DNA of 59,509 bases, counting the filler. It is 4 parts of 4 records of this genome, joined end to end, with 100 filler letters (N's around TTAATTAATTAA, not from the genome) between each part and the next. Parts side by side here need not be neighbours in the genome. Positions count along the whole stretch, not along the records: positions 31,449 to 59,509 come from DRR723986_5505; 3 more parts are not named here. One strand, given 5' to 3'. Below are positions 1 to 59,509 of this stretch, in pieces. The notes beneath the pieces are model-generated. The model ran no database searches. It saw only the letters and a program-made list of their open reading frames with translations, and had not been told where the DNA came from. The stretch's first letter is position 1. Each line of letters starts with the position of its first letter. A program made the position numbers and the translations under genes.

Positions 1-35
1 GCTAACAGCTAACAGCCTTAGGCTAACAGCTAACA
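1..35. repeat. Heptamer tandem repeat (GCTAACA)n at contig start
   Basis: gctaaca-gctaaca-gccttag-gctaaca-gctaaca read directly. Confidence 0.8.
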
Positions 36-146
36 ACCACATTTCTACACCGCTGGAGGCCAGGAACCGATGCGAGACTCTTCACCAGTGGTCGCTCAAT
101 GGGTTTTATAACGGTTTAGGCAGGCCCTGTGCCATGCGCGCACCAA

Positions 147-656
147 TTATTTGCAGCGGCGGAACTCAAATTTGATAACCTGATCGGCGCCGTCGGGATT
201 TGGGGCGCTGACTTCGACCAAAAGACTCTCGGCGTCTTCATCCGGCTGATAACTGATCAGCTGTGGGAAGTCGTGTTTGGGGTTCCTGAAACTCCAGACT
301 TTGGCCTCGGGGCCGGCGCACACAAATTCTATGGGCGTGGCATTGTGCGGCACGTCCGCGCTGTAGACCAACTGCGGCCCATCAGGTGAGTCGCGGAGAG
401 TGATGCTGAGTTTCTCCAGGACTTTCTTTTGGCCTGTGGAATCTGGTCTCCAGGCCTGGCCGTGCAGCTGTGTCGGTGAAACCTGCTGCCAGTCTTCGTA
501 AGCTTTCGTCGAATCCTTGCGCAGGCGCTCCCACGAACCAATCAGCCAATCCATGTCGTCCAGCATTGTCTGCTCCCCGCCTGGTGTATCAATAGAAACC
601 GGTCCGCAGCCGCTGAGTACGCACAGGAGAAACAGTAGAACAATGTACTTCGGCAT
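147..656 (-). CDS. DUF6265-like putative lipoprotein
   Basis: ATG at 656 gives MPKYIVLLFLLCVLSGC (lipobox); motifs DWLIGSW, YEDW, FRNPKHDFPQLISY. Confidence 0.65.
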   Translation of the reverse strand: MPKYIVLLFLLCVLSGCGPVSIDTPGGEQTMLDDMDWLIGSWERLRKDSTKAYEDWQQVSPTQLHGQAWRPDSTGQKKVLEKLSITLRDSPDGPQLVYSADVPHNATPIEFVCAGPEAKVWSFRNPKHDFPQLISYQPDEDAESLLVEVSAPNPDGADQVIKFEFRRCK

Positions 657-723
657 GGCCTTTATCCCCGGAGTTAATGACTGCAAGCCGCCCGAAATTA
701 ACAGAAAAACTGCAAGCACAAGC

Positions 724-3147
724 CTAAAGCGGTACATCCACAGTCAGTTTGTGCCAGCGATTGAGCCCCGGAGCCACAAGCCGCTGAGCCCGCCCGTCGG
801 GCCACAAAGCCACAAGTGAGTCCACCACGCTCTCAGCCCCCAAACCAAAATGAACGCGCGCCGCCGACTGCGTAGCAAATGAGTCACCAGTGCAAAGCTG
901 CCCGCTCTGAACCGCCCCGCCACTGTAGAGTTTAACCACAACGCCCGGAACCGCCGCCACGGCATGGCCCTCCAAATCGAGGCCGATCCAATTCTGCGTG
1001 CGCGTGTCCGCCGTACCGCGGTTGTGATACACTCGCAGCTTGTCAATTTTCTTGTAACGCAGACTGCTCACCAGAATATCCATCAAACCATCATTGTCAA
1101 AATCGGCAGCGGCCACCGAACGGCTGTCCTCTTCCAGGGCCACGCCCATCAGGAAAGCCACGTTAACAAATTCCTGTGCATCGCGGTTCAGGAACAGATG
1201 GTTTTTCTCAAATGGATTCCAGGAAATCCCCTCCTGCTTGCGGCCGCGAATCACATCGCGGTATACAAAGTCCATGACGCTGTCCGTGTCAGACGTCCCG
1301 CGGTAAATGTCATCGCGCCAGAAATGTGTGCAGTAGTCGCGCGCGCTGGACTTACTGTCGTGACCGTTGGCGATGTAAACATCAGCATCTCCATCGTTGT
1401 CAAAATCCAGATCCGCACAGCCCCAGGACCACCCCGTGCGCGCCAGGTCCAGCCCCACAGGCGCCTGCTGATAAGCACCGCCGGGCTGCCGCATAAACAA
1501 ACGATTGCCGTGTGCCATCGCCAGGCGTGCTGAGTCCAGATCGTCAAATCCCGGCAGTCCCGCATTCATTGCATGTAAACGTTTGGCAGTTGTCGAACTC
1601 ATGCCGATTGCCAGTAAATCTGTTGCGCCGTCGTTGTTTAAGTCGGCCAGGCAATGTGCCATGCCAAACAGTTTCGGGTTGTTGAGCAGCGCAGCCGTGC
1701 GGTCCTCAAATGTGCCGTCACCGCGATTGCTGAAAAGATCCACGCCCGCAAAATCGCTTGTTAACAAAAGGTCCAGACCCGGCGCGCCGTCCAGCTCGGC
1801 AATACTGGCAGCATAGGTGCGCCGGAAACGTTTTTCGGCCAGGCCGGCCTGCGCGGTGCCATCCTCAAAAACGCGGTGGCCATTGACGCCAATATTAATT
1901 AACAAATACGAGGGGTAGCCGTCGTTCGCATCGTAATACGGCGTCGGCATTTGGCCGCCTTCGTAGGGCGGCTTATACTGGCTCAGCCACACATCCGCAA
2001 ACCCGTCGCCGTTAACATCGCCGGATGTTAAACCCGTCACAATTGCCAGGTCGGGAGCGGAGAACACGATGCGCGGATCCTGTGAGAACGCTCCGCTCGA
2101 ATCCGCGGTGTACATCACAAGTAAAGGCTGCATCGTGCCATTGGCCGGGCCGCCGCCAAGCAGCCCCTTGTCCATAAAACCACCGCAGAGCAGCTCGGGA
2201 ATTCCATCGGCATCAAAGTCGGCATACAAGGCACACGAAATCCTGTCGAGTGCACTCGAACACAGGCGGCCGCGCTCAAACGACTGCCCCTGTTTGTTTA
2301 ACAGAACCGTGTTGAGGTTTGGTACAAGGATATCAACAAAATTGTCCTGGTTAATATCTGCGCAGATCACATGGCCAAGCCCGCGGCGCCCGCTCAAGCC
2401 CGTCAGTTTAGGTAGTGCCATCTCGGCAAACAGCGGCGCTGCGCTGCGGCTGATCATTTGCAGCTCTACAACTTCTATCTGGTTCGCCTGCCCCAGCGCC
2501 AGCCAGTCCATCTCCAGAAGCGCCTTAACAATTATGCGTTCGCCGGAATTGAGATTGTTAACATGCAGCTCGCTCGAAAAGCGTGAGCGGAAGATTCCGG
2601 CATCGTCTTCTTCAAAATTCTTGTGATGCCACTCCGCCTGCTTAATCCGCCAGCCGGCAGCATGCAGTGAGTCCAGCCAACTCTGCCAGTCGGCAAGCTC
2701 CAGGCTGCGCTGCGGCGCTGCAAAGTCTGTAATCTGAATGTTGTGTTCGATTGAGCGCGAGGTGCCGGCAGCCGGCAGACGCACAGATTTAAGTGGAAAG
2801 TCGCGCACGCTGCGATATTTGTCTTGGCGTTCGCGCAGGTCATCCCACATCTCGATTATCACTGTTTCATAGTCCTGCGCCAGCACTTCCATGTCCCAGT
2901 ACTCTTCGTCCAGCGCGGCACGGTTGGCGTGGTACTCTTCAATCGTTGCCACCTGGTCCACATTCGGAGAGCTGAGCGTGATCAGCAGCAGGTACAAGAC
3001 TCCACCGCCCACCAGGGCAATCGCAACGTTTCGGGCCAAGCGCCGGAAGTCGGCTTTGGTAGGACGTTTGGAACGCCGCCGCCTGGGCGGACGCGCTTTC
3101 TGCGCGGCATTCGCAGCCTTGCGCTTTCTGGATTTTTGAGCGGCCAT
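724..3147 (-). CDS. CRTAC1/ASPIC-UnbV family protein with FG-GAP/VCBS repeats, N-terminal membrane anchor
   Basis: Repeated DxNxDGxxD Ca-binding motifs; GWSWG, NGH; C-terminal GDSFATQSAARVHFGLG (ASPIC/UnbV); basic N-terminus followed by a TM helix. Confidence 0.85.
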   Translation of the reverse strand: MAAQKSRKRKAANAAQKARPPRRRRSKRPTKADFRRLARNVAIALVGGGVLYLLLITLSSPNVDQVATIEEYHANRAALDEEYWDMEVLAQDYETVIIEMWDDLRERQDKYRSVRDFPLKSVRLPAAGTSRSIEHNIQITDFAAPQRSLELADWQSWLDSLHAAGWRIKQAEWHHKNFEEDDAGIFRSRFSSELHVNNLNSGERIIVKALLEMDWLALGQANQIEVVELQMISRSAAPLFAEMALPKLTGLSGRRGLGHVICADINQDNFVDILVPNLNTVLLNKQGQSFERGRLCSSALDRISCALYADFDADGIPELLCGGFMDKGLLGGGPANGTMQPLLVMYTADSSGAFSQDPRIVFSAPDLAIVTGLTSGDVNGDGFADVWLSQYKPPYEGGQMPTPYYDANDGYPSYLLINIGVNGHRVFEDGTAQAGLAEKRFRRTYAASIAELDGAPGLDLLLTSDFAGVDLFSNRGDGTFEDRTAALLNNPKLFGMAHCLADLNNDGATDLLAIGMSSTTAKRLHAMNAGLPGFDDLDSARLAMAHGNRLFMRQPGGAYQQAPVGLDLARTGWSWGCADLDFDNDGDADVYIANGHDSKSSARDYCTHFWRDDIYRGTSDTDSVMDFVYRDVIRGRKQEGISWNPFEKNHLFLNRDAQEFVNVAFLMGVALEEDSRSVAAADFDNDGLMDILVSSLRYKKIDKLRVYHNRGTADTRTQNWIGLDLEGHAVAAVPGVVVKLYSGGAVQSGQLCTGDSFATQSAARVHFGLGAESVVDSLVALWPDGRAQRLVAPGLNRWHKLTVDVPL

Positions 3148-3536
3148 AGAGCGGATTGTGATATGGAGATAGCGAAGTCAATGCCCACTCTGCAGGAGAA
3201 TCACGACTTGAATACAGAGCGGTTGTGCAGGACTGACACAGGTGCTGAGCTTTGATCCCGGAACAGCACCGGCAATCCCATTGCTTAATATACATAAGCG
3301 GCGCTGGACTCAATCACTTGCTCTCTGTTTTTTTTTGCGGCCCGGCAGCCATGTCTCAGGCAGGCGCTCAGAGTGAACGGCTTGATATTCCAATTCAAAT
3401 ACCGATTCAAAAGTTTGGCATTGTTTGCCGGTGTTACGATACCCCTCCCGGCCTTCGCCGAGTCAATACTTAACATTTTTATCTATCTTCCCGCAATTCA
3501 ATGAAAGGACAGGTTACACGATGTTATGATGCAGAA

Positions 3537-4817
3537 ATGACAAGTGATAAAACGAGAATCTCGGACAAGATCGACCATCTGTTCAGGCATGAATACGGTA
3601 AGCTGGTTTCCGTGCTCACTAAAACATTCGGCACTTCCAACATGGAGCTGGCCGAGGATGTGGTGCAGGAAGCGATGCTTGAAGCCCTTAAAAAATGGAC
3701 CTATGACGGCCTTCCCGAGAATCCAATGGGCTGGATCTACAAGGTCGCCAAATACAAAGCACTGAACGTCCTGAACAGAGAACGCTACAAAAGAGACGTC
3801 AGTGTTGACCTTGCACATCATCTGCAAACAAACCCGGTAAGGGACGAGGAATTTGATCGCATTTTTACTGACAGTGAGATAAAAGACGACCAGTTGCGCA
3901 TGATTTTCACTTGCTGCCACCCTTCCCTTTCTTCAGATTCGCAGGTGGCGCTGACTCTCAAAACTTTGTGCGGCTTCAGCATACCTGAAATTGCAAAAGC
4001 TTTCCTGACAAGCGAAGAAAACATCAACAAACGCCTGGTTCGCGCACGCAAATCGATCAAGGCTGCCGAAGTCGCCTTCGAAGTACCGTCGGGCAAAGAA
4101 CTCGGGCAGCGCCTGGCAAGTGTGCTGGAAACAATCTACCTCCTGTTTAACGAAGGTTATAACGCAACTTCAGGTGAAAAACTGATCCGCTATGAGTTGT
4201 GCGAAGAAGCCATGCGCCTGGCAGATATACTGGCCTCAAACGCCAACATTACATCGTCCAACACTTATGCCCTGCTGGCGCTAATGACACTCAACGCGGC
4301 GCGTTTTGATGCGAGAATTGATCAGCGGGGCAACCTGCTGGACCTGGAACACCAGGACCGCAGTAATTGGAACAATGACCTTGTTAAGAAGGGGCTGTAT
4401 TACCTGGAATTTGCCGCAGAGCACAATGAAGTTTCGATTTATCATATCCTTGCCGTTATCTCAGCGCACCACTGTACGGCAGCCGCATATTCGCAGACGG
4501 ACTGGCCCGGAATTTTATCTCTCTACGATATGGCGCTTGAGTTAGACAAGTCGCCGATTATCCTGCTTAACCGGGCTGTGGTGCTTTCCAAAACGGCAAA
4601 CGCTCAATCTGCCCTGGAGCAACTTGATCATATCAAGGACCATTCGGCAATGCAGTCTTACTTACCCTACTACACTACTAAAGCCGCGCTGCACTCCCAG
4701 AGCGGCGACGTAAAAACGGCTGTAGCCGTTTTGCATCAAGCCCTGCAACTGCCCCTGGCTGCAAACAGTAAAAGCTTGATAAACAACAAGATAGCAGAGT
4801 ATCAAAAAAACATCTGA
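3537..4817 (+). CDS. ECF sigma factor, ECF42-like (DUF6596 + TPR extension)
   Basis: AEDVVQEA, DDQLRMIFTCCHP, IYLLFNEGY, QDRSNW; followed by a DGPF/YciI gene; start could also be 3501. Confidence 0.9.
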   Translation: MTSDKTRISDKIDHLFRHEYGKLVSVLTKTFGTSNMELAEDVVQEAMLEALKKWTYDGLPENPMGWIYKVAKYKALNVLNRERYKRDVSVDLAHHLQTNPVRDEEFDRIFTDSEIKDDQLRMIFTCCHPSLSSDSQVALTLKTLCGFSIPEIAKAFLTSEENINKRLVRARKSIKAAEVAFEVPSGKELGQRLASVLETIYLLFNEGYNATSGEKLIRYELCEEAMRLADILASNANITSSNTYALLALMTLNAARFDARIDQRGNLLDLEHQDRSNWNNDLVKKGLYYLEFAAEHNEVSIYHILAVISAHHCTAAAYSQTDWPGILSLYDMALELDKSPIILLNRAVVLSKTANAQSALEQLDHIKDHSAMQSYLPYYTTKAALHSQSGDVKTAVAVLHQALQLPLAANSKSLINNKIAEYQKNI

Positions 4818-4821
4818 CTTT

Positions 4822-4848
4822 TGTAGATTTTGATGTCCCTTTTGCGCC
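4822..4848 (+). promoter_or_regulatory. Putative ECF42-dependent promoter TGTAGA-N17-CGCC
   Basis: Just after the sigma stop codon; resembles the ECF42 consensus (TGTCG...CGTC) and has the same spacing as the site at 58023-58049. Confidence 0.5.
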
Positions 4849-4903
4849 TGCTCATTTGACTACTCAGTGCAATCAATTATTCAACGACTCAAACTAGTAC
4901 GCC

Positions 4904-5260
4904 ATGCAAGAATTCATGATTTTCATTAGGACTAAAGGCGACCACCTGGCGCAGCTGTCACCCGCGCAGCAACAGGCGCGTGTGCAAAAAATCGGCGACT
5001 ACATGGGTGGACTTGTCGAGTCCGGCAAACTAAAAGGTGCCCAGCCGCTCGAAATGAGTGGCGCCGTAATCCACGGCAACAATGGTGTGTTTAAGGACGG
5101 TCCTTTTAACGAGTCCAAAGAAGTAATTGTCGGCTACTTTCACATTCTTGCCGAGAGCCTGGAAGATGCCATTGCAATCGCCAAAGCAAATCCAATGTTC
5201 GAAAGCGCCGAAGGCACGATTGAAGTGCGTCCGATTAAACAAATGGACGGCATCAACTAA
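4904..5260 (+). CDS. YciI/DGPF family protein
   Basis: DGPFNESKEVIVGYF...AIAIAK...IEVRP. Confidence 0.92.
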   Translation: MQEFMIFIRTKGDHLAQLSPAQQQARVQKIGDYMGGLVESGKLKGAQPLEMSGAVIHGNNGVFKDGPFNESKEVIVGYFHILAESLEDAIAIAKANPMFESAEGTIEVRPIKQMDGIN

Positions 5261-5300
5261 CAGTAGTTAACATCTCAACACACAAAACTAGAAAACAACT

Positions 5301-5921
5301 ATGAAAACCATTACTCCACAATGGGCGAGGCTAGCCTGTGCCCTCACATTAATGTTTGCATCAACAACCGCAGTGGCACAAATTAAACAGACAGCTCACT
5401 TTAGCTCCATAGCCGGCAAGACTGAAGTAACTCCCAAGCTGCTTTTTAACATGTATCTGAATTCAAATTCGCATCAGGAAATTACCGGCTTCCCGGTCAA
5501 GATAACAGGGCCAAACGGCGCAAGCAAGGAACGCGCCGCAGTCGGTGATGCGATTGATGCATTTTGTTTTACTGAGGAACAGTGCGGGCTTAAAGCCACA
5601 GTTTTGTCGTTGCAGGAGGGCGCAGATGCTAACGACATGCACGTGATTACCTTGCGCTGGTGGGCCTTCGCCTGGATGGCCGCTATTGACAAGTCGGACC
5701 TGCAGGGACCGATGGGTGCCGCAGAATCGATTGTGGTCCTCACCTTCAAAAAAACAAAGGACGGCGCACAGATCGAACTTAACCAAAGCAATGTTCCCTA
5801 TTACAAAGTTGAAGTCAGAAGTCCAGACGGAAGCATTGAGGTCGGGCCGCTGAGTGAAATTGTTAACACGCATTGGAATACAATGTACTGGGACAATGTC
5901 CGCAGCTATTTAGCCAAATAA
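5301..5921 (+). CDS. Secreted SRPBCC/AHSA1-like protein
   Basis: Signal peptide ending AVA-Q; LFNMYLNS..HQEITG, SIVVLTF, IELNQSNVP, C-terminal HWNTMYW helix. Confidence 0.65.
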   Translation: MKTITPQWARLACALTLMFASTTAVAQIKQTAHFSSIAGKTEVTPKLLFNMYLNSNSHQEITGFPVKITGPNGASKERAAVGDAIDAFCFTEEQCGLKATVLSLQEGADANDMHVITLRWWAFAWMAAIDKSDLQGPMGAAESIVVLTFKKTKDGAQIELNQSNVPYYKVEVRSPDGSIEVGPLSEIVNTHWNTMYWDNVRSYLAK

Positions 5922-5942
5922 TCGACAAACACAGGACCAAGA

Positions 5943-6149
5943 ATGAGCACGCAAAAATTGGAATATGCCGGCCACTGTGCCTTTGCCGTAAGCACAGGTA
6001 AAACAGACGTAAAAGCCGGCACAAAACATGTCACGAGCAAAAATGGCAAACTCTACGCTTTTTCAAATCCCGTAGCCAAGTTTCTTTTTAACCTGCTGCC
6101 TAATCGCGCCGAAAAGGCAGATGTAGTTTGGAAATCCAAAGGCCAATGA
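5943..6149 (+). CDS. Small YHS-like protein (half domain)
   Basis: YAGHCAFAVSTG...NGKLYAF...KADVVW resembles the C-terminal half of YHS (seleno)proteins; AGGA RBS. Confidence 0.65.
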   Translation: MSTQKLEYAGHCAFAVSTGKTDVKAGTKHVTSKNGKLYAFSNPVAKFLFNLLPNRAEKADVVWKSKGQ

Positions 6150-6150
6150 A

Positions 6151-6684
6151 ATGCGAAAAATTACATATCTAGGGATTGCCGTACTAGCCCTGGTCGTGCT
6201 GGTAAGTATCATATCTCTATTTGTTCCATCGACAGCCGTAGTAAACCGCTCCGTTTTAATCCATGCACCCGCAGCAAGTGTCTTTGAGAATGTCAATTCT
6301 ATGCCGAACTGGAAGAATTGGGGCGGACCGTGGCAGGAAGAAGGCATGGATTTTAGAGAAGTTATACAAAAGACTGAAGGCCCGCAGTCTGGAGTCGGTT
6401 CGAAGCTCATTTACAATCAAGGCCAAGGTGATGGTAGTGTCGAGATAATCGAATGCAGACAATATTCGTCAGTTACGACGCGAATATCTTTTGAGGACGG
6501 CGGCAGCGCATATGGCGTTTGGCACTTCAAGCAGAACAAGAATGTGACTTTGGTGAACTGGACAATTCACGTTGACCTCGGTTACAACCCAATCAAACGC
6601 ATTATGGGCAACTTGATGATGGAAGACAAGGTTGGCCCCCTGTTTAATAAAGGCCTTGCAAATTTAAAACGGATTTCAGAGTAA
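6151..6684 (+). CDS. SRPBCC (polyketide cyclase) family membrane-anchored protein
   Basis: N-terminal TM; VNRSVLIHAPA, W..WGGPW, GVGS, GLANLK. Confidence 0.85.
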   Translation: MRKITYLGIAVLALVVLVSIISLFVPSTAVVNRSVLIHAPAASVFENVNSMPNWKNWGGPWQEEGMDFREVIQKTEGPQSGVGSKLIYNQGQGDGSVEIIECRQYSSVTTRISFEDGGSAYGVWHFKQNKNVTLVNWTIHVDLGYNPIKRIMGNLMMEDKVGPLFNKGLANLKRISE

Positions 6685-6837
6685 TACTCCGCACACAGTG
6701 CCCCCCAGCTGCATACTACACAACTAACAAAACGGCCTTTAAACAAAACAAGGGCATACGACTTAACCGACCAGAGAATGGCGAGCGGCAGTGAGCCGGA
6801 ATCCAGACAGCAAGGCAAAAAGACTTAAACATACTTG

Positions 6838-7368
6838 TCAATGACCGCCACTCCGCAGCAGCAAAATATCTTCAGCCAGACGTAAGTGATGGTTGGTGTG
6901 AATCGCCATAAAACGCACCCACTCCGCCGCCGTTAAAGCGCCGAAAATATAATGTTCAAAACGCGGCTGCGCCTGGCGAATCAGTTGACATTTGCCGGTG
7001 AGCTCTGTTAATCGAACCTGTGAAGTATTCCAGGTTTCATAAGCCTCGCTGCGCTCCAGGTTTTCGGGCGGTTGGATCGACTTGGCCGCCTGTGCGCGCC
7101 GACGTGGAATGCGTCCCCACAAAAGCAGAAAAGCCCCAAGGCGCGTCGGCGCGCCCTCAACGCCATCATTATTTGTTAAACGCTCAATCGCATCCAGTAT
7201 CGCCAGGTTCGTGCGTGCCAAATGTACCAGGTGCCCGGCGGCCGACCAGCGCGAAAATTCCGGCTGCGGCGTGTAAACAAAATGCCGCGGAAGCGCCAAA
7301 AGTGCCGCGCCGCGCTTGTAGTGCTGCTCGATACTTGTTAATTCGTGGGCGGGGTTATATGTGTGCAT
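6838..7368 (-). CDS. DinB family protein
   Basis: WSAAGHLVHL and HYIFGALTAAEWVRFMAIHTNHH metal-binding motifs. Confidence 0.85.
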   Translation of the reverse strand: MHTYNPAHELTSIEQHYKRGAALLALPRHFVYTPQPEFSRWSAAGHLVHLARTNLAILDAIERLTNNDGVEGAPTRLGAFLLLWGRIPRRRAQAAKSIQPPENLERSEAYETWNTSQVRLTELTGKCQLIRQAQPRFEHYIFGALTAAEWVRFMAIHTNHHLRLAEDILLLRSGGH

Positions 7369-7479
7369 AAGGTGAAGTTATATGTTAAGTATGAAAATCA
7401 ACAACTGCGCACTGCGGGCCGGCCGGGTGTATTGGGCTGGTAGAACCGGACGCCACTGTACGTTAAAATTTACGGCTGC

Positions 7480-7514
7480 AAAAATGGCCTGACATCACGA
7501 AGATACCAGACCAT
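7480..7514 (-). terminator. Rho-independent terminator of prc
   Basis: Minus-strand RNA AUGGUCUGGUAUC-UUCGU-GAUGUCAGGCCAU forms a 13-bp stem (with G-U pairs) followed by a U-run. Confidence 0.75.
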
Positions 7515-7559
7515 AAAATTGTGCAAAGTCCAATGTTAAATACGCTCAGCTTTGTGTAT

Positions 7560-9746
7560 TCAGGAAAGAACCATGTCCTTCAGAATCGCAACAGCTTCCT
7601 GCAGGAAAATGTCCTTGCCAAGTTTTTTGTGCCACTCTTCCGCGTTGGCTTTTTTGGTTTCATCGCCCATCATTTCGCGCATGTCATCGCTCAGGGTTTC
7701 AATCTGCAAGTTGGGATCAACGCGATCGATGTCCTTAAAGCGCTCGCTCATTTCCTTAAACTGCGCATTTTCGGCACGCATCTGTTCGGCGTTTAAACTC
7801 TCCGAAGTCTGCTCGCGGCGTTCCTTCATCACGTCAACACGTTCCTGAATCGCGCTGAAGGCTTCGCTATCGGCAATGCGTTCTTTGCTGCGCTGACGCA
7901 AGTTATCGAGCGAAAAGACATGTGATGACTGTTGGTAGTCAAGCGACTCAATCTCTTTCCACGGCAATGCGTGGTCCAATGAGCGCTCACCAACCTCTTC
8001 GATATAACCCGAAGGATTCGGCAGCAGAATGTCCGGCGTGACACCTTCAAACTGCGTCGAGTGGCCGTTAATGCGGTAGAACTGCTGGATCGTCAGTTTA
8101 AGTGAGCCAAATTCCTTGCGGTCGGCTTCACCGGCGCCACGTGTGGCATAACGGTTTAAGTCCGCAAAAGTCTGGACCGTGCCCTTGCCAAATGTGGGTG
8201 CCGTGCCGACGACAATTGCGCGGCCGTAATCCTGCAGCGCGCCGGAGAGAATTTCCGAAGCCGAAGCGCTGTAAGAGTTAACAAGTACAATCAGCGGGCC
8301 GTTATACACTACGTTCGGGTCTTCGTCCTGCAAAACACGTGCGCGGCGGCCGCGGCCTTTAACCTGAACCACCGGACCGTCCTCAAAAAACAGGCCGGAC
8401 ATGTCTACAGCGTCCTGCAACGCACCACCACCATTACTACGCAAATCCAGTACGATGCCGTCGACTTCGTCACGCTGCAGCTTCTCGAGTTCCTTGCGGA
8501 CATCACCGGCCGAAGTCCGCGAACCATCGTTGCGGAAGTCCGTGTAGAACTTGGGCAGGTAGATATATCCAAAGGATTTTTCGCTCTGTTTGTCGCGGAT
8601 AATTGCGGACTTGGCGTAGGTTTCCTCCAGCTCAACCACATCGCGGATAATCGAGATGACGTCAATCTGTCCCGTCGGTTTTTTAACCGTCAGGCGCACT
8701 TCCGTGCCTTTGGCACCGCGAATCAGTTTAACTGCTTCGTCAATTTTAACGTCCACAACGTCTACCGGCGGGCCGTCAGCCTGCGCAACCTTAAGAATTA
8801 AGTCTTCTTCCTTGAGATCGCCCTGACGCCAGGAGGCGCTGCCGGGTACAATCCGCGTGACTTTAATAAAGCCGTTGTCATCCTGCAGCTGCGCGCCGAT
8901 ACCTTCAAGTTTGCCGGTCATGGCAATGTCAAAGTTATCCTTGTCGGCAGGCGGGAAATATTGCGTGTGTGGGCCGTAGACACTCAGAATTGAGTTGAGG
9001 TAGATGGCCAGAAAATCTTCGTGGTCTTCCTGATCGAGGTTGTGGTAGAAACGCTCCATGTTCTCAACAACTTTGTCGCGCGCATCCGCTTCAATCTGCT
9101 CCGGGGTTTTAATCTCAAAAGGCTCATCTTTTTTGGCCTTCTCAATCGTCACACCGTCACCGTCACCTTCGTCCTCCACGCCGTTAATGTGATTTTCCTG
9201 TTGTTCCAGGCGATTGACGTAACGCGTCAGGACGCTGTATTTCAGCAGCGAATGCCAGCGCTTGCGCAGTTCGTCCATGTTGGCTGCGTACTCGACCTTT
9301 TCCGGATCGGTTTCGATGCGCTCGTCCTTCGTGAAATCGAAAGGCTCAGCCAGGATATCGTCAATAATTTGACGCACTTGCTCACGACGCTCCAGAATGA
9401 TACTCGTCGATTCCGTCAGCAGGTCAAAACGGCCCTGCAGGACTTCCTCGTCAATTGAATTGCGATATTTTTTGAGCGTTGCAACATCACTGGCCAGCAA
9501 AAAACGCTTCAGATAATCTACGCGCTCCATGTAGAGGTCAAATGACTTCTGCGAGAGCTCATCATTTATTTCATGCGGCGAATAATGTCCGCGGTCCAGT
9601 ACCGCCAGCGTGGCCTGTACCAGTTCCCTGTCCCAGGCTGGATTACCGTTAATGCGCGTCTCACTGGGCGCACCCAGAATACTGAAACCGGCGACGACTA
9701 AGAGCAGGAGCGGTGCGAAGAAGAATGCAAAACGTTTTTTCATCAT
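7560..9746 (-). CDS. prc: Carboxy-terminal processing (tail-specific) protease, S41
   Basis: Signal peptide; PDZ GIGA; LDLRSNGGG, SASASEI catalytic Ser, FGKGTVQ, GVTPDI. Confidence 0.95.
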   Translation of the reverse strand: MMKKRFAFFFAPLLLLVVAGFSILGAPSETRINGNPAWDRELVQATLAVLDRGHYSPHEINDELSQKSFDLYMERVDYLKRFLLASDVATLKKYRNSIDEEVLQGRFDLLTESTSIILERREQVRQIIDDILAEPFDFTKDERIETDPEKVEYAANMDELRKRWHSLLKYSVLTRYVNRLEQQENHINGVEDEGDGDGVTIEKAKKDEPFEIKTPEQIEADARDKVVENMERFYHNLDQEDHEDFLAIYLNSILSVYGPHTQYFPPADKDNFDIAMTGKLEGIGAQLQDDNGFIKVTRIVPGSASWRQGDLKEEDLILKVAQADGPPVDVVDVKIDEAVKLIRGAKGTEVRLTVKKPTGQIDVISIIRDVVELEETYAKSAIIRDKQSEKSFGYIYLPKFYTDFRNDGSRTSAGDVRKELEKLQRDEVDGIVLDLRSNGGGALQDAVDMSGLFFEDGPVVQVKGRGRRARVLQDEDPNVVYNGPLIVLVNSYSASASEILSGALQDYGRAIVVGTAPTFGKGTVQTFADLNRYATRGAGEADRKEFGSLKLTIQQFYRINGHSTQFEGVTPDILLPNPSGYIEEVGERSLDHALPWKEIESLDYQQSSHVFSLDNLRQRSKERIADSEAFSAIQERVDVMKERREQTSESLNAEQMRAENAQFKEMSERFKDIDRVDPNLQIETLSDDMREMMGDETKKANAEEWHKKLGKDIFLQEAVAILKDMVLS

Positions 9747-9851
9747 TGCTATAGCGTTTGTTTCTGACGTTAGAATTCGGGCCGGGCCCTGACAATACAA
9801 ACAGAACTCAGCGATCGTATCGGGTGTGAGCGTCCCTCAAATCCCGGTCTC

Positions 9852-9875
9852 TACGAACCGGGCGGGCTAAAGTTC
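9852..9875 (-). promoter_or_regulatory. Putative ECF-sigma promoter for prc (GAAC-N16-CGTA)
   Basis: Minus strand reads GAAC tttagcccgcccggtt CGTA, about 105 bp upstream of the start. Confidence 0.4.
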
Positions 9876-9950
9876 GCAAATCTTGTAGATCATTCAAAAC
9901 GCCGCACTTCCCGACCTTATTGTGTGCTGCTGCTCCACCGCTTCAAAAAC

Positions 9951-9986
9951 ATGACATTTCGCCGTTCAAAACATGACCTAGGTCAT
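9951..9986. promoter_or_regulatory. Palindromic operator ATGAC-CTAG-GTCAT plus upstream half-site
   Basis: Perfect 14-bp palindrome at 9973-9986; second AAAACATGAC half-site 22 bp upstream; Crp/Fnr-like spacing. Confidence 0.55.
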
Positions 9987-10108
9987 AGCTCAGCAGCGCC
10001 GGCATGCCTAGTTTGCAGTTATCAATTTGTTATCTGGATTTCTCTACTTGCCATTTGGGCCTTTACTCTTAGCCTTCAAGCCTCTACAAAACATTCCAGG
10101 ATAGTCTT

Positions 10109-11377
10109 ATGTCACGTGTGTCCCTCTTGATTTTTATGTTTGTCATTGCTGCATCAACCTGCAGTTTTTCAGTTTCCGCGCAGGCTGCAGTCGAAATATC
10201 GATGGAGCCCAGATACGCCAGTGATCTGTGGTTCAACCTCGATAAAGGTGTCGTCCACAAACACGCAGCCGACGACTGGGATATCGCCTTTCAGGTCAAT
10301 GATATCTCCGGCGGGCTGATCGTCAATGAAGCTGCCGGCCTCCTGGTCTATCACGTCCCCAATTCGGACGCCGACACCTGGAAAACGACGATCGACACGA
10401 CCGAAATGCGCAGCAGCTGGACGCTCTGGTTCAATGCTCCCGATGCCTGGCACAACGGCGCATTTAACATGGACGTGGACTACACCACGGGCAGCTACGG
10501 TTGGGGCCAATACAATCCGGCTACGCACGGCGTCAGCGGAATCGCAGTTTTTGTGATCATTGATCGCAACGGCCAGGCGCGCAAATTTTTCTGTGAGAGC
10601 TTGACCGGCGGCGTCCTGACCATCAAATACGCCGATCTGGACGGCTCCAATGAATTCACCGGCACAATTGACAAGGCCGCTTTTAATGGCCGCATCTTTG
10701 GTTATTACAACCTGCAGGAACACAAAACTATTGATCGTGAACCCGCGATTGACAGTTGGGACCTCAACTTTGCCCGCTATATCGAGATGCTCGGCCCCAA
10801 TCAGGACATTCCATTTGTTGTCGCCGGTGTGCGCAGCAATCTGGGCGTCACGGTTGCAGTAGTTGACTCCGACGATCCGGCCGGAGTTGCCGCACCTGAA
10901 GCCGAGGCCTACACGGACTTCAAACGCGCAATTGGTTACGACTGGAAAACTTTTGAAGGTGGCCAATACACGATTGATGAACAACGCGTTCACTTCGTCA
11001 AACGCGCCGACGAAAGCATCTACCGCCTTGTATTCCGCGGATTTGCCGGTAGCGCCAGCGGAAATATCGAGCTGGATGTTTATCCGCCATTGTCGACAAC
11101 TTCGGTCGCTGACGATGTCAACAATCAGGGCGCGCTGCTCTATCCGAACGTCGTAACGCGCGGCCAGGCTGCACAGCTGGCATATGCGGCGCAGGGCGCG
11201 CAGGCACAGCTGTATATTTATGACCTGCAGGGGCGCAGCGTTCAGCAGCGCACAATTCGCAATGCTGCGGAGCTTGAGACTTTGACGATCGCAACCGACC
11301 AAATGCACGCGGGTTCTTATATCGTAGAACTGCGTCAGGGTGCGCATCGCAGTCAACGCCGTCTGGTAATCCGCTGA
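10109..11377 (+). CDS. Tandem HmuY-like protein with T9SS type-A C-terminal sorting domain
   Basis: Signal peptide; two HmuY-like units (WFNL...WDIAF; YYNL...WDLNF...AIGYDWK); CTD LYPN...IYDLQG...AGSYIV...RRLVIR. Confidence 0.75.
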   Translation: MSRVSLLIFMFVIAASTCSFSVSAQAAVEISMEPRYASDLWFNLDKGVVHKHAADDWDIAFQVNDISGGLIVNEAAGLLVYHVPNSDADTWKTTIDTTEMRSSWTLWFNAPDAWHNGAFNMDVDYTTGSYGWGQYNPATHGVSGIAVFVIIDRNGQARKFFCESLTGGVLTIKYADLDGSNEFTGTIDKAAFNGRIFGYYNLQEHKTIDREPAIDSWDLNFARYIEMLGPNQDIPFVVAGVRSNLGVTVAVVDSDDPAGVAAPEAEAYTDFKRAIGYDWKTFEGGQYTIDEQRVHFVKRADESIYRLVFRGFAGSASGNIELDVYPPLSTTSVADDVNNQGALLYPNVVTRGQAAQLAYAAQGAQAQLYIYDLQGRSVQQRTIRNAAELETLTIATDQMHAGSYIVELRQGAHRSQRRLVIR

Positions 11378-11402
11378 TTATTCGACGAATCTTGGTATTT
11401 TT

Positions 11403-11426
11403 GCGGAGCGCTGGACGGCGCTCCGC
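11403..11426 (+). terminator. Intergenic stem-loop (attenuator or mRNA stabiliser)
   Basis: GCGGAGCGC-TGGACG-GCGCTCCGC perfect 9-bp stem; weak U-tail. Confidence 0.55.
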
Positions 11427-11496
11427 CGTTACTTTCCAGCAGTTATGTGCCAGGCCACGGCCGGCAACAAGGCATTGATCCGGGATACTCTGCCCT

Positions 11497-13767
11497 ATGC
11501 TTAGTCGCACTTTAGTCAAAATCGTAGTTGTGATGCTGTGTGCCGTCAGTGTGAACACTCTGTCCATACAGGCCAAGGAGCTACGCATTTCTGTTGTCAA
11601 CGCTGACTCAGAAACACCTGTGCCGGCTGCAACTGTTGTTTTCCGCTGCCTGGAAGCCGCCTGCGCCGACTCAAGTTTGACCTGCCTGAGCAGCCCACTT
11701 GGTTTTGCTACCAGCCCATTTGCTACAAAAGTTGAAATAAAAGTATCCTGTGTTGGATTTAAGACGCAGGTACTAACTCTCAATCCCGACAGTCTTGGCA
11801 CTGACGCTTTTGTAGTCAAACTGCTGCCTGCCGATTATGCAGCCGATGAAATTGTCGTAACCGCACAATTCCGTCCCGGCTCCGGAGACCGCTCAATGTA
11901 CGATGTTGATGTCCTGCCTGCCGAGCAAATTCGCGCGCAGGGCGCCAACAGTCTTGCGGGGCTTCTGGCTAATCGCGCCGGGATTCGCCTCTCACAGGAT
12001 AATATTCTGGGAGCTTCACTTGGGGTTCAGGGCATCTCGGGCCGTAACGTTAAAATTTTGGTTGACGGCGTGCCGGTAATTGGCCGCGTCAACGGCAATG
12101 TTGATCTCAATCAGATTAATCTCAGCAATGCTGAACGCGTCGAAATTGTTGATGATCCACTTTCAGTTGTCTACGGCACCGACGCCCTTGGCGGTGTGAT
12201 CAACGTCATCACGCGCGACAACTCAACGACTGAGTGGCGCGCCCAGGGCAACTCCTATCTGGAGAGTGTGGGACATTACAATGCCGACGGCATGCTCAGT
12301 TATTCAATCGACGACTTCTCGTTCTCACTCGCCGGCGGGCGCAACTTCTTTAGCGGTTTTTCGGATCCGGACACGAGTCGCTTCCAGCAGTGGAAACCCA
12401 AAGAGCAGTATTTCGCCGACTTCAACGCGGTCTACAAACACGACGACATGCGTGTGCGTTATTCGGGTCGTTACTTCAACGAATTTATCCTGAACCGTGG
12501 CGAGTTGCGTGCGCCCTACCGCGAAACGGCATTCGACGACGAATACCACACTGCGCGCCTCAACAACTCGCTCTTCCTGACGCAAACATTCAAAAGCACA
12601 GATATACTCGACGTCACCGTGGCACAGTCCTGGTACCGTCGCCGCAAAAACAGCTACTTCAATGACCTGGTCAATCTGGAGCGCAACCTGACGAACAATG
12701 ATGGCGATCAGGACACAAGCATCTTCAAGTCCTGGCTGCTGCGCGCGGCGTACAGTCACGATCCGGTCGTAGACAAGATCGCCTGGCAGGCCGGCATTGA
12801 TTTTAATATTGAAGACGCACAGGGCGGACGCATCGAAGACGGCCTGCAGGATGTTGGAGACTACGCCGCGTTTGCGAGCCTGCGCTACCAGCCCTTTGAT
12901 GAACTCTCACTGCAGTCGGGATTGCGCTATGCGTACAACACGCGTTTTGACGCGCCGCTGCTGCCATCCCTCAACGCAAAACTGAAAATTACTGACGCAT
13001 TTTCGATGCGCGCCTCATATGCTGAGGGTTTCCGCGCACCGTCACTTCGTGAACTCTACTTCCTCTTCGTGGATATCAACCACAACGTTCGTGGTAATGT
13101 GGACCTGGACGCCGAGCGTTCACGGCATTACAATGTAGATTTCCGCTGGGTGCACGACATGAACCAAAATGTTGTGACGCTTGAGCCCGGATTGTTTTAT
13201 AACGACATCCGCAATCTGATCAGCCTGGCGCAGGTGGAAGGTGATTTGTTCTCCTATGTTAACATCGGAACATATCGCACTGCCGGAGCCAACATCACAT
13301 TAAACTACTACCGCCCGAATGCGACGGCGGAAATTAGTTTTGCATACATCGGCCGCTACAATCGCGTCAGCGATGATGCCACGGTTGATGAAGTCATCGA
13401 CGACTTTGCGTTTGCGCCGGAGCTTTCGGCCAATATGATGTATACAGTAATTGACAATCTAGATCTGAATGTCTTCTACAAGTATACCGGCGAACTCCCA
13501 CAGTTTGCCTTGGATGCCGACGGTGCCATTCAGGAAGGTCGTATCGAAGATTATCACTTGCTCGACCTCTCAGTCGGCACACATCTGTTTGACCGCAAGG
13601 TTGCTCTGACTGCCGGAGTGAAAAATGTGCTGGACGTTGTGAACATTAACAACAGTCTGGTGGGTGGCGGCGTGCATGCCGACGGCAGTGGCCAGGTTTC
13701 GATTGGTACGGGCCGCACGCTCTTCCTGAGCATGCAGGTTCTTGCGCCCTTTACGAGTGCAGATTAA
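11497..13767 (+). CDS. TonB-dependent receptor, HmuR-like (heme)
   Basis: EIVVTA TonB box; plug ILVDGVP, YGTDALGGVINVIT; FRAP...H...GNVDL motif; flanked by HmuY-like genes. Confidence 0.88.
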   Translation: MLSRTLVKIVVVMLCAVSVNTLSIQAKELRISVVNADSETPVPAATVVFRCLEAACADSSLTCLSSPLGFATSPFATKVEIKVSCVGFKTQVLTLNPDSLGTDAFVVKLLPADYAADEIVVTAQFRPGSGDRSMYDVDVLPAEQIRAQGANSLAGLLANRAGIRLSQDNILGASLGVQGISGRNVKILVDGVPVIGRVNGNVDLNQINLSNAERVEIVDDPLSVVYGTDALGGVINVITRDNSTTEWRAQGNSYLESVGHYNADGMLSYSIDDFSFSLAGGRNFFSGFSDPDTSRFQQWKPKEQYFADFNAVYKHDDMRVRYSGRYFNEFILNRGELRAPYRETAFDDEYHTARLNNSLFLTQTFKSTDILDVTVAQSWYRRRKNSYFNDLVNLERNLTNNDGDQDTSIFKSWLLRAAYSHDPVVDKIAWQAGIDFNIEDAQGGRIEDGLQDVGDYAAFASLRYQPFDELSLQSGLRYAYNTRFDAPLLPSLNAKLKITDAFSMRASYAEGFRAPSLRELYFLFVDINHNVRGNVDLDAERSRHYNVDFRWVHDMNQNVVTLEPGLFYNDIRNLISLAQVEGDLFSYVNIGTYRTAGANITLNYYRPNATAEISFAYIGRYNRVSDDATVDEVIDDFAFAPELSANMMYTVIDNLDLNVFYKYTGELPQFALDADGAIQEGRIEDYHLLDLSVGTHLFDRKVALTAGVKNVLDVVNINNSLVGGGVHADGSGQVSIGTGRTLFLSMQVLAPFTSAD

Positions 13768-13784
13768 ACAAGCGAATCAACGAC

Positions 13785-14825
13785 ATGAATACAGCCTACA
13801 AATTCTTGCCCCGCCTTTGGCTTCGCGCCTGGACACTGTGCGCAGCGCTGTTAATGTTTACAGCCGGCGCTTGCATGCCGGAAGATACGGCAGTCCAGCC
13901 CTTTGATCGTGGTGATGCACAATCTGCATTGATCACGATGGGCAAGGATTATGACAAGCGCGTGTATTTTGATCTCTCCAGCAACTCCGCTGTTAAGTCC
14001 ATCGAATTTGCGCAGTGGCACCTTGAGTTTGCCTGCCAACCCGGCAACTTCCAGATTCGTGTTAACTCCGCGCAGTTTATCGGGATATCCAACCTGGGCA
14101 GTGTTGACATGGCAGCAGTGCGCAAAAGTGATGTTGACGCCACCACCTATGAATTTGACACCTACAGCGGCGATATTGACTCGCTCGCAGTTGGCCAGTG
14201 GTGGACACAGGGCGACAACTCAACTGTGACATCAATTGGCAATGTTTACGCCGTTGACGGTGGATATTCGGCAGTCGGCACACATCTTGGCTATTACAAG
14301 TTTCGGGTTCTCAGCATTGACGATGAGTCTTACACGATTGAATATGCCGAGTTGGACAGCGATGTCATAAAGACTGCAACCATCAAACGCGACGAACAGT
14401 TTAACTACCTCGGTTTCAGTTTTGACGACGGCAGTGTAATCCAGCATGAACCGGTCAATGATACCTGGGACCTGGTGTTCACAAAATACACCTACATCTT
14501 TATTCTGCCTGCGCGCCTGCCCTACTCCGTCACGGGGACTTTAACCAATTCCAATGGCGCTGGTGCCATCCTGGAGACGGAATTCAGCTTCGCCGATGTT
14601 GACCGCGCCTATGCGGCTTCACTGGAGATCGGCTCGCGCGAAGACGCGATCGGTTACGAGTGGAAAACCTTTGATTTCAGTGACTCCAACTTCCGGATTG
14701 AGGAAGGCAAGACTTATATTATTCGCGACACTGACGGTTTCCTCTACAAGCTGCGTTTCATTGATTTCTACGATCCGATTAGCGGTGACAAGGGCACGCC
14801 ACAGTTTGAGTATCAGCGTTTGTAG
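13785..14825 (+). CDS. hmuY: HmuY family lipoprotein
   Basis: Lipobox TAGAC; VYFDL, WDLVFTKY, IGYEWK, YKLRFIDFY...G.P.FEYQRL. Confidence 0.8.
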   Translation: MNTAYKFLPRLWLRAWTLCAALLMFTAGACMPEDTAVQPFDRGDAQSALITMGKDYDKRVYFDLSSNSAVKSIEFAQWHLEFACQPGNFQIRVNSAQFIGISNLGSVDMAAVRKSDVDATTYEFDTYSGDIDSLAVGQWWTQGDNSTVTSIGNVYAVDGGYSAVGTHLGYYKFRVLSIDDESYTIEYAELDSDVIKTATIKRDEQFNYLGFSFDDGSVIQHEPVNDTWDLVFTKYTYIFILPARLPYSVTGTLTNSNGAGAILETEFSFADVDRAYAASLEIGSREDAIGYEWKTFDFSDSNFRIEEGKTYIIRDTDGFLYKLRFIDFYDPISGDKGTPQFEYQRL

Positions 14826-14899
14826 GGATTGGGGTTTAGAATTCCTGCCTGGGATTTGTGCATGCCGTGTTTTTGAGTCCTGTGATCTTTGGCGTTTTT

Positions 14900-14926
14900 G
14901 GCAGCTTTGGCAGCTTTGGCAGCTTT
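14900..14926. repeat. 9-bp tandem repeat (GGCAGCTTT)x3 at contig end
   Basis: Read directly; runs into the linker. Confidence 0.8.
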
Positions 14927-15026
14927 NNNNNNNNNNNNNNNNNNNNNNNNNNNNNNNNNNNNNNNNNNNNTTAATTAATTAANNNNNNNNNNNNNNNNNN
15001 NNNNNNNNNNNNNNNNNNNNNNNNNN
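14927..15026. other. Artificial contig linker
   Basis: 44 N + TTAATTAATTAA (stops in all six frames) + 44 N. Confidence 0.99.
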
Positions 15027-15027
15027 G

Positions 15028-16392
15028 GCCGGGTTCAGCCAAGGCGGCGGCGTTGGCCTAACTCTGGCGCAATGGATGATCGAAGGCGAACCCGAACGCG
15101 ATGTGTTTGCTATGGACGTCGCCCGGTTCGGCGATTGGATCGGCCCCGGCTACACCCGCCCCAAGGTCATCGAAAACTACCAGAAACGCTTTTCCGTCTC
15201 GTATCCAAACGAAGAACTGCCCGCCGCGCGTCCCAACCGCACAACCCCAATGTTCGACACCTTCAGCAAGCTGGGCGCCGTTTGGGGCCAGCAATTCGGG
15301 CTCGAGGTCGCGAACTATTTCGCCCAAGGCGATGAACCGACATACGAAACCCCCTCGTTCCGCCGATCAGATGCCTTTGACGCCACAGCCCGCGAAGTGC
15401 GCGGCGTGCGTAACGCCGTCGGCATCAACGAGGTGCACAATTTCGGTAAATACCTGATCAAAGGTCCAGGTGCGCGCGCTTGGCTAGATCGGATCATGGC
15501 CGGGCGCATGCCCAAGCCGGGGCGCTTGTCCCTAACCCCGATGTTGTCGCCAAAGGGCAAGCTGATCGGCGATTTCACCGTCTCTTGTCTCAGCGAGACC
15601 GAATTCCAGCTCACCGCCTCTTATGGCAGTCAGGCGTTCCACTATCGCTGGCTTGATCAACATAAAGATGACAGCGTAAGTATCGAAAATATCAGCGATA
15701 AACGGAATGGATTCCAAATCGCAGGCCCCAAAGCCGCCGAGGTTCTATCGGCCTGCACCCGCGCCGATCTGAGCGATTTCAAATTCCTCGATGTGCGCCG
15801 CATGACCATTGGCATGACCGACTGCATCGTTCAGCGCGTCAGCTATACCGGCGATCTTGGGTACGAAATTTACTGTGATCCGATGGCCCAACGAAACCTG
15901 TGGGAAACACTTTGGGCCGCCGGGCAACCCCATGGCATGGTGCCTTTTGGGATGCGTGCAATGATGTCGCTGCGGCTTGATAAGTTCTTTGGCTCTTGGA
16001 TGGCCGAATTCTCACCTGATTACACAGCTGCAGAAACCGGGTTGGACCGCTTCATCTCGTTCAAGAAAAACGTCGATTTCATCGGCCGCGCCGCCGCCGA
16101 AGAAGAACGCGCCAATGGCACCGATCGCAAGCTGGTCGCACTCGAGGTCGACGCCAACGACGCCGACGTCAACGCCTATGAACCCATCTGGCTCGAAGGC
16201 AAAGTGGTCGGGTTCTGTACCTCTGGTGGATATTCGCACTATGCCCAGAAATCGATTGCGCAGGGGTTCCTGCCCACGGATCGCATCGCAGACGGGTTAG
16301 AGGTCGAAATCGAAATCCTAGGTGAAATGCGCAAGGCTCGCGTAATCTCAACCCCACTCTTTGATGTGGATGGGGCCCGTATGCGCGGGTAA
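15028..16392 (+). CDS. GcvT-family FAD oxidoreductase (dimethylglycine/sarcosine dehydrogenase-like), 5' truncated
   Basis: AGFSQGGGVG, RVSYTGDLGYEIY, MMSLRLDK, CTSGGYSH; frame open to the contig edge. Confidence 0.9.
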   Translation, partial: AGFSQGGGVGLTLAQWMIEGEPERDVFAMDVARFGDWIGPGYTRPKVIENYQKRFSVSYPNEELPAARPNRTTPMFDTFSKLGAVWGQQFGLEVANYFAQGDEPTYETPSFRRSDAFDATAREVRGVRNAVGINEVHNFGKYLIKGPGARAWLDRIMAGRMPKPGRLSLTPMLSPKGKLIGDFTVSCLSETEFQLTASYGSQAFHYRWLDQHKDDSVSIENISDKRNGFQIAGPKAAEVLSACTRADLSDFKFLDVRRMTIGMTDCIVQRVSYTGDLGYEIYCDPMAQRNLWETLWAAGQPHGMVPFGMRAMMSLRLDKFFGSWMAEFSPDYTAAETGLDRFISFKKNVDFIGRAAAEEERANGTDRKLVALEVDANDADVNAYEPIWLEGKVVGFCTSGGYSHYAQKSIAQGFLPTDRIADGLEVEIEILGEMRKARVISTPLFDVDGARMRG

Positions 16393-16407
16393 CTGACGCC
16401 AATATTT

Positions 16408-16442
16408 TCCGGGAGAGAGGCAAAACCGCTCTACTCTCCCGG
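16408..16442. repeat. Intergenic inverted repeat
   Basis: CCGGGAGAG ... CTCTCCCGG. Confidence 0.55.
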
Positions 16443-16466
16443 TGATATCCTGCCTAATGTGGCGAC

Positions 16467-17075
16467 ATGATCCATATTCTGATCCTTGCGGCCGGCCAAT
16501 CCTCGCGCATGCGCGGGGGGGACAAACTGTTGGAACAGGTCGACGGCGCAGCCTGTCTGACCACCATGGTAAACCGTGCGCTGCACAGCGGGCGACCCAC
16601 CACCGTCATTGTCCCCGATCTGAATCATCCACGCGCCAAAGTCGTCAAAGACGCCCGGCTTATCCCATCCCCCGATGCGCATTTGGGCATGGCCCATTCG
16701 ATCAAAACCGGCGTGACCACCCTGCCCGATGACGCAACGGCGGTGATGATCATACCCGGCGACATGCCGGATTTAACAGCGCAGGATATTCAGGGTCTGG
16801 CCGACACCTTTGATGCCACGCCCAATATCGACATCCTGCAAGCCGCGACCCAAGACGGCACGCCCGGTCACCCGATCATTTTCCGCGCGACCTTGTTTGA
16901 CGACTTTCAAAACCTGTCCGGGGACAAGGGCGCATTTGCGATCCTGCAAAACAACACAGATAAACGGAAACTGCACGCGCTACCCGGACACCGCGCAAGG
17001 TTGGATCTGGACACGCCCGAAGATTGGGAAAACTGGCGCACTAAACGCAAAAGTCAGGACACCGAAGCGTCCTGA
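16467..17075 (+). CDS. Nucleotidyltransferase, MocA-like (molybdenum cofactor cytidylyltransferase family)
   Basis: ILAAGQSSRM..DKLL, GMAHSI, GDMP, GHP, GDKGA, DLDTPEDW. Confidence 0.88.
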   Translation: MIHILILAAGQSSRMRGGDKLLEQVDGAACLTTMVNRALHSGRPTTVIVPDLNHPRAKVVKDARLIPSPDAHLGMAHSIKTGVTTLPDDATAVMIIPGDMPDLTAQDIQGLADTFDATPNIDILQAATQDGTPGHPIIFRATLFDDFQNLSGDKGAFAILQNNTDKRKLHALPGHRARLDLDTPEDWENWRTKRKSQDTEAS

Positions 17076-17147
17076 CCCAGCCCGCGCACCCCGAAAGGCG
17101 CGGAAATAGTGCTGCATAAGCGGGGTTAGCCCTAGGCCCGGTGCTGA

Positions 17148-20100
17148 TTACATCAGCAGACGGGCTTCGTGTTTCTTAAGCGACCGGCGCGCTGCGGCAT
17201 AGGCATCAAGCCCTTCACGGGTCTTCAGCTCTGGGAAGAGTTCAAAGATTTCCGTGCGTTGCGCGTTACCCATTCCCGCCAAGGTCTGATCACCAGGCTG
17301 GAAGCTTTCGGTCCATGCACCGTCTGACAACACGACTTCGTGCTGATCGAACATAAAGTGCACGTAGGTCACGTTTGACACCTCAACCACATCAACGCCT
17401 TCCAGACCCGTCAGGTGCTTGGCAGCAACCAACACTTCGCGATCTTCAAAGTACAACGCCGTTTTGTCATTGGCGACCAGAACGCGGTGGTTTGGACTGA
17501 CCATCATGTCCCGCTCTGGCAGACCGTTGCCCAATGCGCCTTCGCGGATCAAGATCGGGTTCAGATGCTCGGCATGTGCCAGCTCTTTGGTATCAAGCTG
17601 ACGCTGTCCAATCCATTTGATGTCCTGAATGCCATTGTCACGCGTGATGATACGATCCCCAATCTGCAGATCTTCGACACGACGCTCGCCCTTAGGCGTG
17701 GCAATCAAAGTCCCCGGCGTAAAGCAAGGAATGATCGACTCGATCTCGCGGAATTCAGAGGTCCCGGTTTCATCGCCAGCGGCATCAAAGAACCGAACGA
17801 TACCGTTCTCTGGGTTGCCAGCATCCAGCTCAACCGTCAGCGTCCCGCCTGGGTTCGCCGCTTCGGCTGCGCCGCGCAGATCCAGCGTATCGATGTCCAA
17901 ACCATCAGCGTCTTCGCCACCAATGATCACATCGCCCTGACCTACGTTGACGAATGTGTCGTCATCGCCCTGACCAGAAAGAATGTCGCCGCCATCATCC
18001 GGATCTTCGTTGCTGCCGGAAATGGTGTCATCGCCATCTCCACCAACCACGATGTCACGACCTGCGCCGCCATCCAGGCTATCGTCACCTTCGCCACCGT
18101 CGATCGCATCGCCGCCGCCGTCACCACTTACGGTGTCATCGCCGGTTCCGCCAAAGATCACATCGGTATCGTCACGCCCATGAACGCTGTCGTTGCCGTC
18201 ACCAGCAAGGATCACATCCTGCTCATCGACCAATGGAGCTACAGCATCATCGCCATCAACCAGATCACCTTCAGGATCACCCGTATACCCAAGGTCGATC
18301 ACATCATCGCCGGGTGTCCCTTCGACAACCCCATCGACGCCCAATGTACCTGGGCCCGGAGGTGTAGGTGCGCCACCGCCGCCGCCTGCTCCGCCACCGC
18401 CGCCGCCGTCCGGTCCGCCGATCACCAAAACCTCTTCGATTTCGGAGAACTCAGCCGTTCCAACGACGTTCAGATCTGTGTCGTAATATGTGATCGTCCC
18501 TGATTCACCATCAGGATCGGTCTCATCATAATCAACAACAGCCAGACCGGTTGCGATCAAGGTATCAAGATCGTCGCCGCCTTCGCCACCTTCGATAGTG
18601 TCGCCAACGCCCGCGCCAATCGTGTCGCGATCATCGCCACCAAACACAAGGTCTGCACCCTCGCCGCCGAGGATAACATCGTTGCCTTCGTTACCGTGGA
18701 TCTCATCTTCGCCGTGACGACCAAGGATTGTGTCATCCCCGGTTCCACCAGAAAGCGAATCTTCGTCGATGCCGCCGTCAATCCAGTCATCTCCGCTGCC
18801 ACCTACAATGGTGTCATCGTCATCTTGACCGAACAGGGTGTCGTTGCCCGCACCGCCATCGATGTAATCCAGACCATTGGTCTGCTCGACATCTGCGGGG
18901 CCATCGGTGCCGTCATCACGAATGTTCAGCCGATCTGGGAACGATGGGTCCAGCCCGCCGTAGACCATATCGTCACCGTCACCCGCGTCGATCGAGTCTG
19001 CGCCTTCGCCACCAACGATCAGATCGTTGTCCGCGCCGCCGGAAATGGTGTCATCGTCCAGACCGCCATCAATGCTGTCGTCGCCGGTTCCACCGGTAAT
19101 AACGTCCGCATCATCACCAGTCAGGATGATATCATTGCCAGCCCCACCATCAACGGTGTCTCGGTCATCAAAGATATCGCCATCGGCAGGAACCGCGGGC
19201 AAACCGTCATAGGATGGGAAACCGCGATCTGGCAGATTGCTGCCAATGTCGCCACCGGTGTTGATCACGTCATTGCCATCGCCGCCTTCGACGCTGTCTG
19301 AGCCGTCACCGCCGTCGACAGTGTCGTCACCGCCGCCACCATAGATTTCGTCGTCGCCGCCGCCACCAATCAGGCTGTCATCGCCATCCGGGCCGGTGTC
19401 GGCATTTGCCACATCAAAGTACACATCGGTAAAGCTGACTTCGCTATCCCCAGTGCCTGCAACGCTATGATCAATAACCACCCGCCCAACTGGGCCAGGG
19501 ATGGTGACAAGAACAGAATAGACAGAGTTGTCAGGGTTAGCATGTCCGCCGTCACCTGTCGCAGTGTCGTCACCAGCAACCCCATCGGTGTCGCTAAGTG
19601 TGACGCCAATCCCACCCGCCAGGTTAACCGTGATCGGATCACCATTCGGGGCATAGGCTTGAACAGCAACTTGACCATTCGCATCAACATCGTTCACGCG
19701 GAACGACACATTCGTTACCGGATCAGAAAATTCGAGTTGATACCCAGCAGCGTCCGCCGGGTTTTCCAAGTCAGAATTCAGCGCGCTGTTGTCGTCGGCG
19801 TCAGGTCCGTCAGTGTCAATATTGGTGACGAACTGTTCCTGCGTCGAAAAATCACTTCCCGCTGTAGGTGTTTCATTTAGAACAGAAAAAGTTACATCCA
19901 CAGTGCCGGTGTTCTGAACAAAACCACCGCTCAGATCATCGCCATCGTCAACGTCGCCGCCGTCATCGGGGTCTGGTGCCAGATCCCACTGGAACGCTTC
20001 GCGCGTTTCACCGCTGGCACCGCCACCGGGGGCCGAGCCATCGCCATACAACACATCGTCGCCTTCTTCGCCATCAACGGTGTCGTTGCCGCTGCCAGCG

Positions 20101-20996
20101 TAAACAGTGTCATCGCCTGCACCTGCGGAAATGCTGTCATCTCCGGCGCCGCCATCAACAACATCATCATCAGGCCCATGGGTCGGATCGATAGCATCGC
20201 CACCATCAATCACATCGCCTTCGGGATCGCCAGTGTACGCCAGATCAATCACGTCGTTGCCAGCCGTGCCATCAACGATGCCATTGCCTTGACCCACGAC
20301 GGGTTCGTCCAGCACGGCTACATAGTCGATACCGCCGCTAAAGGGCTGGTCGAAATTGTCGTCTGTTGCTTCGCGTGCGCCGATGGAAAAGCTTTGTTCC
20401 GTATCGGTGGTCACGTCCAACGTCAGACCGGTCACGTCACTTGATACGTTCTCTGTGGTGCCTTGGGTAACGTTCTCGACCTGCAAATGGGGACCATTGT
20501 CGGCAGACCACGCATAGACCACCCGAACAACATCACCACCGGCAAAGAACCCGTCAGCCGTGCTGAGGATTGCTTCGTTGACGCCATCGCGATGCTGCAC
20601 TTCGACAGCACCATCGCTCGTAACGCGAATTTCAAAGAAACCAGTGTCGGCACCCGTTCCGCCACCGGGGCCATCTGTGCCATCTGCGCTTTGCTCAACG
20701 CCGCGGCTGACAACTGTATTTGTATCCGAGCCGTTGTCGCCAAAGGGGCGGAACACTGTCACGATAGAGCCTTCGCTCAGGTCAAATTCCTGATCGTCTC
20801 CGTCGTCGATGTCCATGCGCCCGCCTTCGGCCGTGCTGAACATCCAGCCTGCGGCAAAATCCGGATTATCTACTGGCGTACCATCCTGGGCAATGCCGTC
20901 TCCCAGGCCTGTATCATCAGTTTCCGCACTTGGTCGGAAATCCCACAAGCCGATTACGTTGGCTGAATACGGGTTGTCAAAATTCGTCGCCATCAC
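17148..20996 (-). CDS. Large RTX (Ca-binding) repeat protein with C-terminal Hint (BIL type B) domain and N-terminal LamG-like domain
   Basis: Many GGxGxDx repeats; CFTPGTLIATP..., VSPNHR, YVHFMFDQHEVV..GAWTESF. Confidence 0.92.
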   Translation of the reverse strand: MMATNFDNPYSANVIGLWDFRPSAETDDTGLGDGIAQDGTPVDNPDFAAGWMFSTAEGGRMDIDDGDDQEFDLSEGSIVTVFRPFGDNGSDTNTVVSRGVEQSADGTDGPGGGTGADTGFFEIRVTSDGAVEVQHRDGVNEAILSTADGFFAGGDVVRVVYAWSADNGPHLQVENVTQGTTENVSSDVTGLTLDVTTDTEQSFSIGAREATDDNFDQPFSGGIDYVAVLDEPVVGQGNGIVDGTAGNDVIDLAYTGDPEGDVIDGGDAIDPTHGPDDDVVDGGAGDDSISAGAGDDTVYAGSGNDTVDGEEGDDVLYGDGSAPGGGASGETREAFQWDLAPDPDDGGDVDDGDDLSGGFVQNTGTVDVTFSVLNETPTAGSDFSTQEQFVTNIDTDGPDADDNSALNSDLENPADAAGYQLEFSDPVTNVSFRVNDVDANGQVAVQAYAPNGDPITVNLAGGIGVTLSDTDGVAGDDTATGDGGHANPDNSVYSVLVTIPGPVGRVVIDHSVAGTGDSEVSFTDVYFDVANADTGPDGDDSLIGGGGDDEIYGGGGDDTVDGGDGSDSVEGGDGNDVINTGGDIGSNLPDRGFPSYDGLPAVPADGDIFDDRDTVDGGAGNDIILTGDDADVITGGTGDDSIDGGLDDDTISGGADNDLIVGGEGADSIDAGDGDDMVYGGLDPSFPDRLNIRDDGTDGPADVEQTNGLDYIDGGAGNDTLFGQDDDDTIVGGSGDDWIDGGIDEDSLSGGTGDDTILGRHGEDEIHGNEGNDVILGGEGADLVFGGDDRDTIGAGVGDTIEGGEGGDDLDTLIATGLAVVDYDETDPDGESGTITYYDTDLNVVGTAEFSEIEEVLVIGGPDGGGGGGAGGGGGAPTPPGPGTLGVDGVVEGTPGDDVIDLGYTGDPEGDLVDGDDAVAPLVDEQDVILAGDGNDSVHGRDDTDVIFGGTGDDTVSGDGGGDAIDGGEGDDSLDGGAGRDIVVGGDGDDTISGSNEDPDDGGDILSGQGDDDTFVNVGQGDVIIGGEDADGLDIDTLDLRGAAEAANPGGTLTVELDAGNPENGIVRFFDAAGDETGTSEFREIESIIPCFTPGTLIATPKGERRVEDLQIGDRIITRDNGIQDIKWIGQRQLDTKELAHAEHLNPILIREGALGNGLPERDMMVSPNHRVLVANDKTALYFEDREVLVAAKHLTGLEGVDVVEVSNVTYVHFMFDQHEVVLSDGAWTESFQPGDQTLAGMGNAQRTEIFELFPELKTREGLDAYAAARRSLKKHEARLLM

Positions 20997-21886
20997 ATTC
21001 TCCTTTTCGGCATACTAGATGCCGTCCCGCTTACATGCGGATCCCCCCACACACCGAGATGCACATGATGGTCCCACAGCAACCACAGCGTTCGCATAAG
21101 CGACAGATGGAGAGAGAGGTCCGCGCTCACAGTGGAGCGCACAGACAACTCATACGAGTCGCCCGCTTGCGCAATCGTCACAATCAGCTTGGCAGCAGCT
21201 GCGCGAACACACATTTCTCTCGCATCGTCCGATGCAAATCGTTGTGGTCGCCCCCGTGACCAACAGACATCGCCCCCCAGTTGGGCTAATCTATAAATAC
21301 CGGACGCTCCGAAACGGGCAAAGTGAAAAGACTCCTAAAATCGGCCAGACTTGCAGCTTGTCGGCCAGTCGGCCTGCTAAACAGGACAATCACGATCTCC
21401 CCACGGTTGTACATTGTTTCACCCCCGTCGAAATATGCTTGCGTTTTTACTATACCCAGTGGGCTTGGGCCTGCTGAACACCTAAGTAACGGCAAATACT
21501 CTCTGTTTTTGTTTCCGTTCAGTGAACAGTGAGATTCAAAACACAACCAAGAGGGACCCCCTTGAGAGCGGTCACTATTTCGCCTCAGTTGACCCTATTT
21601 TCGGAACCAATCCTTGAAATTCAGAGGTATTTTGCAGGAATCAGCGTGCAATCCGCCTTGTTTTGGTTCGAATCAACTTAGAATTTGCCCAAAATTAGCC
21701 GTTCAGATTCGCCACAGGTCAGTTCGCCTTTTCCGGGGTTCGACCGCGCAAGGCCCTCAGCCGTGATAATGGTCGGCTCCCGGTGGTGCACTTTCCCCAA
21801 CCGACGACGATTTAAGGGCCAAGCACGAATTTGTTTTACTGCCCCACGCACCCACGTTAGCTATTTTTCATTACAAGGAGACTTCG

Positions 21887-23515
21887 ATGGGCAACGTGAC
21901 AGTATTTTCGGCCAAAAAGATCATTACAATGGACCCCTCCCAACCAACAGCCACCCATGTGGCGGTTCAGGACGGCAAAATCCTCGCCACTGGCGGATCA
22001 GATTGCGCCGATGCTTGGGGCCCTGTCGAACACGATGACCGTCTTGCCCATACCACCCTGATGCCCGGATTTGTCGAAGGTCACGCCCACCTGATGGCCG
22101 GGGCGATGTGGAATTATGCCTATGCGGGCTACCACGACCGGATTGACCCGCAGGGGGACCTCCACCCCGGAATGACCGATCTAGATGCCGTGATCGCCAG
22201 CCTGCAATCCTTTGAACAGGATCTTCCCCCCGGTGAGCCTTTGATCGGCTGGGGCTTTGATCCGATATTCCTGACCTCAGTACGGATGAACCGCCATCAT
22301 CTGGATGCCATCAGCACCGACCGCCCTGTTGTTATCATCTATTCAAACTTTCACCTGCTCTGTGCCAACACCAAAGCGCTGGAAATGGCCGGGTACTCTC
22401 GCGAGACCAATGTCGAGGGTGTCATCAAGGACAATAACGGCGATCCAATTGGCGAGCTGCAGGAAATGGCGGCCATGTTCCCTGTGATGCGCCGCACCGG
22501 GGTCGACTTTCGCGGCTTGTCCCAAACCGAACAGGCGATCCGATCCTACGGCGACGTCTGTTGCCGTGCAGGTGTCACCACCGCAACCGACCTCTATTCC
22601 CATATGGAACAAGAGGACCTGTCCGTCCTGCTGTCCGTCACATCAGACCCGAAATTCGGGCTGCGCCTCGTGCCCGCCTTGGGCGCCGCTGGCGGATCAC
22701 CTGATGAATTGGCTGAGCGCGCCCTATCCCTACGCGCCGCATCCACCGACAAATTGCGCCTCGGCGCGGTTAAACTGATGACAGACGGTGCCATTCAGGG
22801 CTGGACCGCGCGCGTCAAATGGCCGGGCTATGTCGGCGGACAACCCAACGGCATCTGGAACACCCCTCCCGAAACGATCTTTGCCTTATGTGAATCCATG
22901 CAAAAGCACGGGGTGCAGATGCATATTCATGTGAACGGGGACGAAGCCTCCTCTGTCACCTTAGATGCGTTGGAGGCAGCGGCCCGCAAACATCCATGGG
23001 CCGGCGCACGCCATGTCCTGCAACATTGCCAACTGATGGGCCGGGATCAATTTCGCCGCTGCGCCGACCTGAATGTCTGCACCAATATCTTTTCCAACCA
23101 CCTCTATTACTTTGGCGATCAGCACGTGGCGCTCACCATCGGCAAAGACCGCGCCCACCGGATGGACGCCGCCCGCTCCGCCTTGGACGAAGGGTTGCGA
23201 ATTGCCCTGCATTCCGACGCACCTGTCACGCCACTAGGTCCGCTGTTTACCGCGTGGTGTGCTGTGAACCGCCAAACCATGACCGGGCAGGTTCTGGGCG
23301 AAAACCAATGTATCACCGTGGACGAGGCGCTGTATGCCATCACGCTGGGCGCGGCCTATACCCTGAAACTGGACAGCGAAATCGGCAGCATCGAAACCGG
23401 TAAGAAAGCTGACTTTGCCATTTTGGACCAGGACCCCACTGCGGTAGATCCCGCAGCGCTCAAAGACGTTGGGGTGCTTGGCACCGTCTCAGGTGGGAAT
23501 GTGCGCCTGCTATGA
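21887..23515 (+). CDS. Amidohydrolase family 3 protein
   Basis: PGFVEGHAH, HIHVNGD, QH, HSDAP, GSIETGKKADF; AAGGAG RBS. Confidence 0.9.
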   Translation: MGNVTVFSAKKIITMDPSQPTATHVAVQDGKILATGGSDCADAWGPVEHDDRLAHTTLMPGFVEGHAHLMAGAMWNYAYAGYHDRIDPQGDLHPGMTDLDAVIASLQSFEQDLPPGEPLIGWGFDPIFLTSVRMNRHHLDAISTDRPVVIIYSNFHLLCANTKALEMAGYSRETNVEGVIKDNNGDPIGELQEMAAMFPVMRRTGVDFRGLSQTEQAIRSYGDVCCRAGVTTATDLYSHMEQEDLSVLLSVTSDPKFGLRLVPALGAAGGSPDELAERALSLRAASTDKLRLGAVKLMTDGAIQGWTARVKWPGYVGGQPNGIWNTPPETIFALCESMQKHGVQMHIHVNGDEASSVTLDALEAAARKHPWAGARHVLQHCQLMGRDQFRRCADLNVCTNIFSNHLYYFGDQHVALTIGKDRAHRMDAARSALDEGLRIALHSDAPVTPLGPLFTAWCAVNRQTMTGQVLGENQCITVDEALYAITLGAAYTLKLDSEIGSIETGKKADFAILDQDPTAVDPAALKDVGVLGTVSGGNVRLL

Positions 23516-24372
23516 CCCGCCTGCCCCTCACGGTGATCAGCGGCTATCTTGGCGCTGGCAAAACAACACTGATCAACCGCTTGCTGGCCGAAGATCACGG
23601 CCTGCGTCTGTTGGTGATGGTCAATGATTTCGGCGCCATCAATATTGATGCGGCCCTGATCGAAACATCCGGCGATGATACAATCGCGCTGACCAACGGG
23701 TGTGTGTGCTGCACCATGGGGGCTGATCTGTTCATGGCCTTGGGCGATGCGCTGGATCGCCGCCCCCGCCCCGACCATCTGGTGATCGAGGCCAGCGGCA
23801 TCGCCGACCCCGCCGCCATCGCCAACGCCGCCAAAGCCGAACCAGAGATGTCATATGCCGGGATCGTCACGCTGATAGATGCCTTGAATTGCGCCGATCT
23901 GCTAACGGACGACTTGATCGCACCCCAAGTCGCGCAACAAATTCAAGCGGCCGATCTGAAACTGCTGACCAAGGGTCCGACGCCCTCTGATGACCTGACC
24001 CAACAACTGCAGGCACATGATCTCTCTATACCTATGCCACTCCCCGATGGTCCTCTGGCCCCGCTGGTGTTTGGGGTAACGCCGCTTCCCAATTCCCGGC
24101 CCACAGCAACACACCCTATATATACGCATTGGAACGACTCCGCGCCGGACCCGCTTAGCCGCACTCAGCTAGAGACCAAAATCCAAAACCGACCCGATGG
24201 GCTGTATCGTGTCAAAGGGTTCGTTACCGGCCCCGATGGAACATTCGAAATTCACTGTGTCGGCACCCACACAGAAATCCGCACCTCAGACACGCAAGCC
24301 CAAGGGATCGTGGCACTGGGCCTCGCGGATCGCATTTCTGCCGACCAAATCGCAACATGGTGGACCACATGA
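23512..24372 (+). CDS. CobW/COG0523 G3E GTPase (metallochaperone)
   Basis: GYLGAGKTT, NDFG, GCVCC, IEASG, RVKG; ATGA overlap with the upstream gene. Confidence 0.92.
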   Translation: MTRLPLTVISGYLGAGKTTLINRLLAEDHGLRLLVMVNDFGAINIDAALIETSGDDTIALTNGCVCCTMGADLFMALGDALDRRPRPDHLVIEASGIADPAAIANAAKAEPEMSYAGIVTLIDALNCADLLTDDLIAPQVAQQIQAADLKLLTKGPTPSDDLTQQLQAHDLSIPMPLPDGPLAPLVFGVTPLPNSRPTATHPIYTHWNDSAPDPLSRTQLETKIQNRPDGLYRVKGFVTGPDGTFEIHCVGTHTEIRTSDTQAQGIVALGLADRISADQIATWWTT

Positions 24373-25055
24373 CCCGCGATACGGCCCTGTCTCTATCAGA
24401 CGACGCCTTTGACACCGGAACGTTCTGGCAAGCCTTGGCAGATCTCGTGCGTATCCCGTCCGAAAGCCAGAACCCCGCCGCCGCCCCACATCTGTCCACC
24501 TATCTCAGCGACCAGATCATCCCCCGCGCCGAACGGTTGGGCATGACCTGCACTCTGCTGCCAAACCCAACGGGCGGCGCGCCTTTTCTGTTGGCAACCC
24601 GGATCGAAGACGCCGCCTTGCCCACGATCCTGTCCTATGGGCATGGCGACGTCACCCACGCCCAAAGCCCAGATTGGGATGATGGCCTAACCCCCTTTGA
24701 CCTGACCCACGTTGGCGATCGGGTCTATGGCCGTGGCACCGCCGACAACAAGGGCCAGCACCTGATTAATCTCACCGCCTTAGAAAGTGTTCTAACAACG
24801 CGCGGACACCTTGGCTTCAATTTCAAACTCCTGATGGAAATGGGCGAAGAAATCGGGTCGCCCGGCTTGGCAGACCTCTGTGAGACGGAACAAGACCGCC
24901 TAAAGGCAGACGTCTTGATTGCCTCAGATGGCCCCCGGTTAGATCCCGATACCCCGACATTGTTTATGGGCGCACGCGGCGCGCTCAATTTTGATCTCAG
25001 CATAGATCTGCGACCCAGCGCGCATCATTCGGGCAATTGGGGCGGCTTGCTGGCT
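24369..25055 (+). CDS. M20 family metallopeptidase, 3' truncated
   Basis: YGHGDV, GRGTADNKG, GEEIGS, SDGP, HSGNWGG. Confidence 0.9.
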
Positions 25056-25155
25056 NNNNNNNNNNNNNNNNNNNNNNNNNNNNNNNNNNNNNNNNNNNNT
25101 TAATTAATTAANNNNNNNNNNNNNNNNNNNNNNNNNNNNNNNNNNNNNNNNNNNN
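25056..25155. other. Artificial contig linker
   Basis: 44 N + TTAATTAATTAA + 44 N. Confidence 0.99.
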
Positions 25156-25156
25156 G

Positions 25157-26437
25157 GTGGTGGTCAACACCATGCCGATGCTGCGTTCAGGCGAGCTGGG
25201 TGCGATCATCGACAAGGCCGAAATCACCCATGCGTTGTGCGACACCCGATTGATGGAGGACATGGTCAAATGCGCCAAGGAATCCAAGTTCCTGAAATCA
25301 GTCGTTGGCTTTGACGGCACATCGAACCACGACGCCGAACTCGATCGCTTGGCATTGGAGAAATCCGTGCGCTTTGATGCGGTCGACACAGGCCGTGATG
25401 ATGTGGCCTTGCTCGGGTTCACCTCGGGCACCACGGGCGATCCTAAGGCGACGATGCATTTTCACCGCGACTTGTTGATCATCGCCGATGGCTATGCCCA
25501 AGAAGTTCTGGGCGTGACCGAAGACGACGTGTTCATCGGCTCGCCCCCGTTGGCGTTCACCTTTGGTCTGGGCGGCTTGGCTGTATTCCCCCTGCGGTTC
25601 GGCGCGGCGGCGACCCTGTTGGAACAGGCCAGCCCGCCAAACATGGTTGAAATCATTCAGCAATACAAAGCGACCGTGTGCTTTACTGCGCCCACAGCAT
25701 ACCGTTTCATGCTGCAAGCGATGGAGGACGGGGCCGATCTGTCATCGCTGCGTGCGGCGGTGTCCGCAGGGGAAACCCTGCCTGCCCCGGTCTATGACGC
25801 CTGGATCGAGCAGACCGGCAAGCCAATGCTCGACGGGATCGGTGCAACAGAAATGCTGCATATCTTTATCTCAAACCGGTTTGACGATCACCGCCCCGCC
25901 TGCACCGGCAAGCCCGTCAGTGGATATGAGGTGCGTATTCTGGACGACGAAGGGCGCGAATTGCCGCCGGGCGAGGTTGGCAAACTGGCGGTGCGCGGCC
26001 CCACCGGATGCCGCTATCTGGCGGATGACCGTCAGGGTGTTTACGTCAAAGACGGCTGGAACGTCACCGGCGATGCCTTTGTGATGGACAAAGACGGGTA
26101 TCTGCATTTTGCGGCCCGTAACGACGATATGATCGTCTCGTCCGGCTATAATATCGCTGGCCCCGAGGTCGAAGCGGCGTTGTTGGCCCATCCCGCGGTT
26201 AGTGAATGCGGTGTGATCGCCGCCCCCGATGAGGCGCGTGGTCATATCGTTGAGGCCCATGTGGTGCTGATTGAAGGTGAGACGCCCAGCGATCTGATGA
26301 TCAAGACCCTGCAGGATCACGTCAAAGCCACCATCGCCCCTTATAAATATCCCCGCAGCGTCAAATTCATCGACGCGCTGCCCAAGACACAAACCGGCAA
26401 GATCCAGCGCTTTCGCCTGCGCCCTGATCTGCACTGA
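25157..26437 (+). CDS. Aromatic acid-CoA ligase (2-aminobenzoate-CoA ligase-like), 5' truncated
   Basis: FTSGTTGDPK, AFTFGLGG, DGIGATEMLHIF, TGKIQRF. Confidence 0.85.
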   Translation: MVVNTMPMLRSGELGAIIDKAEITHALCDTRLMEDMVKCAKESKFLKSVVGFDGTSNHDAELDRLALEKSVRFDAVDTGRDDVALLGFTSGTTGDPKATMHFHRDLLIIADGYAQEVLGVTEDDVFIGSPPLAFTFGLGGLAVFPLRFGAAATLLEQASPPNMVEIIQQYKATVCFTAPTAYRFMLQAMEDGADLSSLRAAVSAGETLPAPVYDAWIEQTGKPMLDGIGATEMLHIFISNRFDDHRPACTGKPVSGYEVRILDDEGRELPPGEVGKLAVRGPTGCRYLADDRQGVYVKDGWNVTGDAFVMDKDGYLHFAARNDDMIVSSGYNIAGPEVEAALLAHPAVSECGVIAAPDEARGHIVEAHVVLIEGETPSDLMIKTLQDHVKATIAPYKYPRSVKFIDALPKTQTGKIQRFRLRPDLH

Positions 26438-26449
26438 ACGGAGAGCAGT

Positions 26450-26845
26450 ATGACTCATCAAATTATTCAACCCAACGGTTGGGCCCCGGCCAAAGGCTAT
26501 GCCAACGGCGTGTTGACCAAAGACGGGCAGCTATACGTGGGCGGACAGATCGGTTGGACGGCGGATCAGGTGTTTGAAACCCATGACTTCATCGGACAGA
26601 TGGAACAGACCCTGCGCAATATCATGGATGTGGTCGAGGCCGCCGGTGGACGGGCCGAACATATCACCCGGTTGACGTGGTACGTAACGGACAAGAAAGA
26701 ATACCTAGCCCGTCAGGGTGAAATTGGCGCCGTGTATCGCAAAGTTCTGGGCCGGCATTTTCCGGCGATGGCGATGGTGGTTGTGGCCGGATTGGTCGAG
26801 GACGACGCGTTGCTAGAGATTGAAGCGACAGCTGTCATCAACTGA
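26450..26845 (+). CDS. RidA family protein
   Basis: KGYANG, GGQIG, FPAM, LEIEATA; typical companion of aminobenzoate-CoA ligase. Confidence 0.9.
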   Translation: MTHQIIQPNGWAPAKGYANGVLTKDGQLYVGGQIGWTADQVFETHDFIGQMEQTLRNIMDVVEAAGGRAEHITRLTWYVTDKKEYLARQGEIGAVYRKVLGRHFPAMAMVVVAGLVEDDALLEIEATAVIN

Positions 26846-26895
26846 CTCGACCCAACACCTAAATTCAGAAACAGTCATCCCGAGGAGGAATCGGG

Positions 26896-27708
26896 ATGAC
26901 TGAAATGACTGTAAAGCAGGTTGCTGGCTATGTGGGGGCCGAGATTTCGGGTCTGTCGCTAACCGGCTTGGATGACGCCGGGTTTCAGGTGATACGGGAT
27001 GCCTTGTTTAAGCATGGTGTCGTGTTTTTTCGCGATCAGGATGTCTCGCCCGAGGATCATATCGCGCTGGCGCAGCGCTTTGGCACCATTGATGTGAACC
27101 GGTTCTTTACCCCCGTTGCCACCCACCCCAACATTGCCGAGGTGCGCACCGAAGCGGATCAGAAATACGTTATTGGCGGGTCTTGGCACACCGATCATTC
27201 CTACGACACCGAACCTGCCATGTGTTCGATCCTCGTGGCGCAGGAATTACCCCCCTTTGGTGGAGACACGTTGTTTGCATCACAGACCGCTGCCTACAAC
27301 CATCTTTCAGATGGGCTGAAGGCCATGCTGGGAAATATGAAGGCCTGGCATTCCGACGCCTCGTTCAGCGACAGCCCCAAGGATGGGCGTTTGACGGATG
27401 AGGGCGTGACGAAGCCGGTGTTGCATCCGGTGGTCATTCACCATCCGCAGACCGGGGAAAAGGCGCTGTATGTGAACGGGGATTTCACCACGCATTTCGA
27501 GGGCTGGACCAAAGCAGAAAGCCAGCCGCTGCTGGATTACCTGTATGACTATTGCACCCAACCCGCCTTTGCCTGTCGGTTCCAGTGGAAACCCGGCAGC
27601 GTCGCGATCTGGGACAACCGATTGGTACAGCATTATGCGGTGGCCGATTATCACGGTGCGCGGCGGCTGATGCATCGCGTTACAGTCGAGGGACAACCGT
27701 TGAACTAA
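26896..27708 (+). CDS. TauD/TfdA Fe(II)/2-oxoglutarate dioxygenase
   Basis: WHTD, GGDTLF, HPVV..HP.TG, WDNR..QH...R. Confidence 0.93.
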   Translation: MTEMTVKQVAGYVGAEISGLSLTGLDDAGFQVIRDALFKHGVVFFRDQDVSPEDHIALAQRFGTIDVNRFFTPVATHPNIAEVRTEADQKYVIGGSWHTDHSYDTEPAMCSILVAQELPPFGGDTLFASQTAAYNHLSDGLKAMLGNMKAWHSDASFSDSPKDGRLTDEGVTKPVLHPVVIHHPQTGEKALYVNGDFTTHFEGWTKAESQPLLDYLYDYCTQPAFACRFQWKPGSVAIWDNRLVQHYAVADYHGARRLMHRVTVEGQPLN

Positions 27709-27786
27709 CCCATTCGTGTGCAATCAAATTGACATCCCCCGACATCAGGGGGATGACTTATTTCTATTGAAATGAGGAGCCTGCTT

Positions 27787-28611
27787 ATGTCCAAACCTTG
27801 CATTTTGTGCTGCGCCATTACTGGGTCTGTTCCGACCACGGCGGATAACCCCAATGTGCCTGTGACCATCTCACAGCAGGTCGAAAGCAGCCATGCAGCG
27901 GTCGAGGCAGGCGCGTCTATTATCCATGCCCACGTGCGCAACGACGATGAAACCCCGACATCAGACCCAGACCAGTTTGCCCTGCTCAAGGAAGGTCTGC
28001 AAAAACACTGCCCCGGCGTGATTATCCAGTTCTCGACCGGTGGCCGATCTGGTGCGGGTCGTGATCGCGGTGGCATGTTGCCATTGCGCCCTGACATGGC
28101 ATCATTGTCGGTGGGGTCGAACAATTTCCCAACGCGCGTTTATGAGAATTCGCCCGATTTGGTGGCATGGCTGTCTGCGGAAATGATCAAGTATGAGGTC
28201 ACGCCCGAGATCGAAGCCTTTGACCTGAGCCATATCCTGCACGCGATCCGGATGAGCGAACAAGGGCTGCTATTTGGCAAGCTGTATGTGCAGTTCGTGA
28301 TGGGTGTGAAAAACGCAATGCCTGCGGACAAAGAAGTCTTTGATTTCTACGCCAAGATTATGCGTGAACGCGCCCCGGATGCGGAATGGTGCGCCGCCGG
28401 GATCGGACCAAACCAGTTGATCGTCAACGAATGGGCCATTGCCAATGGCGGGCACACACGCGCCGGTCTTGAGGATAACATCCGCATCGACAAGAACACA
28501 CTTGCCCCGTCAAACGCGGCCTTGATCGCACGCGCCGCTGATCTGTGCGAAAAATACGAACGCCCCGTGGCAACACCTGCCCAAGCGCGTGAGATTCTGG
28601 GCCTGAAATAA
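27787..28611 (+). CDS. BKACE (3-keto-5-aminohexanoate cleavage) family enzyme
   Basis: AITG, IIHAHVR, STGGRSG, GLED, ATPAQAREILG; GAGGAG RBS. Confidence 0.92.
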   Translation: MSKPCILCCAITGSVPTTADNPNVPVTISQQVESSHAAVEAGASIIHAHVRNDDETPTSDPDQFALLKEGLQKHCPGVIIQFSTGGRSGAGRDRGGMLPLRPDMASLSVGSNNFPTRVYENSPDLVAWLSAEMIKYEVTPEIEAFDLSHILHAIRMSEQGLLFGKLYVQFVMGVKNAMPADKEVFDFYAKIMRERAPDAEWCAAGIGPNQLIVNEWAIANGGHTRAGLEDNIRIDKNTLAPSNAALIARAADLCEKYERPVATPAQAREILGLK

Positions 28612-28758
28612 GCCTGATCTTTTGCGCCTACAACGCGCATTTTTGGCGCGACCCTCTGGGGTTTCTGAATGTTACCCAGGGTCGCGTCACGCAAAGCTGG
28701 CCAAACATCACTCATATCTGCCCCCAAACGCTTTGCGTGATTGCATATTGGGGTTCCG

Positions 28759-29154
28759 TTAGCTCGCCGCCGTCGCCTCGATCTCAAACAGCAAGCCAGG
28801 AAGCGCCAATTGGGTCACGCCCAACAAGGTCATCGGCGGAGCAATCTGATGCGGCCCGAAACGCATGCCCATCAGATCAAAGTTTTTCAGTGCGGCGTCC
28901 ACATCCACCGCATAGACGCCCAAGCGTATGACATTGCTCAGATCCATTCCAGCCGCTGCCAAAGTCGCCTCAAGGTTATCCAACGCCAGAGTGATCTGAG
29001 CCCGCATATCGTCGAGGTGCTGCGGATTGCCCTGACCATCAACCGCGGTTTGTCCCGCGCAAATGACCTGACGCGTCGCCCCTTCGATCACTTCGGCCTG
29101 ATTGTACCCTAGTTGTAAAGACCAGTCCCACGGGTTCACTGCGGTGCGTTTCAT
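28759..29154 (-). CDS. RidA family protein
   Basis: NPWDW, GYNQA, CAGQT, TLLGVTQLA..LLFEIEATA. Confidence 0.88.
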   Translation of the reverse strand: MKRTAVNPWDWSLQLGYNQAEVIEGATRQVICAGQTAVDGQGNPQHLDDMRAQITLALDNLEATLAAAGMDLSNVIRLGVYAVDVDAALKNFDLMGMRFGPHQIAPPMTLLGVTQLALPGLLFEIEATAAS

Positions 29155-29198
29155 TGTCTCATTCCCTTGTTCCATGTTGCTGAAATCTGTCTAAATTC

Positions 29199-29225
29199 AA
29201 ATAGTGCCAAAATTTGACACTATTT
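29199..29225. promoter_or_regulatory. Palindromic operator between ridA and the WYL regulator
   Basis: AAATAGTGCCAAAATTTGACACTATTT, near-perfect 27-bp palindrome. Confidence 0.75.
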
Positions 29226-29241
29226 ACGGTAGGGTTATCAA

Positions 29242-29961
29242 ATGAATATCCGCACCAGACGTGACTCGATTTTACGCACCCTTCGTCGTAACGGCACCGC
29301 CACCATTGACACCCTAGCAGAAGAGGTGGGCGCATCGCGGCGCACGGTTTTGCGCGACATCAGCGCCCTTAGGGATGAAGGGTTTGTTATTCATTCCGAT
29401 GTGGGCCGTGGTGGCGGGCTGCAGCTTGATCCGCAATCAATGCAGACCACTGCGCGGCTTTCGGTTCCAGAGATCTTTGCGTTGTTGATCAGCGTGGCAG
29501 CCATGCGCGCGGCGGGGAACCTGCCGTTTTCAGAGTTGGCTGACGCGGGGCTTGCAAAGATCGAAAGGGCTTTGCCGTCTGATAAAGTAAAGGATTTGCG
29601 CGCTGTCTTAGAGTGTCTGCATATCGGTCAGCTGTCACCGCAGCAGGATCTGTCAGATGTGGGTAAAATTGATCCGATGCTCTTGTCTGTCTTTGAGGTT
29701 TGTTTTTTGCAAAGGCAATGTCTTTGCTTCGATTATCAGGATGCAAAGGGGTGCAAGACAGACCGCGAAGTTGAACCGCAGGCGATGCTTATCCTGCCGC
29801 CGCTCTGGTATCTCGTCGGTTGGGATCCGCTCCGTTGTGATTTTCGCCATTTTCGGATGGATCGCATTAGCAACCCAGCACCAAAGGAAAACAGCAGCTT
29901 TCGCCGTCGGCATGTCCCGTTCGAAGAGGATGTATGCCCGTATAGCGAACGCACGTATTGA
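29242..29961 (+). CDS. HTH-WYL transcriptional regulator (YafY-like)
   Basis: LAEEVGASRRTVLRDI..L; Y.D..G..T.R.VEP, WYLVGWD..R.DFRHFRMDRI. Confidence 0.93.
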   Translation: MNIRTRRDSILRTLRRNGTATIDTLAEEVGASRRTVLRDISALRDEGFVIHSDVGRGGGLQLDPQSMQTTARLSVPEIFALLISVAAMRAAGNLPFSELADAGLAKIERALPSDKVKDLRAVLECLHIGQLSPQQDLSDVGKIDPMLLSVFEVCFLQRQCLCFDYQDAKGCKTDREVEPQAMLILPPLWYLVGWDPLRCDFRHFRMDRISNPAPKENSSFRRRHVPFEEDVCPYSERTY

Positions 29962-29973
29962 GACTGTCTAAGC

Positions 29974-30023
29974 AAAAGGGCGTGGGCAGCCCGAGGTGCT
30001 AAAACCCCTGACTGCCCACGCCC
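29974..30023 (-). terminator. Terminator hairpin downstream of tctA
   Basis: GGGCGTGGGCAG...CTGCCCACGCCC 12-bp stem with a U-run on the minus strand. Confidence 0.65.
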
Positions 30024-30057
30024 GCGATAGAAACCGTCAGGGCATGTGCCGCGATTT

Positions 30058-31348
30058 TTAATCTCCGTCTGCTACACCTTGGGTGCGCAGCCGGGCACGG
30101 CGCGCACGATAGCTGGGCAGAACAACCAAGAGCCCCGCAATCACGAGTAGGCCAAGCGTCATCGGACGCTCCCAAATAAAGCCAATACCATCATACAACT
30201 GCATCGACCGGGCAAAGTTATCTTCGAGCATGCCACCCAGAATGAACCCAATCAGCAGAGGTGCGAGCGGATAATCGGCAAAGCGCAAAGCGGTTGCACA
30301 CACACCAAAGCCAACCAACAACAGCAATTCAGTGGCGTTGTTCTGCCCGATATAGGCCCCCATCAATGTGAAGAAGAGGATAAACGGGATCAGATAGTTG
30401 CGCGGGATCGACAGAACCTTGGCGATGTAAGGGATCAACGGCAGGTTCAGGATCAACAGCACCAGATTGCCAATGAACATCGACATGATGACGGCCCAAA
30501 AGATCTGTGGCTCATCAATCATCAGACGCGGACCGGGGGTGACGTTAAGCGCGATCAGCGCCCCCAACAGGATCGCCGTTGTCCCCGAGCCGGGAATGCC
30601 GAGCGTCAGCAACGGCACAAACGATCCGGTACAAGCCGCATTGTTGGCGGTCTCAGGTGCCGCGAGACCTTTGATAGATCCCTTACCGAACTCCTCCTGC
30701 TCTTCCTTGGTGGCGATATTGCGTTCGACTGCGTAGCCTAAGAAACTGGCAATCGTCGCCCCCGCACCCGGCAAAACACCGATAAAAAAGCCCTGAAGCG
30801 ATTGGCGCCCAATGACGGGGGCAATGGCCTTGGCCTCTGCCTTGGTGATGCGCAGGTCTTTGATTTCACCATCTTGCTCAGCTTGGGCTGTCTTGGGCTT
30901 GAGGACAAGAAACAAGGCTTCGGGCAACGCGAACATCGCCATCGCGAGGGTCACAAACCCAAAACCAGACTGAAGATCCATGATCCCCATTGTGAAGCGC
31001 GGTAAGTTGAACAAAGCCCCCTCGCCGACCGTTGCCATGATCAGCCCGACGATGGTCATTATCAGTGCCTTGGCAACCTGTCCGGTGCCTGCAAAGGCCG
31101 CGATGGCCGATAGGCCCACGACCATCAGCGCGAAATACTCGGCGGAATGGAATAGCAAAGCGACAGAAGACAGCGCGGGCGCAAAAATCATCAAGAGCAG
31201 CGCCCCAATGCTGCCACCGGCAAAGCTGGCAATCGCGGCGATGGTCAGCGCCTTGCCCGCCTTGCCCTGTTTGGCCATCGGATATCCGTCAAAACTTGAC
31301 GCCACCGTACCCGCAACGCCCGGTGCATTCAGCAGGATCGAGGATGTC
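30058..31348 (-). CDS. tctA: Tripartite tricarboxylate transporter TctA, 5' truncated
   Basis: FDGYPMA.QG.AG.AL, LPGAGA, APETANNA, PLLTLGIPGS, PGP. Confidence 0.93.
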
Positions 31349-31448
31349 NNNNNNNNNNNNNNNNNNNNNNNNNNNNNNNNNNNNNNNNNNNNTTAATTAA
31401 TTAANNNNNNNNNNNNNNNNNNNNNNNNNNNNNNNNNNNNNNNNNNNN
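31349..31448. other. Artificial contig linker
   Basis: 44 N + TTAATTAATTAA + 44 N. Confidence 0.99.
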
Positions 31449-32023
31449 GCTTCATAGTAGTCGCTGGAGATGTTTCGAAGGCCCGCGATGAACAGAAGCA
31501 CGTTGAAGCCATTGGTCCACCAGATGGTCACCGTGGCGACTGTCGGCATGACCCAATAGGGGTTCTTGAAGACCGGTACCGGTTTGCCGGTAAAGAACGC
31601 GAACACCGGCTGCAGCACGCCAAACTGGAAGTCCAGCATCCAGGCCCAGATTTGCGTCACCACCGACACGGGCAGAATGTAGGGAAGAAAGAAAAGCGCG
31701 AGGATCAGCGCCTGAAGCGGCCCCTTGAGGCGCGTGATCATCATTGCAATGGCAAGGGCCAGTGCGGTCGTTGGAACGACGGTCAGGAGAACGAAATAAC
31801 CGTTGTTCTTCAAAGATGTATAGAAGAGGTTGTCGGTAAGCAGCCGTTTGAAATTGGCAAGGCCGACCCATTCCCCCGGACCGATCAGGGGCGCGTTGGT
31901 GAAGCTCAGCTCGATCATCCGGATCGTCGGATAGAGAAAGACCAGCACGAAGGTCAGGACAAAGGGCGCGATGAGCGTCATGGCGACCGCCACTTCCCTG
32001 CGCCGGTTGGTAATCATGGCCAC
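31449..32023 (-). CDS. Carbohydrate ABC permease, 3' truncated
   Basis: WVGLANF, FFLPYIL, AGLRNI...YEA (EAA motif). Confidence 0.9.
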
Positions 32024-32053
32024 TTGAATTATCGTCCTTTTCTCGCCGCAGGA

Positions 32054-32089
32054 GACGCCAGCCGCATAGGGGTGCGTGCGGCAGGCGTC
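32054..32089. repeat. Stem-loop between SBP and permease genes
   Basis: GACGCC-A-GCCGCA ... TGCGGC-A-GGCGTC. Confidence 0.55.
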
Positions 32090-32106
32090 CCGGGCAAAGC
32101 CTTCGT

Positions 32107-33378
32107 CTATTGAAGCTTCGACTGAAGCTCGTCTTTCATCTGCTGTGCTGCCTGTGCAGGCTCCAGATAACCATGCATGGCGGGCGAGATGATGTTGATG
32201 GCTGCGTCATAGACAGGCGAGGCTACTCCTGCGATCGGCGACCTTGGATCGTAGGCCGCGGTTTCAGCGAGTGACGAATAGGTGGCGTTGGGTTCCATTT
32301 CCCCGAATTCATCGCTGGTCGCGACAGGTTTGTAGGCTGGAATATGTCCTGCCCCGGCCCAGGAGATCGAGTTCTTCTCCATCCAGCCGATTGCGGTCAT
32401 CACCGCCGCGCGTTTTTCCGGGCTCATTTCCGTTCCCTGAGGAATGGCGAAGGCGTGGGAATCCGCCCAGGTGGCCGTGGTTCCAAGCAGCGTCGGAATT
32501 TGTACCGCACCCCAGTCGAACCCGAGCGTTCCCTTTTCCGCCATGTCGACCATGGTCGGCACTTCCCAGACGCCGTTCATGTGAAAGGCGGCCTTGCCGG
32601 ACGTGAACAACGCAACGGAGGCTTCGTATTCGGCCTGCTCCGGCTGCCATCCCTGCTTGTGCCAGTTGGTCATGATCTCGATGGCATTGGCGGCCTTGTC
32701 CAGATTGTCGCCTGCCAGAACCTCGCCATCGGTGATCAGCTCGCCGCCTTGCTGCTTGAGCAGCGTGAAGAAGACCCGGTAGGTGCCGCCGTCGTCACCC
32801 GTTGCGTAGGAGACGGGTGCTTCGGAGCCGTTTTCCTTGGCAAGCGCAAGCGCTTCCTCGAAATCGGCAAGGCTTTCAATGCCGGTCAGGTTGCCCTGGT
32901 CATCGAGGAAGCGGGATCCTTCGAAATAGGTCTTGTTTACGTAGAGCACGATCGCGTGAATATCGAACGGCACTGCATGGAGCTTGCCGTCCGCATCGCT
33001 CGCGGCGGCAATGGCTGCCGGGAAAAAGTCATCCTTGCTGAGACCGGCGGTGGCAAGATCTTCATCACTGATCACGTCCAGCACATTTTCCTCAAGCCCG
33101 AGCGGCATGCGCGACAGGTGATAGGTCATCACGTCCGGGCCCTGGCCAACGGCAACGGAAGTGCGCACCTTGGTGTAGAAGGGCACGCCCCATTCCAGAG
33201 TGGTTCCGTTGATCTTGATGTCCGGATGCTCTTCGTTGAAGCGTGCGATCAACGCTTTCATGCGAACGCCGTCACCACCGCTCAGAAAGTCCCACCAGGT
33301 GATGTCCTGCTGGGCAAATGCCGGCAGGCTGGCAAGGCTCATCGCCCCCGCTGCCAGAAGTGTCTTAAGGTATTTCAT
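32107..33378 (-). CDS. Sugar ABC substrate-binding protein
   Basis: Signal peptide AFA-Q; WWDFLSGGDG, AVPFDIH, NGVW, WADSH. Confidence 0.9.
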   Translation of the reverse strand: MKYLKTLLAAGAMSLASLPAFAQQDITWWDFLSGGDGVRMKALIARFNEEHPDIKINGTTLEWGVPFYTKVRTSVAVGQGPDVMTYHLSRMPLGLEENVLDVISDEDLATAGLSKDDFFPAAIAAASDADGKLHAVPFDIHAIVLYVNKTYFEGSRFLDDQGNLTGIESLADFEEALALAKENGSEAPVSYATGDDGGTYRVFFTLLKQQGGELITDGEVLAGDNLDKAANAIEIMTNWHKQGWQPEQAEYEASVALFTSGKAAFHMNGVWEVPTMVDMAEKGTLGFDWGAVQIPTLLGTTATWADSHAFAIPQGTEMSPEKRAAVMTAIGWMEKNSISWAGAGHIPAYKPVATSDEFGEMEPNATYSSLAETAAYDPRSPIAGVASPVYDAAINIISPAMHGYLEPAQAAQQMKDELQSKLQ

Positions 33379-33452
33379 CGACTCTTCCTCCCGTATGAAA
33401 AACCGGCATTTCCCATCAAGGCCGGTTCAAAGGTACCAGGCAGACTGAAGGT

Positions 33453-34523
33453 CTACCGAATACGCTGGTCCTGCTCGTTGAAGACCAGAACCTGTTCCGG
33501 CGTGCAGGTGAGCTTGATTGCCTCACCACCCCCGGCATGGCGGCTGCCGCGCCATTCAACGACAATCTCGCGGCCGTCCGGCATATGCGTGTGCAGGTAG
33601 GAAACACCTCCCAGGTCCTCCGCCATTTCCACGGTCACGGGAATGCCCGTGTCCGCGCTGGTCAGGTGTTCCGGACGCAGTCCGACGGTGATCCGGCTGT
33701 CGGCCGGAAGATCGCCGGAAACTTTCGCCTGCAGGACTGCGTCCGTTCCGTTGATGGCAATGCGCAGGCAATCGCCTTCCCGGCCGAGCACCGTTGCCGG
33801 CAGAAAGTTCATGGCCGGCGATCCGATGAAACCGGCGACGAATTTGTTGTCGGGGTCGTCGTAGAGATCGAGCGGCTTTCCGGCCTGCTGCACGACGCCC
33901 TGTTTCAGGACGAAGATCCGGTCGGCCAGTGTCATGGCCTCCACCTGATCGTGGGTGACATAGATCATCGTCGCGCCGATCTGCTTGTGCAGCCGGGCAA
34001 GTTCCAGCCGCATCTGGACGCGCAATTCCGCATCCAGGTTCGACAAAGGCTCATCAAACAAAAACACCTTGGGCTGGCGCACGATCGCCCGTCCGATCGC
34101 AACCCGCTGACGCTGGCCGCCGGACAGTTGAGACGGTTTCTTCTGCAGCTGTTCCTCAAGCTGGAGGATGCGGGCCGCTTCCATCACCTTGTCGTGCACG
34201 TCCTGTTTCGGCGCCCGTTTCAGACGCATGGAAAAGGCCATGTTGTCGAAGACGGAAAGATGCGGATAAAGCGCATAGGACTGGAAGACCATGGCAACGC
34301 CGCGTTTGGCCGGTTCCTGCCAGGTCACATCGGTGCCTTCGATCGAGATCTTGCCGCCGCTTGTGTCCTCAAGGCCTGCGATCATCCTCAGCAATGTCGA
34401 TTTTCCGCAGCCGGATGGACCGACAAAGACCGCGAATTCACCCGTCGGAATGTCCATGCTGACATCATGGATCACCCCGACCGGGCCGAAGACCTTGCGT
34501 ATGTTGCGAAGCTGAACCCCCAT
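33453..34523 (-). CDS. Sugar ABC ATPase (MalK/UgpC-like)
   Basis: GPSGCGKST, VFQSYALYPH, LSGGQRQR, DEPLSNLD. Confidence 0.95.
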   Translation of the reverse strand: MGVQLRNIRKVFGPVGVIHDVSMDIPTGEFAVFVGPSGCGKSTLLRMIAGLEDTSGGKISIEGTDVTWQEPAKRGVAMVFQSYALYPHLSVFDNMAFSMRLKRAPKQDVHDKVMEAARILQLEEQLQKKPSQLSGGQRQRVAIGRAIVRQPKVFLFDEPLSNLDAELRVQMRLELARLHKQIGATMIYVTHDQVEAMTLADRIFVLKQGVVQQAGKPLDLYDDPDNKFVAGFIGSPAMNFLPATVLGREGDCLRIAINGTDAVLQAKVSGDLPADSRITVGLRPEHLTSADTGIPVTVEMAEDLGGVSYLHTHMPDGREIVVEWRGSRHAGGGEAIKLTCTPEQVLVFNEQDQRIR

Positions 34524-34536
34524 TGCATGGATCCCC

Positions 34537-36054
34537 TCAGCCGACGCTCAACCGCAGGACATGATAGGAAAGCGGCGCAAGCTTGCCCTTGAGCTGACCA
34601 TCCTCCACGCCAACGCCTGTCCCCTTGCCGGGAACCACGTTGTCCGGCTTGTCCGGACCGTTGGTGTCATTGAGGCCGTAGCCTTCCATGGACAGATGTT
34701 CGGCCAGGGACGGCGAGCCGAAACCCGTCAAGGACACGTCGAGATCGGCCGTTTCGGTCAGATGCCGGTTCAGGATGAAAAGTGTCAGTGTGCCTGCTGC
34801 CTTGTCGTGTACCCCGGCAACGTCGAGGTAGCAGACGTCGTCGGCAACGGAACAGTCGTAGGTCGGTGCATCCACGGCAACGTTCAGCGCATCGCCGCGG
34901 CCGTAAAGAGACGCGAACTGATAGGGGTAATAGATGGTCTGACGCCAGGCGGGCCCGCCCTTTTCCGCCCGGATCGGGGCGATTACGTTGACCAGCTGGG
35001 CAATACAGGCAATACGCACACGGTCGGAGCGGCGGATGAACTCGTTGAGCAGGCCGGCGACAAAGAGAGCGTCCTCGAAGTTGTAGTTCTCTTCAAGCAG
35101 CGGCGGTGCTTCCGGCCAGTCCCATTCCTTGATGCGGCGGCTGTCGTCCTCGCGGATGTGGTACCACACATTCCACTCGTCGAAGCAGATATGGACGTCG
35201 TTCTTCGCACGCTTCTTGGACTTCACGTAGTCGATGACACCGCCAATGGTCTGGATGTAGCGGCCGGTTTCCTCGATCTTGCCGAAGTAGTTGAGCGTGT
35301 CCTTGCTCTTGTTGCCGAAATACTTGTGCAGCGAGATGTAGTCGACGTTCTCGTAGCACTCTTCCAGGACTTCGCGTTCCCATTCGGGATAGGTGGGCAT
35401 GCGGTCGTTTGAACTGCCGCAGACGACTGCCTCGATTGTCGGGTCAAAGCCTTTGAACGCCTTGGCCGTCTCGTTGGCCAGCCGGCCGTATTCCGTGGCG
35501 ACCTTGTGGCCGATCTGCCAGGGGCCGTCCATTTCGTTGCCGAGGCACCACATCTTGACCCCGTAAGGATCCTCGCGGCCATTGGAACGGCGCAGGTCGG
35601 ACCATTGGGTGCCACCGGGAAAATTCACATATTCCAGGAAGTTGCGTGCCTCTTCCAGACCACGCGAACCCAGGTTGACGGCCAGCATCATCTCGATGCC
35701 TGCCTGTTCCGCCCAGATTGCGAAATCGTCGATGCCGACCTGGTTGGTTTCCTTGCTGCGCCAGGCAAGATCGAGGCGGACGGGGCGCTTGTCCTTCGGG
35801 CCGATACCATCTTCCCAGTTGTAGGCGGAAACGAAGTTGCCGCCCGGGTAACGAATGGCCGGGATCCTGAGGTCCTGTACGAATTTCAGCACGTCCTTGC
35901 GAAAGCCGTTGGCATCGGCCTGCGGATGGTCAGGTTCATAAATGCCGGAATAGATCGCCCGTCCCATGTGTTCAATGAATGCGGAATAAAGCCGCTCATC
36001 GATGGAACTGATCCGGAAATCCCGATGCACGGTGACGCGTGCCTTCATTCGCAT
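34537..36054 (-). CDS. abfA: Alpha-L-arabinofuranosidase, GH51
   Basis: FIEHMGR, RYPGGNF, WCLGNEMDG, ISLHKY, FDEWNVW, AQLVNVI. Confidence 0.93.
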   Translation of the reverse strand: MRMKARVTVHRDFRISSIDERLYSAFIEHMGRAIYSGIYEPDHPQADANGFRKDVLKFVQDLRIPAIRYPGGNFVSAYNWEDGIGPKDKRPVRLDLAWRSKETNQVGIDDFAIWAEQAGIEMMLAVNLGSRGLEEARNFLEYVNFPGGTQWSDLRRSNGREDPYGVKMWCLGNEMDGPWQIGHKVATEYGRLANETAKAFKGFDPTIEAVVCGSSNDRMPTYPEWEREVLEECYENVDYISLHKYFGNKSKDTLNYFGKIEETGRYIQTIGGVIDYVKSKKRAKNDVHICFDEWNVWYHIREDDSRRIKEWDWPEAPPLLEENYNFEDALFVAGLLNEFIRRSDRVRIACIAQLVNVIAPIRAEKGGPAWRQTIYYPYQFASLYGRGDALNVAVDAPTYDCSVADDVCYLDVAGVHDKAAGTLTLFILNRHLTETADLDVSLTGFGSPSLAEHLSMEGYGLNDTNGPDKPDNVVPGKGTGVGVEDGQLKGKLAPLSYHVLRLSVG

Positions 36055-36068
36055 TCTCCCAGAAATAT

Positions 36069-36087
36069 ATATCGAATAAATCGATAT
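36069..36087. promoter_or_regulatory. Operator TATCG-N7-CGATA upstream of the GH51 operon
   Basis: ATATCGAATAAATCGATAT; the same core recurs at 37167-37183. Confidence 0.7.
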
Positions 36088-36199
36088 GAATCTTTATTTC
36101 TGATAAGAATGCGAGCTTGGCGAAAATTGTCAACTGGACAATGTTGTTGCGGTGCAACCAGAAGTGAATGTCCGCACGTCTTTTCAAGTGCAGTTTCGG

Positions 36200-37129
36200 T
36201 CAATTGCGGGTGTGCAGCCGCAAAATAATGTCCTGGTCGTAATTGCCGAAACCGCGGCCGAAGACGTTGATTCCGCCCGGGTGCCGCCCTTCGGCCTTTA
36301 CCTCAATCTTCAACCGAACCGACCGGTGCTCGTCGAGTTGGAGGTCTTCTGTCTTGATATCGGAGATCTTGTGACCATCCACGAAGGTGCCGTTCCTGCC
36401 GACGCTCCAGGTCTTCAGCATGCCGTATTGCGAACCGGAAAGCTTCCACCAGTCGGGTGTGTAGGCCCCGCGCTTGTCGCCGAAATCACCCGGGGACGTC
36501 CAGACGCCGATCTCCTTGCCGTTGATCGACAGGACGATGTCGGAGGGCCAGTTGCTCATGGTGCCCGGCACCTCGGAACTCACCTCCATCACGACGTCCA
36601 GACCGTCGATCTGCTTGCCCGTCAGCTTGGCGTTGTTGGGGAACTGATATTCGACGAAGCCACTGGTAAACCACAACAAAGCCGTTTTCATCCGCTCCGG
36701 ATCCATGAAAGTTTCCGGCACATCGAGAAGGCCGATGATCCCTTCGGTCGAGCAGATGCCGCAAGGAGCAGTGACGAGGCTGTTGGTGTAAAGGCCGAGC
36801 GGCATCGATACTTCGATCTGGTTCGGCTCGATGCGTTCTTCCGACGATCGGAAGGCCAGGATGATCTCATCGTAGATGGCGAAGGTCGTCTTCTGGCTGC
36901 CCTTCTTCGCCCGCTGCACTTCCGTTCGCACCAGGCCTGCTTCTTCCAGAACCTGGATGTGGGTGGAGACGGAGGATTGCGGCATGCCGGAAGCTTCCGA
37001 AAGCGCGTTGATGTTCATCCCGGGTGTCCGTACCAGCTCCTGCAACAGGTGCAGGCGAGGCTGGGAAGCGATCGCCTTCATGGCGATCTTGTCCTTGACG
37101 GGATCGACGATCAGAAAATTTGCGCGCAT
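36200..37129 (-). CDS. ArsR-HTH family regulator associated with arabinose/arabinan loci
   Basis: KAIAS..RL..L HTH; PCGI, LWF..GFVEY.FP, WPSDI, SPGDFG..RG..TP.WW...SQYG. Confidence 0.85.
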   Translation of the reverse strand: MRANFLIVDPVKDKIAMKAIASQPRLHLLQELVRTPGMNINALSEASGMPQSSVSTHIQVLEEAGLVRTEVQRAKKGSQKTTFAIYDEIILAFRSSEERIEPNQIEVSMPLGLYTNSLVTAPCGICSTEGIIGLLDVPETFMDPERMKTALLWFTSGFVEYQFPNNAKLTGKQIDGLDVVMEVSSEVPGTMSNWPSDIVLSINGKEIGVWTSPGDFGDKRGAYTPDWWKLSGSQYGMLKTWSVGRNGTFVDGHKISDIKTEDLQLDEHRSVRLKIEVKAEGRHPGGINVFGRGFGNYDQDIILRLHTRN

Positions 37130-37166
37130 GGGTTGTTCCCGGCTGTAAATCTGGAACAACTATTTG

Positions 37167-37183
37167 TATCGCTTTTTTCGATA
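37167..37183. promoter_or_regulatory. Operator TATCG-N7-CGATA upstream of the ArsR-family gene
   Basis: TATCGCTTTTTTCGATA. Confidence 0.65.
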
Positions 37184-37275
37184 ATTACAATTGCTGTTTC
37201 ACTGCGCCGGTTCGCAAGACCGATTTGAACCATCCGGCAAACAGAGTGCAGGCCGCCGGCAGAGTTCTTGCAAAC

Positions 37276-38181
37276 TCAGGAATCCAGCCGCAGCTGGGTG
37301 AGGGCGCGCTTGATTTCGTTGCCGAGCAACCGTTCGGGCGGCGAGATGCCGGAAGACGCGGACATGACGACACCAATGCGCAGGTTGGACAGGATGTCAT
37401 GCATCAGTGGCACGAAGCGGAGAATGCCCTGGTCGATTTCGTCGATGAAACCGATCTTGGTGTAAAGGCCGAGGCCTCGGCCGGCCAGGATCATCTGTTT
37501 TGCCACATGCAAGGTGTCGGTAAAGCAGTTGGTCGAGAGGGCGGAGGACATGCCCGAGATTGCCTGATCAATGATCGAATTGCGGCCGCGCGCATCCACG
37601 GTGCGCACCATTTTCTGGCCGGAGAGTTCCTCTATGGCAAGGTTTGTTCGGCCCGCGAAGGGATGGTCGGATCGCATGATGATGCCGATCGGCGCGGTCT
37701 TGTCGGAAATAACCCGAACGTTTGGATGCAGATCGAAAGTGAAGGTGATGCCGATATCGGCGATCCCGCCCGCGACAGCGGTAATGATCTCGTCCGGCTG
37801 CGCGGTGGTGATCGAATAGGTGACCTGCGGATAGATCCGGTTGAAGTCGAGCAGGATACGGGGCAACAGGCCGTAGGTTACGGAATCGATGGCGGCAATG
37901 TTGAGGTGCCCGGACCGAAGGTCGCGGATATCGTCCAGCATGGTGCGGGTGCGTTCATAATCCTGCAGCGTCTTGCGGCAGTGTTCCAGGACGATGGCCC
38001 CCGCATCGGTCAGCGTCACGCCTTCAGGGGTGCGCTCGAACAGGCGAACACCCATCTCGTTCTCGGTGCTGATGATCTTCCGGTTCACCGTGGTGGAAGA
38101 CACGTTCAAAACCGCAGATGCCTTGCGGATGGAGCCCTGGCGAGCGACTTCGTCGAAATAACGCAGAAAATTCGAATGCAC
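37276..38181 (-). CDS. LysR family regulator
   Basis: YFDEVARQGSIRKAS..LNVS, LFER...V.LT.AG. Confidence 0.95.
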   Translation of the reverse strand: MHSNFLRYFDEVARQGSIRKASAVLNVSSTTVNRKIISTENEMGVRLFERTPEGVTLTDAGAIVLEHCRKTLQDYERTRTMLDDIRDLRSGHLNIAAIDSVTYGLLPRILLDFNRIYPQVTYSITTAQPDEIITAVAGGIADIGITFTFDLHPNVRVISDKTAPIGIIMRSDHPFAGRTNLAIEELSGQKMVRTVDARGRNSIIDQAISGMSSALSTNCFTDTLHVAKQMILAGRGLGLYTKIGFIDEIDQGILRFVPLMHDILSNLRIGVVMSASSGISPPERLLGNEIKRALTQLRLDS

Positions 38182-38227
38182 GATGTCCCCCCGGACAGAG
38201 TGGCAAACAGTGCATCACAAAGTGCGG

Positions 38228-38240
38228 TGCATTTTATGCA
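38228..38240. promoter_or_regulatory. LysR box T-N11-A
   Basis: TGCATTTTATGCA palindrome in the divergent intergenic region; further TGCATC copies nearby. Confidence 0.6.
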
Positions 38241-38363
38241 TCACCGTTAGCATGTTTTTGCACTTTTTGCACCGTGCATCTTCCCGTTAGAGTTCACTGT
38301 GAAGTCGGCAAGGGGAACAGTCGGCCACAAACCGCCCAATCTCAAATGAGGGGGACCAACAGT

Positions 38364-39407
38364 ATGTCATACCTATTCTCGAATGGATTGAACCGCCGCT
38401 CGATGCTCAAGACCATGGCCGCAGGCGCTGGTCTGGCAGGCGCCGGAACACTTGTGAATATCGTACCAGGCTTTGCTCAGGACACCTTCAAGGTTTCCAT
38501 GCAGCTCGGCTGGCTGGCCGGTAACGGCAACCTGGGAGAAATCGCGGCCGACAAGCTGGGCTATTTTGCGGAAGAAGGTCTTGAATTCGAAATCGTGCCG
38601 GGGGGGCCGAATGTCGATGGTGTGGCGTCCGTCGCTTCCGGGCGATCCAATCTCGGCCAGGTGTCTTCCAGCCCCTCTCTCATGCTGGCGCGTTCGGCGG
38701 GCATTCCGGTGAAATGTATTGCCGCCGGTTACCAGCAGCATCCCTACACGTATTTCTCGCTCAAGAAGAATCCGATCAAGACACCGCAGGACATGATCGG
38801 CAAGACCATCGGCACCCAGGCGACCGGACGGATCCTGTTCCGCGCGCTTCTGGCCAAGAACGGCATTTCCGAGGACCAGGTTGAACTGAAGGTCATCGGC
38901 AGTGACATGGCGCCGCTGCTGACGGGGCAGGTTGATGCGATTACCGGCTGGAAGACAAACGTCAACGCGCTTTCGATCCTTGGGGACCAGCGTGTCGACA
39001 TGTCCCTGTGGGATGCGGGCATCCAGCTTTATGCCAACCCCTTCTACACCACGGACACTGTGCTGAACGAGCATGGCGACAAGGTGCAGGCCATGATCCG
39101 CGCCATCTCGCGCGGCTGGGGCTGGGTTCGTGAGAACCAGGAAGAAGCCGTCAACTATCTGGTCGAGCGCCTGCCGAACCTGGACAGGGAAAGCGAACTG
39201 AAGGCGGTGCCGCTGGTGGTCGGATATTCCTTCAACGAAAAGACCGCCGAAAACGGCTGGGGCACCATGACCCGCGAAAACTGGCAGGCACAGATCGAGA
39301 CTTATGAAAATCTCGAGCAATTCGCGAACGGGGCGCCCGCCGTCGACGATGTGATGACGCTGTCGGTCCTGGAGAGCACCGCAGACAGCCGCCCAAAGGT
39401 CGGTTAA
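38364..39407 (+). CDS. NMT1/THI5-like ABC substrate-binding protein (Tat signal)
   Basis: LNRRSMLK twin-Arg; QLGW, GYFAEEGL, PGGP, GKTIG. Confidence 0.88.
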   Translation: MSYLFSNGLNRRSMLKTMAAGAGLAGAGTLVNIVPGFAQDTFKVSMQLGWLAGNGNLGEIAADKLGYFAEEGLEFEIVPGGPNVDGVASVASGRSNLGQVSSSPSLMLARSAGIPVKCIAAGYQQHPYTYFSLKKNPIKTPQDMIGKTIGTQATGRILFRALLAKNGISEDQVELKVIGSDMAPLLTGQVDAITGWKTNVNALSILGDQRVDMSLWDAGIQLYANPFYTTDTVLNEHGDKVQAMIRAISRGWGWVRENQEEAVNYLVERLPNLDRESELKAVPLVVGYSFNEKTAENGWGTMTRENWQAQIETYENLEQFANGAPAVDDVMTLSVLESTADSRPKVG

Positions 39408-39411
39408 GGCC

Positions 39412-40209
39412 ATGGAAGCGGTATTGGAAAATCTGGACGCAGGCACATTGGTGCCTGCAGCCAGCCTGCGCAATGCCTGGGTCAAGTTTGGTCAGTTCAC
39501 CGCGATCCAGGACATCAGCCTGGAGATCGAGGCGGGAGCCTTCTATTCCATCCTTGGTCCATCGGGTTGTGGCAAGTCGACCTTGCTCCGGCTGGTGTCT
39601 GATCTCATCCCGCCTGCATCCGGGGACGTGTCGATCTTCGGCAAGACGACCGAGGCTGCCCGTCTGGCACGGGAATTTGCCTTCGTGTTTCAGGACGCGA
39701 CGCTGCTGCCCTGGCGCACGGCATTGGAGAACGTCCAGCTTCCCCTGGAAATGGGGCAGAGCCGCGGGATCCAGATCCCCGTCAGCGACAAGTCGCCGAT
39801 GGAGTTGCTTGAGCTGGTCGGGCTCAAAGGCCGCGAACATGCACTGCCGCACGAGCTTTCCGGAGGCATGCGCCAGCGTGTGGCGATTGCCCGTGCATTG
39901 GTCTGCAAGCCGAAGCTGTTGCTGATGGACGAGCCCTTCGGTGCGCTCGACGAGATGACCCGCGACCACCTGAACCTTCAGCTTCTGAAGGTCTGGGAGG
40001 AAACCGGCGTGACGATCCTGTTCGTAACCCACTCGATCCCGGAAGCGGTCTTTCTGGGGCAGAAGGTGCTGATGCTCAAGGCGCATCCGGGCCGCCTGCA
40101 CGAGATCGTCGATATCGATCTGCCATATCCGCGCACCACCGAGTTGCGGGATACGGCGGAATTCACCCGATACTCCGCGCATTTGCGCAAACTTCTGGAG
40201 GCGTGCTGA
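39412..40209 (+). CDS. NitT/TauB-type ABC ATPase
   Basis: GPSGCGKST, FQDATLLPW, LSGGMRQR, DEPFGALD, VTHSI.EA. Confidence 0.95.
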   Translation: MEAVLENLDAGTLVPAASLRNAWVKFGQFTAIQDISLEIEAGAFYSILGPSGCGKSTLLRLVSDLIPPASGDVSIFGKTTEAARLAREFAFVFQDATLLPWRTALENVQLPLEMGQSRGIQIPVSDKSPMELLELVGLKGREHALPHELSGGMRQRVAIARALVCKPKLLLMDEPFGALDEMTRDHLNLQLLKVWEETGVTILFVTHSIPEAVFLGQKVLMLKAHPGRLHEIVDIDLPYPRTTELRDTAEFTRYSAHLRKLLEAC

Positions 40210-41018
40210 TGACTGCCGTCGACGAAACGATGGGCATGCCGGTGGATGATGACGCTGCCGAAAAGGCCATGGCGCGAAGGGCACGGCTGACTGCTGTCGC
40301 GACCCCGGTGCTGACAGCGGTCGGCCTGATCGCCACCTGGGAAATCGGCGTCCGGGCCTTTGGTGTGCCGAGCTACATCGCCCCGGCCCCGAGCGAAGTC
40401 GCAACAACGCTGGTGACCGAATTTCCGCAGTTGATGCGGAACTTCTGGCCGACACTGTTCGAAAGCGTGCTCGGCTTTGTCGTCGGCAATGTGGCTGCAG
40501 TGCTGATCGCGATTGCCTTCGTGCACAGCCGGATGGTGGAGCGGGCGTTCTTCCCGATCGCGGTGTTCATCAACACCATTCCGATCCTGGCTATTGCCCC
40601 GATCCTGGTTCTGATCTTCGGAGCCGGACTGACCGCAAAGGTCGTCATCGCTGCCCTGATCTGTTTCTTCCCGACACTGGTCAACATGGTGCGCGGCCTG
40701 CAGTCGGTCAGCCCTCAGGCGCTGGAGCTGGCACGGATCCTGTCCGCCTCCAAGTCGGAAGTGTTCTGGAAGATCCGCCTGCCGTCTTCGCTGCCGTTCC
40801 TGTTTTCGGCACTGAAGATCGCGGCCACCACCTGTGTCATCGGCGCCATCGTCGGAGAATGGGTTGGCGCGGATGTCGGGCTGGGTGCGTTGATCATCGA
40901 TGCAACGTTCAATTTCCGCTCCGCCTTGCTCTACGCGACAGTCTTCCTGTCGTCGGGCCTGTCGGTGCTGATGTTTGCCGCCGTTTCCATTGCCGAACGC
41001 ATGATCGTGCGGTGGTGA
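40209..41018 (+). CDS. NitT/TauC-type ABC permease
   Basis: PAPSEV, PILAIAP, FFP, RLPSSLPFLF, VGEW; TGATG overlap. Confidence 0.92.
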   Translation: MTAVDETMGMPVDDDAAEKAMARRARLTAVATPVLTAVGLIATWEIGVRAFGVPSYIAPAPSEVATTLVTEFPQLMRNFWPTLFESVLGFVVGNVAAVLIAIAFVHSRMVERAFFPIAVFINTIPILAIAPILVLIFGAGLTAKVVIAALICFFPTLVNMVRGLQSVSPQALELARILSASKSEVFWKIRLPSSLPFLFSALKIAATTCVIGAIVGEWVGADVGLGALIIDATFNFRSALLYATVFLSSGLSVLMFAAVSIAERMIVRW

Positions 41019-41095
41019 AGCGGATTTGAACCAAACGAAAATCTGAACTGAAACCGGGCCGTCGCTTGGCGGCCCAACGGGAGGAGTGCGCCGAA

Positions 41096-42463
41096 ATGAG
41101 CACCAACACAACGCAGATTTCCTTGAACCGCAATGAGCAGGTTCCGGTCGTCGCAGACTGCGACGTGGTCGTCATCGGCGGTGGCCCCGCCGGCCTGAGT
41201 GCCGCCGTATCGGCTGCCAGAAACGGCTGCTCGGTGACCCTGCTCGAGCGTTACCATCACCTTGGCGGCATGGCCTCCGGCGGAATGGTTCTGGTGCTCG
41301 ACGACATGGTCAACGAGGGCAACGAAATCGTCACGACGGGCATCGTCAACGAATTCGTCGACCGGATGTCGGCGCAGGACGGCGCAGTTTTTCCGCCGCC
41401 GGAAGATTGCCTGACCAACTGGGAAATGTGGAAGAAGTGGTCCCGTTGGGGCTGCATCGATTTTCACAAGACCGGCATGCCTCAGCCGATCATTCACGCA
41501 GTTGCCTTCGACCCCGATTGCTGGAAACGGGTGAGCCTCGATCTGGTGCGTGAGGCAGGTGTCAATTTGCGCCTGCATTCGTGGTTTTCCGAAGCAATGG
41601 TGGAAGACGGCCGAGTGACCGGCGTGATCTGCCAGACCAAGCTTGGCCGTCAGGCGATCAAGGCGAAGATGGTGATTGATGCCAGCGGCGATCTGGATGT
41701 CGCATCCTCCGCAGGGGCGTCTTTTCAGACCGGACAGTACATCGTCACGACCGTGTTCCGCCTGTGCGATGTCGACACGGACAAGGCAGAAGCCTTCGAG
41801 TTCGAAAATCCGGAAGAATACAAGGCCCTGGACCGTCAGGTGCGCCGGGTGATTGGTGGCGCCTGGGGCATGTGGTGGCTGAAGACGCCGCTGCCGGGCA
41901 TCGTCTGGTGCAACTGCCCGCACATGCCGGGTTATGACGGCCTGTCGCCGGAACACATGCTGGCGGCGGAAGTCGAAGGCCGCGAGCGCATGATGAAGCT
42001 GCTTGCCTTCGTGCGCGCCAATCTGCCCGGTTTCGAAAACGCCAAGATGCTGGGCGCCGCGGAACAACTCGGCATTCGCCAGACCCGTCTGTTGCAGGGC
42101 GAATATGTGGTCACCCGCGATGACGTGCGCTCCCGCCGTCATTTCTCCGACAGCGTTTGCCGGGGCAGGGACTACTACACGCCTTACAGGGCCCTGCTGC
42201 CCAAGGGCATCGACAACATGATCGTTGCCGGTCGCCACTACTCGGTTGAGAGCGAAGCCCAGAAGCTTTCGCGGGAAATTCCGCCGTGCATGGCGCAGGG
42301 TGAAGCCGCCGGCGTCGCCGTTTCGGTCGCTCTGGAACAGAACTGTGCACTGCGCGACGCCGACGTTGCCACGATCCAGAAACGCATGCGTGCCCAGGGC
42401 GCCGACCCCGGCGACATCCCATCAGCAAATGCGCTCGTCGAAGGCACCGTCGCTGCAGAATAA
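41096..42463 (+). CDS. FAD-dependent oxidoreductase (FAD_oxidored/PF12831-like)
   Basis: GGGPAG, LGGMASGG, IDASGD.D, GIRQTR, PYRALLP, AGR, MAQGEAAG. Confidence 0.88.
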   Translation: MSTNTTQISLNRNEQVPVVADCDVVVIGGGPAGLSAAVSAARNGCSVTLLERYHHLGGMASGGMVLVLDDMVNEGNEIVTTGIVNEFVDRMSAQDGAVFPPPEDCLTNWEMWKKWSRWGCIDFHKTGMPQPIIHAVAFDPDCWKRVSLDLVREAGVNLRLHSWFSEAMVEDGRVTGVICQTKLGRQAIKAKMVIDASGDLDVASSAGASFQTGQYIVTTVFRLCDVDTDKAEAFEFENPEEYKALDRQVRRVIGGAWGMWWLKTPLPGIVWCNCPHMPGYDGLSPEHMLAAEVEGRERMMKLLAFVRANLPGFENAKMLGAAEQLGIRQTRLLQGEYVVTRDDVRSRRHFSDSVCRGRDYYTPYRALLPKGIDNMIVAGRHYSVESEAQKLSREIPPCMAQGEAAGVAVSVALEQNCALRDADVATIQKRMRAQGADPGDIPSANALVEGTVAAE

Positions 42464-42477
42464 AAAGGATAACAAAC

Positions 42478-43644
42478 GTGAATACCCAAGCTTTCCCACT
42501 CTCCGGTGTCCGCATTCTGGACTTCACCCAGGTCATGCTGGGGCCATGTGCAACCCAGATGCTGGCCGACTTCGGTGCGGACGTCATCAAGATCGAGCGC
42601 CCCGGTGCGGGCGACCTGTCGCGGCACTTCTTCGACGTGCGGTCGGAAGAGGGCATGAACAATGCCGTCTTCTCGTCGCTGAACCGCAACAAGCGGTCTG
42701 TCGAGATCGACACCAAGTCCGATGAGGGCAAGCAGATGGTGTACGATCTGGTACGCAATGCGGACGTGGTCGTCGACAATTTCCGCGCCGGTGTCATGGA
42801 CCGTCTGGGCTTCGGCTATGACGCGCTCAAGGCGATCAATCCCCGCATCATCTGTGCATCCGGAACGGGGTTTGGCGAGAAGGGCCCCTATGCCCACAAG
42901 GGCGGGCAGGACGTTCTGGCCCAGGCGATGAGCGGTGTCATGGAAAAGACCGCCGACCCGTCGATCGAGCGGTCCATCTACCCCACTACCTTGTGCGACT
43001 ATACGGCAGGCATGCACCTGGTTCAGGGCATTCTGGCGGCCTTGCTGGCACGGACGAAGACCGGCCGCGGCCAGCGGGTTTCCGTGTCGCTCTACGATTC
43101 CATGATCGCGATGCAGATGCAGGAAGCCGCACAGTGGACCAAGCACCGCGAAGTGCTGAACTGGGCCGCAATGCCCTTGACCGGTGTCTTCGACACCACT
43201 GACGGTGCTCTGGTGGTGGTCGGTGCCTTCAAGGCTAACCCGTTGCGCGACATCTGCACCGCGCTTGGCATCGAGGACCTTTCACCCACCTATCCGGACC
43301 TCGCCAGCCAGCGTGCCAACAAGCCCTATCTGCAGGACCGGTTTCGGGCCGTCTTCGCTACGGACACGACGGCGCACTGGATCGCCAGGCTGGAAGAGCA
43401 GGATCTGCTTTGCGCACCCGTGCGGGCGCTCGGAGAGGCACTCGAAGACCCGCAGACCGCCATCAACGGCATGCTGCTGGATTTCGACCATCCGGTCCTT
43501 GGCCCCTTGAGGGTTGTGGGGTCTCCCGTGCACTTGAGTGAAGCACCACTGAAACTGCGGCACGCACCGCCGCGCCTGGGCGAACACACCGACGAAGTCA
43601 TTGCGGAGTTCGGCCTGCAACAGGTGGCAGGGGCGGCGGAATGA
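42478..43644 (+). CDS. Class III CoA transferase (CaiB/BaiF)
   Basis: LADFGADVIKIE, NRNKRS, DNFRAG, D..AG, PPRLGEHT. Confidence 0.94.
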   Translation: MNTQAFPLSGVRILDFTQVMLGPCATQMLADFGADVIKIERPGAGDLSRHFFDVRSEEGMNNAVFSSLNRNKRSVEIDTKSDEGKQMVYDLVRNADVVVDNFRAGVMDRLGFGYDALKAINPRIICASGTGFGEKGPYAHKGGQDVLAQAMSGVMEKTADPSIERSIYPTTLCDYTAGMHLVQGILAALLARTKTGRGQRVSVSLYDSMIAMQMQEAAQWTKHREVLNWAAMPLTGVFDTTDGALVVVGAFKANPLRDICTALGIEDLSPTYPDLASQRANKPYLQDRFRAVFATDTTAHWIARLEEQDLLCAPVRALGEALEDPQTAINGMLLDFDHPVLGPLRVVGSPVHLSEAPLKLRHAPPRLGEHTDEVIAEFGLQQVAGAAE

Positions 43645-44417
43645 GTGTCCTTTTCACCCTCGAAAACCATGTCGCCCGGGTTGTCATCGACCGCCCGGAG
43701 CGCATGAACGCGGTCGACAGGGCAACTTCGGACGAGCTGGAAACCATCTGGCGGAAGATCGAAGCCGATCCGACCGTGCGCTGCGTGGTGTTGACCGGTT
43801 CGGGTGAACGCGCCTTTTCCGCCGGTGCGGACCTGAAGGACAGCAACGGCCTGAGTGGGCTTGAATATTGGGCGTCCGCAAACCCGCTTGGGTTCGGCGG
43901 CATCGCGCTGAGGCGCTCCTTGAGGGTGCCGGTGATTGCCCGCGTCAACGGTCTTGCGCTCGGCGGCGGCATGGAAATGGTTCTCGGCTGCGACATCGTG
44001 ATTGCCAGCGATACGGCCAGGTTCGGCCTGCCCGAAGCAAAGGTGGGCAACCTTCCGCTGGCAGGCGGGATGACGCTGCTTCAGCGTCTTGTCCCCCGCA
44101 ATATCGCTGTCGGACTGATGATGACCGGCCGGATGGCAAGCGCGGTGGAGATGGAGCGCTACGGGCTCGTCAATGCCGTCGTGCCGCAGGACGAACTCGA
44201 TGCGGAAGTGGACCGCTGGATTGCCGACATTCTGGCAAGTGCGCCGCTTTGCGTGCAGGCGATCAAGGCCACAGTACGTGAAACCGGTGAAATGCCGCCC
44301 GACCAGGCACAGGCCGTGCGGTCTCCCGAACTGATCGCCGCACTCACGTCAGAGGATTCCCTCGAAGGGGTTCGGGCATTCCGGGAAAAGCGCGCGCCGG
44401 TCTGGCAAGGCAAATGA
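43641..44417 (+). CDS. Enoyl-CoA hydratase/crotonase
   Basis: RMNA, FSAGADL, NGLALGGGME, FGLPE, EGVRAF.EKR.P.W.G. Confidence 0.94.
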   Translation: MSVLFTLENHVARVVIDRPERMNAVDRATSDELETIWRKIEADPTVRCVVLTGSGERAFSAGADLKDSNGLSGLEYWASANPLGFGGIALRRSLRVPVIARVNGLALGGGMEMVLGCDIVIASDTARFGLPEAKVGNLPLAGGMTLLQRLVPRNIAVGLMMTGRMASAVEMERYGLVNAVVPQDELDAEVDRWIADILASAPLCVQAIKATVRETGEMPPDQAQAVRSPELIAALTSEDSLEGVRAFREKRAPVWQGK

Positions 44418-44431
44418 GTTGAGAGATCAAG

Positions 44432-44779
44432 ATGGCGCTGATCATCAAGAGCGAATGCATTGATGTGAAGGACGGGATCTGCACCACGTCCTGTCCGGTC
44501 GACTGCATCTATGAAGGCGAGCGGATGTTCTACATCCACCCCGAAGAATGCATCGAATGCGGCATGTGCGAGAGCATCTGCCCGGTCGACGCGATCCGCT
44601 ACGACGACGAGGTGACCGGTGCGGACCGGGCGTTCATCGAGATCAACAAGGATGTGTTCCAGGGGCCGGACGGAGGGCTGGTCTCGCCGGGTGGCTGGAC
44701 CAGGGGCGATACGCCTTTCCGGGATCACCCTGCGGTGCGGGATTTTTTCAAACGCGATTTTGAGGAACAGACGACATGA
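44432..44779 (+). CDS. fdxA: 7Fe ferredoxin (FdxA type)
   Basis: CIDVKDGICTTSCPVDCIYEG...CIECGMCESICPVDAI. Confidence 0.9.
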   Translation: MALIIKSECIDVKDGICTTSCPVDCIYEGERMFYIHPEECIECGMCESICPVDAIRYDDEVTGADRAFIEINKDVFQGPDGGLVSPGGWTRGDTPFRDHPAVRDFFKRDFEEQTT

Positions 44780-45639
44780 AGGGGATAGTTGCGGCGGTGC
44801 CGACACCGCTCGATGCGCATGGCGCACCGGTGAAAGACACCTTTCTGGAACATTGCGCCTGGGCGCTGGCCAACGGGTGCGATGCCCTGAACATCCTGGG
44901 AACGACCGGTGAGGCGAATTCTCTCGGTCTGTCCCATCGCAAGCAAGTGATGGCCTGGGCGGCCGAAGCCTTTGACACGAGCTGTCTTATGGTCGGCACG
45001 GGTCTCACGTCGCTTGAGGACACGCTGGACCTCACGCGCGCAGCTGCCGACATGGGCTATGGCGTCGCGCTGGTCCTGCCGCCGTTCTACTACAAGCCTG
45101 TCACCGAAGAAGGGCTGGTTGCCTGGTACGAAGCGCTGGACCGGGCACTCGGCGCGACACCGATCGAGATCTATTTCTATAATTTCCCGCAGATGACGGG
45201 CCTGAAGATACCCGCGGATGTCGTCGAGCGTCTGGCAAAGACCCATCCGAAAAGGTTCACGGGCATCAAGGATTCTTCCGGCGATCTCGACTATTGCCTG
45301 GAGCTTATCCGGCGGCTGCCAGACCTGAAGGTGTTCCCAAGTTCTGAAACGGCGCTCGCGGAAGGGCCTGGAGCCGGGTTCGCAGGGTGCATTTCCGCCA
45401 CCGTGAACATCAGCGCGCCCCTTTGTGCGCGGCTCCTGCAGGACCCGGCAGACGAGGCATTGGCTGGCCGGGTCGCCAGCATACGGGCGGACATTGCGGC
45501 CCACCCGCTGGTGCCTGCGGTCAAATATCTTGTCGGCCGACGCGCTGCTGAAAGTGCCTGGAACCGTGTCCTGCCTCCCTTTCAACAACTGGACGATGCC
45601 GCATGCGGGTCTCTCGACCGCATTGCCGAAACCCTTTGA
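44776..45639 (+). CDS. DHDPS/NAL family aldolase or dehydratase
   Basis: GTTGE, PPFYY, YNFP, GIKDSSG (Schiff-base Lys). Confidence 0.9.
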   Translation: MKGIVAAVPTPLDAHGAPVKDTFLEHCAWALANGCDALNILGTTGEANSLGLSHRKQVMAWAAEAFDTSCLMVGTGLTSLEDTLDLTRAAADMGYGVALVLPPFYYKPVTEEGLVAWYEALDRALGATPIEIYFYNFPQMTGLKIPADVVERLAKTHPKRFTGIKDSSGDLDYCLELIRRLPDLKVFPSSETALAEGPGAGFAGCISATVNISAPLCARLLQDPADEALAGRVASIRADIAAHPLVPAVKYLVGRRAAESAWNRVLPPFQQLDDAACGSLDRIAETL

Positions 45640-45652
45640 AACCGGAATTCCA

Positions 45653-47089
45653 ATGACAAAGCACGATAATCTGATCGGCGGCAAATGGCTGCCTTCCAAC
45701 ACCTATTCCGAAAACCGCAATCCTTCGAACACCGATGATGTCGTCGGCCTTTATGCCCAGGGAAGCGTTGACGATGTCGATGCCGCCGTTGCGGCAGCGC
45801 GCAAGGCCGCGCCAGGCTGGGCGGCGGCAACGCCGCAGACCCGCCATGATCTGCTGGAAGCGGTTGGGCGAAAGTTGGCGGAACGGGCCGAAGAATATGG
45901 CGGCCTGCTGTCGCGCGAGGAAGGCAAGACGCTGGCGGAAGGCATCGGTGAAACCATGCGCGCCGCCCAGGTTTTCAAGTTCTTTGCCGGTGAAGCGTTG
46001 CGCGTGACCGGCGATATGCAGGCCTCCGTGCGGCCCGATATCGACGTTGAGGTTACGCGTGAGCCGGTCGGTGTGATCGGCCTGATCACCCCGTGGAACT
46101 TTCCCATCGCCATTCCCGCCTGGAAGGCAGCACCTGCGCTGGCCTATGGCAATTGCGTCGTTTTGAAACCGGCGGACCTAACGCCGGGCTGCGCTCATGT
46201 GATCGCAACGCTGCTGGATGAATGCGGCTGTCCGCCCGGTGTCTTCAACCTGGTCATGGGGCGCGGTTCTGTTGTTGGCGAGGCCATCGTCACCCATCCG
46301 GATGTCGATGCGGTTTCCTTCACCGGGTCCGTTGCCACGGGAAGCCATATTGCCGAAGTGTGCGGACGGCTTAAACGCAAGTGCCAGCTTGAAATGGGTG
46401 GCAAGAACCCGATGGTGGTGCTGGATGACGCCGACCTGGAGGTCGCCGTTTCCGCATGCCTGAACGGGACATTCTTTTCCACCGGCCAACGCTGCACCGC
46501 GTCCTCGCGCATGATCGTTCAGGCGGGCATTCACGACGCTTTCGTTGAGAAGCTGCAAACAGCGATGCTGGCCTTGAAGGTCGGGGATGCGCTTGATCCC
46601 GCTACCCAGATTGGACCGGTGGTCGACGAGAAACAGCTCTCTTCGAACCTTGCCTATGTGGACCTCGCCCGCAAGGAAGGAGCAAGGGTGATTGGCGGCG
46701 AGCGGCTCGAACTTGCCGTGCCCGGCTATTTTCAGGCCCCTGCACTGTTTCTCGAGACGACCAATTCCATGCGCATCAACCGGGAAGAGATTTTCGGTCC
46801 CTGCGGATCCGTCATCAAGGTGGCCGACTTCGAGGAAGCCATTACAGTTGCAAACGACACCGAATTCGGCCTGTCAGCCGGTATCTGCACCACAAGCCTG
46901 AAACATGCCCGCGACTTCAAGCGGCGTGCCAGGGCCGGTATGGTGATGGTCAACCTGCCGACCGCCGGTGTTGATTTTCACGTTCCCTTCGGCGGCACCA
47001 GGGGATCGTCTTTTGGACCACGTGAACAGGGCCGCTACGCGGCGGAATTCTTCACCACGGTCAAGACCAGCTACCTGTTTGCAGGCTAG
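45653..47089 (+). CDS. Aldehyde dehydrogenase (KGSA dehydrogenase-like)
   Basis: ITPWNFP, FTGS, LEMGGKNP, GQRCTA, EEIFGP. Confidence 0.92.
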   Translation: MTKHDNLIGGKWLPSNTYSENRNPSNTDDVVGLYAQGSVDDVDAAVAAARKAAPGWAAATPQTRHDLLEAVGRKLAERAEEYGGLLSREEGKTLAEGIGETMRAAQVFKFFAGEALRVTGDMQASVRPDIDVEVTREPVGVIGLITPWNFPIAIPAWKAAPALAYGNCVVLKPADLTPGCAHVIATLLDECGCPPGVFNLVMGRGSVVGEAIVTHPDVDAVSFTGSVATGSHIAEVCGRLKRKCQLEMGGKNPMVVLDDADLEVAVSACLNGTFFSTGQRCTASSRMIVQAGIHDAFVEKLQTAMLALKVGDALDPATQIGPVVDEKQLSSNLAYVDLARKEGARVIGGERLELAVPGYFQAPALFLETTNSMRINREEIFGPCGSVIKVADFEEAITVANDTEFGLSAGICTTSLKHARDFKRRARAGMVMVNLPTAGVDFHVPFGGTRGSSFGPREQGRYAAEFFTTVKTSYLFAG

Positions 47090-47099
47090 GAGAAGCACA

Positions 47100-47576
47100 T
47101 TGGGCAGCAATTCCGGCAAATGGCGCAACCGGTTTCTCGGGCTGTGCGATCACATCGCACAATGGTCTGAAGATCGCGACTTCAAGGTGGGCGCAGTCAT
47201 TGTCGGACCTGGCCAGGAAATCCGCGCGACAGGTTACAACGGCCTGCCGCGCGGGGTCTCCGGAACGGACGAGACCCGTCTCGACCGCCCGAGCGGTGAA
47301 AAGTTCTTCTGGGTGGAACACGCCGAACGCAATGCGATTTACAACGCAGCCCGCGCCGGTGTAGCGCTTGCCGGTTGCACCCTCTACGTCAACCGGTTTC
47401 CCTGTGCGGACTGCGCGAGGGCGATCATTCAAAGCGGGCTGTCCTGTGTGGAATGCCCGCCCAGACCATCGCATGACGGCAAGCTTGATCACAGTTTTGA
47501 GGTTTCCGAGCTCATGCTCAAGGAAGCTGGAATAAAGATGACGCTTGCTAAGCCGACTGCCGGCGGCTCCAGCTAA
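47100..47576 (+). CDS. dCMP deaminase/ComEB-like Zn deaminase
   Basis: TTG start after AGGAG; KVGAVIV, TGYNG.PRG, HAERNA, PCADC. Confidence 0.88.
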   Translation: MGSNSGKWRNRFLGLCDHIAQWSEDRDFKVGAVIVGPGQEIRATGYNGLPRGVSGTDETRLDRPSGEKFFWVEHAERNAIYNAARAGVALAGCTLYVNRFPCADCARAIIQSGLSCVECPPRPSHDGKLDHSFEVSELMLKEAGIKMTLAKPTAGGSS

Positions 47577-47617
47577 CACCGGGAGTTCCTTGGGTGGGCG
47601 GGCCGGTTTGGTGGTGG

Positions 47618-48100
47618 TCAGTCGCCCCGGCGGGCCGCATCGATGGCAGCCACGTCGATTTTCTTCATCTCCATCATTGCGCCAAAGGCGCGCTTTGCTT
47701 CGCCGCCGCCGGCAGCCAGGGCTTCCATCAGCGTGCGCGGGGTGATCTGCCAGGAGATGCCCCATTTGTCCCTGCACCATCCGCAGGCGCTTTCCTCGCC
47801 GCCATTGTCGACAATGGCGTTCCAGTAACGGTCGGTTTCTTCCTGATCCTCGGTCGAAACCTGGAAAGAGAACGCTTCGCTGTGCTTGAATGTGGGGCCG
47901 CCGTTCAAGCCGAGACAAGGAATGCCCAGCACGGTAAATTCCACGGTCAGAACGTCGCCCTCTTTCCCGGAAGGATAGTCGCCGGGGGCGTGGTTGACGG
48001 CTTTCAGAGCACTGTCTGGAAAGGTTTCAGCGTAAAATCGTGCCGCGGCCTCGGCGTCTTTTTCGTACCAGAGGCAAATCGTGTTCTTTGCAATCGACAT
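47618..48100 (-). CDS. VOC/PhnB (3-dmu-9-3-mt) family protein
   Basis: AEAAARFY, LNGGP.F, SFQV, CGWCRDKWGISWQI. Confidence 0.92.
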   Translation of the reverse strand: MSIAKNTICLWYEKDAEAAARFYAETFPDSALKAVNHAPGDYPSGKEGDVLTVEFTVLGIPCLGLNGGPTFKHSEAFSFQVSTEDQEETDRYWNAIVDNGGEESACGWCRDKWGISWQITPRTLMEALAAGGGEAKRAFGAMMEMKKIDVAAIDAARRGD

Positions 48101-48190
48101 TGTTTCCAGTCCTGGAGTTATACCGTCGCCCCGGGTGGCTCTACTCAAAGATCCAGAGGCGACATGACATTGTTTGCGGAAAAGCCCGCG

Positions 48191-48865
48191 TCAGCCCGTG
48201 CTGCGTTTCGCTTGTTCGGCGTCCGCCGCCTGCCAATGCTGCATGTGATCTGCCATGGCCTTCTTGAAAGCGGGGCGGGATGTTGCCCGTTCGACATAGG
48301 CTGCAAGATCCGGATAGGCATCAAGGGCCTCTTCGGCCGCGACCACGCGCAGCACTTCCACCATCGCGATGTCGGCGACGGAGAAGTCACCGGCGAGCCA
48401 CTCCTTGTCGCCCAGAGCCTGCTGTAGCGCAGTCAGCTTGGTTTCCACGTCTGCCTTGGCGTGAGCCCTGACGTCGGCTGCCGGAGGAGGGCCGAAGAAT
48501 TCCGGGACCCGCTCGGCCAGGATCATGCTGACCCAGTGCATCACCGACAATTCAACCGTGTTCAGCGCGGCGAACAGCCACTGCCAGATTTCCGCTTTCC
48601 GGTCGTCCGGCAGCAACGGCGTGCCTTCGCAAAGGTAGACAAGGATCGCTCCGCTTTCGAAAAGCGTCTGCTCACCGTCCTGGATTACGGGCACTTGCGT
48701 AAATGGCTGCAGCTTGCGGTGTTCGGCGCTCTTGGGGTGTGCGGGCACGGTCGCAACCTGGTAGCTGCGACCAATCTCCTCCAGGCCCCAGCGGACCCGT
48801 AGATCCCGCACGAACCCGCGTGGAAACTCCGGCAGCCAGTCGAAGGTGTAGAGGGTAAGGGTCAT
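48191..48865 (-). CDS. Glutathione S-transferase family
   Basis: RVRWGLEE, QPF.QVP, LFESGAI, FSVADI. Confidence 0.92.
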   Translation of the reverse strand: MTLTLYTFDWLPEFPRGFVRDLRVRWGLEEIGRSYQVATVPAHPKSAEHRKLQPFTQVPVIQDGEQTLFESGAILVYLCEGTPLLPDDRKAEIWQWLFAALNTVELSVMHWVSMILAERVPEFFGPPPAADVRAHAKADVETKLTALQQALGDKEWLAGDFSVADIAMVEVLRVVAAEEALDAYPDLAAYVERATSRPAFKKAMADHMQHWQAADAEQAKRSTG

Positions 48866-49587
48866 GCGGCTTTCTCCGAGTCGAAGAGCGGATCGAAGCC
48901 GGCCCACATCATCCGCATTCCGTCGAAAGGCATTGCGGACATGTCCATGTCGGCCATCCCCGCTTCCATTTCTTTGGCGGCGGCATCACATGTGGCGCGG
49001 TCCGGCCAGGCAACCCAGCTGAAGACGGGCACTTCGGTGTCTTCCACCTTGGAGGCCCGGTAGAAATCGGTCTTCTGACCGCGCGGTACATCCGTGCCCC
49101 AGTTTTCGATCATCCCGAGAGCGCCGAATTTCTCGAACATCTTCCAGCCTTCGTCCGCCATCTCGGCGTAGGCCTTCTTGTTCGTTTCGGGCACTGCCAG
49201 CAAAAACCCCTGATAATAGCCAGCATCACTGTGCCTGCCTGCCTCGTAGACAGGGGCAAATCCGCCGAAGATCATCCGGCTGCCATCGAACGGCATTTCC
49301 GGAATTTCCTTCATGGCAGGGTCGTTCTGCATCTTTTCCCAGGAAGCATCGGCAGCAGCCTTGTCCGGCCATTCGATCCAGGAAAACACGATTGCCTCGT
49401 CTTCCTTGGCGTCGACGGCACCGTAGAAGTCCGTAACCTTGCCCTTCGGAACATCAACACCCCAGGTTTCGACCATGCGGGTGGCGCCGTAGGATTTGAA
49501 CAGAGGCCAGGCAGCGGCGATGTGGTCGGCATATTTCTGCTTGTTTGCGGCCGGAACAGCCGCTACCGCACCTGTGAAATAGGACAT
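48862..49587 (-). CDS. Tandem DUF1428 protein
   Basis: Two copies of W..DVP.G..TDFY...FSW..WPD...MPFDG.RM. Confidence 0.9.
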   Translation of the reverse strand: MSYFTGAVAAVPAANKQKYADHIAAAWPLFKSYGATRMVETWGVDVPKGKVTDFYGAVDAKEDEAIVFSWIEWPDKAAADASWEKMQNDPAMKEIPEMPFDGSRMIFGGFAPVYEAGRHSDAGYYQGFLLAVPETNKKAYAEMADEGWKMFEKFGALGMIENWGTDVPRGQKTDFYRASKVEDTEVPVFSWVAWPDRATCDAAAKEMEAGMADMDMSAMPFDGMRMMWAGFDPLFDSEKAA

Positions 49588-49656
49588 GGCGATCATTTCC
49601 TCCTTTTTGTCGGGATGATGGGAACATCCCGGTTGCAGCATTATCGTGACAGCGTT

Positions 49657-49688
49657 AGTATGAAAAAACAACTGCCAGTATGAAAAAA
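49657..49688. promoter_or_regulatory. Direct repeat AGTATGAAAAAA x2 (20-bp period), probable HxlR operator
   Basis: Copies at 49657-49668 and 49677-49688, the second overlapping the HxlR start. Confidence 0.55.
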
Positions 49689-50347
49689 TGACCAAAGAGA
49701 CAAAAACAACAACGCGCCTTCGTTATGACGAGGGGTGCCTGGCCGCCCACGCCCTGAACCTAATAGGCGACAGGTGGGCTCTGCTCGTTGTGCGCGAGCT
49801 TATGTTTTCCGCTAAACGCTTTCAGATGATCCGCGCCGGGTTGCCGGGCATAACCGCGAGTGTTCTGACCGGCCGTCTTGCACAGCTCGTAGAGGTCGAT
49901 GTCATCGAACACGATGAGCGACTGGGGGTGTATTCGCTGACGGAGGCGGGTCAGGCTCTGCTGCCCGTGCTGGAATCGCTGTGCCGGTGGGCGTTGCTGG
50001 TGCCCGGTCACGATCCGACGCGTTTCATCAGCCCGTCTGCCTTGATGATTTCCATGGGTGTCAACGTCGTTCCGGAGGCTGCGGCGCAAGCAGACGCACT
50101 TGCCGGGTTCGATTTCAAGGGCGAGGCATTCGAGATGCAGCTGATCTCCGGCAGGGTCCACACCAAGGCGGTTTCCCGGCCTGACGCGCCCTTTGTGCTT
50201 TCCGGCAATGGCAACCGGATGGCTTCAGCCGTTTATGGGTCAGTCCCGCTTGCGGATCTGATCGCCAAAGGCGTGGTTGAGGTGTCGGGAGATGTTCCCC
50301 TTGCTACTGAATTCGTCTCGCGGTTCAAGCTGCAACGGAAGGCCTGA
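49688..50347 (+). CDS. HxlR-family winged-helix regulator with SCP2-like C-terminus
   Basis: C..A.AL.LIGDRWALLVVREL, LPGI, YSLTEAG. Confidence 0.88.
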   Translation: MTKETKTTTRLRYDEGCLAAHALNLIGDRWALLVVRELMFSAKRFQMIRAGLPGITASVLTGRLAQLVEVDVIEHDERLGVYSLTEAGQALLPVLESLCRWALLVPGHDPTRFISPSALMISMGVNVVPEAAAQADALAGFDFKGEAFEMQLISGRVHTKAVSRPDAPFVLSGNGNRMASAVYGSVPLADLIAKGVVEVSGDVPLATEFVSRFKLQRKA

Positions 50348-50375
50348 GTTGGCCGGACGGCCAGTTGGTGCTGTC

Positions 50376-50402
50376 GCCCGTGCCCGTGCCCGTGCCCGTG
50401 CC
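50376..50402. repeat. Hexamer tandem repeat (GCCCGT)x4.5
   Basis: Read directly; intergenic. Confidence 0.85.
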
Positions 50403-50420
50403 AGTACCGGCTCCGGGGTT

Positions 50421-50436
50421 TGTAATAAAAATTTCA
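50421..50436. promoter_or_regulatory. Possible RpiR operator TGTAATAAAAATTTCA
   Basis: AT-rich imperfect palindrome upstream of the RpiR-family gene. Confidence 0.4.
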
Positions 50437-50481
50437 TCGAACTGTAGCCTGCAATTCAAATTGCAAAACTAGAACGATGGC

Positions 50482-51366
50482 ATGTCAAAACCTGTGCCAT
50501 CCTCCGGTTTCCTGTCCGATCTCATCACCCGCAACGCCTCCCGGCTGACAGGGTCCGATACCCGTCTACTCGATGTGCTGGTCAAGGACCCGATCCGTGC
50601 CGCTATCGAAAACGGCAAGGAAGTGTCCCTTCGTGCGGGCGTGCATCCCGCCGCAGCGGTGCGTCTGGCCAAGCGGCTCGGCTTTGAAGGTTATCCGGAA
50701 TTTCGAGCCTACCTGCAGGCAAATCTGGTTGAGGAAGGCAACGACTTCGAGAACCCGGCCGCCCGCATGGCGGCCCGGCTGGTGCGGGCGGAAGAAGGGC
50801 AAGTGCTGTCGTCCGTGCTCGATAGTGAAATTGCCGCCCTCGAGGCCTTGCGTACCGCCGTCCCCGATAGCGATATCCGCGCCTTCTCCGAAGCCCTGCG
50901 CGATGCCCGCAAGATCTTCATTTTCGGTCGCGGTCATGCCGCGAGCCTGTCCTCGCTGATTGCCCTGCGCTTGCAGCGCTCCGGCTATGATGCCGCCGAC
51001 CTTGGCGACCGCACCCATCACTTTGCCGAGATGCTGAACAGGCTCTCACCGGACGATGTCGTCTGGCTGCTCGCCTTCCGCCGCCCTTCACAGCAAATTA
51101 GCGATGCAAACGGGATTGCGTCCATGCGCGGCGCCACAAGGTTGGCGCTGACGGACCTGCTCGCGGCCCGGTTCGACCCCGCGCCCGATCATCAGATCTG
51201 CGCCTCGCGCGGTGAGGCGGGCGAATCCCAGTCGCTGGTCGTGCCGATGACCATTGCCAACGCGGTCATTCTCGATCTCGCCGGTATCGATGGCGGTAGA
51301 TCGATCCGGTCCCTGGAGGAATTCAAGGCATTTCGTCAATCGCTGCCGCCACGCTGGCGCAGATGA
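50482..51366 (+). CDS. MurR/RpiR family regulator
   Basis: LT..D, VRLAKRLGFEGYPEF HTH; SIS domain. Confidence 0.9.
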   Translation: MSKPVPSSGFLSDLITRNASRLTGSDTRLLDVLVKDPIRAAIENGKEVSLRAGVHPAAAVRLAKRLGFEGYPEFRAYLQANLVEEGNDFENPAARMAARLVRAEEGQVLSSVLDSEIAALEALRTAVPDSDIRAFSEALRDARKIFIFGRGHAASLSSLIALRLQRSGYDAADLGDRTHHFAEMLNRLSPDDVVWLLAFRRPSQQISDANGIASMRGATRLALTDLLAARFDPAPDHQICASRGEAGESQSLVVPMTIANAVILDLAGIDGGRSIRSLEEFKAFRQSLPPRWRR

Positions 51367-51506
51367 GTTTGCCAGCAGACCTGCCTTCTCCCGGAAGCAG
51401 GGCCGGACACGGAAATCGCTGAACAAACCAAGAAAGACCGCCGTTGGAACCGGCGGCAAAGTCTCGTGCGCAAACGGAAATAGTTCACTCTGACAAGGAT
51501 GACTCC

Positions 51507-52763
51507 ATGTTGAAGAATTTGAAGAAAGTGCTGTTGGCGGGCCTGATCGGCCTTTCTGGCAGCGTCGGTGCCGCGCAGGCGGACGTCACGGTTGAATTCT
51601 GGCACAGCTTCGATGGGAGCGGCGGCGAAGCGCTTGGCGAGATCATTGAGAACTTTCAGGCTGCCAACCCTGATATCAAGATCGATGCCCAGTTCATCGG
51701 CAACTACAATGATATCGTCGCCAAGCTCCAGGCTGCCATCCCGGCGCGCCGGGCGCCGGACGCGGTTATCATGGAAGTCACCCGGTATGGTCTCTTCGCT
51801 GACCGCGGCGTACTGTTGGATCTGACCGAAAAGGTCGACAACGACCCACTAAAGGACGACCTGTTCGATTTTGCCCGCGAAGTCGGCGTCTTTGAAGGCA
51901 AGAACTACATCGTGCCGTTCAACTCCTCCACGCCGGTGCTCTACTACAACAAGGAGATCTTCGAGCGGGCCGGCTTTGCCGAAGAACCGGCGCTCAAGAC
52001 CTACGACGATCTTCTGGCGGTATCCAAACAGATTACCGAGAAGCTGGGCGACGACGGCATCACGGGCATTGCCGCACCGGGCCAGTTCGCACGCTGGGGT
52101 CTCATCATGGACAACGACAGTGACCTGATCGACAGCAAGACCGGCGAGATCCTGATCGACAGCCCGAACACGATCGAAGCCTATGAATGGATGGCCTCGC
52201 TGGTGCATGAGCACAAGGTTGCCTCTGCCGACGGCGTGACCAAGGAAAACAATGGCAGGGATGCCTTCCTGGCCGGCAAGGTCGGCATCATGTTGAATTC
52301 AACCGGCAACTACGGCCGCTCCAAGAAGGCGCTCGGCGATAACCTTGCCGTTCGTCCGATGCCTTGCAACAAGGTGTGCGCCGTGCCGATCGGTGGGGCA
52401 GGTATCGGCATTCTGTCGTCAGCCGACAAGGAAACACAGGACGCCGCCTACAAGTTCATCAGCTTTGCCGCCTCACCTGAGTCCAACGCCACCTGGTTCT
52501 CCGGCACCGGCTACATGCCGATCAACAAGAATACCGCCAAACAGCCGCTGGCCGCCGCCGCCGTTCAGGACAAGCCCGGCATCACGGTTGCAATCGACCA
52601 GCTGGACTTCGCCCGTGGCCGTCCGCGCCCGCCGGTGGTCACCTGGATGCGTGCAACCGAATACGACATGTGGCAGGCCATGGCCCTTGGTCAGCGTGAT
52701 GTCACGGAAACCTTGAAGGATTTCGCGGACCGCACCCGAAAGGAAGCCGAGCGCACCAACTGA
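51507..52763 (+). CDS. UgpB-like ABC substrate-binding protein
   Basis: Signal AQA-D; FWHS, PFNSSTPVLYYN, STG, GGA, TGYMP. Confidence 0.88.
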   Translation: MLKNLKKVLLAGLIGLSGSVGAAQADVTVEFWHSFDGSGGEALGEIIENFQAANPDIKIDAQFIGNYNDIVAKLQAAIPARRAPDAVIMEVTRYGLFADRGVLLDLTEKVDNDPLKDDLFDFAREVGVFEGKNYIVPFNSSTPVLYYNKEIFERAGFAEEPALKTYDDLLAVSKQITEKLGDDGITGIAAPGQFARWGLIMDNDSDLIDSKTGEILIDSPNTIEAYEWMASLVHEHKVASADGVTKENNGRDAFLAGKVGIMLNSTGNYGRSKKALGDNLAVRPMPCNKVCAVPIGGAGIGILSSADKETQDAAYKFISFAASPESNATWFSGTGYMPINKNTAKQPLAAAAVQDKPGITVAIDQLDFARGRPRPPVVTWMRATEYDMWQAMALGQRDVTETLKDFADRTRKEAERTN

Positions 52764-52788
52764 TCGCCCGATTTTCTTTCGACATCAG

Positions 52789-52815
52789 CACCGGGCTTCC
52801 AGAAGAAGCCCGGTG
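52789..52815. repeat. Stem-loop between SBP and permease genes
   Basis: CACCGGGCTTC-CAGAA-GAAGCCCGGTG perfect 11-bp stem. Confidence 0.7.
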
Positions 52816-52833
52816 TCTCCGGAGCCCTTTCCG

Positions 52834-53703
52834 ATGCTGTCCCGCCTGACACCCTATATTCTGGTGCTGCCGCTGATCTCCTTCATCGCGGTGTTCACCT
52901 ACATTCCGATTGCAGCCAGTCTCAATCTCAGCTTCCGGGAATGGGATTTCCTGTCGCCGACGATGCCCCTTGTAGGTTTCGAAAACTACCGGCTGCTGTT
53001 CTCGTCCCACGAGTTCTGGAACTCGCTCAAGGTGACTGCGATCTTTGCCGTCATTTCCGTTCCGATCCGGCTTTGCCTTGCGCTTGTGGTTGCAAGTTAC
53101 CTGGTCCGGGAGGCTCTGCCGTCCCGTATTCTGCGCGGCGCGCTGTTCCTGCCGTCTGTTACGTCCACCGTTTCCATCGCCGTGGTGTTTTCCTGGCTGT
53201 TTGCGACGGACTACGGCATGATCAATGCCTTCCTGCAAACTCTCGGCTTCGGCAAGGTTCCCTGGCTTCAGGACCCGCAGCTCGCGCTCTGGGTGCTGAT
53301 CATCGTCAACACCTGGAAGCAGCTCGGCTACGATATCGTCATCTACATCGCCGGGCTTCAGGCAATCCCGCAGGAACTTTATGACGCCGCCGCCGTCGAT
53401 GGCGGCAGGAAAGGCCGCGTCTTCCGCCGTGTAACTGTTCCGCTGGTAATGCCGACAACCTATTTCCTGCTTGTCGTCTCGGTGATCGAGGCCTTTCAGG
53501 TGTTCACCGTCGTGGACGTCATGACCAAGGGTGGTCCGGCGGGGGCCACCGACATGCTGGTCAACATGCTCTACCGTGTCGGCTTCACGCTGTTCGATAT
53601 CGGTCAGGGCTCTGCACTGGCCGTTGTGCTCTTCGTGCTGTTGATGGCATTGGCCCTCTTCAAGGCACGGGTTCTGGGCCGGAGGGTGCATTATGAAGCC
53701 TGA
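52834..53703 (+). CDS. UgpA-like ABC permease
   Basis: VGFENY, WKQLGY, AGLQAIP..LYDAA.VDG. Confidence 0.9.
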   Translation: MLSRLTPYILVLPLISFIAVFTYIPIAASLNLSFREWDFLSPTMPLVGFENYRLLFSSHEFWNSLKVTAIFAVISVPIRLCLALVVASYLVREALPSRILRGALFLPSVTSTVSIAVVFSWLFATDYGMINAFLQTLGFGKVPWLQDPQLALWVLIIVNTWKQLGYDIVIYIAGLQAIPQELYDAAAVDGGRKGRVFRRVTVPLVMPTTYFLLVVSVIEAFQVFTVVDVMTKGGPAGATDMLVNMLYRVGFTLFDIGQGSALAVVLFVLLMALALFKARVLGRRVHYEA

Positions 53704-54502
53704 CAGCCGCATCCTCGCAGGGCTTGCACTGATTGCCGGCCTCCTGTTCCTGTCTCCGGCGCTCTATTCGGTCTTCATGTCGTTTCAGACTGTGGACGCC
53801 TATTACACTGGCAAGTTCGAGTTCACCCTGGAGAATTACGAGCTGGCCATAGGGCAATACCATTTTGCCCGCTATCTGCTGAACAGCATCGTCGTATCGG
53901 GATTGGTCACGTTCATTGCCCTGACGGTGTCGACAATGGCCGCATTTGCCTTTGCCAGGTTTCGTTTTCCTGGCGGTAACCTGCTGTTTGCAGCCGTGGT
54001 GGCAACCCTGATGATCCCCAGCCATATCTCGCTGATCCCGAACTACCTGACCCTTGCAAAGGTGGGGCTGCTGGACACCTATGCAGGGCTCATTCTTCCG
54101 GCGATTTCCAACGGCTTCGCGGCTTTCTTTTTGCGGCAGTACATCCGCGGCATTCCGATCGCCCTGGATGAAGCGGCCTACATGGACGGAGCAACACCGC
54201 TCAAGGTGCTCTGGCGCGTGATCGTGCCGATTGCCCGCCCGGCCATATTCTCCATGGGGCTGTTCATCTTCATCACGGAATGGAACAGCTACATCTGGCC
54301 GCTGGTGGCAGTTGGTGACGAAGACCTCTACACGCTCCAGATCGGTCTTGCGCGTCTCTACCGGGTCAACCCGGGTGAAGACGTGGTCAATTGGCCGCTG
54401 GTGATGGCGGCTTCCACCATCACAATTCTTCCCGTCCTGCTCGGTTTCATATTCGTCGAACGGCACCTGGTGCGTGGCATCACCATGGGTGCGGTCAAGT
54501 AA
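53693..54502 (+). CDS. UgpE-like ABC permease
   Basis: AAFAFARF.FPG, LDEAAYMDGA, WNSYIWP. Confidence 0.9.
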   Translation: MKPDSRILAGLALIAGLLFLSPALYSVFMSFQTVDAYYTGKFEFTLENYELAIGQYHFARYLLNSIVVSGLVTFIALTVSTMAAFAFARFRFPGGNLLFAAVVATLMIPSHISLIPNYLTLAKVGLLDTYAGLILPAISNGFAAFFLRQYIRGIPIALDEAAYMDGATPLKVLWRVIVPIARPAIFSMGLFIFITEWNSYIWPLVAVGDEDLYTLQIGLARLYRVNPGEDVVNWPLVMAASTITILPVLLGFIFVERHLVRGITMGAVK

Positions 54503-54514
54503 ATGGAAGTTTCA

Positions 54515-55264
54515 ATGACACGTATTGCATCTCATCGCGGCGGCACCCTGGAGTTTGGCGACAGCACACCGGCAGGCTTCGAAGCCACTGCGCGGATGGC
54601 GCTTGAGGAAGTCGAATTCGACCTGCACCCGACGGCAGATGGCGCCATCATGGTCCACCACGATGCGACACTCGAGCGAACGACCGACAGGTCCGGCGCA
54701 ATCTGCGATCTGCGCGAGGCCGAGGTTCGCTCGGCAACGATCGATTACGGTGCGGGTGGCCATCCTCTGTCCCTCCAGGAGCTCTGCGCGATTTACCGGC
54801 GCAGTGCCGTTGGCTTCCGCTGCGAGATCAAGCCTGGCCCGGATCGCAGGCCGTATGCCGACTTCGTTCCGAAGGTGGTCGCAATGCTTGCCGCAGAAGA
54901 CATGCTGGAGCGTACGGTTTTTTCCTCCTTTCTGGTCGAAACACAGGACGAGCTGGCCAGGGCAACAGAGCGACCAAGGCTATGGCTTGTCAGCCCGCCG
55001 GTTCTTCAGCAACTGGGAACCGCAGGCACGCTCGAAGTGGCAAAAGCTCACGGGATCCCGGAAATCGGTGTTCATGTCGATTGCGCAGATGAAGAGTTGA
55101 TGACTGCTGTCGAGAACGCCGGACTTCAGTTCGGCTGTTGGGCAGCACATACCTGTGCGCAGATCGAAAAGGCCCTTCGGCTCGGTGTGAAGGTTTTCAC
55201 CACCGACCGGCCCAGCCTTGCGATCGCGATCCGGAACCGCTGGCAGGGGGAGGGGCGGTCATGA
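54515..55264 (+). CDS. Glycerophosphodiester phosphodiesterase
   Basis: SHRGG, EFDL, HD.TL.RTT, EIK, SSF, TDRP. Confidence 0.92.
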   Translation: MTRIASHRGGTLEFGDSTPAGFEATARMALEEVEFDLHPTADGAIMVHHDATLERTTDRSGAICDLREAEVRSATIDYGAGGHPLSLQELCAIYRRSAVGFRCEIKPGPDRRPYADFVPKVVAMLAAEDMLERTVFSSFLVETQDELARATERPRLWLVSPPVLQQLGTAGTLEVAKAHGIPEIGVHVDCADEELMTAVENAGLQFGCWAAHTCAQIEKALRLGVKVFTTDRPSLAIAIRNRWQGEGRS

Positions 55265-56289
55265 GCGGGATAGAACTGACAGATATCCGAAAATCCTATC
55301 CTGGCGGGCCGGAAGTTCTGCATGGCGTTTCGCTGGACATGCAAGCCGGGGAATTCATCGTGATCGTCGGTCCGTCGGGTTGCGGAAAATCCACGCTGCT
55401 ACGCCTCATCGCCGGCCTGGAGAAATGTGATCAGGGCGATATCCGCATCGGCGGCAAACGCGTCAATGACGTTGCGCCGCAGGATCGGGACATTGCAATG
55501 ATCTTCCAGAATTACGCCCTCTATCCGCATATGAACGTGCGCCAGAACATCGCCTTTGGTCTGGAATTGCGCGGCGTCGCCAAGTCAGAGCGCAACACCC
55601 GGGCAGAGGAAGTGGCCAGAACGTTGAAGCTTGATCCTTATCTCGACCGAAAGCCGGGTGCCCTGTCCGGCGGCCAGCGTCAGCGGGTCGCGATGGGCCG
55701 GGCCATGGCGCGCAACAGTTCCATCTTCCTGATGGACGAGCCGCTGTCCAATCTGGACAACGCCCTGCGGGTTGCCATGCGCTCGGAAATCAAGGAGCTC
55801 CACAGGCAACTGGGGGCGACTGTCGTTTACGTTACCCACGATCAGGGTGAAGCCCTTTCCCTGGCGGATCGGATCGCCGTCCTGAAAGATGGAGATCTTC
55901 TGCAGTTCGACACGCCCGGCACGATCTATGACCGGCCGGCGAACCGCTTCGTCGCCGGGTTCCTCGGAATGCTGCCGACAAATTTTCTGCCCATTGAAAC
56001 CTTGCCCTTCTGGTCCGACAGAACAGGCCTCACGGTCGGCATGCGGCCGGAGCATATGAAGGTACACACCTCGTCCCCGGACGTTCCCGCAATCCCAGCA
56101 CGGATCGTCTTTTCGGAGATGACCGGAGCCAATCTGGTCCTGCATTGTGAAAGCGACGTCGGCAGGTTGATCGTGACCGCCCCGCGGCATGACATGAGCT
56201 CCGGAGGCGAAACCGTCTGGATCGGCTATGACACCGATCAGGCCATCTACTTCGATGCAGCAAGTGAAAGCCGGGTGGAAATGGCTTGA
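55261..56289 (+). CDS. UgpC-like ABC ATPase
   Basis: GPSGCGKST, FQNYALYPH, LSGGQRQRVAMGRA; ATGA overlap. Confidence 0.94.
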   Translation: MSGIELTDIRKSYPGGPEVLHGVSLDMQAGEFIVIVGPSGCGKSTLLRLIAGLEKCDQGDIRIGGKRVNDVAPQDRDIAMIFQNYALYPHMNVRQNIAFGLELRGVAKSERNTRAEEVARTLKLDPYLDRKPGALSGGQRQRVAMGRAMARNSSIFLMDEPLSNLDNALRVAMRSEIKELHRQLGATVVYVTHDQGEALSLADRIAVLKDGDLLQFDTPGTIYDRPANRFVAGFLGMLPTNFLPIETLPFWSDRTGLTVGMRPEHMKVHTSSPDVPAIPARIVFSEMTGANLVLHCESDVGRLIVTAPRHDMSSGGETVWIGYDTDQAIYFDAASESRVEMA

Positions 56290-56326
56290 GCGGTAAGTCG
56301 TCTTTTGAAACTGGTTGAACCGGCAA

Positions 56327-56626
56327 TCAGAAGCCTTGGAACAGGGTGTCCAGCGCGCGGGTAATTTCCGCAAAGTTCTCGTCGAGGCTGCCGATCGGGT
56401 CTCCCAACTGGGAAACCGCTACGGCGGCGAGGAATTGGGTCGCCATGACGTATTCCTCGCCCTCCCAGCCGAATATAGGGTTCAGGTAGGCCGCGGGTGC
56501 TGGTGCGCGAGACTTGGGCAAAAGCGGCACGACGACGCGTGTGTTGAGGCCTTCCAGAAGGTCTGCCTGCACATCCAGAACCAGAACGCTGTCCGGTTTC
56601 AGCCGGTAGAGCTGATTTCTGGCCAT
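56327..56626 (-). CDS. ccdB: CcdB family toxin
   Basis: LDVQADLL..L.TRVVVPL, LNP, ALD.LF.GF. Confidence 0.9.
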   Translation of the reverse strand: MARNQLYRLKPDSVLVLDVQADLLEGLNTRVVVPLLPKSRAPAPAAYLNPIFGWEGEEYVMATQFLAAVAVSQLGDPIGSLDENFAEITRALDTLFQGF

Positions 56627-56859
56627 TAAAACAGGCGTCTCGCTTCAAGCGGCAGGCCGTGTTCGTCGACAAAGTCGTTGGAGCTGTTCAGGGCTGCCCT
56701 GTTTTCCAGTTTCCACCGTTCCGCGCGGGCTTGTGAAACCGCGCGCCGGATACCTTCTTCGGCTGCCTGGGAAATATTCACGCCCAGTTCCTTCGCCGAA
56801 CCGACCAGCGTCATATCAATCGTCAAATTGGTCGCCTTGCGTGCGTGAACGCGTGCCAT
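56626..56859 (-). CDS. ccdA: CcdA family antitoxin
   Basis: RKATNLTID, AKELGVNIS, W..EN..A....N.FV..HG; TAATG coupling to ccdB. Confidence 0.92.
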   Translation of the reverse strand: MARVHARKATNLTIDMTLVGSAKELGVNISQAAEEGIRRAVSQARAERWKLENRAALNSSNDFVDEHGLPLEARRLF

Positions 56860-56913
56860 CTTGTTTCCAAACCACTCATACCCGGTACCCGGATAATAGT
56901 GGCACGCTTACGC

Positions 56914-56948
56914 ATTTTCAATGCGCATCATAAATGCGCATTGAAAAT
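56914..56948. promoter_or_regulatory. ccdAB operator: perfect 15-bp inverted repeat
   Basis: ATTTTCAATGCGCAT-CATAA-ATGCGCATTGAAAAT. Confidence 0.75.
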
Positions 56949-56964
56949 TGAGATACTGATGGCC

Positions 56965-57095
56965 TCGAGAAAGACCTGTCCAACGCGAAGTGCCCTTACT
57001 GTCCAGGAAGACGAGTATCCTTTCACGAAGGGACACCGGGAAGGGGACAAGGCCAGTGAGCGGCGAAGGTTTCCCTTGGACAGGCTCTTTCTCGA
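56965..57095. repeat. ~130-bp element with long terminal inverted repeats (MITE-like or structured RNA)
   Basis: TCGAGAAAGACCTGTCCAA ... TTGGACAGGCTCTTTCTCGA with nested inner stems. Confidence 0.55.
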
Positions 57096-57113
57096 TTGAT
57101 CGGGAGTGTCAGT

Positions 57114-57509
57114 TCAAGTCCATCCCCGCAACGGGAACAGCCTGCGCAGGTCCGGAGCGCGTAACCACAGGCCACCCCACATGAACAGGCCCAGATAAAG
57201 ACTGAACAGCACATGGCTGAACAGGGGTGACCCGGCCCGGATCTGGGTTGCCATGGCACCGCCGAGCAAGCCCATCATCAAGATTGCTCCTAATACGCTG
57301 GTGCGCGGAATGAGGTAAAGAACAAGGCAGGCCAGTTCGATCAAGCCAATCGGAAATGCGTACCCCGCAGGCCAGCCAAGTTCGGCCAGCGTGTCTTCGG
57401 CAACAGGCAGATGGAGCAGCTTCGGTGCAATGGAAGCGCCCAGCATGAACAGGGCGAACAGGCCCGTCAGAATGCGGCCTGCCCAAAGCATGGTGGTCCC
57501 GTTACTCAT
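57114..57509 (-). CDS. DoxX family membrane protein
   Basis: GLIEL.CL.LYLIPRT.VLGAIL...LGGA.AT. Confidence 0.9.
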   Translation of the reverse strand: MSNGTTMLWAGRILTGLFALFMLGASIAPKLLHLPVAEDTLAELGWPAGYAFPIGLIELACLVLYLIPRTSVLGAILMMGLLGGAMATQIRAGSPLFSHVLFSLYLGLFMWGGLWLRAPDLRRLFPLRGWT

Positions 57510-57520
57510 TTCGCGCTCCA

Positions 57521-57985
57521 TCAGATAGACTTGGCAAGTTCTTCAAGCTGCTCGGCAGCCTTGCCCCAGCCTTCGTGAAACCCCATCCGTTCGTGTTCTT
57601 CCCTGGCTTCCTTCGTCCAATGCAGAGCCTGAGCGTGGTAACGGGTCCTGCCACCACCCAAATCTTCAAAGGTTACCTCAGCCACCATGAAGGGGCGGCC
57701 GGTTGGTTTCCAGCCGGGATGGAATGCGTCGGTGGTGACCAGACGTTCGTTTGGAACGACTTCCAGAAAGACACCGGTATTTGGGAATTCCTCCCCGTTT
57801 GGACCATGCATGCGACAGGAAAACTCGCCGCCAAGCCGCAGATCGATACGGGCATCGGAGACATACCAGGGCTTGGGACAGAACCACTTTTCAAGCAGTT
57901 TCGGCTCCGTCCAGCAACGCCAGAGTTTTTCTCGCGGAGCATCCAGATCAAGGATCAGTTCGAGTGCATGCTGTTGTTCTGACAT
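57521..57985 (-). CDS. SRPBCC/AHSA1 family protein
   Basis: APREKLWRCWTEP, WFCP.PW, DLR.GG, HERMGFHEGW. Confidence 0.92.
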   Translation of the reverse strand: MSEQQHALELILDLDAPREKLWRCWTEPKLLEKWFCPKPWYVSDARIDLRLGGEFSCRMHGPNGEEFPNTGVFLEVVPNERLVTTDAFHPGWKPTGRPFMVAEVTFEDLGGGRTRYHAQALHWTKEAREEHERMGFHEGWGKAAEQLEELAKSI

Positions 57986-58022
57986 CTGATTTCGTCCATT
58001 GCGCTGTTGTTGATAGCTCAAG

Positions 58023-58049
58023 GACGAATGAAGGAGGGCACGTGCGACA
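58023..58049 (-). promoter_or_regulatory. Putative ECF42 promoter TGTCGC-N17-CGTC
   Basis: Minus strand TGTCGC acgtgccctccttcatt CGTC, between the sigma stop and the SRPBCC gene. Confidence 0.7.
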
Positions 58050-58056
58050 AATGAGT

Positions 58057-59310
58057 TCAGTTTTTTTCAAGGCCCGTCATCTGGTCGAGCTGTTGGCGAA
58101 TATGAGCGGCTTCCGCGACTGTCCCGGCAAGTGAAATGGCCTGATCAAATGCGCAGCGCGCCTCGCTTGTCCGCCCCAGTTGTTTGAGCAGCGCCCCACG
58201 CGCGCCGTGATAATAGAAATATCCGCGAAGTTTGACTGCGAGCGGTTCGATCATCTGCAACGCAGCTGCGGCCCCTTCCGTTTTCGACACCGCAACGGCA
58301 CGGTTGAGTGTGACAACGGGAGATGGCGAGCGACGCTCGAGTGCGGCGTAAAGCTGTTCGATCTCTTTCCAGTCGGTGTCTTCCGGTGTCGCGGCACGCG
58401 CATGCAGAGCAGCAATTGCCGCCTGTATCTGATAGGGCCCCGGTCCGCGGCGGAGCATCGCCTTGTCAATGAGGACAAGGGCTTCGGCTATCATGGGCCG
58501 GTTCCATCGTGATCTGTCCTGATCTTCCAGGAGGACCAACAGGCCGTTTGCGCCAACTCGCGTCTCTTGACGGGAATGCTGCAACAGCATGAGCGCAAGC
58601 AGTCCCATGAGTTCCGGGTCGGAGGGAAACATCCGCAGCAGCAGCCTGGCCAGGCGAATACCCTCGTGGCACAGACCCGACCGCTCGCCAGCCGGATCAG
58701 GGTCGCTGTAGCCTTCGCTAAAGACGAGATAAATCATCGCGGATACAGCCGCCAGCCGGTTTGCCCGCTCTGCCTGATCCGGTGTCTCGAACGGCACGCC
58801 AGCGTCGGCTATCGTCGCCTTTGCACGGGTGATCCGCTGCCGCATCGCGTTTTCGCCGACCAGAAATACCCGGGCGATGTCACCAACCGGAATGCCGGAT
58901 ACGATGCGCAATGCAAGCGCGATCTGCTGGGTTGCCGGCAGATCCGGATGACAGCAGATAAACAGAAGGCGCAGGATGTCATCACGGTAGTCTGCCGTAT
59001 CGAGCCGTTCAACCAGGTCCGGTTCGGCATCCTCCACGTTCGACAGAACGTCTTCGGGGGGCAGACCGGAGGTCCTTGCCTCGCGTTTCAGCACGTCCAG
59101 CGTCAGATTGCGGCCGACGGTGATCAGCCATCCTTCCACGTTTCGCGGCGGTCCGTTGTCCGGCCAGATTTTCAAGGCGCGCAGGCAGGCTTCCTGAAAG
59201 GCTTCTTCGGCCAGATCCAGATCACGAAAATATCGGAGCAATGCGGCCATCACCCGTGGCCGCGAGGCAGTCAATTTGCTGTCAATCCATGTGAGATCAG
59301 GCGGTTGCAT
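58057..59310 (-). CDS. ECF sigma factor, ECF42-like (DUF6596 + TPR)
   Basis: AEEAFQEA, DDILRLLFICCHP, YLVFSEGY, QDRSRW, GPYQIQAAIAA.H, LNRAVA. Confidence 0.92.
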   Translation of the reverse strand: MQPPDLTWIDSKLTASRPRVMAALLRYFRDLDLAEEAFQEACLRALKIWPDNGPPRNVEGWLITVGRNLTLDVLKREARTSGLPPEDVLSNVEDAEPDLVERLDTADYRDDILRLLFICCHPDLPATQQIALALRIVSGIPVGDIARVFLVGENAMRQRITRAKATIADAGVPFETPDQAERANRLAAVSAMIYLVFSEGYSDPDPAGERSGLCHEGIRLARLLLRMFPSDPELMGLLALMLLQHSRQETRVGANGLLVLLEDQDRSRWNRPMIAEALVLIDKAMLRRGPGPYQIQAAIAALHARAATPEDTDWKEIEQLYAALERRSPSPVVTLNRAVAVSKTEGAAAALQMIEPLAVKLRGYFYYHGARGALLKQLGRTSEARCAFDQAISLAGTVAEAAHIRQQLDQMTGLEKN

Positions 59311-59509
59311 TGTCGGTGTCAGTCGTGGTGTCCGGGTGGAAGCTCTTGACCGGCCTCAGTTCATAGGCTCCACCGGGGTTGGCTTCGGTAAGGTCTCTGG
59401 CAAAGTCCAGGGCCTGCTGCTGATCCTCAACCTCGACCAGATAAAAGCCGAGCAGCTGTTCCTTGGTCTCCGCATAGGGGCCATCGGTAACGAGATTTTC
59501 CTTCTTGTG
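59297..59509 (-). CDS. YciI/DGPF family protein, 5' truncated (absent from the ORF track)
   Basis: Manual translation: ...VTDGPYAETKEQLLGFYLVEV...AYELRPV...stop at 59297. Confidence 0.9.
   Translation of the reverse strand, partial: HKKENLVTDGPYAETKEQLLGFYLVEVEDQQQALDFARDLTEANPGGAYELRPVKSFHPDTTTDTDNATA

Follow-up and report, generated by a model that had tools for sequence, protein, structure and literature searches.

The operon described here is made up of genes from known enzyme families. In Escherichia coli, the cai and fix systems bring together a CaiB-family transferase, a CaiD-like crotonase, a FixC-like flavoprotein and a ferredoxin, and both the FixC and the geranylgeranyl reductase groups work with a dedicated ferredoxin. 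DmdB/C/D form the enzyme triad of methylmercaptopropionate catabolism. A KGSADH step preceded by a DHDPS-family dehydratase or deaminase is a feature of the glucarate, L-arabinonate and hydroxyproline routes. A route through CoA esters and an enoyl-CoA hydratase has been proposed for 3,3'-thiodipropionate in Variovorax (PMC6370202).

The cluster lies at positions 37276-47576 of the window (the whole stretch of DNA analysed, 59.5 kb). The window shares 98% identity with megaplasmids of Roseibium aggregatum, and the source replicon of the cluster is a Roseibium megaplasmid. A divergent LysR gene stands opposite ten co-directional, closely spaced genes, three for transport and seven for enzymes or redox proteins (Table 1). 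Coordinates were cross-checked against the PGAP calls in NZ_CP045628, a 98%-identical plasmid. The first-pass annotation had named the same genes on the same strands and at about the same coordinates, although it counted nine genes rather than ten plus LysR. The tight coupling that it described was borne out: the ATPase and permease genes overlap by 1 nt, the CoA-transferase/crotonase and ferredoxin/DHDPS pairs overlap by 4 nt each, and the remaining gaps measure 4-14 nt, except for 77 nt ahead of the flavoprotein gene. Neither terminator-like (13 versus 10.5 in shuffles) nor promoter-like consensus matches (2 versus 2.2) were in excess within the operon.

Table 1. Features of the operon, with positions in the window
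Feature	Position	Strand	Evidence
LysR-family regulator	37276-38181	-	Pfam HTH_1 + LysR_substrate
Divergent control region, two TGCA-N5-TGCA (T-N11-A type) boxes	38182-38363	.	Sequence
Periplasmic substrate-binding protein (SBP), NMT1/THI5 family, RR-type signal	38364-39407	+	PF09084 E 3.5e-50
ABC ATPase, taurine/nitrate-type subfamily	39412-40209	+	PF00005
ABC permease	40209-41018	+	PF00528; start follows the PGAP annotation of NZ_CP045628
FAD flavoprotein, cluster signature gene	41096-42463	+	PF12831 E 4e-87
Class III (CaiB/BaiF/Frc) CoA-transferase, CoA_transf_3	42478-43644	+	PF02515 E 3e-113
Crotonase-fold enoyl-CoA hydratase (ECH)	43641-44417	+	PF00378 E 5e-57
7Fe-type ferredoxin, presumed flavoprotein partner	44432-44779	+	FdxA_Actino 115 bits, cut-off 125
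DHDPS/NAL-family class I lyase	44776-45639	+	PF00701 E 7e-36
NAD(P)-dependent aldehyde dehydrogenase (ALDH)	45653-47089	+	PF00171 E 1e-157
CDA-fold, dCMP-deaminase-like zinc deaminase	47100-47576	+	PF00383 E 1.6e-20

No catabolic gene in the operon reached an NCBIfam equivalog cut-off, and a literature search revealed no pathway with this combination of genes, in agreement with the earlier view that no characterised pathway matches it. Our tentative reading, to which we give somewhat less than even odds, is that the operon serves the LysR-induced uptake and CoA-dependent catabolism of a carboxylic acid, probably one bearing an amidine-type amino-N-heterocycle. The ring might, for example, be a cytosine-/adenine-like 4-aminopyrimidine or a nucleoside-like analogue, and the core enzymes would carry out a CoA-dependent half-cycle on this acid.

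The same cluster is present in numerous bacteria from marine and soil settings, its genes being co-conserved. Among 76 clustered loci (L001, L002 and L078-L081 were excluded beforehand), the CoA-transferase, flavoprotein and crotonase genes each occur in 74, in the same order, and form an invariant unit that a ferredoxin gene usually adjoins (68 of the 76). This core ranges over Alpha- and Gammaproteobacteria and Actinomycetota, with flavoprotein identities of 58-94% (34 aligned homologs, three phyla). The DHDPS-family, ALDH and deaminase genes form a mosaic across loci, being present in 42, 28 and 45, respectively, of the 56 full-length type-1 loci. Actinobacterial clusters also contain a DHDPS family member, an ALDH and a deaminase, together with an SDR encoded directly between the DHDPS and ALDH genes; these proteins are divergent or unrelated, but the functional categories are the same. 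No ferredoxin gene was found in the actinobacterial clusters by tblastn. In L088, L091 and L093, paralogous PF12831 genes (30-36% identity) have genes for ILVD_EDD sugar-acid dehydratases and for MFS carriers as neighbours.

The LysR gene is syntenic in 59/76 loci, and its product matched no NCBIfam equivalog (top score 112 bits, cut-off 415). In the 182-bp region between the LysR and SBP genes, TGCA-N5-TGCA boxes occur at 38228-38240 and 38259-38271, two of the four matches in the whole window, where 1.87 are expected and 11 of 100 shuffles reach 4. The first box and its flanking TCAC-GT-GCA are conserved in 8/8 aligned intergenic regions, taken from loci whose flavoproteins are 78-95% identical. 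Both elements are of the T-N11-A type reported earlier; chance alone readily yields a bare T-N11-A. In 34000-50000, Rfam gave no match at E<=0.1.

The nearest solved relatives of the SBP are the FAMP-binding ThiY 3ix1 (E 1.3e-18, 70 bits) and 4nmy, and its score against SsuA_fam was below the cut-off (65 versus 163 bits). At its N-terminus, NRRSMLK precedes a hydrophobic segment, which we take to be a twin-arginine signal. The pyrimidine or heterocycle ligand first suggested for this protein has the modest ThiY similarity (E 1e-18) as its sole evidence and is not retained as a finding. The best NCBIfam matches of the ATPase were TauB/NtrCD/SaoA-like, every one below its cut-off. ACS-family MFS carriers take the place of the ABC importer in gammaproteobacterial loci, and MHS-family carriers do so in actinobacterial loci. 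Because these organic-acid carriers replace the importer, and CoA-transferases require a free carboxylate, we conclude that the substrate is an organic acid. It would be bound in the periplasm by the ThiY-like NMT1 protein, imported by the ABC system and converted to an acyl-CoA by the class III CoA-transferase, the donor being either succinyl-CoA or the product-CoA of the pathway itself.

The CoA-transferase scored closest to models for formyl-CoA transferase (272 bits, cut-off 442), succinate-glutarate (249, 750) and mesaconate (228, 700) transferases, with just 102 bits against CaiB (cut-off 413); its best full-length PDB match was SUGCT 9br6. The crotonase scored 268 bits against DpgD (cut-off 400), 231 against EchA19 (400) and 193 against CaiD (500), its PDB neighbours being short-chain hydratases and annotated carnitinyl-CoA dehydratases. 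Its GGGME and LPEAKVG segments presumably supply the two catalytic Glu residues, and the enzyme would add or remove water at the beta-carbon. Because E. coli cai/fix joins the same two families to a ferredoxin and a FixC-like flavoprotein, a beta-hydroxy acid might instead be dehydroxylated, for example 5-hydroxyectoine to ectoine, by CoA transfer, dehydration by the crotonase and reduction of the enoyl-CoA with electrons from ferredoxin, after which the CoA would pass to another substrate molecule. With its beta-hydroxy acid built on a 2-methyl-tetrahydropyrimidine ring, 5-hydroxyectoine would be a suitable ligand for a ThiY-like binding protein and a suitable substrate for amidine hydrolases, and the ectoine hydrolase EutD scored above its cut-off in three of the five cluster-bearing genomes searched. 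We nevertheless consider this scheme very improbable: the CaiB and CaiD equivalog scores are far under their cut-offs, Pfam scans of the flanks of 25 loci revealed no gene for ectoine catabolism near the cluster, EutD went unmatched in one cluster-bearing genome (G076, 92% complete) and stayed below threshold in another, the DHDPS lyase and ALDH receive no role, and EutABC have already been put forward as a route for hydroxyectoine.

The flavoprotein matched PDB sequences over its dinucleotide-binding start only. Its AF2 model (pLDDT 83, pTM 0.87) was closest in fold to FixC of Fix/EtfABCX (7koe; Z 21.1, rmsd 4.5, 313 aligned) and to the geranylgeranyl reductase-like 3oz2 (Z 20.3), followed by an unbroken run of halogenases and amine oxidases at Z 15-19, along with fumarate-reductase-type enzymes; Foldseek TM-scores were only 0.35-0.49. 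This continuous list, from Z 21 to 15, singles out no reaction type. The membership of the two best matches in ferredoxin-partnered groups counts in favour of our reading. In the ferredoxin, Cys9/17/21/40/43/50 are invariant and Cys46 is present in at least 90% of 26 aligned homologs. The two proteins would together perform one two-electron step at the C-C bond adjoining the thioester, for which reduction of a C=C or ring bond is favoured over oxidation to an enoyl-CoA. 7Fe ferredoxins are usually low-potential, which favours reduction, yet such a partner would be unusual for an aerobic catabolic step and counts against our reading.

Oxidation at this bond is the centre of another explanation, which we consider unlikely, namely beta-cleavage of a 3-substituted propionate or 2-substituted succinate of the Dmd/thiodipropionate type. 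A substrate X-CH2-CH2-COOH, with X joined through N, S or O, would be activated by the CoA-transferase and oxidised by the flavoprotein to an enoyl-CoA, with electrons passing via ferredoxin towards the respiratory chain as in a split ETF-QO-like unit; crotonase hydration at the beta-carbon would give a hemiaminal or hemithioacetal whose collapse frees X-H (e.g. a nucleobase, which is then deaminated), while the ALDH takes the other product, a 3-oxo-acyl-CoA or semialdehyde. The logic of the triad is that of DmdB/C/D. It also matches the route proposed for 3,3'-thiodipropionate in Variovorax (PMC6370202). A FixC/ETF-QO-like fold fits electron exit to quinone, an SDR family member no more than some 10 kb away from the flavoprotein gene in 15/76 loci, the SDR between the DHDPS and ALDH genes of the actinobacterial loci, and a thiolase plus SDR behind the deaminase in L041 hint at a continued beta-oxidation cycle, and release of a free base would explain deaminases of differing base preference across phyla. 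However, the operon lacks an acyl-CoA dehydrogenase/ETF, we know of no PF12831 enzyme that dehydrogenates acyl-CoAs, and low-potential 7Fe ferredoxins accept electrons poorly from the enoyl/acyl couple. The DHDPS-family lyase would be left without a role, and to our knowledge there is no natural, abundant N-(2-carboxyethyl) nucleobase.

In the CoA-dependent half-cycle that we favour, the DHDPS-family lyase and the ALDH would act on a 4-hydroxy-2-oxo-acid/aldehyde pair to yield pyruvate and an acid, whether downstream of the core or as another funnel feeding it. The lyase scored 114 bits against dapA (cut-off 206), and its nearest PDB entry is 3b4u, deposited as dihydrodipicolinate synthase. 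The best models for the ALDH, in the window and the actinobacterial cluster alike, were KGSADH GucD (501 bits, cut-off 770) and 2,5-dioxovalerate dehydrogenase (498, 750). This combination recalls the glucarate, L-arabinonate and hydroxyproline routes, and a pathway of the sugar-acid or hydroxyproline-like kind with alpha-ketoglutarate semialdehyde as its end point, with the deaminase as a passenger or housekeeping dCMP deaminase, would also fit the surroundings of the PF12831 paralogs noted above. We judge it improbable, and the non-phosphorylative ending suggested by the first-pass annotation is not upheld: besides the sub-threshold KGSADH score, two KdgD models gave 50-58 bits (cut-offs 374 and 278), and the lyase motif YNFPQMTG is nearer to DapA/NAL-type aldolases than to dehydratases.

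The deaminase itself retains all dCMP-deaminase motifs (HAE, PCxxC, GYNG), as the sugar-acid alternative would have it, and its nearest PDB entries are the CMP/dCMP-type deaminase 7fh4 (E 2e-24) and human dCMP deaminase 2w4l. Its distribution argues otherwise. In 277 of 301 sampled alphaproteobacterial genomes no homolog was found, and it is therefore not a housekeeping gene in this class. Homologs of at least 67% identity occurred in 3/301, exactly those with a type-1 cluster, where they lie solely downstream of the flavoprotein gene, at a distance of 4.6-6 kb; the remaining homologs, at most 52% identical, were in genomes without the flavoprotein. In this sample the operon-type CDA deaminase is dedicated to the cluster. 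An adenosine-deaminase-family gene directly follows the ALDH in the three actinobacterial loci with enough sequence, cog0402-like amidohydrolases are co-directional in L061, L067 and L068 and adjacent in L085 (two) and L086, and a creatininase-family gene occupies the slot in L049. Gammaproteobacterial ADA2-like genes, on the opposite strand alongside PhyH and sulfatase genes, may belong to another unit. Three unrelated nucleobase/nucleoside-deaminase superfamilies take the slot across lineages, and since in the sampled genomes the clade occurs only with the cluster and its slot is refilled elsewhere, the deaminase is not a passenger.

Contrary to what was first supposed, the deaminase is not part of the core: it is absent from 11/56 full-length type-1 loci, and 5/5 such genomes searched (three Paracoccus, one Thalassorhabdomicrobium and one Rhizobium) had no homolog anywhere at E<=1e-8. 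An amino group is therefore not required of the core substrate, and where the deaminase is present it would hydrolyse an amino form to the oxo form as a peripheral funnel. The earlier guess of a pyrimidine- or nucleobase-like substrate gains independent support from the three superfamilies in the slot and from the CDA type occurring only beside the cluster, with the substrate class itself still an interpretation. Its further proposal that the heterocycle is dismantled is not sustained, as no ring-opening amidohydrolase or hydrolase is conserved in the type-1 cluster. Overall, the operon is a good candidate for a new pathway assembled from known enzyme families.

The cluster comprises a LysR gene and ten co-directional genes on the opposite strand, whose Pfam assignments are, in order, NMT1/THI5 binding protein (SBP), ABC ATPase, ABC permease, PF12831 FAD_oxidored (the flavoprotein), CoA_transf_3 (a class III CoA-transferase), ECH_1 (crotonase), 4Fe-4S ferredoxin, DHDPS, Aldedh (ALDH) and dCMP_cyt_deam_1 (the deaminase). 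PGAP gives the same gene starts in a Roseibium aggregatum plasmid with 98% identity, and the operon is 97.7–98.0% identical over its full length to ten Roseibium/Labrenzia plasmids of 270–540 kb. Neighbouring genes overlap by 1 or 4 nt or are separated by 4–14 nt, the exception being a gap of 77 nt 5′ of the flavoprotein gene. The first-pass annotation had described a LysR-linked catabolic operon of nine genes; its gene set, strands and tight coupling were reproduced, and its count was one gene short.

Coordinates of the cluster and neighbouring features in the window
Feature	Position	Strand	Content
Whole cluster	37276-47576	-/+	LysR gene (-), ten genes (+)
SBP gene	38364-39407	+	NMT1/THI5 binding protein
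Flavoprotein gene	41096-42463	+	PF12831 FAD_oxidored
Winged-helix gene	36200-37159	-	319-aa protein, N-terminal winged-helix (ArsR/MarR-like) domain
Convergent trio 3′ of the operon	47618-49695	-	VOC-family protein, glutathione S-transferase (GST), protein with two DUF1428 domains
Low-G+C stretch	4001-16000		G+C 0.49-0.54 vs 0.55-0.63 across the rest of the window

The divergent control region of 182 bp contains two TGCA-N5-TGCA boxes, which are two of the four matches in the whole window, and the first box was kept in all eight aligned intergenic regions of other loci. No Rfam family, TPP or other riboswitches included, matched at E ≤ 0.1 in 34000–50000, and a riboswitch search of seven divergent loci returned only a tRNA. 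Contigs assembled from the RNA libraries contain the operon in 4/4 runs, once as a 26-kb piece, such contigs showing neither transcription nor its level; a 3.5-kb contig in X9 spans the CoA-transferase to ALDH genes, which is no proof of a single transcript. The winged-helix gene, whose product has about 220 C-terminal residues without a Pfam match, is flanked on one side by an arabinofuranosidase/sugar-ABC cluster and on the other by the LysR gene. A tblastn search detected the VOC gene of the convergent trio in just three other loci (L001, L003 and L008) and the GST gene in two (L001 and L003); the trio thus probably does not belong to the pathway. Elsewhere in the window, the low-G+C stretch may be a foreign insert.

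To place the cluster among other genomes, one genome per species was scanned, which yielded 80 loci with a relative of the flavoprotein. ORF clustering covered 76 loci and left out two annotated plasmid loci and four Firmicutes loci at 30% identity. The genes do co-occur in other genomes, a check that the first-pass annotation had proposed, most consistently the CoA-transferase, flavoprotein and crotonase genes. No further gene family was present in at least 20 of the 76 loci, wider flanks included; an SDR family was present in 15.

Presence of cluster gene families in the 76 clustered loci
Family	Loci
CoA-transferase	74
Flavoprotein	74
Crotonase	74
Ferredoxin	68
Permease	61
ATPase	61
SBP	59
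LysR	59
DHDPS	48
CDA deaminase	45
ALDH	41

Accessory gene content was counted in those 56 loci of type 1 (flavoprotein identity 73% or higher) that have at least 6 kb of downstream sequence. All three of the DHDPS, ALDH and deaminase genes occur in 19 loci, DHDPS and deaminase in 14, deaminase alone in 10, DHDPS and ALDH in 7, ALDH and deaminase in 2, DHDPS alone in 2, and none of the three in 2. This mosaic identifies the importer, flavoprotein, CoA-transferase, crotonase and ferredoxin as the fixed unit; the DHDPS, ALDH and deaminase genes are frequent yet dispensable at the locus. At one locus from a Rhodobacter MAG (L055, 5675–8029), an opposite-strand ORF of 784 aa with DruA-like and transposase DNA-binding domains splits the operon between the SBP and ATPase genes.

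In an NCBIfam profile search, no catabolic gene of the cluster reached the curated cut-off of any named enzyme. For the flavoprotein, matches to named models were confined to its dinucleotide-binding start, and PDB sequence matches to the FAD-binding start. The gene set was described in no paper found among open-access papers and preprints, which, with the missed equivalog cut-offs, supports the first-pass statement that no described pathway with this gene set was recognised. The cluster is real and widely conserved, a CoA-dependent acid catabolic operon that brings familiar enzyme families into an undescribed combination.

Named models compared with the cluster proteins, as score and curated cut-off in bits
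Protein	Model	Score/cut-off
CoA-transferase	formyl-CoA transferase (best)	272/442
Crotonase	DpgD (best)	268/400
DHDPS member	DapA, TIGR00674 (best)	114/206
DHDPS member	KdgD, TIGR03249	50/374
DHDPS member	KdgD, NF002958	58/278
ALDH	KGSADH GucD, NF042993 (best)	501/770
ALDH	2,5-dioxovalerate dehydrogenase, NF052305	498/750
Deaminase	ComEB, TIGR02571 (best)	50/219
Binding protein	SsuA_fam (best)	65/163
Ferredoxin	FdxA_Actino (best)	115/125

The CoA-transferase is covered by PF02515 (CoA_transf_3) from residue 1 to 366 of 366 (E = 3e-113), and its LCDYTAGMH segment occupies the position of the catalytic Asp of formyl-CoA transferase; its nearest relatives use succinyl- or formyl-CoA with dicarboxylates. 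The crotonase contains GGGME and LPE segments, which we take to be the catalytic Glu pair. The flavoprotein was modelled with AlphaFold from 35 homologs (pLDDT 83, pTM 0.87). The first structural match of the model was FixC of Fix/EtfABCX (7koe; Z 21.1, rmsd 4.5 over 313 residues) and the second a geranylgeranyl-reductase-like protein (Z 20.3), followed at Z 15–19 by halogenases, amine oxidases and fumarate-reductase/ketosteroid-dehydrogenase types. Foldseek against the PDB gave TM-scores of 0.35–0.49 and no clear family, and an ESM Atlas search returned only clusters labelled "FAD-dependent oxidoreductase". The FixC and geranylgeranyl-reductase groups both partner a small dedicated ferredoxin, in keeping with the 7Fe ferredoxin gene that is near-constantly adjacent to the core; six of its cluster-binding cysteines are invariant among 26 homologs, and Cys46 is kept in at least 90%. 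Given the continuous list of fold matches, the predicted fold and the ferredoxin adjacency together are a pointer to the type of step, a C–C/C=C two-electron conversion with ferredoxin, and not to one reaction.

Flavoprotein paralogs at 30–36% identity adjoin an ILVD_EDD-type dehydratase gene at L088 (genome G026), L091 (G245) and L093 (G206), with an MFS carrier beside the dehydratase at L088 and L093. The paralog at L092 (G105) lies 3′ of two AMP-dependent ligase genes and 5′ of a LysR gene and a PrpF-family isomerase gene. The PF12831 flavoprotein family may serve several acid-catabolic routes.

Among described systems, the carnitine cai/fix genes of E. coli (CaiB, CaiD, CaiA and FixABCX) likewise combine a class III CoA-transferase and a crotonase acting on the CoA ester of a polar acid. 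Their redox step relies on a FixC-type flavoprotein together with a small ferredoxin, to which the redox pair of the cluster may correspond, FixC heading the continuous list of fold matches. A Cai-like dehydroxylation, for example of hydroxyectoine, would be in line with this resemblance. It is a weaker explanation, the CaiB and CaiD models being missed (NF002914, 102/413 bits; NF002936, 193/500 bits). Unlike cai/fix, the cluster has no CaiA-type acyl-CoA-dehydrogenase reductase, ETF (FixAB) or BCCT antiporter, no CaiA-type reductase or ETF domain having been found in the 11 cluster genes or in the flanks scanned. Its ferredoxin is of the 7Fe FdxA type and not FixX, and it has three further enzymes, namely a DHDPS lyase, an ALDH and a deaminase.

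For the redox step, a reduction is favoured, since 7Fe ferredoxins have low potential and a ferredoxin-driven C=C reductase is among the closest folds. The upper benzoyl-CoA pathway proceeds through activation, ferredoxin-dependent ring reduction and a dienoyl-CoA hydratase, and if the substrate were heteroaromatic, the cluster would, by analogy, resemble it in thioester formation, low-potential two-electron reduction and crotonase-type hydration. Unlike that pathway, the cluster has no homology to class I/II benzoyl-CoA reductases, and its hosts are aerobes or facultative aerobes. The serious rival to reduction is an oxidative β-cleavage. In the DmdBCD route for methylmercaptopropionate, a 3-substituted propionate is processed with the same logic as a CoA ester. 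The 3,3′-thiodipropionate route proposed in Variovorax paradoxus TBEA6 likewise runs through a CoA ester, an enoyl-CoA and a crotonase-fold enzyme that expels the heteroatom substituent (PMC6370202). The cluster would share the CoA ester, enoyl-CoA and crotonase-fold step; the SDR genes of 15 loci and a thiolase and SDR pair at one locus (L041) also fit β-cleavage. It differs from both routes in activating by a transferase and not a ligase, in using PF12831 and ferredoxin and not an acyl-CoA dehydrogenase, and in containing no sulfur-handling genes.

The deaminase retains the zinc motifs HAE and PCxxC (VEHAERNAI, FPCADCARAI) as well as GYNG, and is closest to the CMP/dCMP-type 7fh4 (E = 2e-24), then to human dCMP deaminase 2w4l (E = 3.5e-16). 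Its distribution was compared with that of the flavoprotein in 301 evenly drawn alphaproteobacterial genomes. The flavoprotein was present at ≥59% identity in 9 genomes and matched at E ≤ 1e-60 in 16, a number that includes paralogs at 34–39%. At ≥67% identity, the deaminase was confined to those 3 genomes that have a type-1 cluster, and in every one it lay 4.6–6 kb downstream of the flavoprotein gene; another 21 genomes carried homologs at 34–52% and had no flavoprotein match, and 277 had no homolog. Five genomes with a deaminase-less cluster contained no homolog anywhere at E ≤ 1e-8. A housekeeping dCMP deaminase of the ComEB type was rejected on the low TIGR02571 score and on the occurrence of the ≥67% clade only beside the cluster. 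The deaminase is dedicated to the cluster, not essential to it.

In more divergent clusters, carriers and deaminases are exchanged around the same core. Woeseiaceae and other gammaproteobacterial loci retain the flavoprotein, CoA-transferase, crotonase and ferredoxin and have an MFS carrier of the ACS (D-galactonate-type) family in place of the ABC system; actinobacterial loci have an MHS (metabolite:H+) carrier and a cupin-HTH regulator. Both carrier families transport organic acids, which accords with a CoA-transferase as the activating enzyme. In the actinobacterial loci the genes run MFS, flavoprotein, CoA-transferase, crotonase, a DHDPS-family gene of very divergent sequence, SDR, ALDH (best model again 2,5-dioxovalerate dehydrogenase) and an adenosine-deaminase-family gene (TIGR01430, 205 bits vs a cut-off of 217), the last found in all three loci whose sequence reaches that far. 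In a second alphaproteobacterial type, with a flavoprotein about 60% identical, cog0402-like amidohydrolases lie in or beside the cluster at L067, L068, L085 (two genes) and L086, and none does so at L066, L083, L084 and L087. At L061 a cog0402 gene is located 3′ of the MFS gene, and at L049 a creatininase-family gene occupies the slot of the CDA deaminase. ADA2-like genes near four gammaproteobacterial loci were given little weight, as they lie on the opposite strand with PhyH and sulfatase genes. A suggestive link to purines, namely xanthine/uracil permease, NUP and YjjX-type ITPase/XTPase genes 3–10 kb upstream of the flavoprotein gene at L063 and L065 (Woeseiaceae-type), was left out of the evidence because it is seen in just these two related loci.

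Taken together, these findings make the hydrolytic removal of an amino group from a cytosine- or adenine-like amidine a step that recurs yet stays peripheral. Most simply, the deaminase would act as a funnel, converting an amino form of the substrate, or a released base, to the oxo form. The displacement of one deaminase by others strengthens the initial intuition of a heterocyclic substrate; the accompanying idea that a nucleobase is dismantled was not supported. The importer can be compared with ThiXYZ/ThiY, as the SBP shares the NMT1/THI5 fold and its closest relative of solved structure is FAMP-binding ThiY (3ix1; E = 1.3e-18). This match reaches only 70 bits, and unlike the ThiY system, the cluster has a LysR regulator, lacks a TPP riboswitch and embeds the importer in a catabolic operon.

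The DHDPS member carries the motif YNFPQMTG, with Met at the position of E. coli DapA Arg138, presumably the Arg that binds the aspartate-semialdehyde carboxylate. Its identification as DapA (4-hydroxy-tetrahydrodipicolinate synthase) was rejected on this Met in place of Arg and on the TIGR00674 score. A DHDPS-family gene directly followed by an ALDH whose nearest models are of the KGSADH type recalls the lower pathways of glucarate, L-arabinonate and hydroxyproline. A sugar-acid ending, as proposed in the first pass, or a hydroxyproline-type one would explain this pair; it is a weaker reading, and the sugar-acid ending was not supported, because the scores on the KdgD and KGSADH equivalogs stay far under the cut-offs. 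Of the enzymes that act earlier in those routes, the cluster encodes no dehydratase, epimerase or D-amino-acid dehydrogenase. With the mosaic distribution, the lyase/ALDH pair could work downstream of the core or feed into it as a second funnel, in the manner of NahE/NahF.

We propose that an acid would be imported, optionally deaminated and loaded with CoA by transfer, after which one flavin/ferredoxin redox step adjacent to the thioester and a hydration or dehydration by the crotonase would follow, and the class I lyase/ALDH pair would yield pyruvate and an acid. A far more specific version, which we consider improbable as a whole, would have aerobic bacteria of sea and soil reduce and hydrate a pyrimidine-type N-heterocyclic carboxylate as its CoA thioester, driven by ferredoxin, in an aza-analogue of the upper benzoyl-CoA pathway. 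After ring opening, the DHDPS-type lyase and ALDH would form pyruvate and an acid, and the deaminases specific to each lineage (CDA, ADA and cog0402) would funnel amino forms.

Several candidate substrates were considered. Homarine, an N-heterocyclic carboxylate and the obvious candidate from the sea, was excluded because a different operon, homABCDER of marine Rhodobacterales and others, already accounts for it (Nat Microbiol 2026, PMC13236597). To judge by the published description, that operon comprises a TgnAB-like flavin pair (HomA/HomB), a peptidase-like HomC, the ALDH HomD and a betaine-type carrier; it shares with the cluster only the ALDH family and, unlike it, is described with no CoA-transferase, crotonase, ferredoxin or DHDPS member. 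For 5-carboxyuracil (isoorotate), the best literature matches listed dealt only with fungi and decarboxylases and gave no route through CoA, and this candidate was also rejected. For an analogy with 6-hydroxynicotinate reductase and enamidase, nothing among the literature matches listed named the family of the reductase. Nucleoside-5′-carboxylates, 4-amino-2-methylpyrimidine-5-carboxylate, dipicolinate/picolinate, pyrrole-2-carboxylate, pterin-6-carboxylate and 3-sulfopropionate came into question purely for their chemistry, and dipicolinate conflicts with the missing Arg of the DHDPS member.

That two or three unrelated deaminases stand in for one in the same slot is a clean case of non-orthologous displacement, which can guide the choice of candidate substrates, and the dedicated binding protein and LysR sensor offer a handle for discovery. 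The signature enzyme is the PF12831 flavoprotein, which has a 7Fe ferredoxin of its own; named models, PDB matches and the open-access literature yielded no assigned reaction for it. If the proposed reading is true, an undescribed pathway is carried by 70 or more named species or MAGs, which belong to marine Rhodobacterales and Hyphomicrobiales, to Woeseiaceae and to Actinomycetota from soil. Its substrate, once identified, would name a metabolite exchanged in algal–bacterial and sediment communities and would reveal what a large, unannotated family of flavoproteins does.
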